DNA of 63,905 nucleotides, filler included, from Dimargaris cristalligena (GCA_003614675.1; 3 parts of 3 records of this genome joined end to end with filler, not necessarily neighbours in it), one strand, 5' to 3'; shown: positions 1-63,905, counted from the whole stretch's first letter. Notes: generated by a model not told the origin, from the letters alone. Translations and numbers: made by a program.

Positions 1-261
1 TAGAATGCGCAAGGATCACATGACGAAGGTCGCGACTAATTTGTCTTGTGAAGAGAATAATCCATCCCGCCTCATGTCAGTACACCAGTCATCCTTGTAT
101 TCCCCCGTCCTCCTTGGTGTTGAGGCTGAATTGACCCATATGGGAGTAGTTCAATAGGGCTGTATAACAAAAAATCCATTTGATAGGGCAAATACTACTG
201 GTTGAAAATAAACATCCCACCGATTTTCCCATACACATATTGGTTCAAACCTTGTGCAACC

Positions 262-367
262 AAGCTGAACTTCACCCATATACATCCCTCCTCCTTGGTG
301 TTGTGGCTGAATTGACCCATGTACATCCCTCCTCCTTGGTGTTGTGGCTGAATTGACCCATGTACAT
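262..367. repeat. 41-bp tandem repeat: two exact units plus a diverged partial unit; a third diverged copy lies at about 101-142
   Basis: catccctcctccttggtgttgtggctgaattgacccatgta at 283-323 and 324-364; related tcctccttggtgttgaggctgaattgacccatatg near 108-142. Confidence 0.9.
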
Positions 368-3117
368 GGTAGTGTTTTCTGCACTTGGACAACAATCGCA
401 TCTGGGTCATATGAGTCGCCGGGACTAGGTATCACCCAATCCTATTGTAACCGAGCAGGCCGAGTGGGGCCGGAAATAAGATGATAAAATAACTAACGAT
501 CACCGAGTAGGGCGTAAATAACCAAACAGGTAAAATAGAGCTCGTAGGCATAATATAATTATAAGTATTTTATTGAAAGACACAGAATAACGGTGGGCTG
601 CTCAGGCAATGGGTTTTATTCCTCTGGGATGAGGTGTTGTTCTTGTGCCGTTAGGGGAAGGCCATTCTCTTCCTGTGGGGGGGTCGAATGATCCATGTCA
701 TGACTCATGTGGTCTTCCTCGCTTAGTCGGGGGGTACTGTGAGGAGGATCGACCTCTTGTCTTTGAGTGGGGGTGGCCTCCCCCGGTTGCACTATCAATA
801 AGCCAGCCTGTGGGGCTTGGGGAGTATTTATTAAACATAGGATTAGTTTACCCTTCCTTTGCCTCACGAACGAGTGTATTTTCCCCTGTTGATCAATGCC
901 AGAAATATGTAGCTGCATATGGTCGGCCATGTGCTTTTGAGCCATTTTGCAAAGGCCGCCTCAACTATGCCACCCGGTTAGCCAAATCATCATGGTAGTC
1001 AGCAGGACTGCGGACCACTCAGGCCCCTGATCTGTAGAAAGCTGTAATCGAATTTGGAGGTAGTCTTGGGACGCCATTAGTCCACCGGCAAAGGCCACGG
1101 CTGCTGGAACTACACCACCATTGTGGATTCCGCTCTACCCCCTCGACATCAATGGTACCAGTCGGCTATTTTCCTGGAATGGTGCCAAAGACCACTGTTA
1201 ACCCACCTGGTCTAAGCTAATCTGGCATAACTATTGCGCACCATGGGTCTAAGGGGCTTGTTTCCCAATCTCCCCTAGTAAGCCGGTCCCTTTTTATTAG
1301 AGTGGGTTATTCCCAGCTATTTCTAAAATGCTAACCCTCTAAGCCTTCAAGGCGGCAGATACCCACATCCTCAATTCCCGACCAAATTCGACCATTAGGG
1401 TGCCTGGCATAATAAGTGAAGTTGGGGCCTGTTCATCCGTATTACTTTATCCATCGCCACTCTAGTGGTGATTTATATGATTCTCGTCCGCACCACTACT
1501 GATCGGTTTCCCAACGTCCATCCATCCCTCGTAATATCATTCGGAGTGGGGATACTCCATAAGCATCCCCAAGCCCGATTGCCTATAACAGTCCCCACTT
1601 CCCTTGTGTAACCTCGCTGTTTAAACTAAATTGTAGAGATATCCCTATTCCAGCCCCTAAGATCTGCATTCCTTTATAGACGCACTGCTACACACCCGAT
1701 CATTAAAAAAAAAAGTGGTATATTTATTCGTCGCATGGGTGGCCAGCGAGGCGGAACCCTTTGGCCATTTGATAGCACCCGTTGGCTTTAAGCCACCAAA
1801 CCTTGTGTAAACAGCTAATCAGTGCATCAATCCATGTGCAGCCTATATATTACAGACTCTCGCGAATACCTAAAAGAAATGAGGGAGCTGATTGCAAAAA
1901 AAAAAAAATATGCACAAGCGTACACCCTAACCCCCACGGACCATAGTATAAAGTTACTGGGGAGATAGGGGCACATACTAAAGCTCTGGTCGTTTACAAT
2001 GAGCACCCTGAAATACAGATTCATCATCAAACTCAGACTCACGCCAACTCTGTACTAATTTGGCCAGAGTTGACTAATCCACCGTCCTCCCCTCTGCATT
2101 GAAAAAAAGAAAATACGCGGCCATATAATCAATTACGCACCAGCCAAGGAGGCGGGGATAGGCGAGCTATTGTGGCATCAACTTTAGAGGCTAACGGCGT
2201 CATAAATCCGGTGACCATCCCTGTCCAGCGCTGAATGGGTGTTCCTATCCATCGTCTTGAAACCCATCAACTATTAATAATAAGCCCCCAAACGAGACTG
2301 CAGTCACGGCGGGATATATATTACACACGCCTAATAGGTGTTCGGTTGCCCAGGTCCCACTAAAAACTGGTTCATTTTTCCATATCCGGTATATTCACCC
2401 TCTCCCCTCCCACTCTTTGTCGTACGTAAGCCGCCCCCGTGTCATTCTCCGTGAATACACCCATTTGGCTCAGGGGAATGTGAAAGGTCACCTTAGGGCG
2501 GGTGCTAAGTTAGAGAACCGAAATAGCACGACCTCGGCCGCCCGAGGCCTCGTATGACTGCTGGCCATTTTAGGGTGCCCTTTACAATCGTGCTGTCGGC
2601 AGCCCCGAACCCACCATTGGTGGTCATCTAGGAAGAGGTCGGTGGCTTATTCAGTAAATAGACCACTTAGCCAAAACTGTAGATGAGCGTGTGCATAAAT
2701 GTATAAATTACGTTGGCCCTTTTTGGAAAACCCTAGTTAGAAGTACGGAGGCATCAGCTCGCACGGGGATAGGGAAAGGTATGTAGACCATTTCGTTAAA
2801 ACACAGGGTCAGTATCTACAGTGGCCGAATATATATAAGAAAGTGTCGCTATCCAGCCCCTTCCCAAAAAGGCGCGTATCTCTATAACCCAATTAGTCCT
2901 AGTTTACATTTTGATTTCAGGAGTCTCAGGACCGGTAGCCCTGCTCGGCAATTATTTGAATCTTACATCCTCGGAAAATATATTGCATTGGCCTTTTCCT
3001 GGCGGGTACATTAAGCCAGACCTTATGGTTAAGTTTGGTTAGTGGCTATTGAAATTTCTCCATAGACTTCAAGGCAGATTCAGGTGGCTACTATCCCCGT
3101 GACTGCCTATAGTAACC

Positions 3118-5057
3118 ATGCATAGGTACCAAACCACCTTCAGAATCACTATGATAGCCGTAGGTGTCTCTATTATTTTTGGCCTCCCCATGCACGTAAA
3201 TGCCAGCAATATATTGCGACAATTAAATATAGCCTTATTGCTGTTCATTATACCCGACTAATAACCTATTTACACCCTATTCGTATTTCCAAATGGAGGG
3301 CTGTAGGTGGTATTGGCCCAACACCTTGCACTACAAGTCGATGCTCAGCCCTCCGGCGAAACCTTGATGGCAGTACCGAAAATACTCCGCCCGGCGTCTC
3401 GGTTGATGGTAGTTGAGCCAAGACTGCCCACACCACCGGAAACCAATCCCTCATCGGACTCCCCGGATAGCCAATCCATAGTCGCTCTGTCTGATTCGAA
3501 ATACGAAGAGGATGCAATAAAATGGGCGACCCGGGTTTGCGACGAATACATTGGCCCAAAAACTGAACCGATCCAGAAGCCCACGCTACTTAAGCTTGAT
3601 TTCAGCTCGAAGGAGGCCTGCGACTTGCCAGACACCTCCCCTCTAACCCCTAGCTCCACTTTGGTTGGCTCAGCGACCTCAATGGACACACCACCGCCGA
3701 GCAGATTTCGCAAGAAACCCACCAAAAAACAGCGGCTACTAGCCCTTGAGCAACTGTTCCAGCAGTCTTGGAGGGGGAAGCCCTTGGTTGATCACGAGAA
3801 ACTAGTAGAGCTTAAATACCGTCTGAAGTAAGTACAGTTTCCTAATACTCCCATTTCCCCCATGCACCTATAAAAGGTAGCACCTGTATCACGTATGGGC
3901 CGATTGAATTAGGAAATACGGAACTAATCGTTTAAATAACCCGCAATTCGGTCGCCTACCTTGATTTTGAACTGGGGTTTTGTTTTTGGGGACCAACCGT
4001 CTAGTTACGCCCTCGCTGCCTATATCAGCATGAGTAAGCTGCCCCAAAAGATGGCACTGGATGAGAGTATCTTGCAGAAATCGGTACAGGTGTTTCGGGG
4101 AGAGGTCAAGCCATGTCGGGGGGTGATTGTCGTGAGTCGCCGACAGCGGCGCATTCTAGTATCATTTCGAGGATCTTCTTTTCATTCCCTGTCGACATTT
4201 GTGGCCGACTCCAAGATCTTTCTCTCCCAGTGGCCCGCCTTTTGGCCCGAATCCAAAGTCCACCAAGGATTCAAGGGTGTGCACCTTAAATGCTACGGCT
4301 CTTACAGCGCTCGGGTGCTTGAATACGCCCATCAGTATCCCCGCGCTAAAGTCATATTCGTGGGCCATTCGTTAGGTGGTGGTAAGTGTATGATGAAGGG
4401 GGGGGGGGTGGATTTAGGGTTAATTGATTTTAAAAAACAAGTCGACAAAAACTAAGTAACACGGCTCACTACCGTGCCATATGTGGTTATTTATTAGTAT
4501 TCCACGAGGGTCGAGCTAGAGGGTCAGTCTCCCGCTATTATAGATAGCGGTAATTCTTTGCCGAGGACTTAATTTGAGGTTTAAAGCCATATCCCACTAC
4601 AATAGATTTGGAATGATCATTACATTTTTTATAATACCACCTAGCTCTGAGTCTTTTAGGGGCCCTCCAATTCGGCCACGACCACCCTCATATACGGCAC
4701 CGTCTGGAAGTAACTACTTTTGGGATGCCTCGAATAGGCAACGACCACTTTAGCCGTGGCTACAATCAGTTCGGCATTACCACCAACCGGATAACCAACG
4801 GCTTCGATTTAGTATCCAATCTACCATTTTTCTATGGGTATACTCATGTTCGTGGTGAAATCTACATTGTGCCAGAAAGCCACGAAACGATATACTGCAC
4901 CTATAATGAAGAAACATTGGAGGAGGATAATGCCTGCTCTAACCGGATCACCTTCAGCACTAGTAGACTGCAGGACCACGGCGCCTATTGGGGCATTGGT
5001 GACTATCTGCCCTATAGGCTCAGCCGGCCCTCTACAGATACACTGGTGGGGTCATAA
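3118..5057 (+). CDS. Secreted class-3 (fungal triacylglycerol) lipase, 4 exons
   Basis: Exons 3118-3195, 3307-3827, 4005-4381, 4645-5057 join in frame via GT-AG introns. Motifs VSFRGS, VHQGF, nucleophile GHSLGGAL, TFGMPRIGN, Asp in FDLVSNLP, His in DHGAYW. Hydrophobic N-terminus; exon 1 is the least certain part. Confidence 0.9.
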
Positions 5058-6168
5058 TTCCCCTCTTTTTGCCATACATCACCATGCACCATTGCTGATA
5101 GTTTAAACCAATGTACTAAGCATCTTAGTACTCGTCAATTCTCTTTTATTTTACTGAGCCCTAGGAAGGCATTGATCCCCGGGTCGATGTACTATGTATA
5201 TGCCCGAACTTGCACATTATGTTTCCCATTAGACTATTAAGTCCCCATACATTGTTAATCGCCCTACACGGACACGTTACCATTCATGAACTGTTTGCTG
5301 TGGGGGTTTAACCAAGAATAACCTTAGGATAGCCCGATGGTTAAATTGATTTTGCTGACAGATCAGGTGTTGATTTCCAGTGTGAAAATAAATGGTCAAC
5401 TATAGGCACAAACCGTATGCTTTAAATATATTTGAAGTTGGAGGGGGGTTGTATAAAGTATAGCCCAGCCCTGATCGTCTAGTTCCTAGGTGCTGTTGGC
5501 GACCAAATAATTTTATTTCCCGGTCCGCTTAGCCTTATAATGAATTGGTAGTGGCTTAGAGACATACCCTAAATGTAGTGCAACCATCTTCGTTAAATTT
5601 ATGACATTCATTTAAATACGTGCAATCAAACCCTTGTCATTTGGGAGAGATACAATCTCGTAATATACTGAAAATTAGTCTCGTGGGACATGCACTGCCG
5701 TTTTAAATTAATTTCCCGCCAATCTCCCCATTCGTATTTCATGCAAGGTCTGTTACAACCGTGTTTGGTTTCGGCTATTTGCATTTCCATGGGATGCTGC
5801 TTCTTTACAAACTGGACGGTATACGCGGCGATATGTAATCCTGGCTTTTAAGGGGATGATGGGGTATAAGTTATTTCCAACCAATAGTTGGATTTTTACG
5901 GTTCAGAATGCTATTTATTCCGAGCATTACGTATAAACCAGCCGAACTACAATCAAGCCAGGTAGGCGACAGTCATAGCTCAAACAGCCCCCTTAAATGG
6001 GTGGAAAAATGAAGCCACATAAACCTTGAGTCAAGTATATGCCTTCTAATTCGGCGAAGCGGTCGATGTAGCGTTTTACCTTAGGCCCTCAATGCAATAT
6101 TGTTGAATCGTTTTTTCGTTTTTTTTTGGTAAATTCACCTAAATTCCATTCCATTACCCCATTCCCCG

Positions 6169-7849
6169 ATGAACCGTTTTCCTGGTCGAATTGCCAATTT
6201 GCGTGCGGCAGTAGCGTGCCAGCTGTCCCCATTAAGGCACGTGCTCCTTGCTCCACTCCGCTGTGTAAGTGCCCGAGCGATCTCCCAACAGCAATGCCGA
6301 ACCTGGCGGTATAACCATGTTCCCCAGTACCTACAAGCAATGGGGCATGTCACTCGACTATCCATTTACAGACCGGAGTCTGTTACCCAAATTACATTGG
6401 GCGTGCTGAATTGGTCCATGCGCTCAACAACTGAATTCATTTTTAAGGAAACAGCCTGGCATGACCTCCAATTGACCCAACCATGTCCATTTTTTTTTGA
6501 AAGCTGACTCATTCCTACGTTTTGACAATTCCTATGCCCACCAGGGGTCTCGCGAGTTGCTTACCGCTAGCAGCGCCGTTCGAGTCGGCACGATTATTGA
6601 AATTGATTCGCAACATTGGACGGTTCTACGACGAGACTTCGGCGGCACAGGCCGCGGCGTTGGTTTAGTAAAAGTAAGTTACCTTATATGGATACCTCTG
6701 CCGATGTTGCAGATCATACCCTTACCGCCGGGTCACACCGCGTCTTTGTTAGACCCCCGTCTTGGTGCCCCATATTTGAATGGCATCTATTCGATATAAT
6801 AGCTAATCCCCATTATGATGGTGTACGGCGATTATTATTGGGTATGAATCAGATGGAGCTCAAAAACGTCTTGACTGACCAAAAGAAGGAACTCCGGTGC
6901 AAAGCTGATACCGAGTTTGAAGGTTAGTAAACCGTACATATATTTATATGGGGATGTTTTTAGCCACTTCTGACATGCCCTTATTCATTATCTGTACTTT
7001 TTCGTTCATACTGGGAAATGTATTCACACGTCGTTATTTTTACCAAACTCGATTTCCATAATCACCAATGGCATGATAGTGGTCCATCTCACTACTCGCC
7101 CTTTCCAATTTCTTTATAGCACCGACACCAGCATAATGGTGATGAATAATGACACTTACGATGAACTCGAGATCCCGCTTAATATCATCCAAGGTAATAC
7201 CAAAACCATTTTCCTTTGCAATGATGATTATTGATGACACTGCTAACTTGATTGTGGATTTATTTGGCAAGACTTGACCGATATTGACCGTTTCCGGAAA
7301 TCGACTCAGATGCATTATACCAGACTTATTGTTCCACTAATCACGACTATACCGACTACACTGGTGCATTTATATATAAATTAAAGGCGGCGCCATAATG
7401 GCAAAATATATCCTAGGTAGGTTAATTTCGAAGTTAATACAAAATCAGGACTACAATGGGCCTGGTTTAAGTATCTCTAATAGTTCATAGTCGAGACCTA
7501 TTGGCCTAGGAGTTATTTATTTTAATACCCTAATATTTGTCACCAAGCCTATCCTGATTTACACCTAATTCACCCCCCCCCTCTCTGGCCTGTTTCGGTT
7601 GTTTATTTAGACGGCATGACCATCCAAGTGCAATTTGATGAAGAAGGGTCTATGCTTTCGGCCCAACTCCCTAAGCGGGCCACCTACCGGGTCCTCAAGG
7701 TAACTCAAAAAATCGCCCAGGCCAAGGGCAACACTATGTGTCCCGCTGAGTTGGAGAATGGACCGACCGTGGCCGTACCTGACTTTGTGAAAGCGGACCA
7801 GATGGTTGTGGTGGACCTCACAACGCTAGAATATGTTAGCCGAGGGTAG
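6169..7849 (+). CDS. efp: Bacterial-type translation elongation factor P, probably mitochondrial, 6 exons, about 225 aa
   Basis: Exons 6169-6264, 6545-6673, 6853-6922, 7080-7193, 7387-7416, 7611-7849, all phase-compatible GT-AG. Protein has SAVRVGTIIEID, loop GTGRGVG, ELKNVLT, FQFLY..MNNDTYDELEI, KYILDGM, and domain III PAELENGPTVAVPDFVKADQMVVVD..EYVSR. N-terminus is Arg-rich and free of acidic residues. Confidence 0.88.
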
Positions 7850-8410
7850 CTTGGCTCGTCTCCTGGCCCTTATTCGCTGGCTTTCGCAATGGGGGGTTTC
7901 CGAGACTCTGCCGAATGGATAGAGAACGTGTACTACCGCCTCGTATCGCTCCAAAGTCAACTGAGTTACTATAAAAAATGCCATCTCGAATGTTGGTTGA
8001 ATTGAATAGGGTTAGTATCGTATCAACGCTTTCAATCTTATTTTAAGTGGTTATCAAATCTACTATTACCATCGCATAGTAGGTCATTATTAGAGCATCG
8101 ATTATCGGAGGTGTTGTTAGCCAAGAATCAATATGGTTTATTACTTTGGAGTTTGGGTGTGCAAATAAACTTCATAGTCACCAGGAAGACCAATGCCGAC
8201 GGGTCGCTAGTCAGCTTGGCATACGGGGGGATAGGCAAATCCTAGCAGACGAGATGAAGTGAAAAGGGCGAGACGTGCAATGTCGGCTGCGAGAAATAAA
8301 TAGTAGCAATGGATACCTGCCCTCGGGGGTGGTGTTTAAAAGTAGTGGGACTAGGGACGGTCGAGTGGCAGGAAGGAAGGGCCCGGGAGCACATGGGCGG
8401 GATTTCGGGT

Positions 8411-8845
8411 TTAGGCCTTGACGGCAAGCTTGCTGTCGGCCTTGATCTTCTTGTTCTTCAGCTTGGCGAAGGCGAGCTTCTGGTTCTTGAGCACCTTGGC
8501 ATTGGTGCGGGAGTCGGTAGCCCGGATGCTGGGGATATAGCCGAAACCACCGAGGCCACCCGCACCACTGTAACCGCCGGCACCACCAGCACTGCCGTGG
8601 CCACCGTGGCCCCCGGAATAGCCGCCATCGAAGTCGCGGCGCACTAGGTAGCCGTAGGAACGATAGCCGTCGTCGTGACCGTCGAACCAGGCGCGGCGTT
8701 CAAGGTAGTTATTGTAGTCGTCATCAGCGGGCTCGTAATCGCCGACCATAGGGGAGCTGTCGTCGAAGGTGTCATCCTGAGCGCGCACCACGGAGAGGGT
8801 GAGGACGATGGCCAGAAGGGCAACGGAGGCAAACTTGAATTGCAT
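8411..8845 (-). CDS. Small secreted Gly-rich/Lys-rich precursor protein (144 aa)
   Basis: ATG at 8845; signal peptide MQFKFASVALLAIVLTLSVVRA; acidic segment; two YLxRR sites; Gly-rich middle; Lys-rich tail; GC-rich third codon positions. Confidence 0.8.
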   Translation of the reverse strand: MQFKFASVALLAIVLTLSVVRAQDDTFDDSSPMVGDYEPADDDYNNYLERRAWFDGHDDGYRSYGYLVRRDFDGGYSGGHGGHGSAGGAGGYSGAGGLGGFGYIPSIRATDSRTNAKVLKNQKLAFAKLKNKKIKADSKLAVKA

Positions 8846-9003
8846 TTTGCGGGAGTTAGGGAGGCGGTACGAGGTGGCTAAGGAAAGCAGGGGGAGGATG
8901 AAGAGGCAGCGATGGCTATTGGCACTGGCTAGTGGTGGAGGTGAAGAGGCTTGGAAAGATGTAGAAGCTGCTGAATAACTCTGGAGGGGCGCCAGTAGCC
9001 GGG

Positions 9004-9011
9004 TTTTATAG
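9004..9011 (-). promoter_or_regulatory. TATA box candidate for the 8845 gene
   Basis: CTATAAAA on the minus strand about 160 nt upstream of the ATG, followed by a pyrimidine-rich leader. Confidence 0.45.
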
Positions 9012-9902
9012 AAAGTGGGAGTCCAGCAGTAGACCTCATTCTTGGTCAATATGGGAGCCTCCTGGGCCTAATCCTCGACAACGGTCTGTAAGCGGTGAAT
9101 TGGTGAGATTTATTTGGGCCCAGAGATATGCGATACCAGCTACTGAATCAAGGATTTATCTTCTATAACTATTTATCAGGTATAAATCAATCACCCAACT
9201 CCTATCTAATGTATAGTCGCTTGCTGGGTGCGAAATACAAGAGTCGGGATTTTAGGTCTAGTGAGCAGCGTGCCTGATAAATCCAAGTGACTGCCACAGT
9301 CCTGTGATATAACTAGTCTACTTGGCAGTTCTAGTACCATCAGCAGATTGAGGGAAGCATAGTATTTTAGTTTATCACTCAGCATACCTGGAATATACTC
9401 GGCCTGATTAATGTTGGCCACGTCATGGATAGGGTTGGCGGCAACTAATTAAACAGAGCCTTCACTAATTCACCTTGTAAGTGAGAATCAACCGAACATT
9501 ATCAATATCCCGGATCTTTCTTCCCGCCCCACGCCTCTACAGATCAAAGCAACCGGGGTAGTTCTACAGTCACCTCGAACCCCGGCCCTCAATGACGAGG
9601 GGACCAGCGGCATAAACGGGTGGTTCCGCGTAGGCAGGGCCGATTTTGTCCGTGAAAGGCCGAATACGGAACATCGAGCGCTATTGTTCTATTCAAGGCT
9701 GACCAAGGCCTCTCATCTGCATGGGCCAATAACTAGCGGAGGGGAGGGAGCATACCAATCGCAACCAATCCACCGTACTTGACTAGGCGCACTTTTATTC
9801 CCAACTGTCCAATCCGCCTCTACTACCCAATTGCTTTTTCGCATTCCGCCTGATTATTTGTTGTGCTACCAGCCATTATCGACCACTTCCGCAGAGTGCA
9901 CC

Positions 9903-11351
9903 ATGGCCGCCCATGGGCAATCCCCCACAACTTCCCTGACCGAAGCGAGCCGCAGCCGTATCATTCGGAGTGTCTTCACCGCCCTTCTTCTCGACATTCT
10001 GGCCTTCACCACCATTCTACCGCTGTTTCCGCGCCTCCTCCACGCCTACCGCGCCAAGGACAATAGCACCGCACTGCATTGGTTCATTGCCTCCGTCCAC
10101 TCCTTCAAGTCCTACTTTACCGGCCAGAGCCAGGTCGTCGGGGAAGCCGACACCGTTCTCGTAGGGGGCCTATTGGGGTCCCTCTTTTCTTTCCTCCAGG
10201 GGCTATCCGCCCCGTGGATCGGTCGCCTGTCCGACCGCTATGGCCGCCGGCCGGTGTTTCTAGTCTGCATGCTGGGCAATATCGTGTCCAGTGTGATCTG
10301 GTTATTCTCGCACCGCTTCGAGTACTTCCTCCTGGCACGTATCATCGGCGGGTTAAGCGAAGGCAACGTCCAGCTCTCCCATGCCATCATTTCGGACGTG
10401 ACCTCTTCCGCCCAGCGTTCGCGCGGCATGGCCATGGTGGGTATCGCCTTTGCGATTGGATTCACGGTGGGTCCTCCCACAGGGGCCTACTTCGCCGGGA
10501 TCCAGCGGGATCTATCCGAATGGCTCGGCCTGGGTCTCTCCGAAGCTCAGGTATTTGCGCCCTACCCCTGGGCGGCGCTCTTCACGCTGGCCCTCTTGCT
10601 AATCGAAACTGTCTATATTTACCGGTCCATTCCCGAAACTATTCTCACGCGCCCCCCACCGGACACGGCCGAGTCAGCGACGGCTTCCACCAACACCCCG
10701 CTACCAACCCACATGTCCCTGGAGCAGGCCCAGACGAATATCCGCACCCTGAAATACATTCACTTTTTGTATTTGTTTGTGTTTGCTGGAATGGAATTCA
10801 CCCTCCCCTTTTTGACCTTTGACAAATTCCATTTCTCGCATATGGAGCAGGGGCAATTCCTGGGCCTGATCGGTATTGTGTCCACCATTCTGCAGGGAGG
10901 GGTCGTGCGCCGACTGGCCCATCGGTGGGGCGAGAAGTTCTTTGTGACGCTGGGAATGACCAGCTGTGCGCTGGGCTTCTTCAGTCTAGCCACCTGGGCC
11001 CATCCCAGGGAGGGGGGCACTTGGGGTCTTTATTTCGCGGCCATTTGTCTGGCCGTTACTTCTGCCACCGTGGTCAACTGTATGACTTCCCTTGTATCCC
11101 TGTGTTGTACGGCAGTAGACCCGACCGGGCAACCGCTGGACCTGACGGACCGCAAAGGTCAAATCCTGGGTGATTTCCGGTCCATGGGTCAGCTGGGACG
11201 CGCGCTGGGCCCCATTGTGGCGTGTTCGTTGTACTGGCTCAAGGGGTCCGCTTGGGCGTACACGGCCGGTAGTCTCTATATCAGTACAATTGCTGGCTTC
11301 TTTTACTTGAGTGTACGACCTCCCCGGTCCGCCAAGGCCAAAACCCATTAG
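9903..11351 (+). CDS. MFS transporter (MFSD10 / tetracycline-exporter-like)
   Basis: Intronless ORF with many hydrophobic segments; MFS motif A GRLSDRYGRRP; LARIIGGLSEGNVQLS; GFTVGP. Confidence 0.92.
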   Translation: MAAHGQSPTTSLTEASRSRIIRSVFTALLLDILAFTTILPLFPRLLHAYRAKDNSTALHWFIASVHSFKSYFTGQSQVVGEADTVLVGGLLGSLFSFLQGLSAPWIGRLSDRYGRRPVFLVCMLGNIVSSVIWLFSHRFEYFLLARIIGGLSEGNVQLSHAIISDVTSSAQRSRGMAMVGIAFAIGFTVGPPTGAYFAGIQRDLSEWLGLGLSEAQVFAPYPWAALFTLALLLIETVYIYRSIPETILTRPPPDTAESATASTNTPLPTHMSLEQAQTNIRTLKYIHFLYLFVFAGMEFTLPFLTFDKFHFSHMEQGQFLGLIGIVSTILQGGVVRRLAHRWGEKFFVTLGMTSCALGFFSLATWAHPREGGTWGLYFAAICLAVTSATVVNCMTSLVSLCCTAVDPTGQPLDLTDRKGQILGDFRSMGQLGRALGPIVACSLYWLKGSAWAYTAGSLYISTIAGFFYLSVRPPRSAKAKTH

Positions 11352-11867
11352 TATGGGGTAAAGAAAATAACCAGGATCCGATACTTTACAGCAGGGTCTT
11401 ATATACATAGGTAGATTACAAAACGGACAGGCGGGCGGTTGATAATAGTTTCTTCGAGAGAGCTACATTTTTTTCGACAGCTGCATCAGAAATAATTATG
11501 AGCTTTATAAATCTATACGCAATCTATAAGGGTTGCAAGATTATCCCCAAGTACTATTATAGAGAAACTCGCTTTATTATGAGTTTGGAAGGATATGATA
11601 GGCTAACTGATAAGGAAAAGGGAAAAGTGAATACTCCCGGTCGACGGCCCAAGCCATCGGCTAAATGAAACGGGTAAATGGCCTTGGGAAATCAAGCCAA
11701 TTGATATTCCCCTGCATACACTATATTAAGGCTATAAATAAAAGAAGCAGTGGAATCCATCATGGATTCTGTACTACTAATGACGACGACGGGGCTGAGC
11801 TGAGGCCCGATATGGTGATGAAGGCGTTGGTTGAGAGCGCTGAGTATAATGGGACTCACGACTCTGG

Positions 11868-13259
11868 TTACAATCCGTTACCTCCGACCACGCCGTCAAG
11901 GGCAGGTAGGATCGGCTCAGTGTGGTTGGCTGCCCATTGTCCGAAAAGGGAAAAGTACACGGCCATACTATTATCGGGCTCATCCTGGGGCATTCCAGTG
12001 ACGGTGAGCCGCCCCTGACTTAGGCTAAGTTGACCGCGGTTGGTGGAGTCCACTGTGGTTACGGCCGAGGGTACAGGGAATCCAATTTGCCATTGGGGCC
12101 CTAGCGGTACCAGGGTATTGGTGCGCAGTTTCACTACCAGCTGATAACGGTCCGCCGGGAGAGCCTCGGCGTAAAAGTCCACCCGCAACTGACCCTGGTC
12201 AATACTACCACTGATCATTGGCGGAGCCACGGCGAGCGGGCCGTCGCGACGGCGGGGGATGGAGCGGCGAGTGGGAAGAGTGGCCCCCTTGACCAAATTC
12301 ATGGCCTGACTAGCGAACCCGGTCGCCCAGGCCATGGACGCTTCCCAGACCATCACTCCACCGAAGCTTGGGTAGCGCTGGCGGGTATCGGCGATTATAG
12401 TCTGGAGAGTGGATGCCGCAACGAAGCCCGATTGAGCCGCGGCGGGGCCTCCGGGAACTCCCACCAGGACACTGACATTGGGGTTTATGGAGACGGTCCG
12501 GGCCCACGTATCCCAGGTCTGGAAGTTGTACTGGGCCGGGTAGTGGTTGACCCCACAGTAGTTGTTGTAGAACTGGACCATCACCAGATCCACCCAGGCC
12601 TGGTTCAGCACGGGTTGAAGGAGGGCGTCGGGGTAGGGGCACTGCGGAGCGGCTGCAATCAGGTAGCGCTTGGATGGGTCGGTGGCGAACAGGGTGCGCA
12701 ATTCGCTGACCAGGGCTACGTATCCGACGGTGCTTCCCCCCTCGATATCCAAATCAATGCCGTCCAGCACTGCATCGCCAAAGGGGCGCAGGGGCGCCGT
12801 GCCCGAGGACCCACTGACGGGGGACACGAAAAAGGTTTGCCACAAGGTATGAGCGAATTCGCGGCCCTGACTATCGGAACTAAATCCATAGGAGCCAGAC
12901 GCCCCACCTAGGGAAAGAAGCACCCGGGCCCCTAATTTCTGACAGGCTTTGATGTCGGCACCAATGTCGGGACAGTTCAACAGAGATGAGCCGGGAAAAG
13001 TGGTCTCGCAGTGATAAGCAAAGTTTAGCACCATGGGTTGGAAGGAAATGAGAAACGATAATACGAAAACATCGGCCACTCGGTCTTCGCAGTACTTAGC
13101 CAGTGGCTTCTCCCACACGGAGCGATCACCGGGATTGATGGCTCCGTTGGAATTCTGGCCCCAGTAAACCACTAGCTGGGGAGGTAACTTGGGTTCGCCC
13201 GCGGCGAAGTGAAGGAGGAGGGCAACCCATACTATCCAAATCAGTACAAAGCGGTCCAT
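11868..13259 (-). CDS. GH18 class III chitinase with a C-terminal beta-rich accessory domain
   Basis: Signal peptide from ATG 13259; VVYWGQNS; LSLGGASG; catalytic DGIDLDIE; AAPQCPYPDA; VQFYNNYC; FGGVMVW. Confidence 0.95.
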   Translation of the reverse strand: MDRFVLIWIVWVALLLHFAAGEPKLPPQLVVYWGQNSNGAINPGDRSVWEKPLAKYCEDRVADVFVLSFLISFQPMVLNFAYHCETTFPGSSLLNCPDIGADIKACQKLGARVLLSLGGASGSYGFSSDSQGREFAHTLWQTFFVSPVSGSSGTAPLRPFGDAVLDGIDLDIEGGSTVGYVALVSELRTLFATDPSKRYLIAAAPQCPYPDALLQPVLNQAWVDLVMVQFYNNYCGVNHYPAQYNFQTWDTWARTVSINPNVSVLVGVPGGPAAAQSGFVAASTLQTIIADTRQRYPSFGGVMVWEASMAWATGFASQAMNLVKGATLPTRRSIPRRRDGPLAVAPPMISGSIDQGQLRVDFYAEALPADRYQLVVKLRTNTLVPLGPQWQIGFPVPSAVTTVDSTNRGQLSLSQGRLTVTGMPQDEPDNSMAVYFSLFGQWAANHTEPILPALDGVVGGNGL

Positions 13260-14423
13260 AATGCGATGGAGAGTTAATGAAAGCCCTAGAGGACTGGGTG
13301 AGGGTGTTGCGGGGTATACGCTAAAAGTCAATTAAATGAGCCCAATTATTGAAGAAATGGGTGGAGGCTGGACTACGGTCAAATACAGAGAGTTAAAAAG
13401 GCGGGGTGGGTAGGTCAATGGTGAAGGAAGTGGATCGATATTGAACTGCTAGAGGAACGGCGCAGCGATTGATATTTATATCATTTAGACGCCAAACCGG
13501 GTAAGTCGCCCAAATCAGAGCGGAGCTGGTTCTGGAAACGACATCAAAGTTCCGGGTGGAGTAGTCACCGAGTGAGAAGGCCGATGATGCAGAAATGGAC
13601 TTGGATGGAAATTGGCATATGCCTCCCTACTAGCTGATTGAGTCTGTTGGTATATTTACGATTGCGGATGCTGAACCCGCTGACATCCAGCGACTGCAGC
13701 TCTGCACCCAGTGACACCAGCACCACTATCTGTGGATTGTACTAATGTAGAGGTGGTGCCTAACCGTCGAGTTACTTGCTATGGGTGGAAATGGCCCTTC
13801 TAGTCGTACTAAAGGACGTAGTGCCAAACTCCAGGCTTTGCAGCTGGACCAGTGACCGGAACCTCTCTAGGCTAATTCAATGTACGGGTAGTTATCGCCA
13901 GTGAACGTACTAAAGGTAGGGGGGTTGGAGCCACCTGGATGAGTCAGGGCCACATCGGAGTAGTCACAGGACCCACACTAAGCGATATTATGCCCTTGGC
14001 TTAAAATGGCAAGCAGCCATATCCGCCTATATCTCGGGTAGGTGTACTTTAAGGCAGCCCCGCAAGTGATCCACTGACCTAAAGATAAGACCACCTCCGG
14101 TGAAAAGCGCCACGCAGAAAACCGGTGCTTAACCCACTTGCAGATCATCAGGCTTCTGCTGGAGGCGCTCATGTGCTTAATGACCGAGTGGGTTAGGACG
14201 GGGTGGTGGGTGTCGACACTTGTCCATCTTGGTAAGGGGGATCTAGATTGATTGGGTTAGGCCTGCATTCGGCGGGGTTTATTTGTTTGCAAAAACTATG
14301 TGTACACCCAGTACGGGTCGGGGAAAATAAAAACCAAATATAATAAAACGGGAGAAGCGAACAGGCTTTAAACAAAATAATCTGAGAGCAGAGGTGGCGA
14401 TTAAAGCCTATAGATCAGCCAGT

Positions 14424-16253
14424 CTAATTAGCCGGGATCTTGGGGGTGGGCATCAATGAATCGATCAGCTTTTTCTTATGCGAGTCATTTGAAATCGGCC
14501 GTGGAGTGGAAGTCGACGCCGGGTTAATATTCTTGTACACCGCAAGGGCCTTATCACGAGCCCCGCGGGAGAATCCGGGAAACGGTGTTAATATGATCCA
14601 AAAGAAAAGGTTGTCATTAATACAAGTTATAAAAGGCAGGGTCGGATCAAGGTGTCTGTGAGAAAGGTGGGTGGCGGCGGGTTGGGATGACCAGAGTCGA
14701 CCAACTAACCACGGCAATGCCCAGTGGAGGAGGCGTCTGCGGGACACAGTCACGCGTAGCCGGCCGAAGATAAGCTTGATTCGGAAGGAATGAGAAGGTC
14801 TTATACCTCTCCACTCGGCATTGATCACCGGATAAACACGGGAAAGTCATTAAATAAAAACTTGAATAACATCTTAACTTACCTGCGCAACCATGCTTCC
14901 GACGTTGTTGGCGTCGGCGGGGATCACCACAGTCGTACCTTCCTTGGCGAGGTTGGCGAAGGCATTGACGTATTTCTCGGCCACCGTCAGTGAGACCGCA
15001 TCTTGGCCACCAGCGGAGTTGGAAATGGAGTGTGCTACCGATTCAATCCCCTGGGCCGTTGCGCGGGCGTGGGCCAGAATGGCTTCAGCGGCACCTGTAT
15101 AAGCGGGGATTAAGGGACGAATGGAGTAATAAGAAATGCATTAGGTTTGAGTGCGGTGATTGTAAAATAATAGTGACACTAAACTGATTTAATGATATGG
15201 TGGGGGGTATATAGTAAGGATGCAAGTAACTTACCAAGGGCTTCGTTAATCCGCTCCATTTTAATGGCCTCCGAAGCGAGGATGGTGGCCTGTTTGCGAC
15301 CCTCCGCAACGTTAATAGCGGCCTGACGTGAACCTTCGGACTCGAGAATCTGGGCACGCTTGGAACGCTCGGCGGACACTTGGGAGTGCATGGCTTGAAC
15401 GACGTTCTCCGGGGGGTGGATGTCCCGGATCTCGTAACGGAGGCAGCGAATGCCCCAATCATTGGCGGCGGTGTTAATGGCGTCAACAATGTTATGGTTC
15501 AGCTGGTTGCGCTCGGCCAGGGTCTTATCCAGAGTCATTTGGCCGATTTCAGCGCGCATGGTGGTCTGAGCCAGCTGGGCCACAGAGAACTCGGCGTCCT
15601 CCACCCCGTAGGAGGCCTTATAGGCGTCTACCACGCGGTAGTACAGCACGCCGTCGAGCTCCAGGGTGACGTTGTCCTGAGTGATGGCGCTCTGGGTGGG
15701 AATTTCAATGGCTACTTCCTTAAGACTCTGTACATACTTGATTTGGTCCAGCACGGGAATGAGGATGGCTAGGCCGGGTTCCAAGATGCGGTCGAATTTA
15801 CCCATGCGCTCGACGACCCAGGCCTCCTGCTGGGGAACGAATTTGACAATGGTGTTGGTGGGCAAGCCACGGCGCAGCCGGCGCGAGGTTGGGGGAAAGC
15901 CGGGATTGCGACGCTCGGCCGCCATGCGGATGGGCCGGGAAGAAGCATTGGCGAGGGAGCGGGACTGGGTACTGGACAGAAGTGCCGGGGACTGGGAAAA
16001 TAAACGGAACATACGCCCATGGTGTAAGATAAGAAGGGGGAGACTAGACGGGGCGGTGAGAGTGGTCAAGGGTAGAAAGAGGGGTAGGGAAGTCAAGTGG
16101 GGGACTACGAAACAATATTCGGCTAAACCAGGGGCCAGGAAAACTTACGGAGACGTGCATGGCAGGGCTGGCGGAGCGGATCAGGCCGGCGAGGGGGGTT
16201 GAGCGGCGCGGCTGGAGAGCCTGGCGACCCACAATGCAGGGCATGGAAGACAT
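14424..16253 (-). CDS. Stomatin-like protein 2 (SPFH/Band 7), mitochondrial type, 4 exons
   Basis: Exons 16253-16149, 15991-15235, 15094-14883, 14549-14424. VPQQEAWVVERMGKF, AQTTMRAEIG, WGIRCLRYEIRDI, AERSKRA, VAEKYVNAF; Arg-rich presequence-like N-terminus. Confidence 0.92.
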
Positions 16254-17533
16254 GGTTGCACGGAGAAGTTCAGAAAGATGAACAAGAATTAAAGAAAAGG
16301 TCGTTCGGAAGGAATGGAAGTTGAGCTACTTGGAAAAGCTGGTCACACTATAATGGGCTATAGGTTGGTTTGGTCTATGTGAATCCGCTGGCAGATCTTC
16401 TCTGTGTCAAGTGGATCCAAGAAAGCGGAGGCGGGGGAATACTAATCTATATATTTATGTCGTTGAGCTGACCTCGGCTGATGGTGGTGGCCTCCCTTTC
16501 TATACCTATTTCTATTTCTATTTCTATTTTAACCCTCTAAATCCTTCAGTGTTTCCGCCTCAAGAACCAAAACTGGTGGCCATATTCACGCTGGCTATTC
16601 AAGAATCATGGATAATAATATGAGAACCTTCACGGCCCAATTCATTTAGCTGGGGCCGCTGCGCTTTTCCCGGCTGGATCTCCAGGACCCAACAATATCT
16701 GGAAAATGATCAGTGCTGCGGCGAGGCCGCGCGTCTATATTATTAGCACTACAGACCACACCAAATAGAAAAGCCATCAACCCATATTTTGGTGTCAAGT
16801 ATTTCCAAAGCGAGTGGAGCCTTTGGGGGCCGTTAAACCATAGCGAGAGCCCCGCTGGCCTTGACAACCCTAACCGACGGAGGAAGGTGATATGCAACTA
16901 CAACTTCCCCAGCCAGCCAGGGTCCCATCTAATACTATGATTATTATTATTATTATTAGATGGGACCCTGGCATGCAATCCGGGGAGGGTTGGGAATGGC
17001 CCCTCAGACCAACCGGGCACGTGATGGGTGGGTTAGTGTGTGGGGTATTAAAAGGACTGTAGAATAATAGGGCCACGGAATGAGAGAGAGAGAGAGAGAT
17101 ATATGATAGCACAGCATTCCTGGCCCATTATTAATTACTACTACTAGTGAATAAAACAGCATATTAAAGACAAGCACACCGTCCGGACACTCATAATAGC
17201 TGGTAGTTGGCTATAAGAAAAAATCCCCACAACCGCCAATGTATTTAATTCTATATCTATATAGACAAGCCGTAGGGTGCCTTTAAGTAACCCCTGGCCC
17301 CACGGCAAACTCGAACTATCATATCCCTGCCCCTCGGCGAAACCGACCCCGGCCGGTGCTTCGTCTCTAACCGCCCATTCCCTTACTCTTACTACTATTT
17401 ACTACAAACTCCTTACTAACTGACCTTACCTTATATAAACCGCCGGACTCCGTCCCGAAGGTGGCTTGCCAATGACAGTACTATCTCACTCTCTCTTCTC
17501 CCCTCCCTAGTCCATTTTATTCTCAGCTCCACC

Positions 17534-19085
17534 ATGATCGCCGTTCCCGCCATTTTCCAGTACCTCTACACCGAAACCAACCAGCGCCTCCGCCGCCTGT
17601 TCATGGACGTCCTTCGCCAGGGCCCCATTCCCCGCCATGCCGCCTTTATCATGGACGGCAACCGCCGCTACGCCCGCAATTTAGGCGTGGCCACCCAGGA
17701 GGGGCACCTCAAGGGTTTCCGTAAGCTGGAGGAGGTCCTCGAATGGTGCATGCAGCTGGGCATCCCCGCCGTCAGCATCTATGCCTTCAGTATCGACAAC
17801 TTCAACCGTCCCCCCGAGGAGGTGGACACCCTAATGAAAATGGCCAAAGAGAAACTGGTGGTCTTCTGCCGCGAGAGCGAGACCGTGCGTAAGTACGGCA
17901 TTAACGTGCGCGTCTGCGGCAACCTGAAGCTCCTGTCTCCCGAAGTGCGCGCCAAGGTCGACGAGGTCCACGAGATCACCAAGAACAACAATAAGGCCAT
18001 CCTGAATGTGTGTTTTGCCTACAACTCCAGCGACGAAATTGCCACCGCCATGCGTCGTACCATAAAGGACACCACCGACGGCTCGCTGGCCACTGAGTAA
18101 GTCACTATTATATGCTGCTTAAAGTCCACGACAAATGAACTACACTAGACTGGACTGGACTGGACTGGATGGGCATGGTATGGTATGACTCTAGTACCAG
18201 GCCCATCTTTCTCTTTCTCTGGCCACGGTTGACCTAGTGATGGATGGTGCGCCTGCTGGCTTGATAATGGTGAACACCCCTTTTCAGAATTGTATGAATC
18301 CGTGCTAACCGAGACCCCCCTCTTCTTCATTACCCGATTGCTACCCATTCCTCCTCGTCCCCAGGGCTATCCAGTGGAAGAACATCGAAGACCACTTGTT
18401 TACCGCCGATTCTCCCCCGCTCGATATTTTGATTCGCACTTCGGGTGAAAATCGCTTCAGCGACTTCCTACTCTGCCAGGTAAAAACAACTATCCATCCA
18501 CATTTTAGGGTAGGGGGCGGTGTTTGAACTCCGCACGGCCTAACTTCAAGTAAATCCGTTATCTAGCCAGGATTGTTGCGCATGACCATGTTCTAATTAA
18601 GGCTCAACTAACCCAGCTTACCTTCTTCAAAACATACTTCCTGATACCATCCAACGGCATTCCCCAATCCCGCAAACTGCTATTAACTCCACTCATTGCA
18701 CTCCAACTAGATTGCTAAACACTGTTCCATCCATTTTACCCATTCATTATGGCCTGAGTTCACTCTCTGGGATCTACTCAAGATGATTTTGGAGTTTCAG
18801 GTGACTTTTGCTAGTGTCGAGGACAAGAAGATGTAAGTTACCCAGTTGCTTGAATACTAAGCCCAGCACGAACCACTATTAATTCGTAAAACTGGCCGGG
18901 TACCCCCCCCCCTCCGCTGTCGCCGCTGCCACTCGTCTGTCTGATTGACTTGTCTGGGGTTTTCTCGTCTAGTGGAGCCTTCGCTCGGAGGTATGTTATT
19001 TTTTTAACCCTGATCTATTATTATGCTAACTCTACATTACATGCAATCCTTAACTAACCACAGGAAATCAATTGATCTGCAATAA
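17534..19085 (+). CDS. RER2: cis-prenyltransferase (dehydrodolichyl diphosphate synthase, Rer2/DHDDS type)
   Basis: Exons 17534-18096, 18365-18479, 18711-18832; then either a stop at 18836 or exons 18973-18990 and 19064-19085. Motifs PRHAAFIMDGNRRYA, YAFSIDNFNR, DILIRTSGENRFSDFLL, LWPEF. Confidence 0.9.
18144..18188. repeat. Pentanucleotide microsatellite (GACTG)n grading into (GTATG)n, intronic
   Basis: ctagactggactggactggactggatgggcatggtatggtatg. Confidence 0.75.
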
Positions 19086-19388
19086 GCTAACCGTATTGGT
19101 TCGGTCAGGCACCATGTGTGTCTGCACTCCACCCCCCCCCCCCTTTCCCGGCAACCCCATTTTAGTATACTAACGGGTTGACCCATTTGAAGCACCACAG
19201 TCAAGTACCAATGCCTCCACTGTCATTCACCTTATTTATTCTAGCGTAGCCTTTGTGGTATTAAAATGTACATATATATAAATTCTAATATATACACACA
19301 CCTAGATATTAGAGATATCGGAGGGGGTATACACTAGTCATCATGGTGATCTCTGGGACCAGGAGAAGAACCGACTCAGTTTGGTGGA

Positions 19389-19997
19389 TTATTTGTTGTG
19401 CCAGAGTAGATTGCGGAGGGACTGCCATTGGTTGGAATCCACATACAAATATTGCATAGAGGCCCGGAGAGAGGGCTGAATGGTCGACTGCTCGTGACGG
19501 AAGAGCCACATGACCAAACCCCACACCAGAGCGGCAAAGAGCGGGAAGGGACGATGGGGCTCCTCTACGACTTTCCGTGTGACGGCCAGTTTCGCCAGAC
19601 CGATGGCCACTCGTGAGAAGAGGTACATTACAATCTGGTTATTGATGTTGGTGTTTTCGCCGAATACCACGTACCCACCCACGAGCCCAGCCAGGAAGGC
19701 GTGGTAACTGGCCTCTTTCTGACCGGCCAAGTACCGCTGGACCAGCATCAGCGTCTTGTAGATGACCACGAAGGAACCGAGGTTCTGAGCATGGGCCCGA
19801 GTGGCTTGTAGGATAAGCCGAACCTTGTTTCGGAGACTACCACTACGGAACAAAAAGGTCATGACGAGGGCATGGGGGAAACGCACCTTCGCTCCATAAA
19901 CCAGGCCATTGCGAAGCCCCTTGAGAATGGACAGTACCTCGTGGTACTTGGGGTTGAGGATGAATTGGTTCACGACATCCATGGCGAAGGTAGGCAT
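19389..19997 (-). CDS. PXMP4: Peroxisomal membrane protein 4 (PXMP4/PMP24, Tim17 family)
   Basis: KGLRNGLVYGAKVRFPHALVMTFLF, HAQNLG, FLAGLVGGYVVFG, QIVMYLFSRV, WGLVMWLF, SMQYLY; start may be the second Met at 19982. Confidence 0.92.
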   Translation of the reverse strand: MPTFAMDVVNQFILNPKYHEVLSILKGLRNGLVYGAKVRFPHALVMTFLFRSGSLRNKVRLILQATRAHAQNLGSFVVIYKTLMLVQRYLAGQKEASYHAFLAGLVGGYVVFGENTNINNQIVMYLFSRVAIGLAKLAVTRKVVEEPHRPFPLFAALVWGLVMWLFRHEQSTIQPSLRASMQYLYVDSNQWQSLRNLLWHNK

Positions 19998-21034
19998 CCA
20001 AGTTGAATAAACCCACGGGAGTTAAAGGAAATAGGGAGCCTGTAGAGGAGGAAGGGAGAGAGAGAGAGAGGGCCTGGGTAACTGGGCGGAGGAAAATAAG
20101 AAACACAAAGCACAGTGAATAAGTCAGTTTACCTAAAGGAAAAATGCTGAAACCAATCCACAGTACAGTGCTTGTTGAGTGTAGAGAAGGGAACCTAGGG
20201 TGGTTGAGAAGGGCGAAATGCGACGCTTATCAAAATACATAATACAAATATATTATTCAATGAGGGCCTCGTCCCGCCCTGAATCTCCCTTATTCACAAG
20301 CCAAGTTCCTAATAAAAACAATGATATTGTGGAAAACGACTCCCTTCCTTCCTATAAAGAAGCTGGCTCTTAGTAATATCCCCGTTTCTTACCATGCCGT
20401 ATCTAACCGCTCATTATCACATGGTAGGTAAGGGTCCACCCGTACGAGATGCACTAGCCAGCCGGCTGACACTGCTTGATATGGCCAAAAACTATCCGGG
20501 AATGGAGGTGTGGAGGCGCGCATTTGCTTCAAAGCGCTAGTGGACGGCCGTAAGGCATTCCGTCCTCGCCAATGATATTCTTATGTATGCCATCCCCCCC
20601 TCCACTACGGTACGCTTAACCAGTCAGAAAGCCCGTTCGGGCAGATAAATAGTGGATTCTCCTATTTGGCCTTGATGGGGGACCTCGGCCCCAAAGAACT
20701 TAAAACAATCCCTAATTGGGGGACACTCTTTAAGGGTGGGCTTGACCACCCCCTCCCCCCATGATTACCAGAAATAGATTAAATGAACCAGAAGGACCAA
20801 AGCGGATGGAGAGTAGCGGTGAGAACGAAAACCACATTGAGTAGAGAGCTCTACCCAACCCACCTGCCGATCAACTGTGTACCTTTCCCTCCTCGGTTTG
20901 ATAATCCCTCCCCGCCCTTCATTTGACCCAATTAAGCAATATCAACTACGTCTATGGTAAGGCCAACCCACCCCCACCAGTGCCAAATCGTCGGAAAGGA
21001 GAGTAAGCAAAAACAATATATTAAGGGAATTGCA

Positions 21035-21181
21035 TCAGTAGAGTTGCAACGCACCAGGGGGAGCGTACCATAAATAATGAAAATACATCAACTTCCGCAC
21101 TTCAACACAACCAAACATGATTGAACTTATAAATAGGAATAATAAAAAGGTCAACTGAACCCAGGGAATGTTCCGTAGCAT
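21035..21181 (-). CDS. Possible 48-aa single-pass membrane microprotein
   Basis: MLRNIPWVQLTFLLFLFISSIMFGCVEVRKLMYFHYLWYAPPGALQLY; one hydrophobic helix; no recognised family. Confidence 0.25.
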   Translation of the reverse strand: MLRNIPWVQLTFLLFLFISSIMFGCVEVRKLMYFHYLWYAPPGALQLY

Positions 21182-21605
21182 CTTACAAGGTAAATCGATA
21201 GATAAGAAAGGGGGGAGCGAATACAGATAGTATAAGGGGAGATAAACATGCCAATAATAATTGAACTGCACACTAGCAATCGAGGGATTGGTTAGGAGGT
21301 ATTTGTGCATAGAGATGTATGTATAAAAGGCCAACATGGGGTATATGGGCGTGGAGAGGAAGGGACGGGGTGGGATCCGGAAAATGAACATGGTACAATT
21401 AAACGAATCAGACAAGTGACCGGATTAGGGTGGAGTAGTAGTAGGTGGGCCATAATAAATTAGAATGAAAGAAAGATCCCTCCACACAAACACACGAAAG
21501 AAGGGCCGTGGTAAATCACGGCATTAAACATTCGACGGGCGAACAATGGCTACCCGGACCTGCAATTGGGCAAAAGGGGATGATGAGGGGGAGGGCGCCG
21601 GCCAG

Positions 21606-22107
21606 CTATCCCGGCCGTATTCACTATTATCGTAGACGAGCTCGTAGCCGGTATCATAGACCACACCACCCAGTCGTACAGTCCCGTCGCCCCCCAAGTC
21701 CCTCTGGAATTCCTGCCGTCTAATACTGCGGGCGGTCATCCAGCCGCCTCCACCAATCCCTTCTCCGTCGGCGGCCCACCACCACCGTCGACCCCGTCGG
21801 TACCCACCCTGTCGACCGAGGAGATTGATGATAAGCTATGCTGGACCGTGGTGGGTATCACCCGGTTTGATTATTCCTTCATGGAGACGGAAGGGCCGGC
21901 CTGGTTCCCCATTACCCCCTTCCCCAACCTGGCCGGACTGCCCACTTACCGATCGGCCAGTCACACCCTGGAGCTTCGTATTGCGACTCCACCCCTTAAC
22001 CCCGATCTGCTCCACACCAAACCCGGCCATCCCCCGGCCCTTCGCCTCCGCCTCGGGGAGTTTGGGCTAACGGAGACCCGACTTACGGTAGTCTCCCCCT
22101 TCCCCCC
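21606..22107 (+). CDS. Hypothetical protein exon, truncated by the assembly linker
   Basis: Open frame IPAVFTIIVDELVAGII...EEIDDKLCWTVVGITRFDYSFMETEGPAWFP... runs into the Ns. A possible first exon at 21465-21510 is phase-compatible. Confidence 0.45.
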
Positions 22108-22207
22108 NNNNNNNNNNNNNNNNNNNNNNNNNNNNNNNNNNNNNNNNNNNNTTAATTAATTAANNNNNNNNNNNNNNNNNNNNNNNNNNNNNNNNNNNNN
22201 NNNNNNN
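22108..22207. other. Assembly gap/linker (N44-TTAATTAATTAA-N44)
   Basis: N-run containing a six-frame-stop spacer at 22152-22163. Confidence 0.98.
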
Positions 22208-22471
22208 ATTCAGGCGGGCCACCCCGAACTGGCCGAAGAGACTATCATCGCCAGTGCCCGTTACCACCGCAACTTACACGAGGCTTTCATGACCATCGGG
22301 GACTATTACAACCAAGCCAAGACCCCGCTCAAGCGGATAACGTTGCGGGATCGCCTCGCTAAGTTGGGCACCTTGGTTATTCCACCGGAGCCTGTGAGAC
22401 GCGAGATTCCCTTGGAAATCAAAAAGGTGAAGCGTAAGTTTATCTATGGTGGTGGCCGGGCCTTTAAATAG
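22208..22471 (+). CDS. C-terminal fragment of a hypothetical protein
   Basis: Frame open from the linker: IQAGHPELAEETIIASARYHRNLHEAFMTIG...KFIYGGGRAFK stop, followed by AT-rich sequence with AATAAA. Confidence 0.5.
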   Translation: MQAGHPELAEETIIASARYHRNLHEAFMTIGDYYNQAKTPLKRITLRDRLAKLGTLVIPPEPVRREIPLEIKKVKRKFIYGGGRAFK

Positions 22472-23129
22472 GTGTGGATTTAACCCTCGGATTCCCCGCA
22501 TCCTCTATATTTATGGTTAAAATAAATGTTTAAATGGCAGCTAGTTGGTCCACAGTAATAAAAAAGGGAGAGAAAGATGGGGAGGACTCGCTAGTGGTAC
22601 ACGTTTATTGGATGGTGATGAGAGGGAAAAGGTGGGGGAGAAATTGTGTGGATGAGGCGGGTGGTGTGCAATGCTCGTGAATAAGATTATTGTAAACTAT
22701 ACATGTGCCACCGCCGTACGTAGTCGGCTGGGCACTTCAATGGGGAAAGGTAAAGGAAGAGGGAAACAGGGATGGAGGGAGGCGATGTAGACTAAAATGT
22801 TGAGAGGAATTCGCCTGGGATGCCTCATTTTGGGGTTATAGATATCAAATTGGCTGTAGCAAGGAATCTTAGATGGTGGTGATTAAAAATATGAATGTGG
22901 GGGTCTTTTGGGAAGGCGGCTAAGTGCGGCTGTTTTCTAAGTAGAGTAAGGGACACGCGGAGGGGGAGAGGGAAAGCCGTTAAAGGTGGGGGAGAACAAC
23001 CAGTGAATCTTAAAAGATAATGATTAATTCTACATTGGTCCAGCGCTACTCATGTTGGCGGAATTTTTAGTTATCTCATCCCTTTACTCACCCAGGTGTG
23101 GGCTTTTAAGGTCTAAAAAATAAACTGGG

Positions 23130-26100
23130 CTACACCGAGATGGGGTGCTGTTTGATCAAATTGTACAAATTGGTCAAATCGTGGGTGTCCAGGGCTTGTA
23201 AAAACAAATAGACGGGATCGTACTTGTGGCCGGTCGTCATGAGGTAGAACTCGAGGGCCTGGATGAGTTTGATTTTGCTGAATGGCTCAGGCGGCTCCGA
23301 GAATTGGGATGCCGAAGTATGTTGTTGCTGATACTGCTGCTGCTGCTGTTGTTGTTGCTGCTGCTGCTGGTAGTGCTGGTTGTTATCGGGCCAGGCCGAA
23401 GATGGGCCACCCAGTGGCGGTTGGGGTGAGGAATTGCAAGACGACCCAGTGGTCATGGGACTCGACGTCGATCCTACGGACGGGTTGGGTGGCCTTTGGA
23501 AGTTGGAGGAAGTGGAGGAAGAGGAAGCGTGGTGATTATGGGTCGTTGGTTGTGATGAGGGTGGAAGTGGAGGTGGTGGTGGTGGTGGCGGAGGATGATA
23601 AGCCAACGTATTGGCGGGAAAAGTGGCCAAGGCAACCGGTTGGCGTTGGTAATCCACCATACGACCCTCCGAATTGAAGACGTAACGGGGTTGGGAGTAA
23701 TCCATTTCGAACTCCGCTTCCTCCGACCGTTCCCCACCCGCAGCAAGCTGGGGGTCGTTGGTGTATTGATCGGGGGGTGGGGTCTGTTCGGGGGAGAGTT
23801 TATTGGTAAAGCTGCTGCCCCCCGCTAATACGCCATTCCCCCCCTGGGGCGTCGAAGGATTGCGGTTCCCATGTGGGGCCGCCGCCGCTGCCCCTCCTCC
23901 TGATGGGACGTAGGGTCCACCTAACCCGAGGACATCCCCGCCATCCAGAGGGGTCGCAGCGGGATTCGGGAAGGTATTCGATGGGGTAAGTGAAGGGATG
24001 GGGTGTCGCGGCCCAGTCGGCGAAACGGCCGTGGAGTGAGGTGGGGTGGTGGAAGAAGTGGCGGTGGTGGTGGTGGTGGTGGTATTACTCATATCCGACC
24101 ACTGGTCCATTTTGGCCACAAAGAGCCGCAATAGTTCAGAAAACAGGGCATTCTGTTGCCAGTACCGGGTGGTCTGGACAATGGCATGGTGATATAGGCG
24201 AATATGGTCCAAGGCTCTCCGGGCGGGTACGTTGCCAGCTAGCTGGGCGGCGCAGAGGGCCGGTAGGTGCGCAGCGATGGGGATCGGAACCGGGTCGCCT
24301 CCGGACGCGGATGGGTCATGGCCGGACGATGAGGAAGGAGGAGGAGGAACCGTCGCCAATTGCGGTTCCGTGGCTTCCGAATTTTCGCCAAACGCCGACG
24401 GTGAATTAGTCAGAAATAGTTCCGCGGAGATGGGTAGATAGGCCAAGACCGAGGCGCCCATTAATTTCAGTAGCACGTCCCGCATGTAGGCCAGGCAGCA
24501 GTGGTAGATGGTAGCACCAAACGTGGGGAAATGGTAGCGGGTATCCATATTAGCCGATAATTCCAAAGCCAACGAGACCCGATCCACTGCGTGCAAACAC
24601 CGACCGTGGATTAAGCTGATTTGGTCAAAGTAAAGCTGCCGGCGTTCGGCCGACTCCGCACCCCCAGCATCGTGCATGCCACCCCCGGCCCAGGCGGCTG
24701 GGCCCGTCGGTGTCATAAACGGCACTGGAGTGGTTAGGAACATGGGGCTAGCTTCCAGCAAGGAGAAAAGGTACGCGGAGTTGAGTGAAATGACAATCCC
24801 AAAGTATTGGATGTGAAAGAAGAGCAGGGCCGCAAATGTAGCCGGGCATTGGGCAATGGCCGTGGGGCTATTTTCCTGGTTAAGGTTAAAATATTGGGGG
24901 AGTCGGGCGTACCAGGTATCCAAATCGCCCTGTAAATGGTCAAAGGCCTGCCAAGCCCGCTTGCGGTGGTACTTGGCCGCGTCACCCGCCGAGGCGAGGA
25001 GGGGGTTGGGGACACCGGGTATTTGGCGGGCCAAGTGGAGCACGACGGTTTGGTTCACGGTTAACCCGAGGGTGCGTAATTCAATGTCATAATGCAAGGT
25101 ACTGGGTTCCGATCGGGTAGTGGAATAATGGGTCGCGGCCAAGTAGTCCCGCTGGATCGGTAGCGGGAACCCCGGGTTGGCGGTAATAAGGGCGGTGATG
25201 TAGGTCTGATCATCGGACGGATAGAGAATGTATTTCGGGGAGCGTACCCGGGCGTAGGTCTGAGGGAGTCGCCACCCCATGGGGGCAATCCCGAACCGTT
25301 CCATCATCCACCATACCCGACGGGAGATTTCCCGATTGAGCCACTGGCCCTCGGGCAAGGTGTGCAGCTCGGCTTCGGACGCATCGTGGTCCACCTGGTG
25401 GAGGTGAATGTCCTGGGCTACGCTGTACGACAATCCGGTGTACATGTTGGACACCAGGACCTGGCCAAGTGTGTACTTGTAGATGCTAGTGGTTAAAAGC
25501 GCCGTAACCGTCTCGGGCACAGGGTTCTCCAGTAGGGCGGGGAGAAGGGCCAGGGCGCGGGTGAAGTATTGGCGACCCAAGATGGAAACCCCGGTACTAT
25601 CCCGGGTGGCAGCCAAGGGGTGGTCCGAAAACTGGCATCCGGTGGCGAGGACCAGATACACCAGACAGGTCGGTGGAGGGAGTTCCGCCAGGGGTGCCGA
25701 CGCTGGAACGGCTAAAGGAGGCGGGGGCGATGAACCCAGGGGTACAGGGGAGGGAGCCCCCGGAGCGAGGGCCAAAGAGGCCATGGCGGTCTGCTGAGTG
25801 GTCATGTAACCGGGGTCGGCCGGGCTGAGGTTAGCAAACCAGGGGAAGGGGGTTGCACTGGATCGGGGCGAGGGGTCACCGCCGCCATCACCACTACTGC
25901 CGTTGACGGCGGCCGGGGAGCTAGTCAGGAGGGGGGATAGACTGCGGGCGAGCCACTGGGATTCGTGCTGGATTTCGGAGATGGAGCCTATGCGGGGACG
26001 ATATCCGGTGGGCTGAGGAGATACCGAGGAGGCGGGGGCGGGAGAAGCCCCACCCCCACTCCCCCCACTCTGTAGCCACCGGCACACGAAGTGATGGCTA

Positions 26101-26858
26101 ATGAAGAACAGGGGATGAAAGAAACGGAAGTAGTCGTACAATAGATGCCGTATAATGTCGGGGCTGTGGAGTCCCCGGAGCAAGGTGCGGGTTTCCAGTT
26201 GGTATTGGGGGGAAGTAAATGAAGGCGGGCTCTGGAGGATGGGAATACCATTCCAGGCCGTTGATAGGGGGTAAGGCCAGTTACTGGGGAAACCGGCTAA
26301 TGAGTAGGATGGGTACGCAGACGACGGGGGCGATGATAATAATGAGGGCGATAGCGATAGGGTCAAGGCTGAAGATGAGAACGAGGTGGTGGGCAATGGG
26401 GGAGGAGCCGGAAGGGGTAACGGTGGCCGGTGGGGACCTTCGCTCGTCGGATCAGGGTTAGGGTTCGATCGTAGCTGAGTCATCATGGCTTCCAATTCGT
26501 GGAGCTGCGACTGGAGATTTTTAATCCGTTCGACATTGTGGTGGTATTTATGGCGGGCGGAGGCGACCCGGCCCGTGGACCCGGTATTGGATGGGATAGT
26601 AGCCGAGGTATTATTAGTAGTAGTGGTGGTGGCAATGGCATTCGCCGTGACCGACGGGCGTCGACCCGAGCGGGAGTCGGTTCCGGGTGAATCGAGGGCA
26701 TCGAGTAGTCGATGTCGCCGCCGGTACTCACAGGCCACATTGGCCTTGAGACACCGTTGGCAATCGGGTTTGACGCCGTCGCATTTTTTCTTGAGACGCC
26801 GGCATCGGTCGCAGGACCGGAGGAGCCCCGGCGTCCCCAAGGGCTCAACCGATGACAT
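23130..26858 (-). CDS. Zn(II)2Cys6 transcription factor with fungal-specific middle domain
   Basis: SCDRCRRLKKKCDGVKPDCQRCLKANVACEY; coiled coil; YFRFFHPLF; REISRRVWW; poly-P, poly-Q and poly-T tracts; intronless. Confidence 0.95.
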   Translation of the reverse strand: MSSVEPLGTPGLLRSCDRCRRLKKKCDGVKPDCQRCLKANVACEYRRRHRLLDALDSPGTDSRSGRRPSVTANAIATTTTTNNTSATIPSNTGSTGRVASARHKYHHNVERIKNLQSQLHELEAMMTQLRSNPNPDPTSEGPHRPPLPLPAPPPLPTTSFSSSALTLSLSPSLLSSPPSSAYPSYSLAGFPSNWPYPLSTAWNGIPILQSPPSFTSPQYQLETRTLLRGLHSPDIIRHLLYDYFRFFHPLFFISHHFVCRWLQSGGSGGGASPAPASSVSPQPTGYRPRIGSISEIQHESQWLARSLSPLLTSSPAAVNGSSGDGGGDPSPRSSATPFPWFANLSPADPGYMTTQQTAMASLALAPGAPSPVPLGSSPPPPLAVPASAPLAELPPPTCLVYLVLATGCQFSDHPLAATRDSTGVSILGRQYFTRALALLPALLENPVPETVTALLTTSIYKYTLGQVLVSNMYTGLSYSVAQDIHLHQVDHDASEAELHTLPEGQWLNREISRRVWWMMERFGIAPMGWRLPQTYARVRSPKYILYPSDDQTYITALITANPGFPLPIQRDYLAATHYSTTRSEPSTLHYDIELRTLGLTVNQTVVLHLARQIPGVPNPLLASAGDAAKYHRKRAWQAFDHLQGDLDTWYARLPQYFNLNQENSPTAIAQCPATFAALLFFHIQYFGIVISLNSAYLFSLLEASPMFLTTPVPFMTPTGPAAWAGGGMHDAGGAESAERRQLYFDQISLIHGRCLHAVDRVSLALELSANMDTRYHFPTFGATIYHCCLAYMRDVLLKLMGASVLAYLPISAELFLTNSPSAFGENSEATEPQLATVPPPPSSSSGHDPSASGGDPVPIPIAAHLPALCAAQLAGNVPARRALDHIRLYHHAIVQTTRYWQQNALFSELLRLFVAKMDQWSDMSNTTTTTTTATSSTTPPHSTAVSPTGPRHPIPSLTPSNTFPNPAATPLDGGDVLGLGGPYVPSGGGAAAAAPHGNRNPSTPQGGNGVLAGGSSFTNKLSPEQTPPPDQYTNDPQLAAGGERSEEAEFEMDYSQPRYVFNSEGRMVDYQRQPVALATFPANTLAYHPPPPPPPPPLPPSSQPTTHNHHASSSSTSSNFQRPPNPSVGSTSSPMTTGSSCNSSPQPPLGGPSSAWPDNNQHYQQQQQQQQQQQQYQQQHTSASQFSEPPEPFSKIKLIQALEFYLMTTGHKYDPVYLFLQALDTHDLTNLYNLIKQHPISV

Positions 26859-27905
26859 CACGTGACTGATCCGATGATCGGAGATGGAAATCCCTCAAAA
26901 GAGAAGAAGGTGAGATAGTCGTGGTAATGATGGTGATGGCAATGAATAGTATAATAAGGAGGGCAAAGAGAAGACTTGGGCCGCCCACACGAACATCCAA
27001 GGTTCGAAATACGACGACTAAGAGATGCCAATATCTGGATTTACGCGGGTGTTGAATGTGTGAATGGGGGAATGTAGCCGGGACGACTGTGTCGAATTTG
27101 GTAGATAAGGGGAAGCGGCTGGTTGGCTTAGGGGAGGAGGGCCCTGAACCATAATCTGGATGGAATATCGTTAGATAGATTAGAGACAGTAGTACAAGCC
27201 AAGGCCAAGGGGAAGGTTAGACCAATGTAATTCGGAATATGTAATAGAAAATGGGCCCCAAACGAGGACTAACTGATGATAGCGACGATAAGGGAGGTCG
27301 ATATGAACGACGGATAGATAGATGGAGAGTGTGTGTCTGTGCGCATAGGGAGGTAGGACAAGTAATACAGCGTATGTTTGAATAATGGCTTTGGTGGGGA
27401 GGTGGATAATGGCAGAAGAGGAGTGATAATGCTTACATAATGGCCCGAAGTCGGCGGGGGATAAGACGAGAGTATATTTCGGCAGAACGACGGAGTCGTT
27501 GCGCTGGCTAGGGTCACGTGGAGTATAAAGAACAACCGGGATAGGACGGATAGAACGGGTCACCCACCCACCCCAACATAGACTTAGAGGAACGGGTCAG
27601 AATGGAGAAGAAGTAGGGATATAGAGAGAGAGGGAGAGAGTCGTCAGGAACGGGCGCGTAAATACGAGTCACTTTGTCCAATAACGGAGTAGAGGCCGAA
27701 AGAAGCCGTGGCGGGAGAGAGGGGTGGGCGCTCCGGAGCGAAGGAATACGAGGGGGCGAGTGTGGCGGAGGAATAGAGGGAGATATAGGTCAAGAGAACG
27801 GAAGGCAGGAAGTAACGAAGCAAAAATGGAATAAACGAAAGAAAGGGACCACAAGGCCGGTAACAAAGAACGCGGTACCAGATAAAGAGTGACAGGTCAA
27901 AGACT

Positions 27906-27938
<33 letters not shown>

Positions 27939-27943
27939 CAGAG
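27906..27943. repeat. (GA)n microsatellite; others at about 17082-17099, 20054-20070, 27622-27640 and 48210-48226
   Basis: Direct reading. Confidence 0.85.
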
Positions 27944-29186
27944 GGGGAGGGATGCCCCTTTATTTGGCCTCCACGATCATTAGGGTGTTTTATAACTACT
28001 GCTCTTCTTGGCTGTTATTGTTTGGTTGAGCGGCTGCGATGTCTTCCCTTTCCCGAAGGGGTCTTTACCTGGCCCAAGGAAGGAAGCTACCTTTGTCTTC
28101 ACTGCGGGACTGTGGACGTCTTGGCCTTCGTTTCCCGCCGGGGCAGTAGGATTAATCATCTATCCGTCCGTCCGTCCGTCGTCTGTCCGTTCGTTCATAA
28201 AAGGACGGGCCATGGGTCTTCATTACGATTACGTCTTTGTGACAGGAGGTGCGTCGCCTCTCTCTCGGCCCAATGCCTTGCAGCAGCCTGCACCTGGGCA
28301 CTGAGACTCTTTTAGGCAGCCGAAGAAGACCCCCTCCTCTTTCTTCGGTTGGATCATGAAGGCCCCGTCATTCCTACTCTACTCTAATGTTGACTGGTTG
28401 TTGGTAGCTGATGGATTGATTGAATGGGGCTAATAAACGTCAGGGGTGGACTGGATCCAAACTCTCCCCCCAAGGGGATCAGACGACGCCGGACCGTGCA
28501 GATATCGACTGTGTTGTTTGCAGCCCTGCCTTACTAAGCCATGCTGCCGATAAACCCCCCCCTCACCTCCTCTCCGCAATAATATAACTCGACCCGAATC
28601 GAACCAAATCAAGTCAAGTCAAATCAAATCAAATATCAAATCGACTGCTCCCAATCTTCTATATACACATTGGCATACAACAGCACAGAGAAACACACAC
28701 GCACACCCAGAGGCGACACCCACACATTCAAAGCCAAGGAAGGCGCCAACCAAACGGGGGTGACGACTGTAAAATTAGGAAGACTGCGTTACTGAATGGG
28801 ATCGTAAACCAGTTTCACCCCTCCTCCGCTTGAAATGGCCCAAGGTTCTGTATATGTGTGTCAGCCGGCCCCCGCATAGCCGGGTTCTTGCTGACCCTTC
28901 TTCCATTCGCATTTCCACTTCTTTGTGATGGGAGAGGTTTCACTTTCATTTTGCAGGTTACTTTTGTATTTGATTTCATTTTAGTTGGCTATACAGTACA
29001 ATCCATGTCGGTACAGTGCCAATACCGTCCCTAATGACCCGCGTTGGAACACGGACTCGATCTAAATAAAGGAAACCAGAGATTTGCGATTCATTCATTT
29101 GGAAGAGAAATAAATGAAGCAAACGCCCTCTGGAAGGCGGAGAAGGTGGTCGAATAAAATGCCAAATTGAAAAATGAAAATGAAAT

Positions 29187-29256
29187 CGAAGCGAGTCAAG
29201 TCGAGCCAAATTAAGTCAAACCGAAGCGAATCAAGTCGAGCCAAATCAAGTCAAAC
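29187..29256. repeat. 35-bp tandem duplication built from AARTC/GARCC-type pentamers; related pentamer run at about 28596-28643
   Basis: cgaagcgagtcaagtcgagccaaattaagtcaaac followed by cgaagcgaatcaagtcgagccaaatcaagtcaaac. Confidence 0.85.
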
Positions 29257-32200
29257 CAAACCCAATCATCTATTAAAAAGAAGAAGGCTAAAGGTTAAGT
29301 GACCGGGAAAATCCTTGATTGGGCCTGGTAGATAGGGTGATTGTCATACCAGTCAGTGGAGTTCGCCATCACGTACACCCGTATGTGTTGTGTGGGTTGG
29401 TCCGATGGAAGAGAAAAAAAGGGTGTGGATTCGCAACTCCACATACACACCTCATCCAGCTCGGGATTAAAATGGCCCGTCGGTATACGGTGGGTTGGGT
29501 TTGTGAAAACGAAGTGGGCCCACGGCCGAGCACTTGGGATTTATACTACCAGAGTGACGTGTACAGCGGATGGCTGTAGTCGTCAGGTTGCATCGGACTC
29601 TAGCCATGGATACACAGCTATTGCTACTACCACTATTACTAAGCCATACTATATATACATTGGGACTGGTAACACCTCCATTAAGCCATTTAGACATAGT
29701 AGACCTGTACTGCTGGCTACGGCTACTAGCATCTAATGCACCAGATCTGTGTGTCACAGGGGGGTGGAAAAACGGGCACCGCCTGGCTGTGGATTACTGC
29801 TAAACCCCCCCCCCCAGGCGAAATCCCTCAGTACCCGGGGTTACCCAGTAAACGCCGGCTGCCTATAGAATTAAACGTTAACTGGGGAAGGAAGGGAAGA
29901 GTGGGGGGGACTCGCTGTAATCCCTCCTCACCTGTCTATTCGGCTGACAGGTCACGGGGCTCCAACCACGTCTTCCTATATCAGCAACCAATCCCCGATG
30001 CCCACCCAAGTCTTCTGCCATCCAATCCAGCTGAGTGGGTGTTTGGTCACCAGGGATGATGGATTGCGCGGCAATGGCCGGGTTTATTAACCCTTGTCAT
30101 GGCTGGTATGGGCTATAATTATAACTATAATAATTATAATGCTATTGTACCATTATATATTCCCTTGGTCCAGCGTTTCATGCACGCCCTGCGAACCGCC
30201 GGTTGGCTTCCCCATTTGCCTATTGTTGCTTATTATAAATCGCCATGTAAGTAAGAGGGGCCCGGTCAGTAGTGCCACACACACTGCCGCTAGGATCCGG
30301 GGGTAAATAAAACCCCCAACCTACAGTGATCGTCCAAGCAGGAGAGAGACGGTTGGATTCTATTTTAAAAAAAGCAAAACCGGTTCCGTCATGGAAGAAT
30401 CCCAGCTCCACAGTGGCTCCCCTCGACTGTCTTGGACTCTGCTGGGCCAGGGGGATTTGAAATATACATACTCACTCTTTCGATGGTTCTCCACTTGAGG
30501 GAGGGTGTGCGGAACTCTTGCCTAGTTGGGTCGGCTTGTAATCTCGATGGGCGCTTCGTGCTAACCAATCATTCACCCACATCGCCCCGGCTGTGGCTTT
30601 TGGTGGATAGACAGGTAAATTCAGAATCAGACTAACGCGAGTAGAAGAGTAGTGTGTGATATGTGCGCGTATCCTTGACGTGCCCTTTTTCGCCCTTTTG
30701 GTCGCTGGCTTGTCAATTTCCTGGTCCTGACAGTCTAACCGGGCCCATAAAGAGACTATGATATGCCAAACTTCCCGTGGAAAGGGCATCCGTGGCTCAG
30801 TCTATTCTATTTGTTTTATAGACATTGGGCCTCTCCTCCACACCACGCCATGCCATGTATGTTGTGTATATATGTATCCACACCCCTCCAATGCCTTTTT
30901 ATCAAATACGGCTCGATTGAATAAAAACATCCTCCTCCACCTGAACTGGTAATGGAGCTCTACTTTAGGACTCGATGCCAGTGATTGGAGGGAAATGGGA
31001 TGGACAGAGTAAAGCTATATAGTGTCTCCCAAAAAAGGGAAGAATGGGCAGAAGTGGCCTCTTCTCCATCAGCCCCAAACATTACCAGCCAGTGTTAGTA
31101 TTGGTATTGGTAGAGTGGTGGTGGGGACTCTTTAGGCTGTTGTCACCTAACAGCACCTAGTGGGAGAGAACGAGGTGGGGGGGCTGCTAGGAAAATAGAA
31201 TGGCATCCCTCCTCTTCCTCCTCCCCTAGAGTAGTGCCAAGGCCTAGTGGGTGTGTTATAAGTCGTTTCATATTACCTCCTGTGGCTTCTTGTTTATCCA
31301 CTCGACTGTAACTTCTCCTTTTTCATTCTAATTTACATGACATCTGTGCCCTTCCCCCTGAATTACGCGTCGCTTGGTCCCGGAATTATAGAACCGAACA
31401 AACTACATATCTCCCCGGCCTTGCACTGCTGTGCCGCTACCCATATTATATGGCTATGTCTAATTCATCCTTCATGACCCATATTCAATAGGGAGAGGCT
31501 ACATGGGTGGGGGGGGGCGAATGCACACTTGGTCCGGTTCGGGAACCATGATTGGCAATAGTGGTGCATACCAAACTGGCAACTCCCGCAAGATACGCAC
31601 AAAATGGACTTGGGTCTAAAAAAGCTGGCTTAAAATGGCCCAACCCTTTTCCCGTGGATTCATTGATCTGGCCATAAGATATTCCAGTTGCATTACATTC
31701 TCCCCTAAATTGCATGGATCTCCCTTTTTTTTTTGCTTCCACCACAGCACTTGGTTGTATTCACCGGCTTCATTTCTCCCTCATTAGTAGGAGTTGCTTT
31801 TTATACATATTATTATTATAAAACTAAAAAGTAGAATTATAATGGTTGCTAGTGATAACTAGCCCCGTCTGCAAATTCGCCCGGAAGGTGAGACCTCATT
31901 GTGATACTTGTCCTCAAGAGTATGGTCATTTGGGATACGTCCCAGACGATCGAGCCGTCACCAAAGATGGTCAGTCCGTTAAAGGTCATATTTAAATTAA
32001 AGCTCAGATCATATATCTATGGTGACATTTGGCTGCTTGCCAAAAAAATGGATCGTCGAAAGGCTCATGTGATGGGTGGGGTAAATCGGAGTACATTATC
32101 GGGCCCCCTGTCCAGAAAAATAATAATCGATGGTTGGGAGTTACTGGCCATCCTATACCCCCCCCTCTCATAAGAATCGGGGAGCAATTGGAAGTACAGC

Positions 32201-32923
32201 CGTTTAAGGAGGATGGTTAGTCGAAATGACAGGTCGTTGAGCCTAACCAGCCCCTCGCATCCCGTTGGGATATTCCGATGCTCGCCGTCTCCAGTGTTGG
32301 AGGGGGGGGGTAGTGCTCTTTATTGGATAATGGGATTCGGTAGGACCCCTAATGGATACCAAAAAACGGAATATCCGGAAATTAATGTAGAATTCGGGAT
32401 CAGCTGGGTTGCCAATCATAGTCGATTCTACTGGAAAATTACTAGGGTAATCCAATTTAACCAGGGGGATCCATCAATCCGGTACGATTATTTCTTGTCG
32501 CAAACCCTCCTCCCCCAATACGGTGAGGTATATTCCAACCATCGATATAGTCAAATATACACATAAACCTGGGCATTAGGTTATTCCCCGCCTATTTCTC
32601 CATTGCCGCCGTATGGATGATTCCACATAGGCGGAGCTTCTATTACCATCCCGAAATCATTTCATGTGGATCGGCTAGGGTAAACCAGCTACGAAGGGCA
32701 AGATGCGCTACTTTGACCGCCATATCCAATTCTATTCTCCCGCCCGTTCGCTCAATCACTCTTCGCCTTTAGCCGGTTTATTGGAAGTGTGTGAAAGGAG
32801 CGACCCCCACCCACCTTCATGGCGGATTTTTTTTTTGAATTCGGAATAATCCAGACCCTGGGCATACAGTCATGTCGAACAAAAACAATGGAAGATGACC
32901 TCCGACTTTTTGTATACCCATTA

Positions 32924-34364
32924 TTACAGCCGAGTTAGAATGTCGCAGCCATTCTCTGTAATCATGATCATGTGTTCGAACTGAGCCGAGCGGCCTCCAT
33001 CTTCCGTGGCGATAGTCCAGTTGTCCGGCCATAGTACTGCCCCGGTGGCCCCCTGGCATAGCGCTGGCTCAATCGTAAAGACCATACCGGGCACCATGAT
33101 ACCGGGCTCGTCATTAATGTGGTGCAAAATAGTGGGCTCGGCATGGAATTGGCGGCCGATTCCGTGACCGGCCAGTAATTCGGCTACCTGGAGTCGTTTG
33201 GATTTGGCATACTCGCTATAGATTGGGTCCCATCCACGATAACCATTAGTTAAGTAAGTCAAATTGATCAAGGTCAAGGTAGGACGGGTGGGGATGGTTA
33301 GAGACCGTACTACTTTCCAAAGCGAGGCTACACGGTGGCCCTCAATTAGTTAGGCAAAGGTGAGAGGAATTAGACCCAAGTTGTGCAGTACAGGTAATTA
33401 GACGGCTTGGTGTGACTTTACCCAATGGTTGCTCCAATGTGGCTTAGGGGGATTCCTGGCGCGCATATGGCAATGGCTTTCTCAAGTGCCTCTTCGGTAA
33501 CTTGCACCAGGTGCCGGCCTGGCGAATCGACTTGACCGACCAAAAATGTGCGCGATGTGTCCCCATGGAATCCGTTTAAATATACCTATAGAATATGCGA
33601 TTCATTGAAAGGAATGCCACGGTAGGGGAAACCAGCGCATAATTAAAGTATACTTCGGGATTAGTATACCAGTCACTCAACATAATAAGGGAGAGCAGAC
33701 AAAGGCTCCGTGGGTACTGTTGGAAATTAAGCGCACGTACTGTTATATCAATATTGATGATATCCCCGTCGCGAAGGGGCCGGTCATCGGGGATTCCGTG
33801 CGCCATCACATTATTGACACTAGTACAACACGATCGCGGGAAGCCCTTGTATAACAGTGGCGAGGGGTAAGCCCCCCTTTCAATGGCAAATTCGTGGACC
33901 AGTTCATCTAATCGACCGGTTGTGATGCCCGACTGTACGTGGGTTTCGATAAATCGGAGGGTTTGGGCCGCTAGTTGACCCGCCTGACGGAGTCCCTGGA
34001 TATCGAGGGGATCATGGAACAAATTCGAGGAACTGCCGTTGTCGTCGTCGTTAGTTGGCGTAGACGAAGAGAAGGAGGAAGAGGAGGTGGGGGGGGATTG
34101 GAAATACGAGTTGGGAAACGAACCAGCAGGAACATATGTCGGTAGGGGAAGGGCCGAAGGGATGGGGCGGGGTGGAGGGAACGGGACAGGCCTTAGGCTT
34201 TGGGGTACGATTCGATCGAATTGACCAAAGTGGCCTCCGAGGCGAGAAGCTGGCGAACGACGGACACGTAGGGAGGCCCGAGAGGTAGTGTGAAATGGCC
34301 GGGCACAAGCCTCGAAGAGGCTACCAACCAGGCGCCCGATGGGCCGTGGAAATCGAAGGGCCAT
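32924..34364 (-). CDS. Methionine aminopeptidase type I, MetAP1D-like (mitochondrial), 3 exons
   Basis: Exons 34364-33741, 33585-33422, 33215-32924. GAYPSPL, CTSVNNVMAHGIPD, metal ligands in INIDITVY, HGDTS, GHGIG, FTIEP, AQFEH. No N-terminal zinc finger; Arg-rich presequence. Confidence 0.93.
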
Positions 34365-34702
34365 GGCTAATAGTAAGGGGGTTAGTAGTTAAGTTATATA
34401 CGGAAGGGGCAGTAGAGATTTATTTAAGTAGCGTAATCAACCCATTGAGAACAGGTGTGGTTGGAATGTATGACAGCCCATGCGAGTTTGGAACAGTAGG
34501 AAAGCTACATATATATATATTGGCATTTGAATCCGGCTAGACCACATTCACATTGCCGCCAATCGCATTGCACCTTGAACCTATCCTTAATATTTTACGA
34601 AATAGCTCCCCACTCTTCCCATTCAGCGTTTACTTGGTATCCCTTTTTTCTTTGGTTCGAGTCTAACTTCATTCTACCCAAAGGCTTTACTGTACTTTGC
34701 TC

Positions 34703-36849
34703 ATGTCCGCCCCACGGGTCCTGGCCACTCCATGGAGGCAACCCACTCTTCGTTACGGGTTACCATTGCGTTCCCGTTCCGTCCCCCGCCGTTTTCTAGG
34801 CTCAGGGCCGTTCAACCACCCCCACGCGGCCTCCGATGTGGACCTATCGATCGATGCCGTGTTCCGGGCCCGGCCCACAACGCTACACACCCCCGACACG
34901 CTGTCCGAGTGGACCCGGCTATCCATCCCCCCGGGGCTCGCCAAAGTGATGCTTGATATAAACCACACCGCTCCGCTTACCACCCAAAAGACCCTGGTTC
35001 CCGCAATCCTGACCGGCCGGCATATTGCTCTACAGGCCGAGACGGGATCGGGTAAGACGCTGGCCTACCTACTTCCTCTCTTGACCCGGATTTTGGCATG
35101 GTCAGCCCCAAATCAACCCCCCGGCTTTCAGTTCACAGGCCCCCAGGCCCTTATTGTCACCCAAGACCGCGTCCACGCCCGACAGCTCTTCCGTATGCTG
35201 CGGGAATTAGTTAGGAGGGCCAATCTCGACATTGCTCTTATCAACTGCGTGACCAGTCATATCCTAGCTCCGGATGGTAGCAAGTCGGGTCTGCCCTCAT
35301 ATGGGCCGGGCAGGATTAATCGGCCGTCTATCCTGGTAGCGACTGCTGCGTCTCTGTTGCCCCGTAATCCCTATTTAATGAGTCGACTGGAGGCCCAGCT
35401 CAAGGCAGCGCGCCTGGTGGTAGTGGATGAATTACAACCTTGCTTGGATACCGTTGATCAGGCCCAGTTTTATCGTTTAATGGCACTGCTAATCCGGGGC
35501 CGGGATCCCTTGGCGGTACCCACTGCGCAGGCCCTACCCGGCCGTCCATTGCCAATTGTGGGCAATCTAGATCAGGCCCATTATAGCAATCGCCCGTTCA
35601 CTTCTTACCGTCATGAGCTAAATAGTAAGACCGCAACCCCGGCGCCCTATACCCCACCTCAATTTATTTTTTGCGACTCCAAGCCCTTCTCGGACCCCGC
35701 CCTGCGCCCCCGGATTCTCGAGAAAGAGCTGGGCCTGTCCAATATCCAATACCTTGATATGCCCATTCGTAACTTTTACCAGCCCGTCGTGGATGAAATA
35801 CTACTACCAGTACCTTCGGCGCTGACCGTAGGGGCCAAACAAGCTCTGTTCATGCGTCTATTACGCACCGTGATTCTCCGAGTACGTCAACTACCTTCTC
35901 CCAGCACCCACCGCCTCATATTGGTAGTGTCGGACGATTTCCCCGAGGCCGAACGCAACTACAAGCATCTCCAGACCCTCGTCCATGACTACCAGCGTCG
36001 TTTTGAGCAAAACCGACTCCGGGTTGGCCGATCCCCCCCCTCAGTTGTTCCCAACGACCATTCTCCCACGGCGGCCGCTCCGGATGACTCCTATTTATTC
36101 CAAATCCAGCCACAGTACTTCCCCCCCGTCTGGACCCGCAAACAGCGGTTGGCTATGAAGGCGGCCCTCCACGCCGCGACCCAAGGGGCCCAGCCGGTCG
36201 TTGATTGGTATCCCCCAGGGATGCCCCCTTTCGCGGGCCCCATCTCGGTGGTCTTCATCGGCGGTCCGTTAAACCAGACCTTCGTGTTCCCCCAGGTGGC
36301 GTCGGTATTGCTTCTGCGGTTCGGCCAGGACATTTACGATTACCTCTTTTGGGCCGGTCGGGCGGGCCGCGATCGACAAGGCAGCGAAAGTAAGTTATAC
36401 AGATGGGCGGGGTCCGATGATTGTGCCATCCGGGTATCATATCTTCCCGTGGGGAAGGTTACTTGGACCCTAGATCGCGGGTGACTGCCGTGAAGTCACC
36501 ATCGTTTGGTAAAATTATTACCTGGGTTTACTAATTCCGTCTATTTTGCGATAATCATATGTTTGCCTTATACCCCCTCCACCCGTTTGGTATTATACCG
36601 TTTCTAGTTATTTCGCTTGTGCCACCCGAGGACCGCGCCGTTGCCGGTATTGTCGAACGACTGAATCGGCCCTTAGTCATTAATGAGCCCAAACAACTCC
36701 TCAAGATTCCTATGCGTACCCTACCTAAACGCGACCAAATCTTGAAACCTTTCGATGGAACCAATCTCACCGGGGTCAGAAAGGCAGGTGAAGTCGAGAC
36801 TCCAGAAGAATTTCCCTTTGCTGACTTATTTCGCGACGAGGCCCATTAA
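34703..36849 (+). CDS. DEAD-box RNA helicase-like protein with degenerate motifs, probably mitochondrial, 2 exons
   Basis: Exons 34703-36389 and 36608-36849. Walker A AETGSGKTLAYLLP, GPQALIV, VVDELQ, YLFWAGRAGR, then IISLV after splicing; basic presequence-like N-terminus. Confidence 0.8.
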
Positions 36850-39800
36850 AACGGACAACCGCTAAAGTGACATACCCCGTCTCCCCTCTCATCTCCTACC
36901 CTGTAGTTATGATGAAATAATAAATCGATAAGTCTGGCTGTGTTAAACGGTAAGGTCCAAGAAGATATGGGTGAAAATCGGGGTATTGGACTTGGACAAA
37001 GGTAGTCACGATAATGTTATGGAATGGGAAACGGTGATGTTAGGGAGAGAACTTGTCTGGCTAACAACCGAACAATCAGATGAACAAGTACAGTATTACT
37101 GGCTAAAAAATAAATGACACCCATTATTACAGTACATCATTCATTTACTAACGTATAAATGTAAGTTGAATTTCATCCGTACAGTATTAATAGTTTGCTA
37201 TTTATGAAGACTGGTAATGCCTTTCCAGAATAAGGGCATTGGCCGAGTCATCCAGGGAATTAGGATCAAATTGTTTAAGTCGGTTTTAAAACCTTCTTCA
37301 TCGCTTGGCTGTGTTGTAAATCGATACTACTCCCTCGTATACGTGCGACTGTGATTTAAACATAATTATCCTAAGCACGTTGCTGCTTAAGAAGTTGGCA
37401 AAAGTATGGCACAGCCAAAAGAGGCGACTCCCGCCCGATTTAAGAAATCCGCCATAGTAAAATCGCGGCCCTGAAGAAAATGGTGACACTGTGAAGGATC
37501 ATGAAAACAACGTCGGTGCGAAGATAACTCCGTAGCACTTATATACTACTCTATTCACGAAATAATGGTCCGGCCATTGCATTGTGTACCGTTCAGCCGT
37601 ATCATTTTTTTCCCGATACGCATGGGTACCAAAGTACAATACAAGCAATTGAAAGCATAGTTTCGATCCCAATTGTACTTGCATGGTTATCGTGGATTCT
37701 TGGTCCGTCTATGGTTTTAGTACATTGACGAAGCCTAGGGGGCGCTGGCCTTCCCCCTAGGGCCACATCATTCCCACACTGGCTATACCATATCAGGACT
37801 GTGGTCATAAGATTTCTAGTTAAACCAGTCTGGAAGGGTGTGACTGGATCCATTGTTAGTATTATAGAAATGGCCGACAGGATCGCATATCCACAAACCA
37901 GTTATTTAGCAGGTTCAACCGTAGGATATGGCAGCCACAAGTGGCCCAATCATCCTCGTGGGATAACAGCCCCCGAATTACCGGGTGTTTTGCTGTACTG
38001 TCACCATAAATTAAATATTTTGTAGAAGCCTCCGGACAAGAGCCTTGGCCCTGACCCTAAACCATGAATGGGAGCCAAACGCAGAGCCGTTGGCCAAAAT
38101 ACTAGCTTATTGTGCCTTACTAGAACCAGACGACCATCATATTATAGATTTATTGATTGTGGCCATACATGAATCCCTTTGCGTAGGCGACAAAGGGGAC
38201 GGCGGAGCATAGTAGCCAGCCTGTGGCCCATTCCAACTACAAATCGTGAATGACCTTATTGTCCTTTTAATCAATGGGTGGAATAGGCATATGATTAAAT
38301 TTACTATTGGGTTTTGGTTAGCCACCATTTACTACACCGAAATGATGTTGGCGCCAATGGGCTTTAGTATAAATATGCAACTGAACTTCACCCCCAAAAC
38401 CAAAATCATGCTGGAATACCTATACCCCACTCTCCATTCCCGTATACTTTCAAATTCACCATTATCCCATATTTACCCTATACTTACTCATACCTCTTAT
38501 CAATAGCCTCATTAAGGCCTATCTATCTCTTCATTCCCGAAGACCATTTGCATGAAGATATACTGGTCTTCCCCTGCAGAAATGCAGAAAACAACTAACA
38601 TTAGCCACCTCCGACAGGGTGGCTCGGGTAAGCCTTCCTTTCTCCTGAAGGATTACCCAGTATTCAACCCAAAGTTCCCCCTCTCTGAGGCGGATATGGG
38701 TGGGGAAAATATACAGCCACCGAATAATTAAAATATCTGTGATGCCTGCTAAAGTGCAGGTTAAATGTATACATCATAAATTATTAATCAAAATTAATTT
38801 AGCGCTACATACTTGGATTCGACGGCGGGAAGCCTTTTTTTATATCAAAATTATTATTTAGGAAATAAATGTCAAATTGTTAAGTATAGGTATATTTAGA
38901 ATCTGTCATAGGATAAAGGCCAGTGATAAAGCGATTGGTTTGGTTACTTCCATAGTTATGACAATCCCATGGTGGCGATTTGAATAAAGCAGAGGGGTTG
39001 TGAATAAAGTCCTTTGTATGTTTCGATGAAAATGGTTAGGCTGATTGGTTGAAGCAGCCAAACTTACATATGCCAGGCTGAGATGTATTTAGGGTATTTT
39101 CTGGGTCAATTGTACTTTCGAGTTGTTATTCTGAGTTGGATGCTGGTAACTGTGAATCCTCCATGTATTTAGCTGGTGTTTTCTGTTCAATTGATTGATT
39201 TAATTATAATTTAGCGATACATTTGGGCCTTTATACTGTGTTTTCTAATCCATTAGATTACTGCTATCTTCCTTGGGAATTAAAATGTTCTTAGTTGGTC
39301 TTGGGGTGAGATAACCGGTTTCACATGTATGTATCAAAATCGTCGTGGCATTTTTTATTGTAAGGTTTTCCCTGTTGATATTGTTGTCAATAACACCACT
39401 ATTGAACATACCTCACCACTACTTAATGTATTTTGATAATTGAAATTATACGTTTACTTCTCTAATAACTTCACCCGGCAACTGTCATATAGTTGAATAT
39501 ATATAATGTTGTTTACAGACCCATTCCAAATGGCGACTGTTTTTTTTTTAATGTGCATTGCCTGCTAATGTTATTGGATAATTATTCAGGGATGGTACTT
39601 AGTATTTCGACGTACGGGGCAGGTTTGGCCTTATTATTTAACGAAGAATCTGTTGTATACGGCTGATCTTACTGTCCGCATTTGCATCCAAATTTTATGC
39701 GGTGCTTAATTTCGCTCATATGGTATCCCATTATACCAGAGAGAATTAGTTAAATTAATATATGGGCTCATTATTTGAAATAATAGTGTTTTTTACAAAA

Positions 39801-40260
39801 GGGCGCCAATTCGATGAAGCCGTTTATCGATCGAATGGCCGGGCCAACCAGGGTGTGTCTTTAGAGACGAGTCTGTACGACGTGACTCTCACTGGTTCGG
39901 GAAATGAGTTCCTACACTTGTAAAGTGCGTTTTTTTTCTGGCTCTTTTGCAGGTGTAACCCCCCCCCCCACTCACTGAGTTTCGAGACGCGGTTGTGATA
40001 TTCCTCCCCCACCCCAACTTCCCCTGCTGTATCGAGGACCCTCTCTTTCCTCTAACCTTACCTAGTCAGGCCTATATTATTCCCACCTCCTTTTTCCTCG
40101 TTTCTTACCTCGAATTAGTCTATCGTACTGGATGCCCATTGGCCCATTTAGGAACCCCTTTGTCCAATCGAGCACCCTTTTGACTTTCAAAAGAGTCCTT
40201 TCCTCCGTTCGCTTCCCCGCTGCCCAACCAATCCAGTCTCCATTAAGCAACCCAGCCAAG

Positions 40261-43166
40261 ATGGCCCGCCCCGCCAAATGGAAGAAGAAGAACAAGGGCG
40301 AGCAAAAGGTATGTCGCTCAGGCCCCCCATGCTCACGTTGCATTCTTAAGCAGCACTCCTAGAGGCCACTTTAGTAAAGAACCGCCCGTTTGCTCCTGGA
40401 CTTTGTTGGAGGCGACCCATGTCGAGTAATTCCAATTTATGGAGGCCATAGTAATACCCATCGATACTTAATACCCATGTGTCTAGTAGCCTTCAGGTAT
40501 TATCAGTTCTAATCAATCCCCTCTCTTCCCGTCCCTTCACACGCGCGCTTAAATGGTTTAATCTCGTAATGACTTGGCCTCACCTCCCGCTAGCCCCGGG
40601 ATCGTGAAAGCCAGCGCAACTACATCGCCATCACCAACGTCGAGATGTCCAACGCCGATTTTGAAAAGTTCTACCGCGCCCAAAACCTCTTCTCGGACGA
40701 GGCAGAGTGGCAGATTTTTTTCGAAACCCTGCGGGTCATTTTGCCGACCGCGTTCCGTATTACGGGTAACCGCAGCCACGCCATCGAACTGCGGACCCAG
40801 ATCGAACGCTACTTCATCCCCTACATCCAGGCGGCCGACCTCGAAGGGCCCCATGTCGATCCCCCCGCGCCGCTTCCGTGGTACCCCGACCAGCTCGGCT
40901 GGCAAATGACCATCCCCCGTATCGCCCTGAAAAAATCGCCCCATTTACGGAAATTCCACACGTTCTTGGTCACCGAAACCGAAGTCGGGAACATCAGCCG
41001 GCAGGAGGCGGTCAGCATGATCCCCCCACTTCTATTGGACGTGAAGGCCGGCCATATGGTGATTGATATGTGTGCCGCCCCGGGCTCGAAAACGGCCCAG
41101 ATTGTGGAGGCGATGCACGCCGAGGAAAAGGACCTGGAACTGTCCCCCGGGCTGGTCATTGCCAACGACGCGAATTTGAAACGCGCCTGTATGTTGGTGC
41201 ACCAGATGAAACGCCTGCATAGTCCCTGTTTGTTGGTGACCCACCAGGATGCCGAACAGTTCTCTAACGTGCTCTACCCGTCCCCAGTAAGTTTCCCGTC
41301 TTATGGATAACAGTTCGTGCTTATTATATAGTGTAAAATCCTATGCTATTGTTGGTATAGGGCCATTTTTTCAAGAAGTCGATAGGCTTGGTCAAGTTTA
41401 TCCCTATATAGGCATTCGCACTACTCACCCCCCTCCCTGCCTTTTGTGCACGTTTGGCGTTGGCTTAATCTACCTCTGACTTACTAATTTAGATCGCCCA
41501 GTCCACCAAGCCCGAAGCCCTCCGCTTCGACCGTATTCTCTGTGACGTGCCTTGCAGTGGAGATGGCACCATCCGCAAGAACCTACTCATCTGGAAAGAC
41601 TGGAAAATAGCTGACGGTATGGGTATCCATGGGATGCAGCTCAAGATCGCCCAACGCGCGGCCATTCTCCTTAAAGTGGGTGGCCGCATGGTCTACTCCA
41701 CCTGCTCGTTCAACCCTCTCGAGAACGAGGCGGTGGTTGCCGCCCTGCTAAATTCCACCGACGGGGCCCTCCGCCTCGTGGATGTGTCGGATCGCCTCCC
41801 CGCCCTAGTTCGGCGCCCCGGATTGACCACCTGGAAGGTATTGCGCAAGGACGGCGAGCCAGCCGAGCGCTTCTCCGATTTCGCGGAGGAGGGTATCAAC
41901 CGCGCCCACTCCAAATGTCTCCCCACCCTGTTCCCCCCGGCTAACGTGGCGGACTTGCATTTGGACCGCTGTTTGCGGATTTATCCCCACCTGCAAAACA
42001 CCGGCGGGTTCTTCGTGGCCGTGCTGGAGAAAGTGAAGCCCCTGTCGAAGCAGGATGCATTGTATATGGAGACGCCCGCCAAGGCGGAAGATCCTCCGAT
42101 TAAGAAGCCCAAACTAGCCCCCGCTGAAGGTACTGCAACTGATTGATGGGGATTTATTAAACTGGCAAGACGATGTTGGGGTTCTTTGATGCGTGGCTAC
42201 AGCGGTCCAACACCATTCATACGGGTCTCCCAAAACCTCTGTGAGGGCCGCTTGCGTGGGTTTGGAAGTTCGCCTTTGTTCATGATTCAAACAGTATCCA
42301 CTTAAAATCTTTTAACTAATCGTTTGAGTACCCCCTTCCCTTCACCTACCTCTTGTTCCGCCCTCTGTGTATCCCTACCACCCTTCCTACCACACTCGGA
42401 TATAGAAACCACTCCCGATAGTCCGCCGCTTAATGATACCGTCGACAGCGAGGTCCCGGCTGAGTCGGATGCCAAGCCTTTGAAGGATGAGCCCTTCCTC
42501 TTTGTGGACCCCACCGATCCCGACCTGGAAAGTATCTGGAAATTCTTCGAAATCTCCGAAAAGCTCCCGCGTGATCAATTCCTAGTCCGTTCCGAAGGCA
42601 GCAAACAGCGGACCCTTTACCTCGTCTCCTCGGCCATCAAGTCCATCATGGCCATAACCCGTAACGAACGGCTCCGGGTAGTCAACACGGGGATCCGTTG
42701 CTTCAGCCGCAACGACGTGGAAAACACGCCCTGTACCTACCGGATCCACTACGAGGCCCTCCCTTTGCTCACCCCTTTCCTCGGCGATGCCCGGAAGGTG
42801 CGTCTGACCCATCCCGATCTACGGATGCTGCTGGATTCGCCGAACCACCTTAGTGTGACCCGCTTCTCCCCAGCGCTGCAGGAACGGGCCGGCCCCATGG
42901 TGCTAGGTTGTTGTATTGGTTACTTGTACCCCGAGGATGCCCCGGAGGGACATACCATGACCGGCCCCATGGTCTTCCCGATCTGGCGCGGAGTAAGTTC
43001 GCTTTACATGTTGCTTGGTAAACAGGATAAGCATTCGCTTGTTGCCCGAGTGTACGGCCCGGATTCGGTCATCGAGACCCCCAAAGGGGAAACCACCAGT
43101 ACCCCAGTGGATGCGACTCCGACTGCGGAAGTTGCTGAGGTCACCGAGGATACGCCGGCGGTCTAG
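40261..43166 (+). CDS. NCL1: tRNA (cytosine-5)-methyltransferase Trm4/Ncl1 (NSUN2), 4 exons
   Basis: Exons 40261-40308, 40594-41286, 41493-42129, 42406-43166. ISRQEAVSMIPP, DMCAAPGSKT, FDRILCDVPCSGDG, VYSTCSFNPLENE, PHLQNTGGFF. Confidence 0.96.
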
Positions 43167-43710
43167 TAAATAGAGGTAGTCCTGTTCAATATATACGTAA
43201 ATATTGGACGTTGCTCACCCCCTACCTCTGATCTAAAAATTAGGTTGATTCTTGGAGGTTGTAGAATCGGTATTTTTCTTTAATTTTTCACTCAGCTTAG
43301 TAGTCGGGAATTGCTAAAAATGATGGGGCATTATCATTCCGAGCTAAATAGCTGGGAATGAGATGCTATGAGCTACCCGATATTTGTGAAAAAAATAAAA
43401 CTGGCAAAAAAAAAGGGTATTTTGTCGTTTACATCATGTTATTTATGTATCTGTAAATGAGTACAATTCGGACCAGCTATATTAGATTTTATTTGATGTT
43501 TACGGGATAGTAGGTGGGCGACTAATTTTTACCCTATAATGGTTGCCTCATCTAACGTATTTTTTGTTATGTAACTTGGTTAAACCTTTCACATTATGTT
43601 TTCCACTACATTTATACTATTGGGTGTAAGGAACGGACAGCTGTACTTTACCATATGTACATAATTTTCAATCTTTGGACCAAAATAGTATTTCTACATG
43701 AAGTAGAAAG

Positions 43711-43922
43711 TGTTAGAAAGGTGGCTCATGCCTCTATCAAATTATATTCTTGGAGATTCTCCCATCATAGAGAGAATTATATCCCAACTCTCTATATAGT
43801 CAATAGTCATATAATAAAACACATAGCAGGGTGTATTTCACATAACTCACACAGCTTTCTCTATTTTTATTCACTTTGATATACTAAGGCTTTGCATTGT
43901 AGTATATTCATTCATTTTAACA
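43711..43922 (+). mobile_element. Possible solo LTR (212 bp)
   Basis: Termini TGTTAGAAAG...CATTTTAACA form an imperfect inverted pair; internal CTCTATATA; no CpG; no matching target-site duplication seen. Confidence 0.4.
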
Positions 43923-43949
43923 ATATATAACTGGGCCCCTACTGGGTTT

Positions 43950-44034
43950 AGTTTGATTCCTTATCTTATTCTTACCCCCTAGTTTATCCTAATAGACTAT
44001 ATATATACTCACCCCCCTTGTATTGACTAGTAAG
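43950..44034 (+). repeat. Dispersed repeat, copy of the family at 62535-62680
   Basis: tagtttatcctaatagactatatatatactcaccccccttgtattgactagtaag aligns with tagtttatcctaataaatgttgtatatgctcactccctttatactaactagtaag (62551-62605). Confidence 0.8.
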
Positions 44035-44293
44035 TATAAAGAACTGAAATCAAATCCTTGAAAACTGAACTTTATTCAAAAAAATAGGTGATAAAAGGGA
44101 AAGGTGATAATAGACTTACTGTTCCAAGAGGTGGTAGTAAGGGGGAGTATTTATACTTAAAAGAGGAAGCCTAAATGAAAAGATAGATAATAGAGAAAGG
44201 GAGAGAAGGTCCCAGAATATTGGATGATTAAGTAGAGGGAAAGGGAAGGGAGTTCCCAGATAATAGTATTAGTCATCACAAAGGATAGGTAAT
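44035..44293 (-). mobile_element. LTR fragment (copy A), cut by the linker
   Basis: First 134 bp match 63771-63905; on the minus strand TATAAATA (44148-44155) precedes AATAAA (44071-44076) and the terminus. Confidence 0.7.
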
Positions 44294-44393
44294 NNNNNNN
44301 NNNNNNNNNNNNNNNNNNNNNNNNNNNNNNNNNNNNNTTAATTAATTAANNNNNNNNNNNNNNNNNNNNNNNNNNNNNNNNNNNNNNNNNNNN
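44294..44393. other. Assembly gap/linker (N44-TTAATTAATTAA-N44)
   Basis: Same spacer as at 22108; stop spacer at 44338-44349. Confidence 0.98.
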
Positions 44394-44646
44394 ATTTACC
44401 TATTGTCCCCACGCCCCGCTCTGGGATGCATAGAGCCCGCGCTTGTCGACGGTCCCTTGACCTATTTTTCTTGTTTGTTCGTTGAAGTCCGTGACAACCC
44501 GTCTTCATCTGTCCCCGTTCTTCTTCGATCGACCGAGATATAGTTATATATATAACCAGGACCCCGAGCCGGTACCTCTCTTCTCTATTCCGCTTTATTT
44601 ATTTACCCTCCTTCGCTCCTAGTGTTCCTTATCCGTGCGCTCTAAC

Positions 44647-47600
44647 ATGGCCAATATACCCTTCCGGATAGACCCCGCCAAACAGCCTGCTATTCCGCTA
44701 CACCGTATTCTTAGCCAGTCCCCAAACGGTAAGCTGCCTGATTAATCCCGTGACCCACCCCACCCTTGGGATATGCTCCTCTTACCCAGTTGCAAAGCTG
44801 GCTTTGGTTTGCTCCACGTGCCTCTCTGTAGCTAATCCCATCCCTCCTCCCCTGTGTCCTCTCTTTCGTAATGGCTATAATACCCCATACCTAACCCAAC
44901 CCCCACCCTAACCCTTTCTTCACGTGATCTCGTCCACCACCACCCTCTTGACCTTGCCCCGTTCCTTCCAGATATTATAAACCCCAGCGATCTCGACGCC
45001 TCGGCATTTGATCGCCAGCACCCCTACTATTCAGCCAAACCCCCCCGCCCAACCGATTCCGGTGTGGACTCCCCGTCCCCGCCGCCCGCTGATTTGCCCC
45101 AGCTTGACCGGTGGAAACTCTACAGCAAACTGGATTCCAAACTCCCCCAAAACGGCCGCGTCTCCAACCTTGCCTGGCGTATGATGTACAATCCTGCGAC
45201 CCTGGCCTGGCTGGAAATCCTCGACGCCGACCAAAAGCGTCGGGCCCAGTCGACCGCTTTTCTATCCTCCATGGGCAATAGTCAGCAACAGGCATCCCCA
45301 CCGACCTTTGACCTTTCCCGGCTCATCGAGGGGGGTCTTTTGGAACAGGACCCCATGGGCTTCATCTTTGATCCCACCATGTTCAGCAGTATAGACCCAT
45401 TCTCCTCAACTCCACCGGCCCCGGTGCAGTCCCAGGCCAACCTGAGTCAGATCAACCAGGGCTCTATCACTACCATGTCGTCAGGGAATAGCCAACCCCC
45501 TGCTTCTACCCAACCTCCCGTCACCACCCAGCCAATCGCCCAGCTGCCCGTCACCACAAGCCAGAGCGCCGGGGATGGTAACATGACCATCGATACCACC
45601 ACGCTATACGACTTAACCAACGATCCTTTGGCTTGGGCCTTTGCCCCGAGCGATTTCAATACCCAGGCCGCCTCCCAGGCCCTGGCATACGGCCAGTGCA
45701 TGTTCCCTAACCCCAACACCCAAGTGGTGACCAGTGATTTCTCTGCCTCGAATCAGGGGTTTGCCCCGGCATATCTCCACCCTTCGCTGCCCCTCAATCT
45801 ACTAAAAGCCCAGGGTGTCAGCTCCGTCGGCAACTTCATGGCTAATACCGCCGGGATGCCGTATTCGTCGAACGGGGCTGCCTCCGCCATGTTCAACCCG
45901 TACGATGTTAATGGCGTCCAGTCGACGACCTCCTCCATTAATATCCCCAATGTTCCGGAGCCATCGGTCAATTTCGCCACCCCCGCTGACATGCTCCTGT
46001 CAAGCAGTCCCAATACTCCCACTACGGGCTATTTCGCCCCGTCCTCTCTGCAGACGCCCATGGCCCAGCGACCAGGAAGAGCGATCGCGCATCAACCTAG
46101 TTACTCTACAGGCACTGTCCCGACCAACCTGTGTGATCAGGTTAATCCAGCCAGTAATCAAGTTACCACCAGCATGCTTAGTCCCGCCGCCGTGGCCAAG
46201 TCAATGACCCCGTCTACTACTACCACTACTAACACTACTGCTACGACCCCCTCCACCACCCAAACCAGACACCATGCCCAGGCCCGCTCGGTGGCCTTGC
46301 CTACCGCTATCCTACCGCCCATTGATGACTTGACCATGGCTGCTGCCGCGGCAGCCAAACAATCCGCCAAACTGCCCCACTCTCCCCCGCACTCATTGGC
46401 CAACCGTGGCCACGCAGCATCAACCCCCCGACCTCTGTCGACGACACCAGCATCCTTATCATCCAAGTCTGCGACCGTTGCGGCATCTGCGCGCCGGACC
46501 GACAAATCCGCGATGGAAGGCCGGCAGTGCTCCCACTGTCACGTTACTCGCACATCCCAGTGGCGGCGCGATCCTAACGGGGGCCATTTCTGCAATTCCT
46601 GCGCCTTGGAATACCTTAAACATGGTACGCTGCGGCCCGTGGATCCCAGCTGCAAAGACCGGGAAATCCGTCGGCGAAACCGGGCCAAGGGCAAAAAGGT
46701 AGATACCTCCCGGGGAGGTAATAGTAGTGGTAGCAACAACAAGCATACCCGGGCTACACCAGGAGGGTCCGACTATAAAAGTTCGGAATCAGCGAGTACT
46801 ACGCCTAATACCCCGATTACTGCCGCCACGGCCATGGGCTTATCCGCCCATAATGGTGGTATACTTCCGTCTGGTCAGCAACAGGTCATGATGACCAACG
46901 GATTTAACGGCAATATGGCTATAGGCACTGGAGGAGGAGGAGGAGGCTACCACCGCCGGGGCATGACTAACCTCAGCTTAGATTCGCATGCACTGCGGGC
47001 CGGTCTGCAGGCCGTAGCTGGAGAACATACACCGTCCCCTTCGCCACTCCACACCGTCAGCTCCCCAGTGCAGCAGCAACCGCTCCACCAGCCCCATCAC
47101 TTGGCGTCTGCATCAACATCGGCCTTACCCATCACCCCGTTGTCAGCTAAACGGTTACCTACGTATTCGTCGCCCTCCACCGTGTTACCATCCCTGGCCC
47201 AGACCGTTAGCGCAGGTAGCGGAGGAATTGGCGGTGGTAGCGGACTTGCTCGCCAGAGTCCGGGAATGGTTATTTCGCCTTCTCCCTCGCCTCCCCATTT
47301 GAATCAAATGCACTCGGTGAGCGGGAAGAGTAATAGTAGCAGTGCTGTTGGGACAGGAGGAGGAGTAACCTCCTATCCACCGGCTGGTAAGGCATTGCCC
47401 AGTCTCCAGCGGCTGCCGGCCCAACCGTTTTCGGGAGAAGGGGGAGAGGTCAATAATAATAGTGGAGTAGGATTGACCACACCCATGGATAACAACTCTC
47501 TCCGTATTTCGGGCTATCCCCAGAATAACGGTTATCCATCGTCCATGGCCATAACCAGCGCCGCTATTTCCTCTTCCACCACCACCACTGCTGCTGCGTC

Positions 47601-47823
47601 GAGCTCGGGCCTGGAACACACTGATAAGCGCCGGCGCTTGACCGGGTCCACTATAGCGGCCACAGTAAGCCCCCATTACCTAATGACCCAAGGTTCTTCT
47701 TCCTCTTCGTCGTCCCAGTCGGCGAATTACCACCACCGTCAGTCGGCCATATATCCTAATAATTCGGCCCTTCAGCGTACGCCTCTTTCCTACGAATATA
47801 ATCACCCCGGTGCGGATAACTAA
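44647..47823 (+). CDS. GATA zinc-finger transcription factor with N-terminal DUF1752 (AreA/Gat1-like architecture), 2 exons
   Basis: Exons 44647-44728 and 44972-47823 join in frame. WKLYSK..LPQNGRVSNLAWRMM; CSHC-X17-CNSC finger at 46528-46602 followed by basic IRRRNR. Confidence 0.9.
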
Positions 47824-49150
47824 ACTACATCTAGTCCATAGTGGGCTTGCTCGCCCGTTGACTTCCTTTTATTTTTCCCCCCTTCTTCCGCTTTCTTAGT
47901 CATCACCACTTTTTAGCATCTATTTTTTGTTCTACAGCACAGTTGAGAGTTCATTTCTATTTGCAGGTGAATGTGGTGGGGGAGGGAATAGTTGGTCCCC
48001 AGGTCTCCTCTTGTACCTATTTGGCGAATTATATATATATATATATAGCTCCTCGATTCTTCCCCTCCCCAATTCCCGTCCGTCAATTATTTAATTTCTG
48101 CCAGTTTCCATCCAACTATTATTTTAATATATAAATGTAACATAGTGAATAATTATCTTGTTAATGAATGGGCTACGACTAAAATAAGGGGTAGTTAGCT
48201 GGCTGTATGGGAGAGAGAGAGAGAGGAGGGGATATTATTAGTGCATCCATTATAAATGACACCTGTATTGTAGATCTAAAGGTCATCGGGATAATAGCTT
48301 TCGTGGAGGCGAGCGGGGCCTCAGATGTACATATGTTGGGGAGGCAGCCAACCCCCCTGCTTAAGCTAATGTGCTTCTAATTTAGATGGGCTGAACTGAT
48401 TTAAACTAGTAAAGAAATACAAAGGGTATCGTTGGGCATCTGATCAGCAAGTACGCCTTTGCTTGGCTCTTCCTTCATCAGCAAGGGAGCGTGGAGTATA
48501 ATGGGACTGTCTATAAGGGATAGCTCGCAGATTATAGTAGCATGGGGGAGGCGTGTGTGTATGTGTGCGAATATTATACTCCTTTGCCTATCCGCCTATT
48601 CGATACAAACCTTTTAAATGTCGAACGGAATCCACATGTAAAGGATTTCTTGGATTTACCCTAAAACTAACTTCGGTTGGTGTAGTGAACAAAATGTATA
48701 CTCTACAGTAATAATAATAGATGCGGTTAAATAATGTACCGATTAGCGTGTGTAATACACGTTGGCATTAGCTCCGAATTAAATTTCTAATCAGGTGTCA
48801 ATCGTTTGTGTGTGTGTTGAAGGTAGAGGGGGAGGGTTGCCCACAGCGACTAACGGGCCATACAACGACCAGAAGACGAGAATTATTCACAGATCTATTT
48901 AAACCCACCCCCCTTCGCGCCCCCCTTTGGAATATTTTACTCGCTATTTATTACACCCCCCCCTAGCTTATACCATATATTTTCCGATTTTTACTATTAT
49001 CTGGACTACTGAATTTATCTCTCTTTTCCTACGCCGGCGTGATACACTAGGTACACCGATATTTTATTTTAACCACTCTCGGGTCTAGAGTTCTCCCTTA
49101 ATACGACCAGCCCACCCCACACCTCCACCACCTTGGCTTATATTGCCGCT

Positions 49151-49486
49151 ATGCAGTTCATTTATCTATTCGTCGCGGCCCTTCTTGTAGTCGTTGGGGT
49201 TTCTGGGGCTCCCCGGGTCCCCTCTTCCTACTTCTCCTTCGCGGTGATGATCCCCAGCAAAGCTGAACTTCCCGTTCCAGAGGTCCAACGTCGGCGGGCC
49301 TCGACCACACCCACCACCACCACCACCACCACCACTACTACTACTACTATGCCAATGCGCACCAAGCAGCCGAAAATGATTGTTACTTCGAAGTTAGAAA
49401 GGGCGTATGCCAACGCCCTAGTACACCCTGCCATGTCTAATAACGACTATTGGAAGTTTACTCCCGGCATTTCGAATATATTCTAA
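49151..49486 (+). CDS. Small secreted Thr-rich protein (111 aa)
   Basis: Signal peptide MQFIYLFVAALLVVVGVSG; RRR site; (ACC/ACT)n poly-Thr; TATTTAA upstream at about 48896. Confidence 0.7.
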   Translation: MQFIYLFVAALLVVVGVSGAPRVPSSYFSFAVMIPSKAELPVPEVQRRRASTTPTTTTTTTTTTTTMPMRTKQPKMIVTSKLERAYANALVHPAMSNNDYWKFTPGISNIF

Positions 49487-50582
49487 CCCGTCTCTCTTTT
49501 AATATACGGTACATCGTGTAATCCATGGTCTATCTTCAGTAAGTGTCCCCCCCCACCCCACATTAGTGGGTGGAAAGAGTTACTCTTAATAAACCTATCC
49601 CTTTTTATAGTATATTCTTGTAATCTTTTGGACCTCATTGAATATTCCGCCATGTTACCCTAGTACACCACTGATTAAATATACCCAATTAAAATAGTCT
49701 TCCTTTGGCCACCAATATTAACCTCTTATTGATAATGGATACGAGAATATAGAGAAAGGGGGCTATTTTTAACCAGTAAAACACAGTTACATTCAACGTT
49801 TTTTATTTTTTTATTTTGCTACATAATCCGATTGAACCCCGCTCATATTCGGTCTTTGTAAAACGGCTAAACCCAATACTACGTAGTTGGCAAGCCGATG
49901 CCGACAATTGCTTGATATCGTTTCCATCCAGCTCAATGTGAGCGGGCTACTCCATTTGGGATACCCACCGGTAGGGTGACATTTAAACAGTGCACCTCTA
50001 TCATTGCATTGGACAGCTATTTTTGGAGAGACAACATTCCCAAGTCTACCCTAGCACCATAACCCCGGAAAGGTTCATAATTATACTATACCTCGATGAA
50101 TGATGCTACGAATCTTCGGTATGAGAAGAACTCGAGATTGTTACAGAGGGCTGTGGGTGGAAAGTAGATGGGAAGTTAGGTGGCCTATTCGTTTATTGGG
50201 ATAAGCCTGATCGAGTTGAGTATTCTACATTCTTCTCGAAAAGCATTATCGGTGTATTAAGGGAGGTTTGGCAATATGATAACACAACTCAAATGAACTG
50301 GTGCATCACAGTTTCCAGGCGACAATACCCATACCAAGGTGGAATTCAGTTGCAGGGATTCCAAGCCCTAAGAAAACCCATTTATAGTTAATAATACGAG
50401 GGGCTATTAAATCATTGCAACTTACCTATTCCACAAAAAAAAAAAAAAGGTATACATGGTAGGGACAATGTGAGACTGACCAGAGAGGGGATGGTGAATG
50501 GATACCTAGCTTAGGAAATAGTAGGGGATTTACCCGGTGTTATTTCTCTCTCCCCCCCCGTCCGAAAAGGGAGTCTCCAGCA

Positions 50583-51745
50583 TTAGTCAACCTCCTCAAA
50601 ATCATCATCATCTTGGGAATCGTCGTCCTCGTCCATAGTGTCCTTCGACGGCGTATCGGGGGCGGCGGGTGCCGCGTCAGCCTCGGTTGGTATCGACCGC
50701 TTCGCGGCGAACTCGGGCTTGAGCTGGTAGTTGGCTGAATACCCACCCTTACGGTTGAGGATGGCCACTTCGTTAAGCACTTCTTTGAGGAAGGCCTAAT
50801 TCACGGTTGTCCCACGGCGAGGCGAGGTGAAACGAACAAAAACCCAATACAAAAACATACACATCCACATTAGGGTAGGCAAATGATCAGCTAATGACGC
50901 CTAGAACCTATCAGTTGGCTAGGTAGGCTGCAATGGGTCGAGTGAGCCGTTGTCCTCCGTGGCATTATCTAGTCCCCGATTCCCTCCCCTTACACATCCC
51001 ATTTTAAAGACCTAGAACTGGGCATCGGAATACTCAAAAGAGGGATCCAGAAATAGCGAGTTGGCGGGACTACCCTTTTCATACTTACCACCGGCTGCTC
51101 GGTATGTTCCACGAGCCCCTTCAACGACCAATACGGGTACTTTTCGAAGGCCTTGAACAGCATATTCATCAAATCCTGTTTGGGCATCCGGGTCATCTTG
51201 GATTCGATATACGTGGTCTTCTTCCGGTTCGCCGCGGCATGGTCCTGCATACTACTCGCCAAAATGGGTTTCCGGTAAATGTCGCCCAACCGCTGGACCG
51301 ACCGGACCGGTTTGCCCGCCTCTAAATTGCGCGTGCGCATGATATGGCGGTACGCGTCACTAATCACCGGCGTCACGGCGCATTCGTGGTGGATCGTGCC
51401 CGTCACCGCCGTATGGTGGGTTTTGTTGTTTTCCGAAAACACGTAAGCATTGGTCACCCGACTGTTGGTGATTTTGAGCGTGTATTCTTTGGGAATGTCG
51501 GCGTTTTGCGGGGTGTCCGAAAGGAGAATGGCCAGCCGTTGGCCGGCGGCATCGTCCTGGTCGTAGATGCGCACCTTGCCTAAATCGACGGAGGTGTCGC
51601 TCGCTTGGGTCCACTTTTCGGCGAGAAACTTGGGGATCTTGACTAGCCAGATCTTGGTGTCGAGATTGTCCATGTCGAGCTCCTCGACGTCATCGTCCAT
51701 GACTCCGGCAGCGGGCTGTTTGGTTTGGGCATTAGAAGGAGGCAT
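50583..51745 (-). CDS. TFG2: Transcription initiation factor IIF beta subunit (RAP30), 2 exons
   Basis: Exons 51745-51089 and 50795-50583. IWLVKIPKFLAEKW, IPKEYTL, YVFSE, GTIHHEC, RMPKQDLMNMLFKAFEKYPYWSLKGLVEHTEQPVAFLKEVL, YQLKPEF. Confidence 0.95.
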
Positions 51746-52640
51746 GGCGGAGAATGTAATAATTTAATTGGATAAATGGGTATGATGGGAATCGGAATTT
51801 AGAATGTCTTGCTGTATTGTTTTTTTTTTTTTAAAAAAAAAGGTATGGGAGAAAGTACAAAGGATAAAGTAGGTGGAAGCGGTTCACGGAGAGTCCGTCC
51901 AATATAACGAACGTGGGAGATTAGAAGAGAATCGTAGAAGTAGGGTAATGTGAGACAAGCAAGGCCCGGGGGAATAAGCAAGTGTGACTTATAGTATCAG
52001 GTTTGAATGAAAGAAGCTAAGTAGACAGGCCAAATGGGGGCATATGTGCTTTGAGGTAAAATTAACCAAGCGGAGCTACAGTGGAGCCTTCAGCTTCGAA
52101 AGCGGCGGAAGTTCTCGAGGCCTGTATTTAGGAAGAGGAGCTTTGCACCAGTGGCGTTTGGAAGTCCAATGGGGTAGTAAAGGAAATACCCCACAACTCC
52201 TGCCCAATGTGACTAAGAAGGGTTGCTTCCAAATTTAACTGGCTTAGTCCACATGCTTCTAAATATCCCGTTCAAAAAAGTATGGAACCCCCATTTTTAC
52301 GTCAACTGCCAGATGGCCCGCAACTTGGGTATTTCGTTGATCCATCTTCAGCCGCATTCTTTAATGAACATATGAATGGCTCGAATGCGATATATCCGGC
52401 ACACCAGTAACAATTCAAGGGGGCTTAACTGGTCATCGGGCCAATTAGTCTCTTCCCGTCAACGTAGAAGACACTCACTCCTCCTTCCCTAAATATTAAA
52501 CAAACATAGCCGCCCACGTTTTAAAATAGGAAAGTAAAGCCAATATTATCCAGTAACAGTTTATTAATGATAGTAACAGCATCCCCCCCTCCCCCGCTTG
52601 CCCTTCCCATACCACAGAAGAGGCCTTCTTTACTCCTCGC

Positions 52641-55586
52641 CTAATGCAGCTCTGGATCCTGCTTACCAGCGAGAATAGCCTGGGTTTTTTCTACCAATTG
52701 CTCTAGGGCCGACTGGGGATTAGGGATCACTTGCTGGCGGGCCATTTCCTCTAGGGTATACCGAGCGTGTTTCATCTGGTGTAGGTGAAGCCAACCTTTT
52801 AGCAGAACATAGGCTAACTGGCGGTTCCAGCGGGGTGGGTGGAAATGGTGGAGCCAAGGGGCCGCGCCGGCGGAGTTCCCGGGGACACTGGGTTCCGCCG
52901 GGGAGTCGGAGACGGATGCAGAAGCCGCTGAAGTGGTGGATTCTGACGCAGTCCACTGCTCCGCCGGCTCGACCGGGTCCAAACGGGCGAGATGCAACCG
53001 CAACATATCCGGCCCATGTTCGGCCCAAACTGTGTATAAGCGTATGGTTTCCTGCAGAAGGGTCAACAGTCGCCGGGCGTAATGCGGGTAGCGGAGCCGG
53101 AAGAGGATATTAAACATCGTTAAATAACATGACAACGGGACGGGACAGAAGGACACCCAGTCGTCCGCCGAGGGTGTTTGCCAACGGTGAATGAGGGGAT
53201 CAAAAGAGTCGTACAAAAGGGCGAGTGAAGCCGTGGTAGCTGAGGGGTGGTGAGCCGGGGTAGGGAGTTCCGGCAAATCGGGTAAGCGCCAAATATCCGC
53301 CGCTCCCGTCACGGTGAAGAACCGGGGCAAAATCGTTCGTACGAACGGGTCCAATTCGCATAACCGGAAAAAGGTGCGAAAAGTACCTTCCAAATCGCCC
53401 ACCGCGGCATACGCCGCCAGTAGGGTCCGGTACCCTTCCTGCCGGAGCCGCGGACGTTGGGTAAAGGAGGCGTGGGTATCCAGAACCCGGTGGGCCTCGA
53501 CGTACCGGCGGTTGTCCAATAAGCCCCGGATCAGTTGGTTAGCCAGCACGGGGGTCAAGACGGCCCGCCCGGTCGGATCGGCTAATTGGTAGCGCTGGTA
53601 GAGGGACATGGCGCGGTCGGGCTGTCGATGGCGCATAAAGACGGTTAGCGCCACGCCTAGTTCAATCGAACCGTGGGGTCCGTAGACGGGCTGGTCCGGG
53701 GCCGTAGTGCGCATTAAATGAGTCCACGATTGGCGATGGGCCGCTTCCGCGTCCTGGTACATTTGGGGGTTACTGCGGGCCGATCGTTGGATTCGATCCA
53801 GGCGCGTGGCCAATACCGTATGGTGGATCAGATCGTGGTACAGCTGGGTAACAGTGGTGGAGGGGTGGTTGTGCTGCTCGGGGTCCATGCGAATCAGGTC
53901 CAGAATATTCTGCGGACCTACCCCAGTGAGGCCCAACAGGTCGGCAGGTCCGGTCCCGTAGGTGTAGTGAAACTGGACTAGGCCGCGCAATAGGACATCG
54001 AGTAGGATGCGATCCCACGGTAGGCGCAAGTGATTAAATTCGCGTACGAGCTGGTAGACTTTGGTGAGGTTGAATTGGTGCATGTAGCCCGTAATCATAA
54101 TAGTGAAAGTATAGGCATCGGGGGCCAAAAAAGAGAGGGCTTGTTTCCACCACCACCCGGACGCCGCGGTCGAAGCTAAGGCCGCCATGGAGCCGGGCGT
54201 GTCGCAGTCGGGGGTCGCTTCGGACAGACCGGTTATTGGTGGGCCCGTCTGGTGGTCTCGCCGGCGTAAATAAGCAATATGCTGCAGATCCGCGAAGACC
54301 GACTCGGCATCATCCAAGGCGCCCACTTTAACCAGACCATCTAAATGAGCGTTCAGCACGCTGATACTAAGGCACGGAAAGACCCGGGGTAAGACCCGGG
54401 CCACTAAGGGCTGATCCAGTGGCCATACACCGGGCTGGGGCTGACGTACGGCCTGTTGCCAAAGTCGCTGGGCCAAATCAGCGCGCTGGCAGCGGTGGAG
54501 GCGCTTAAACACATGTCGGTAGAGAGTCGGGGCAAAAAAAATACGCCGTTGGTAGGATAATTCCAGAGTGTGGATCATGGGAAGCCACCGGTGGGTCTGG
54601 AGTAGACTGATGATCAGGCTGGCCCATAGGGTTTGTTGCGCTCGGGAATCGCCGGTGCATAGCGGAAGATCGGAGGTAAGTTGTTCGAAAGCCGACTCAT
54701 GCCACCGCACATCGGCGGCCAGAGCACGGATAAGACGGTAAAGGACGGCAAAAGTAGGTGGGATATCCCAGTGCTGACGCATAACACTGTACAGCTGGAA
54801 TACTGCAAGGCAATCCCGGGTAGTCTGAGCGTAGCAGGACAGTAGGTAATACCAGGTGGTGCTGTTGGCCGATTCAGTGGATGCGCCGAGGGTTGTGAGG
54901 TCACTAATATCATTGGGTACGATATGCCACCTTACTCCCGCCTCGACCGCTTGGGCGTATTCGGCGAGCAAATAATGGGCGCGAAGGATTAAGTTGCGGT
55001 TGGGTATAGTTAGCGAAACTCCGGCGGCCTCCATATCTAAGCTAACCGCAATAATGCGCTGGGAGTTGGGCCGACTGGGCTGGGCTTCTAAGATATTTAG
55101 GAGACATTGGTAGTCCCAGGGATCCAAGAGGGTCCGGGTGATCGTTGATGGTGCGGGCCTCGTCGGGGTGGATCGATGGGTCGGGGGGCGATTATGGGGT
55201 CGATAATCGACCAGTTGGTCGTAGGCCTGGAGGGACGCCTTCTGATCACGCGCCAGGAGCGCTTTTCTCAGGGTGGCTAATAAATAAAAAATATGCGGAT
55301 CGGGTGATAATCCGGCTGATTCATCGCTCGATGCCGGTCGAGTTACCGAGGTATGGCACCTGAGGGATGGCCCGGGATACCAACGAATCTGTGTAAAAAA
55401 ACCATGTTTGGCGTTCCGCGTACGGCTGTGGGTTGCCGGGTGTGCCCCATGGGGATGAATAAATATGTGGTTTGGGGGATCAAGTAGCGGGAGACTTGCG
55501 AACCGGAGTCGGTGGTATCGGGTTAATACATCACGACAAATAGCGACGGGTCCACTCCGGCCAGGCACCCAGCTTGCCTTGGGCAT
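52641..55586 (-). CDS. Pentatricopeptide-repeat-like alpha-solenoid protein, probably mitochondrial
   Basis: PPR-like units PDAYTFTIMITGY, LNAHLDGLVKVGALDDAESVF, ANQLIRGLLDNRRYVEAHRVL, YRTLLAAYAAVGDLEG; basic N-terminus. Confidence 0.75.
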   Translation of the reverse strand: MPKASWVPGRSGPVAICRDVLTRYHRLRFASLPLLDPPNHIFIHPHGAHPATHSRTRNAKHGFFTQIRWYPGPSLRCHTSVTRPASSDESAGLSPDPHIFYLLATLRKALLARDQKASLQAYDQLVDYRPHNRPPTHRSTPTRPAPSTITRTLLDPWDYQCLLNILEAQPSRPNSQRIIAVSLDMEAAGVSLTIPNRNLILRAHYLLAEYAQAVEAGVRWHIVPNDISDLTTLGASTESANSTTWYYLLSCYAQTTRDCLAVFQLYSVMRQHWDIPPTFAVLYRLIRALAADVRWHESAFEQLTSDLPLCTGDSRAQQTLWASLIISLLQTHRWLPMIHTLELSYQRRIFFAPTLYRHVFKRLHRCQRADLAQRLWQQAVRQPQPGVWPLDQPLVARVLPRVFPCLSISVLNAHLDGLVKVGALDDAESVFADLQHIAYLRRRDHQTGPPITGLSEATPDCDTPGSMAALASTAASGWWWKQALSFLAPDAYTFTIMITGYMHQFNLTKVYQLVREFNHLRLPWDRILLDVLLRGLVQFHYTYGTGPADLLGLTGVGPQNILDLIRMDPEQHNHPSTTVTQLYHDLIHHTVLATRLDRIQRSARSNPQMYQDAEAAHRQSWTHLMRTTAPDQPVYGPHGSIELGVALTVFMRHRQPDRAMSLYQRYQLADPTGRAVLTPVLANQLIRGLLDNRRYVEAHRVLDTHASFTQRPRLRQEGYRTLLAAYAAVGDLEGTFRTFFRLCELDPFVRTILPRFFTVTGAADIWRLPDLPELPTPAHHPSATTASLALLYDSFDPLIHRWQTPSADDWVSFCPVPLSCYLTMFNILFRLRYPHYARRLLTLLQETIRLYTVWAEHGPDMLRLHLARLDPVEPAEQWTASESTTSAASASVSDSPAEPSVPGNSAGAAPWLHHFHPPRWNRQLAYVLLKGWLHLHQMKHARYTLEEMARQQVIPNPQSALEQLVEKTQAILAGKQDPELH

Positions 55587-56506
55587 AGAGGCATGGGGTC
55601 ACTTGCCGTGATGGTGGGGTGAGTTGGTAGAGGGTACAGGCGGGAGGGCAGTAGAGAATAAACCGGACAGGCGGCGAATGCGTCCCCAAGGACCAACAGA
55701 GGGGGTAGGTGAAATTGGTGGTTTACACCCGAGGATCGTTGACGACGAGGGGAGGGGGGGGGAATCGTAGGATATAACACTCGACGGTCCGTTGAAGTTG
55801 GAGTGGGAAATGGGCTCTGGAGGTTTGCCTGGTTTGGAATATATTAGAAGTGGATCTCGAGGTGGATCAGCGCCGCTTGAATTAAATAACAGCCCCGAAA
55901 CTGGGGAGTACGTCGTGGCAATCGACTTGGTGTAGCAAAGGGGCGGGTGAATCTCGGGTAGTTTAGGTGGCCCCGATTGCTGAAGGAATCGAAAAAGTGA
56001 CTATAGTACAAGTTATGCGGCGGACCTAAGAAAAGACGATCAGTGCCTTACAAACCTCAAGCCAATCGTCTCCTCTTTTTAAGTTACCACCCAAAGGCGG
56101 GGTAAACCAATGTCCTGTAGTACTAGAGAGGTAAAGCGGGTTAACTTGCCCCAGACATAAACTGACTGGCCGTTCGAAGAAGCCAACTCTTTTTTAGAAT
56201 CCCCGCCAACAGTGGCCGTGACCCGCTCAGAGCGCCGGGAGGCTTGGGGAAATATGCCCACAAGTCGTGGGCCAGTTCACCTCAGCTATTGTTACAAAGC
56301 GATTCCATACCATACTGCTGACCACTTTGAAGCCTGACCATAAATTTGATTTTAGTTGGAAAACCCAATCTAGTGTGGGGCTGTCTATTTGTTTGCTGGA
56401 CTTCCACCATACCTCCCATTACTTCGCCATTCTTATATAAAAGGGGACGTTCCATACCTTCTTTACTTCTTCAGTGCCTCTACAAACGGCGTGCACTTTT
56501 TTTACC

Positions 56507-58425
56507 ATGAGCCAAGCACATCGACCCCTATACGAACAGTCCTCCCAGTTTCGCAACTGGCGGTTTTCCCGCGAGAAACTGCATGAGATACGTAAGCTGA
56601 CCAACCAAGCCGGCGTTGAGCGAGCCCAAACGAACATCGAGGCTGAACAGGTAGGTTATAGATGTGGAGGGAAACCACTCGTTGGCCTGCTCTTGTCATT
56701 TCTAACCAGACTCCTCCGCGCTGATGCTGGTTGCACTTGAGTATTTCCCTTAACTCGTTATTAATATAGCCCCGACACTGACCTGGTTCGCTTATATACG
56801 CACCTTTTGCTCAATGGGGGGTTATTTAGAATGAACACTTGGCTCGGGACGACTCGGCGCCTCAGGCAGCGAACAAGCAAGTCAACTACTTGAGCTTAGA
56901 CGACGAACTTGCCCTATGCCATTTCTACGAAACGAAAATCGACACATTTGCCAGGCACTTTAAACTGCCGAATCAGGTCAAGGTAAATTAGCCAGGTTTT
57001 GGTAATGCCGTTTAATTTAGTTATTTTTTCATTCAACCGCTAACCACCCATTCAACAACTTCTTTACACCGACCCTTATACTAATATATACGTATATATG
57101 TATCTATATTTCTCCGGGTGGACATTGCAACCTAACCATTTGCTTAACCATGTGTCTCGACTACTAGGCCACGGCGATTGTCTACATGAAGCGGTTTTTT
57201 CTATACAATACGGTTATGGACTATTCCCCTAAAAGCGTCATGTAAGTGGCCCGCTCATTTAATGCGAAACTGTTTAGAAATGAATTTCCTACGATTATTC
57301 AACCCCTTATCCGGACAAGTTTAACTAACGCGCAGCCATAATATATACTCATATATATTTGTCGAACCTGGACTGCCCAATGGTGTAAAGGTTAACCTGT
57401 CTCTACTTAGCCTCCAAAACTGAAAATAAGTTTATCCAGGTCGAAGATTTCGCCAAACCAATCCCTAAAACCTCGTCACAAGATATCCTAACTTACGAGT
57501 TTGTAGTTTCTCAGAGCCTTAAATTTGAATATACTGTACACCACCCATTCTCGCCTCTTTATGGGTTTTATCTCGACGCTCAGGTATAAATTCTTTACCT
57601 TTTAAACAACTTTCCCTGGAGCCCCACCGTGCACTTGATTTTATTCGGTCAACCAAAAAGCCCGCATGAATACGCCTTTCTCGTGCTAAACCCTGCCTAA
57701 TTTTGCCCAGTATTCATTTTCTTGTTTTTTGGCGTATCATGTATCTTAACCATAACCCCCTCCCCTTTCGTTTCCCGTGTAGATATTAAACGATAACATC
57801 AGCCTCTTGACCCAGGTATATTCCAAAGCCATGGACTATTGCAATACCTCCCTATACACTGACCTGACCTTCATCTACTTCCCCGGCCAAATTGCCCTAG
57901 CATGCCTGAAATTGGCGGCCCAAGACCTGAACTGGAATTTTGCCGGCTACCTACACCAAAAGTACTCTGATGAAGCAACCCGGTTGGCCCTAGAAGCTAT
58001 AGTGGACGATATCATCGCCACCATCAAGGCCCGCAAGCCGGTATCCACCGACATTGTACGCGAAGTAGACCGGCGTTTGATTTACTGCCGCAACCCCGAA
58101 AAGGATCCATCGAGTCTACTGTAAGTTTTTTGATTTCCCGAATTTGCATATGTTGGTGGTTGAGTAGTTGCATCCGCGTCGGTTAGGTATTGGTGGGTAA
58201 TCCCCAGTGGTTATCCCCATGTCGAGTGGCTTTATTACACCGTTACTGACTATTTGGTTACCAACTGCTGTATTATTTTTTAACATGTCTATCTGGCATG
58301 TTGCTCATTATTACCGTAGGTTCAGCAAAAAAATCAAAGAAAATGAGGAAGAGGAGGAACTGCGCCGACAAGAGAAATATAGCCAGAATCCGTCAGTTTC
58401 GATATTTAATAATGGCGAGTCCTAA
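56507..58425 (+). CDS. CCL1: Cyclin H (Ccl1/Mcs2, TFIIK/CAK subunit), 6 exons
   Basis: Exons 56507-56650, 56830-56982, 57168-57241, 57391-57583, 57783-58120, 58320-58425. LYEQSSQFRNWRF, ATAIVYMKRFFL, MLTCLYLASKTEN, LKFEYTVHHPF, YFPGQIALA, LIYCRNPE. Confidence 0.93.
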
Positions 58426-59070
58426 TATCGCAGCATTCTACTCAAGACACTTCTCGTTAAATACCAATACCAATTTGGGAAAATAAACTACTTTCGTTTA
58501 TATATATTATGACAGGGCCAACTATATTATACTCCATATTTAATGACCCTAACCACTTGCGAAAGCATGGGGTTGGTATTCGCCTTTGTTGTTTTGCCTA
58601 GCGAAATAAAAATGTTTGACAATGTGCTCCAGCTCAAAATTATGACACGGGGACAGGTTCGGGGAAACAGGGGACAATAAATTGGTGCTAAAATCTAGCA
58701 GGGTCTGCTTTGGAGCTAGCATTGCCAATACTTATATTTTCATGACTAAACTGTCACCTATATTATTACGAGCACATCCAATCTCGGGCCGACTATGAAT
58801 TAAATCTGATCACGTGGCTGTTGTTTTGATTTCGGAGTTTACAGTACTGAGTGTTTCATGGCAACAATATTATGGGGAATCGCTTTACCAGGCAAGGAAA
58901 TGAGCTTTTCATATGTATCTCCTATTGCCCATGCCATTCATTTCCCTGACTTCAACTCTTTAAATTCTTATACCGACTATGAGACCCCTATTACCATATC
59001 TCTAAACACTATTGCGCCAACGCATCCTCTATTTTGATTTCCTCCCCCAATAGCCTCCAACTTACCAGCC

Positions 59071-61691
59071 ATGAATGCGGCCATGCAGCAGAAAACCTCC
59101 GAACTCGACTTGTAAGAACGAGGCCACTCTACCTAGCTGAATTGACTCATTTCCCTCGAAGTACTAAGCCGGTATCCACGCGACCGTAGAAGTACATCGC
59201 AAAGGACAGTGCCTTACCGCCATTCAACCCCCCCCCCTTCATTCCTAAATTACGAAGCTGGCTTCTATACAAGGCCCCTAACCTATCCGTTTTATATGAC
59301 CTATCCTATATTACGTGTTCCCTAGACTGAGTCAAGAGTATCGGAAGGTCTCTTTTCAAATACACCAATTCGAGGAGGCCTTTCTCAAACAACAAAAGCG
59401 AAATGAACCCACCTCACCATCGCGCGATACCTCGTCCGCCAAGGCCGTCGAAGCGGATCTTGCCTATTCAAAGGTATGTCAATTCAGTGGGCATGATTAT
59501 GGGAGTTGGCTGGTTCTTGGTTCATATATATGCCCGGTAGTTTGCGAAACACGGTATCATTATTATTATCCGGATATGTACCTCCACTCAAGTATATACA
59601 ACCTTGTCGGATTTCCTATCAAACGAAGTGGTCAGCGAACACATATTTAATATCGAAATTAAAGCTCCATAAAAATATGTGTAATTTTTTTGGGGGTCTC
59701 CCTAACATAGAGCCTATTTTCCAAGCTTAAGTTCAACTACCTCGAACTGGCCACCAAGGAGAAATTCATCCGGGATTTGATGCAGGAGCCGCCAATTGAG
59801 ATTGAACAGGAGGACATTCAGGAGCTCGAGGTCCTTAATATGGACCACAAACAGGCGTTGAAAAAGCGAAAGACGGAAACGCAGGCTCGTAAAGAGCAGA
59901 TTGACTACATAATTGACAACCTAGCCATCGGTAAGTCTGAGTTAACTAGTTATATGACACTACTATACCCAGTCCTCCGAACACCAAGTTCCCACTTATT
60001 TTAAACTACAATACGTAGTTTTACGCTCAATAGTGAGAAGCTATACCGGTGCTCTTACCAGTAGATCACCATTAATAACCCGCCCATTAAGTTTGTTTGA
60101 TATAATCCCTGAACCTGATGTGACTGCAGGCTGCCAGAGCATCGAAACCGAGTTTGGCCAAACTCGGCAGCTCCTAACTGATATTCGAGATTTGGTAATG
60201 TATTGCTCCGGTTTCGACCAAACTTTGTCATAATTTATGACTTTTAGTCTAGTTGTATATAGCCACCGTATATATGTTTGTGGGACCGAAGGCTTAAATA
60301 CTTAGCAGAAGCATTTCCCAGGTTAATATTAACGTTTTTGCGGCTTCATCGGTTCCCCATAATATGTTCCGTACTTAGGAGGCCCAAATCAAAGAGCTGG
60401 AAGGCGACGAAAACGGAGAACAGGTAAATGCCTCATTCTACTTATTTGGACTTTGCTTCGGGTCAATATGCACCGACAATTGTTGTCCCACACTCCCATT
60501 TAGTGATGGCTTGATTGAAAGAAACCTCCCTAACCATCTAATATATGATCGATATTTGGACCTGTAATAGAAATTGACCATCCAAGAATCCCAAAAAGTG
60601 TTAAACGAACAGGTAAGTTAGAAGAACCCAATCAATAGGGATAGGCCACCGAAGCACATTACAGGCTCCGATTGGGGGTTTTTTTTTGTTGCTTCGCCCT
60701 ACTACGTTGCTTGAGGCATACGCAAAAGTATCCCAGGCCCCCCGCGACAGCATTTCAGGAATACCTATTGACAGCAAAATGTGGTGTATGGCTACCATTT
60801 TTTTCTGAATCATATATTATTTAAAAACCACAGCTGGCTAGTTTGGAAACCATGAATAATGAAATTGAGCTGGCCCAGACCCAGTTGAACGAGTCGCGGA
60901 CGTCGGTGGAGGACTTAGAAAGAGAACTCGAGAAATACCAAGCCATCCAGAGGTCGGAGGAAGCGATTGCAGCGGAAGCAGTTCGGCTAGCCCAGCAGAA
61001 GGATCCCCAGATTCAAGAGCTCTGTCAGTGGTAGGTTTTCAGGGAATTGGGCAGCCATGAGGCGAGTTTCAACGACCATGATCCGGCATTTAAATTGTCC
61101 CCCCCCACAACAATGAGTTTGGGCAATCTCGTTTGAAGTGGGGTGTATTTGCATACACCTTAACAGGCCGTGCCCTCTTCTCATCTTTCCTGGGATGTCT
61201 ATACTACATCAATATTTTGAAAACTTAGGTACGACGAGGCCCGCCATACTATGGTCGAATTAACCGGAATCCAGAATTTTCGGACATGCCCCCCTCATTC
61301 CATCATAATTGAATACGACCGTCGTGGCCCAACCGGCCAGTATACTGGCCTTGAAATTAACATGCAGGACGATGGCAAACGTGGCATTAAGAACGCCAAG
61401 GTACGCCTTTTACCTACTTGTTTAACCCCATTGATTTCCCCGACATGCATCTGTACCGACACTATTTCCGCCACAGCTAACTCGCCTCAGAGCAGTGATC
61501 TTGCTTTCCCAGTCTCACTAAACGAGCCACCCCGCTGTTGATTACTCTGTCTATCCACACCTGCATGGAACTTCCAGGTAATCGATGGGTCCCAAGTTCC
61601 AATCGATACTTTAGTCGCTGAGGCAAACGCATCCGGCGACTTAAGCTCTCTAATACGAACAGTAAGCCAGCAATTGGCGGCTCCCTATTAA
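59071..61691 (+). CDS. Kinetochore protein of the Sos7/Kre28/Zwint family, 10 exons
   Basis: Exons 59071-59111, 59326-59473, 59711-59930, 60130-60194, 60379-60423, 60571-60612, 60834-61030, 61229-61400, 61578-61691 are all phase-compatible (nine listed; treat the exon count as approximate). Sos7-like signature DLAYSKSLFSKLKFNYLELATKEKFIRDL..PP; long coiled coil. Confidence 0.72.
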
Positions 61692-61764
61692 TGTCGAAAT
61701 GAAACGATTCGGTGCTACGTAAGACGGCTCATCAGTGGACTACAGGGGCTTCTTCTAAGGTCGC

Positions 61765-63770
61765 CAATATTAATAGTATATAAGTAAAAAATGATATCTC
61801 CAACAATGACAACCTGAAGAGGCTATCAATAATCATAAGTTATATTTATTATAATGCTGTACCATAGGCAAACAATATATCTAATTAATTCTAGGTGGCT
61901 TCACCTGAACTATGATATATGGATATATACATTAGTTATCAAAGACCTTTATTAAGCATATATATAAGCAAAATGTAATGGTTGTGGCCAATAACATATT
62001 GGAAATATAGATTGAATAGTAAACACAAGTACCTTCAGATACAACTGAAAAGATTCAAAGAAGAGAGAAAGAACCACAAGGGGCAAAGCTAGATGCCCAC
62101 GGTTGGTTTTATTGAATTAGATAATAGTAGTAATAATGATTAGGATGAAGTCCAAGGTATAGAAGGATATAGTAATGGCTAGAATATAGTCCTGAGTATA
62201 GGATGGGCCAATCACAGAGATAGAATCAGTGGGATGGGGGAAATGAATTTCCAACCTATCAGCCCTTCTAATCCACCTTAATCCAGATACCCTACTGTCC
62301 ACCCTTATTAGGCCTTATAGCACCATATTAAACTTCCCATGGTCACCCCTGGTACTATGGGATTACCCTATATCATATAGCCCTCCCCCTTCCAGACTCC
62401 AGCTCTTTACACTAATCACTTAACCTGCTGATCCAAAGACTCTTCTGGTTACCATAAGAGTCTTCCAGATACTAGTAGCCATCTGGTTGGCCTAGTTTCA
62501 CTATATACCTTAGTTACCCATAGTCTTCCCTTGGGACTGGTTAGATTCCTTAGTTTATCCTAATAAATGTTGTATATGCTCACTCCCTTTATACTAACTA
62601 GTAAGTGTACCCACTGCACAGCCCTTGCATGTACCTGCATCCAGTAAACTTTTATTAGTTAGTACTATGCCCTTACCCAGTGCTAGGATCCACTTGGCCA
62701 AGAATAAGCCCCATCCACCATTAGAAGCCTATCCTTAAGACTCTTGATGGACAAAGAGTAGTTAACCCAGGTAACAGTTAAACAGTTGGTAATCTAAGTG
62801 CAGTGTGGTAAATAAAGTCAGCAAGCTATTTTTAATAGACAAGTATATGGGTTAATCCATCTTAATCAGGTTAAGGCCTTTCTGTGAAACTCACCCTTAG
62901 TAGGCCCTATTTTACAAAATCTCCCTCACATAACAATACCCACTATCATGGGGATCATCCTGTAACCCCCCTGGTTTCTATTATCAGACTCTAACCATTA
63001 CACTCAAGCATTGATTTGAAGACTATTTTATTCTCATCAGAGTCTTTCAGATAGCTATGGCTAACCACTAACCTCTTAGATAATTCTTAGAATTTCTTTC
63101 TGAATAACCCTACTGTAATATCCAACTATATAAATATTCTACTAATATTGTAACCTATTAGTTCCTTAGCTTATATTTCTATATATTTATCTAATAAACT
63201 CCTTATGAACCCACCCTATTAGTAGTATAAGTACACTCAGTACTATTTATCTTTTTTTTTATTCAGCATCCCCTGTACTAAGTAGCTAAGTATTAACTAA
63301 GAATACTCCTAGTACCATATCTAATAGAAGCCCTCCCATATAAGCTCTTACTAGATTAAGAGCAGTTTATTACTATAATATATCATAATAGTACAATATT
63401 TAGTACAGGTATCTTAAAATAAACCACTAGTAAATAAGGTCACACAGGGCAGTCTAACTCATTATAGTCAGACCTTAGCCCTAGAGATATTTAACTAAAG
63501 AGATTATAAGGATATAATGCCTCTTTAGTAGTAATTCTTTATACTATAGTAATTAATTTCTTAATTTAGCTAGTATGATTACCTAGGTTAGCCTCTCTTA
63601 ATCTAAGAGTCCTAATAGTAGGATTTTAATGATAAGTGGGGCTTAGGCTTAGCTGAGTAGTTATTAGTATTAGGTATAGGGCATAGTACTAACTAGATAA
63701 GGCTAGTAGTCAAATATATATAAGGGATATACAGGGGGCACCCCTACTAGTAAGTATAAAGGGTATATGT
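61765..63770. mobile_element. Heavily mutated transposon/repeat relic region
   Basis: No CpG seen from 62102 to the window end; TpA-rich; no long ORF; contains an inverted repeat pair and a copy of the 43950 repeat. Confidence 0.7.
62585..63763. repeat. Diverged inverted repeat pair of about 90 bp (62585-62673 and 63678-63763)
   Basis: tagttagtactatgccct (62656-62673) is the exact reverse complement of agggcatagtactaacta (63678-63695); ccctttatactaactagta pairs with tactagtaagtataaaggg with one mismatch. Confidence 0.8.
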
Positions 63771-63905
63771 TGTAAAGAACTGAAATCAAATCCTTAAAAA
63801 CTGAACTTTATTTAAAAAAATAGATGATAAGAAGGGAAAGGTGATGATAAACTTGCTGTTCCAAGAGGTGGCAGCAAGGGGGAGTATTTATACTTGAAAG
63901 GGGAA
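63771..63905 (-). mobile_element. LTR fragment (copy B), runs off the window end
   Basis: Begins TGTAAAG on the plus strand (CA terminus on minus); minus-strand TATA and AATAAA; matches 44035-44168. Confidence 0.72.

Follow-up and report, generated by a model that had tools for sequence, protein, structure and literature searches.

The window (the whole stretch of DNA that was analysed, 63,905 nucleotides) consists of three contigs of Dimargaris cristalligena with N linkers between them, the artificial linker N44-TTAATTAATTAA-N44 standing at 44294..44393 and an identical one at 22108-22207. An open reading frame for a Band 7 exon is identical over residues 74-304 to BJ085DRAFT_20961 of this species (233/239 overall), the mismatch being confined to the last 8 aligned residues, presumably the end of the exon. 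Dimargaris cristalligena is placed in the Kickxellomycota (earlier classed in the Zoopagomycota), outside Dikarya. The preliminary description of this DNA proposed a cytosine-directed process in repeats in case the organism was an early-diverging fungus, which it is; the source is therefore no known ascomycete competent for repeat-induced point mutation (RIP).

Nested repeats at the contig ends

Repeats occupy the end of contig 2 (43636..44293) and the end of the window (62101..63905). On the latter side, unique contigs end at 62055/62056 in all four runs, and in run X5 the contigs over the last three bins (61971-63905) add up to a depth 150- to 470-fold that of unique DNA, a rise that sets in with the bin 61971-62621. 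A repeated piece, W (62007..62255), has copies about 83% alike within contigs of about 2 kb from other runs (42 differing letters in 249 nt, two contig records). It is followed by repeat X (62296..62776, plus strand), 481 nt long with LTR-like ends (TG...CA) and no matching target-site duplication around it (cctac before, gttaa after). At the 3' boundary of X, 40 to 49 contigs per run continue unlike past 62776. At the 5' boundary, 12 contigs (in runs X1 and X3) are unlike before 62296/62298, but a larger set breaks at 62306 (30 in run X5, 27 in run X3), which leaves about 10 nt of uncertainty in its position. An inverted partial copy of X at 63579..63763 (minus strand) matches 62585-62774 at 70.7% over 191 nt (E = 2e-15), with 137 matches, 32 transitions, 15 transversions and 7 gap columns. 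A direct partial copy at 43974..44038 (plus strand) matches 62545-62609 with an alignment score of 90, where shuffled sequences average 42 and reach 64 at most; further upstream of 43974, X homology is absent.

Each of these partial copies adjoins, on its downstream side, a plus-strand copy of a third repeat, B. Copy 1 (44035..44168) is the 5' end of the family, shares 4 letters with the direct X copy at their junction and ends 126 nt before the terminus of contig 2; copy 2 (63771..63905), next to the inverted X copy, is truncated by the window end. The two are homologous (91.7% over 133 nt, E = 2e-47, blastn of copy 1 against 63773-63905), and repeat-finding agrees. Letters 63771-63772 of copy 2 are TG, an element terminus, and copy 1 has TA at the same place; the 3' end of B lies beyond the window. 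The start of B recurs widely: 63770-63773 is the landing point of at least 10 joints among the 15 listed, coming from 62255, 62349, 62361, 62494, 62558, 62620, 62764 and others, and in 13 contigs of run X1 the sequence upstream of 63771 is unlike.

The two B copies had been described as two LTR copies, a label that the layout does not confirm. The LTR pair of a single retrotransposon would flank a gag-pol interior on one DNA molecule. Here the linker at 44294-44393 lies between them, together with ordinary host genes (an AreA-like GATA factor, TFIIF-beta, a PPR protein and a cyclin); the copies are on different contigs and so are not two LTRs of one element, and their upstream flanks are unlike, with X direct in one case and inverted in the other and different X positions at the junction. 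The two B copies come from separate insertions of one highly abundant family, of which each shows the 5' end, and each insertion lies nested in a copy of repeat X.

Differences between repeat copies

In a global alignment of the B copies (135 columns), the differences counted earlier by hand were all recovered: 11 substitutions, every one a transition, and one indel, an extra G at 63831 in copy 2. Eight of the 11 oppose TpG or CpA to TpA (in copy 1 coordinates, 44036, 44060, 44077, 44109, 44118, 44135, 44138 and 44159), again as first reported, and the remaining three are at CpC (44088 and 44164) and CpT (44113). Of the 11 sites, 7 have the A/T state in copy 1 and the other 4 have it in copy 2; changes are thus present in both, a further point on which the preliminary description holds. 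Taken alone, the significance of this pair is modest: 11 transitions of 11 compare with 65% (26/40) among strain differences in unique DNA (p = 0.009), and 8 sites of 11 with A as the next base compare with 38% expected from composition (p = 0.02).

Could such changes have arisen before insertion, during retroelement replication, through APOBEC-type cDNA editing or reverse-transcriptase errors? The TG at the start of B and the TG...CA ends of X fit LTR-type elements, and the B-pair substitutions are transitions only. However, cDNA editing leaves a one-strand bias, whereas each copy carries G-to-A and C-to-T changes side by side on one strand (5 + 2 in one copy and 3 + 1 in the other, n = 11, direction assumed). 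Moreover, neither a retroelement or transposon protein domain nor a reverse-transcriptase remnant was found in the 12 reading frames of the two repeat blocks (0/12, Pfam, E up to 1), and the complete CpG loss over unrelated pieces (W, X, B and the intervening stretch), described below, would be unexpected. We regard this explanation as very improbable.

A larger sample was obtained by adding two further repeat pairs of the window to the B pair; these three partly overlapping pairs come from about 2.5 kb of repeat DNA, with changes unpolarised and X 62585-62609 entering two of the pairs. Among C-bearing sites, C/T polymorphism affects 24 of 38 CpA, 14 of 58 CpT and 4 of 35 CpC, with no CpG left. 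CpA sites are thus polymorphic 7 times more often than CpC and CpT together (odds ratio 7.1, p = 2.7e-6). This preference speaks for a true RIP-like defence, in which duplicates would be recognised by their homology and hit by bursts of active deamination or mutation (a premeiotic phase being one example), with CpG preferred to CpA and an enzyme other than the ascomycete RID. The mixture of G-to-A and C-to-T within each B copy, which over 11 changes of assumed direction gives no strand-polar run, counts against it.

The comparison with unique DNA also weighs against a RIP-like defence. Single-nucleotide differences of a second strain in the flanking unique DNA comprise 26 transitions, whose next base is G in 10 cases, A in 8, T in 6 and C in 2; the 16 non-CpG ones (CpA:CpT:CpC, 8:6:2) have the same proportions as the repeats (24:14:4, p = 0.88). 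Transitions and transversions number 54:17 in the three repeat pairs and 26:14 in unique DNA (p = 0.27), and the repeat excess becomes nominally significant once CpG transitions are removed from the unique set (16:14, p = 0.033). In the contigs, 77% of variable places are transitions (153/198 in run X1, 133/174 in X2, 165/217 in X5 and 150/196 in X3), which is in line with the cytosine decay favoured below. The shared context ranking and the non-significant transition excess favour the view that no repeat-directed process is at work, and that old, neutral, non-coding repeats merely display the ordinary mutation spectrum, the composition of the family and small samples; the lack of any remaining transposon domain in the repeat blocks points the same way.

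CpG loss and the repeat/unique boundary

The dominant repeat-specific signal, absent from the preliminary description, is a complete loss of CpG. There is no CpG in the 1805 nt of 62101..63905 (GC 0.36), where base composition predicts 57.8 and the non-coding level of the genome 46 (Poisson P ~8e-21), and none in the 658 nt of 43636..44293, which contains the direct partial X and B copy 1 and where 18.3 and 14.6 are expected, respectively (P ~4e-7). The last CpG ahead of the latter block is at 43634, and the CpG-free zone at the window end begins no more than about 50 nt from the point where unique DNA gives way to repeats. Seven blocks of unique non-coding DNA have CpG observed/expected ratios of 0.66-0.92, so that in this window CpG depletion is confined to the repeats. 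A mutation spectrum that leaves such ratios in unique DNA could not have emptied 1805 + 658 nt of CpG, and the onset of the loss so close to the boundary likewise argues against the absence of a repeat-directed process.

The same argument is made by other genomic copies, which keep CpG where the window has TpG or CpA. Over letters 62139-62208, other contigs carry two CpGs and one CpA, and a second copy of a duplicated unit in this part of the window has TpG and TpA at two such places (compared by eye, unaligned). The loose-end consensuses of contigs that break at 62306 contain CpG, and at 62445-62446 TG in the window faces CA in a consensus built from 20-21 contigs, these being the alternative products of a single CpG. 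Less-decayed genomic copies therefore exist. Taking both sides together, we consider it unlikely that no repeat-directed process is involved.

Dinucleotide frequencies tell more about the path of decay. In 62101-63905 the observed/expected ratio is 1.39 for TpA, 0.82 for CpA and 0.72 for TpG, and over both repeat blocks the ranges are 1.13-1.39, 0.82-0.95 and 0.72-0.74, respectively. Sequences are regarded as RIP-positive when TpA/ApT exceeds 0.89 and (CpA+TpG)/(ApC+GpT) is below 1.03. Both blocks pass these thresholds, with values of 1.42 and 0.85 in 62101-63905 and of 1.11 and 1.00 in 43636-44293. The first block has a composite RIP index of 0.58 and the second a weak one of 0.11, whereas the seven unique blocks range from -0.35 to +0.08, the larger of them being without a positive signal. 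This contrast, and the TpA excess with low CpA and TpG, favour a RIP-like defence, whereas the slightly positive index of two unique blocks (0.04 and 0.08) favours the view that nothing is directed at repeats.

Set beside unique non-coding DNA, the repeats are thus distinguished by CpG loss, found in them only, but not by the ranking CpA > CpT > CpC, which appears in both. The repeat-targeted cytosine decay proposed earlier survives in part: CpA-biased transitions are real and the RIP indices positive, but the CpA bias is not shown to be specific to repeats.

A probable cytosine decay and its counterparts in other fungi

The explanation that we favour, and to which we give about an even chance, is a cytosine-to-thymine decay restricted to repeats and probably driven by methylation, acting on B copies that are separate insertions nested in X. 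The decay order in repeats would be CpG (complete loss) far ahead of CpA, then CpT, then CpC. A DNMT1-class enzyme would methylate cytosine-5 in repeats, with CpG as its main target and CpA as a weaker one (CpA methylation being assumed), and 5-methylcytosine would deaminate to thymine over a long time. Decay at CpG alone predicts an excess of TpG and CpA, yet both are low and TpA is raised, which calls for a second step in the CpA context; this weaker decay may take the TpG/CpA products on to TpA. Methylation-type decay accounts for the complete CpG loss no less well than RIP does, and methylation by such an enzyme, slow rather than episodic, is the most likely course. The relatives Coemansia and Linderina have proteins within the DNMT1 part of the tree, according to the available part of PMC10538959. 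Against the methylation reading, 6mA rather than 5mC is described as dominant in early-diverging fungi (PMC13297926, in excerpt), and the weak RIP index of 43636-44293 also counts against the favoured explanation.

A closely similar order of targets is found in two ascomycetes. The MATE repeats of Aspergillus nidulans (PMC2621366, in part) show the same CpG-then-CpA order, and Tuber melanosporum has CpA and CpG signatures (PMC4352252, in part), both largely sparing CpT and CpC; they also share the TpA excess and positive RIP indices, and lend support to a RIP-like defence in Dimargaris. However, both are ascomycetes with a RID/Masc1-type gene, whereas Dimargaris belongs to the Kickxellomycota, where none is known, and its transition:transversion ratio is modest and its CpA bias not shown to be repeat-specific. 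RID/Masc1 is described in Ascomycota only (PMC4352252, PMC13297926), which counts against the RIP-like reading.

Neurospora crassa offers a second comparison. As in its RIP, C:G to T:A changes affect duplicated DNA with CpA preferred over CpT and CpC, and the Dimargaris repeats combine a positive TpA/ApT with a low (CpA+TpG)/(ApC+GpT). RIP in Neurospora depends on RID, is premeiotic, has CpG as a minor target and leaves few similar copies. In Dimargaris, by contrast, CpG is hit first, and copies that agree at 80% or more are still present in hundreds of genome-equivalents, which is a further point against a RIP-like defence. The main target of the Neurospora process is CpA (PMC7862722, in part).

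Hypermutation by RIP or RIP-like processes is considered a feature of Dikarya. Within Dikarya but outside the ascomycetes, Pucciniomycotina (Microbotryum, Puccinia, Melampsora) resemble Dimargaris in having CpG-depleted repeats, and their CpG/TpCpG repeat hypermutation has DNMT1-class candidates only, in the portions available of PMC3318451 and PMC4352252. They differ in that the Dimargaris repeats are devoid of any CpG (not TpCpG only), have a CpA-to-TpA component and are depleted rather than enriched in TpG/CpA. A further precedent, which favours the RIP-like reading, is Zoophthora radicans (Entomophthorales), a non-Dikarya zygomycete from another Zoopagomycota lineage, with a positive composite RIP index and a RIP-index signal reported in 24.2% of genome windows; its authors suggest, with caveats, that RIP may act outside Dikarya (PMC11105155, in part). 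That report, in the part available, gives windowed indices only, to which the Dimargaris data add copy alignments, per-context rates and the repeat/unique contrast, although over only about 2.5 kb and in a different subphylum. The process had been put forward as unreported, and because of this Entomophthorales signal the word holds for the present lineage only.

A 2025 kingdom-wide k-mer screen, based on scaffolds above 50 kb, found RIP-like signatures restricted to ascomycete classes (PMC12543289, in excerpt), which again speaks against a RIP-like defence in Dimargaris. The assembly is fragmented (contigs of about 22 kb), so that screens of long scaffolds only would miss the Dimargaris signal. 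On balance, we think a homology-directed, RIP-like cytosine mutator in the Dimargaritales, with CpG preferred to CpA and without the ascomycete RID, unlikely. If it were true, repeat-induced mutation would predate Dikarya or have arisen independently in a zygomycete lineage.

Our data point to a cytosine decay aimed at repeats that is not known to have been described in this fungal lineage. CpG-free, CpA-biased repeats in a mycoparasite of the Kickxellomycota indicate that in this lineage, too, repeats are or once were marked or mutated through their cytosines, and Dimargaris provides a test case for the question whether RIP-like defence has a greater age or a wider distribution than has been assumed.

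The two B copies and their genomic setting

The window joins three contigs (1-22107, 22208-44293 and 44394 to the end) through two identical artificial linkers at 22108-22207 and 44294-44393, each consisting of 44 N, TTAATTAATTAA and 44 N, so that distances and 'neighbourhood' across a linker are meaningless. Two copies of B, an abundant repeat family, are present on the + strand: copy 1 (44035-44168) lies 126 nt from the end of contig 2, and copy 2 (63771-63905) is truncated by the end of the window. Global alignment reproduced exactly, in count and coordinates, the transition-only difference, mostly CpA or TpG versus TpA, that had been reported between them. The copies differ by 11 substitutions, all 11 of them transitions, and one indel; eight substitutions oppose TpG or CpA to TpA, and of the other three, two are at CpC and one is at CpT. 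Copy 1 carries A/T at seven of the sites, copy 2 at the remaining four. The copies are 91.7% alike over 133 nt (E = 2e-47), and when the repeat blocks 62101-63905 and 43636-44293 were aligned locally with tolerance for transitions, only spurious extension past this core resulted.

The preliminary description called these two stretches LTR copies. Reading them as the LTR pair of one element had to be abandoned, because the sequence between them contains a linker (44294-44393) and ordinary genes of the host: an AreA-like GATA factor (44881-47823, + strand), TFIIF-beta (50990-51763), a PPR protein (52641-55598) and a cyclin fragment (57783-58124). The first of these, an AreA/GAT1-like ORF, encodes 980 residues with GATA and GATA_AreA domains; a word-seeded search of 5.8 billion proteins (8000 candidates) gave no match at E <= 0.001, and the nearest protein-atlas clusters give only mixed hints, at phylum level (Ascomycota 0.94, Mucoromycota 0.93).

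Several features were recorded elsewhere in the window. A 35-nt motif occurs three times near the start of contig 1, at 105-139, 286-320 and 327-361 (94% identity). A Band 7 ORF on the minus strand (15179-16144) is identical over residues 74-304 to the hypothetical protein BJ085DRAFT_20961 of Dimargaris cristalligena (233/239 overall), with divergence only in the last 8 aligned residues, where the parting point is presumably an exon end; the next best named matches are from Dispira simplex (89%) and from further species of Dimargaris (77-80%). Between this gene and a cis-prenyltransferase gene lies an intergenic, imperfect palindrome of 57 nt (16916-16972, 84% self-complementary). On contig 2, an NSUN2-type RNA cytosine-5 methyltransferase gene (40594-43166, + strand) with RsmB/F, pre-PUA and PUA domains and at least 3 exons ends about 470 nt upstream of the repeat block at 43636-44293. 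The enzyme acts on RNA, not DNA, and is probably unrelated to the repeat signature.

How the repeats are built

Contigs of four runs (coded X1, X2, X3 and X5) were placed on the window at 80% likeness or more. In all four, unique depth reaches 62055/62056 and then stops. Summed depth in X5 over the last three bins (61971-63905) was 35,333, 28,702 and 87,643 against about 188 in unique DNA, that is, 150-470x; this shows that the repeat families are very abundant, summed depth itself not being a copy number. Among the 15 joints listed out of 98, ten link varied places to 63770-63773; partners include 62255, 62349, 62361, 62494, 62558, 62620 and 62764. Together with the unlike sequence found upstream of 63771 in thirteen X1 contigs, these joints identify 63771 (TG...) as a true element end.

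The second repeat, X, which hosts B insertions, spans 62296-62776 (481 nt) and has LTR-like TG...CA ends set by the points where contigs diverge: 40 to 49 contigs per run part past 62776 (...CA), and 12 contigs, in X1 and in X3, before 62296/62298 (TG...). A larger set (30 contigs in X5, 27 in X3) parts at 62306 instead, which leaves a margin of about 10 nt on the 5' boundary. No matching duplication was seen in the flanking sequence inspected around X, and a six-frame scan of both repeat blocks for transposon protein domains, with stops read as X, gave no Pfam match in any of the 12 frames at E up to 1. 'LTR' as a class for these repeats is plausible but unproven. When metagenome contigs were scanned for exact 21-nt matches that might reveal more copies, one locus came up; it has only a 22-nt word in common with the window and was dismissed as a chance match.

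Directly before copy 1 of B stands a direct piece of X (43974-44038, matching 62545-62609), and X-like homology in contig 2 stops at 43974, with none further upstream. Directly before copy 2 stands an inverted piece (63579-63763, matching 62585-62774). As the preceding pieces differ, the two copies represent two independent B insertions into X-type repeats. In each of the four runs the segment 62708-63799 assembles into a single exact contig (0-1 differences) whose depth is close to single-copy, despite the many contigs at least 80% alike that map there; the layout of the nest, inverted X piece included, is therefore real, common to both studies and no assembly chimera.

Loss of CpG and the CpA component

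The strongest signal in the repeat DNA is the loss of CpG. Two stretches stand out as the longest in the window without any CpG: the repeat nest at 62101-63905 (1805 nt) and the end of contig 2 at 43636-44293 (658 nt, up to the linker). Base composition predicts 57.8 and 18.3 CpGs for them, respectively; none is observed. Scaling this expectation by 0.8, which is about what unique non-coding DNA shows, puts the chance of zero CpG at about 8e-21 and 4e-7. In seven unique non-coding blocks the observed/expected ratio (o/e) is 0.66-0.92, and the CpG-free zone sets in within about 50 nt of where unique contigs end. Because CpG of every kind is gone, the loss is not confined to TpCpG; editing linked to replication appears very improbable as its source.

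CpG is retained in snippets of other genomic copies. In place of 62140-62207 (68 nt), X2 and X3 contigs hold 29 letters, with two CpGs and a CpA, and by-eye reading of the second window copy of the duplicated unit finds TpG and TpA opposite two of these. The window copy of this segment appears internally duplicated when compared with copies elsewhere in the genome. At 62445-62446, TG in the window stands against CA in the consensus of 20-21 contigs, these being the two products that a single CpG can leave. The loss of CpG gives good support to cytosine decay that is restricted to repeats.

CpG is not the only dinucleotide affected. In 62101-63905 and 43636-44293, respectively, TpA is high (o/e 1.39 and 1.13) and CpA (0.82 and 0.95) and TpG (0.72 and 0.74) are low; CpC/GpG and CpT/ApG are raised. 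RIP indices for 62101-63905 are 1.42 for TpA/ApT, 0.85 for (CpA+TpG)/(ApC+GpT) and 0.58 for the composite, which ranges from -0.35 to +0.08 in unique blocks. Decay at CpG only does not explain low TpG and CpA together with high TpA, and a weaker step in CpA context is therefore needed. We pooled the three alignable repeat pairs: B; X versus inverted X, with 137 matching positions, 32 transitions and 15 transversions; and the contig 2 X piece versus X, with 49, 11 and 2, respectively. Because X positions 62585-62609 enter two of these pairs, they are not entirely independent. Taking the 42 of 54 transitions with an unambiguous neighbour, the C/T-polymorphic fraction of C-bearing sites is 24/38 for CpA, 14/58 for CpT and 4/35 for CpC (CpA versus CpT plus CpC, Fisher's odds ratio 7.1, p = 2.7e-6).

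The question arises as to whether this bias is peculiar to repeats. Over the unique DNA at 44394-62055, two long X5 contigs, from a second strain or haplotype, show 43 differences from the window in about 17.6 kb; the 40 listed comprise 26 transitions and 14 transversions. Sorted by the base that follows the C, these transitions number 10 (G), 8 (A), 6 (T) and 2 (C), with nearly equal opportunity, and the 10 of 26 at CpG suggest that CpG mutability is raised in unique DNA too. The non-CpG A:T:C split of 8:6:2 (n = 16) is indistinguishable from the 24:14:4 of the repeats (p = 0.88), and the order CpA > CpT > CpC may apply to transitions throughout this genome. Neutral decay, acting without any repeat-directed process, is an improbable account.

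A homology-triggered, RIP-like process (RIP, repeat-induced point mutation) would have the CpA bias of the repeats on its side, and we consider it unlikely, if slightly less so than neutral decay. The shared context split argues against it, as does the ratio of transitions to transversions, 54:17 in the three repeat pairs and 26:14 in the listed unique-DNA differences (p = 0.27); the difference is nominally significant against the unique set stripped of CpG transitions (16:14, p = 0.033). Moreover, G-to-A and C-to-T changes are mixed inside each B copy, very many copies 80-95% alike persist, and variable places in the placed contigs of the four runs are 76-77% transitions (153/198, 133/174, 165/217 and 150/196), a high proportion, yet far from exclusive.

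Methylation, RIP and the lineage

The simplest mechanism would be methylation of the repeats followed by deamination, to which a weaker CpA-context step would be added, either through non-CpG methylation or through the background bias of the genome in DNA free of constraint. We give this combined reading about even chances. Kickxellales relatives are reported to carry DNMT1-clade proteins (PMC10538959). The CpG-then-CpA order reported for the MATE repeats of Aspergillus nidulans (PMC2621366) matches that of the Dimargaris repeats, as do the CpA plus CpG signatures described in Tuber melanosporum (PMC4352252). According to the latter study, the CpA signature accompanied RID/Masc1-type genes, found there only in Ascomycota, and CpG-only signatures in Pucciniomycotina accompanied Masc2/DNMT1-class genes (see also PMC3318451).

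NCBI taxonomy places the species in Kickxellomycota, Dimargaritales (Zoopagomycota, Kickxellomycotina in older usage); it is thus an early-diverging fungus, as had been supposed conditionally, and not a known RIP-competent ascomycete. A 2025 kingdom-wide screen, covering scaffolds > 50 kb only, reports RIP-like k-mer signatures in four ascomycete classes only (PMC12543289). The Entomophthora genome paper describes positive RIP indices in Zoophthora radicans and raises, with caveats, the possibility of RIP activity beyond Dikarya (PMC11105155). The literature searched yielded no report of RIP, 5mC or CpG depletion in Dimargaris; preprint supplements and broad DNMT surveys may hold relevant tables.

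The earlier reading, RIP-like mutation or methylation-driven decay, is partly supported: repeat-restricted cytosine decay outside Dikarya stands on the CpG loss. The cytosine-decay signature is real and restricted to repeats in a non-Dikarya fungus. It is of a known kind; what is new, as far as the reports found go, is the lineage in which it occurs.
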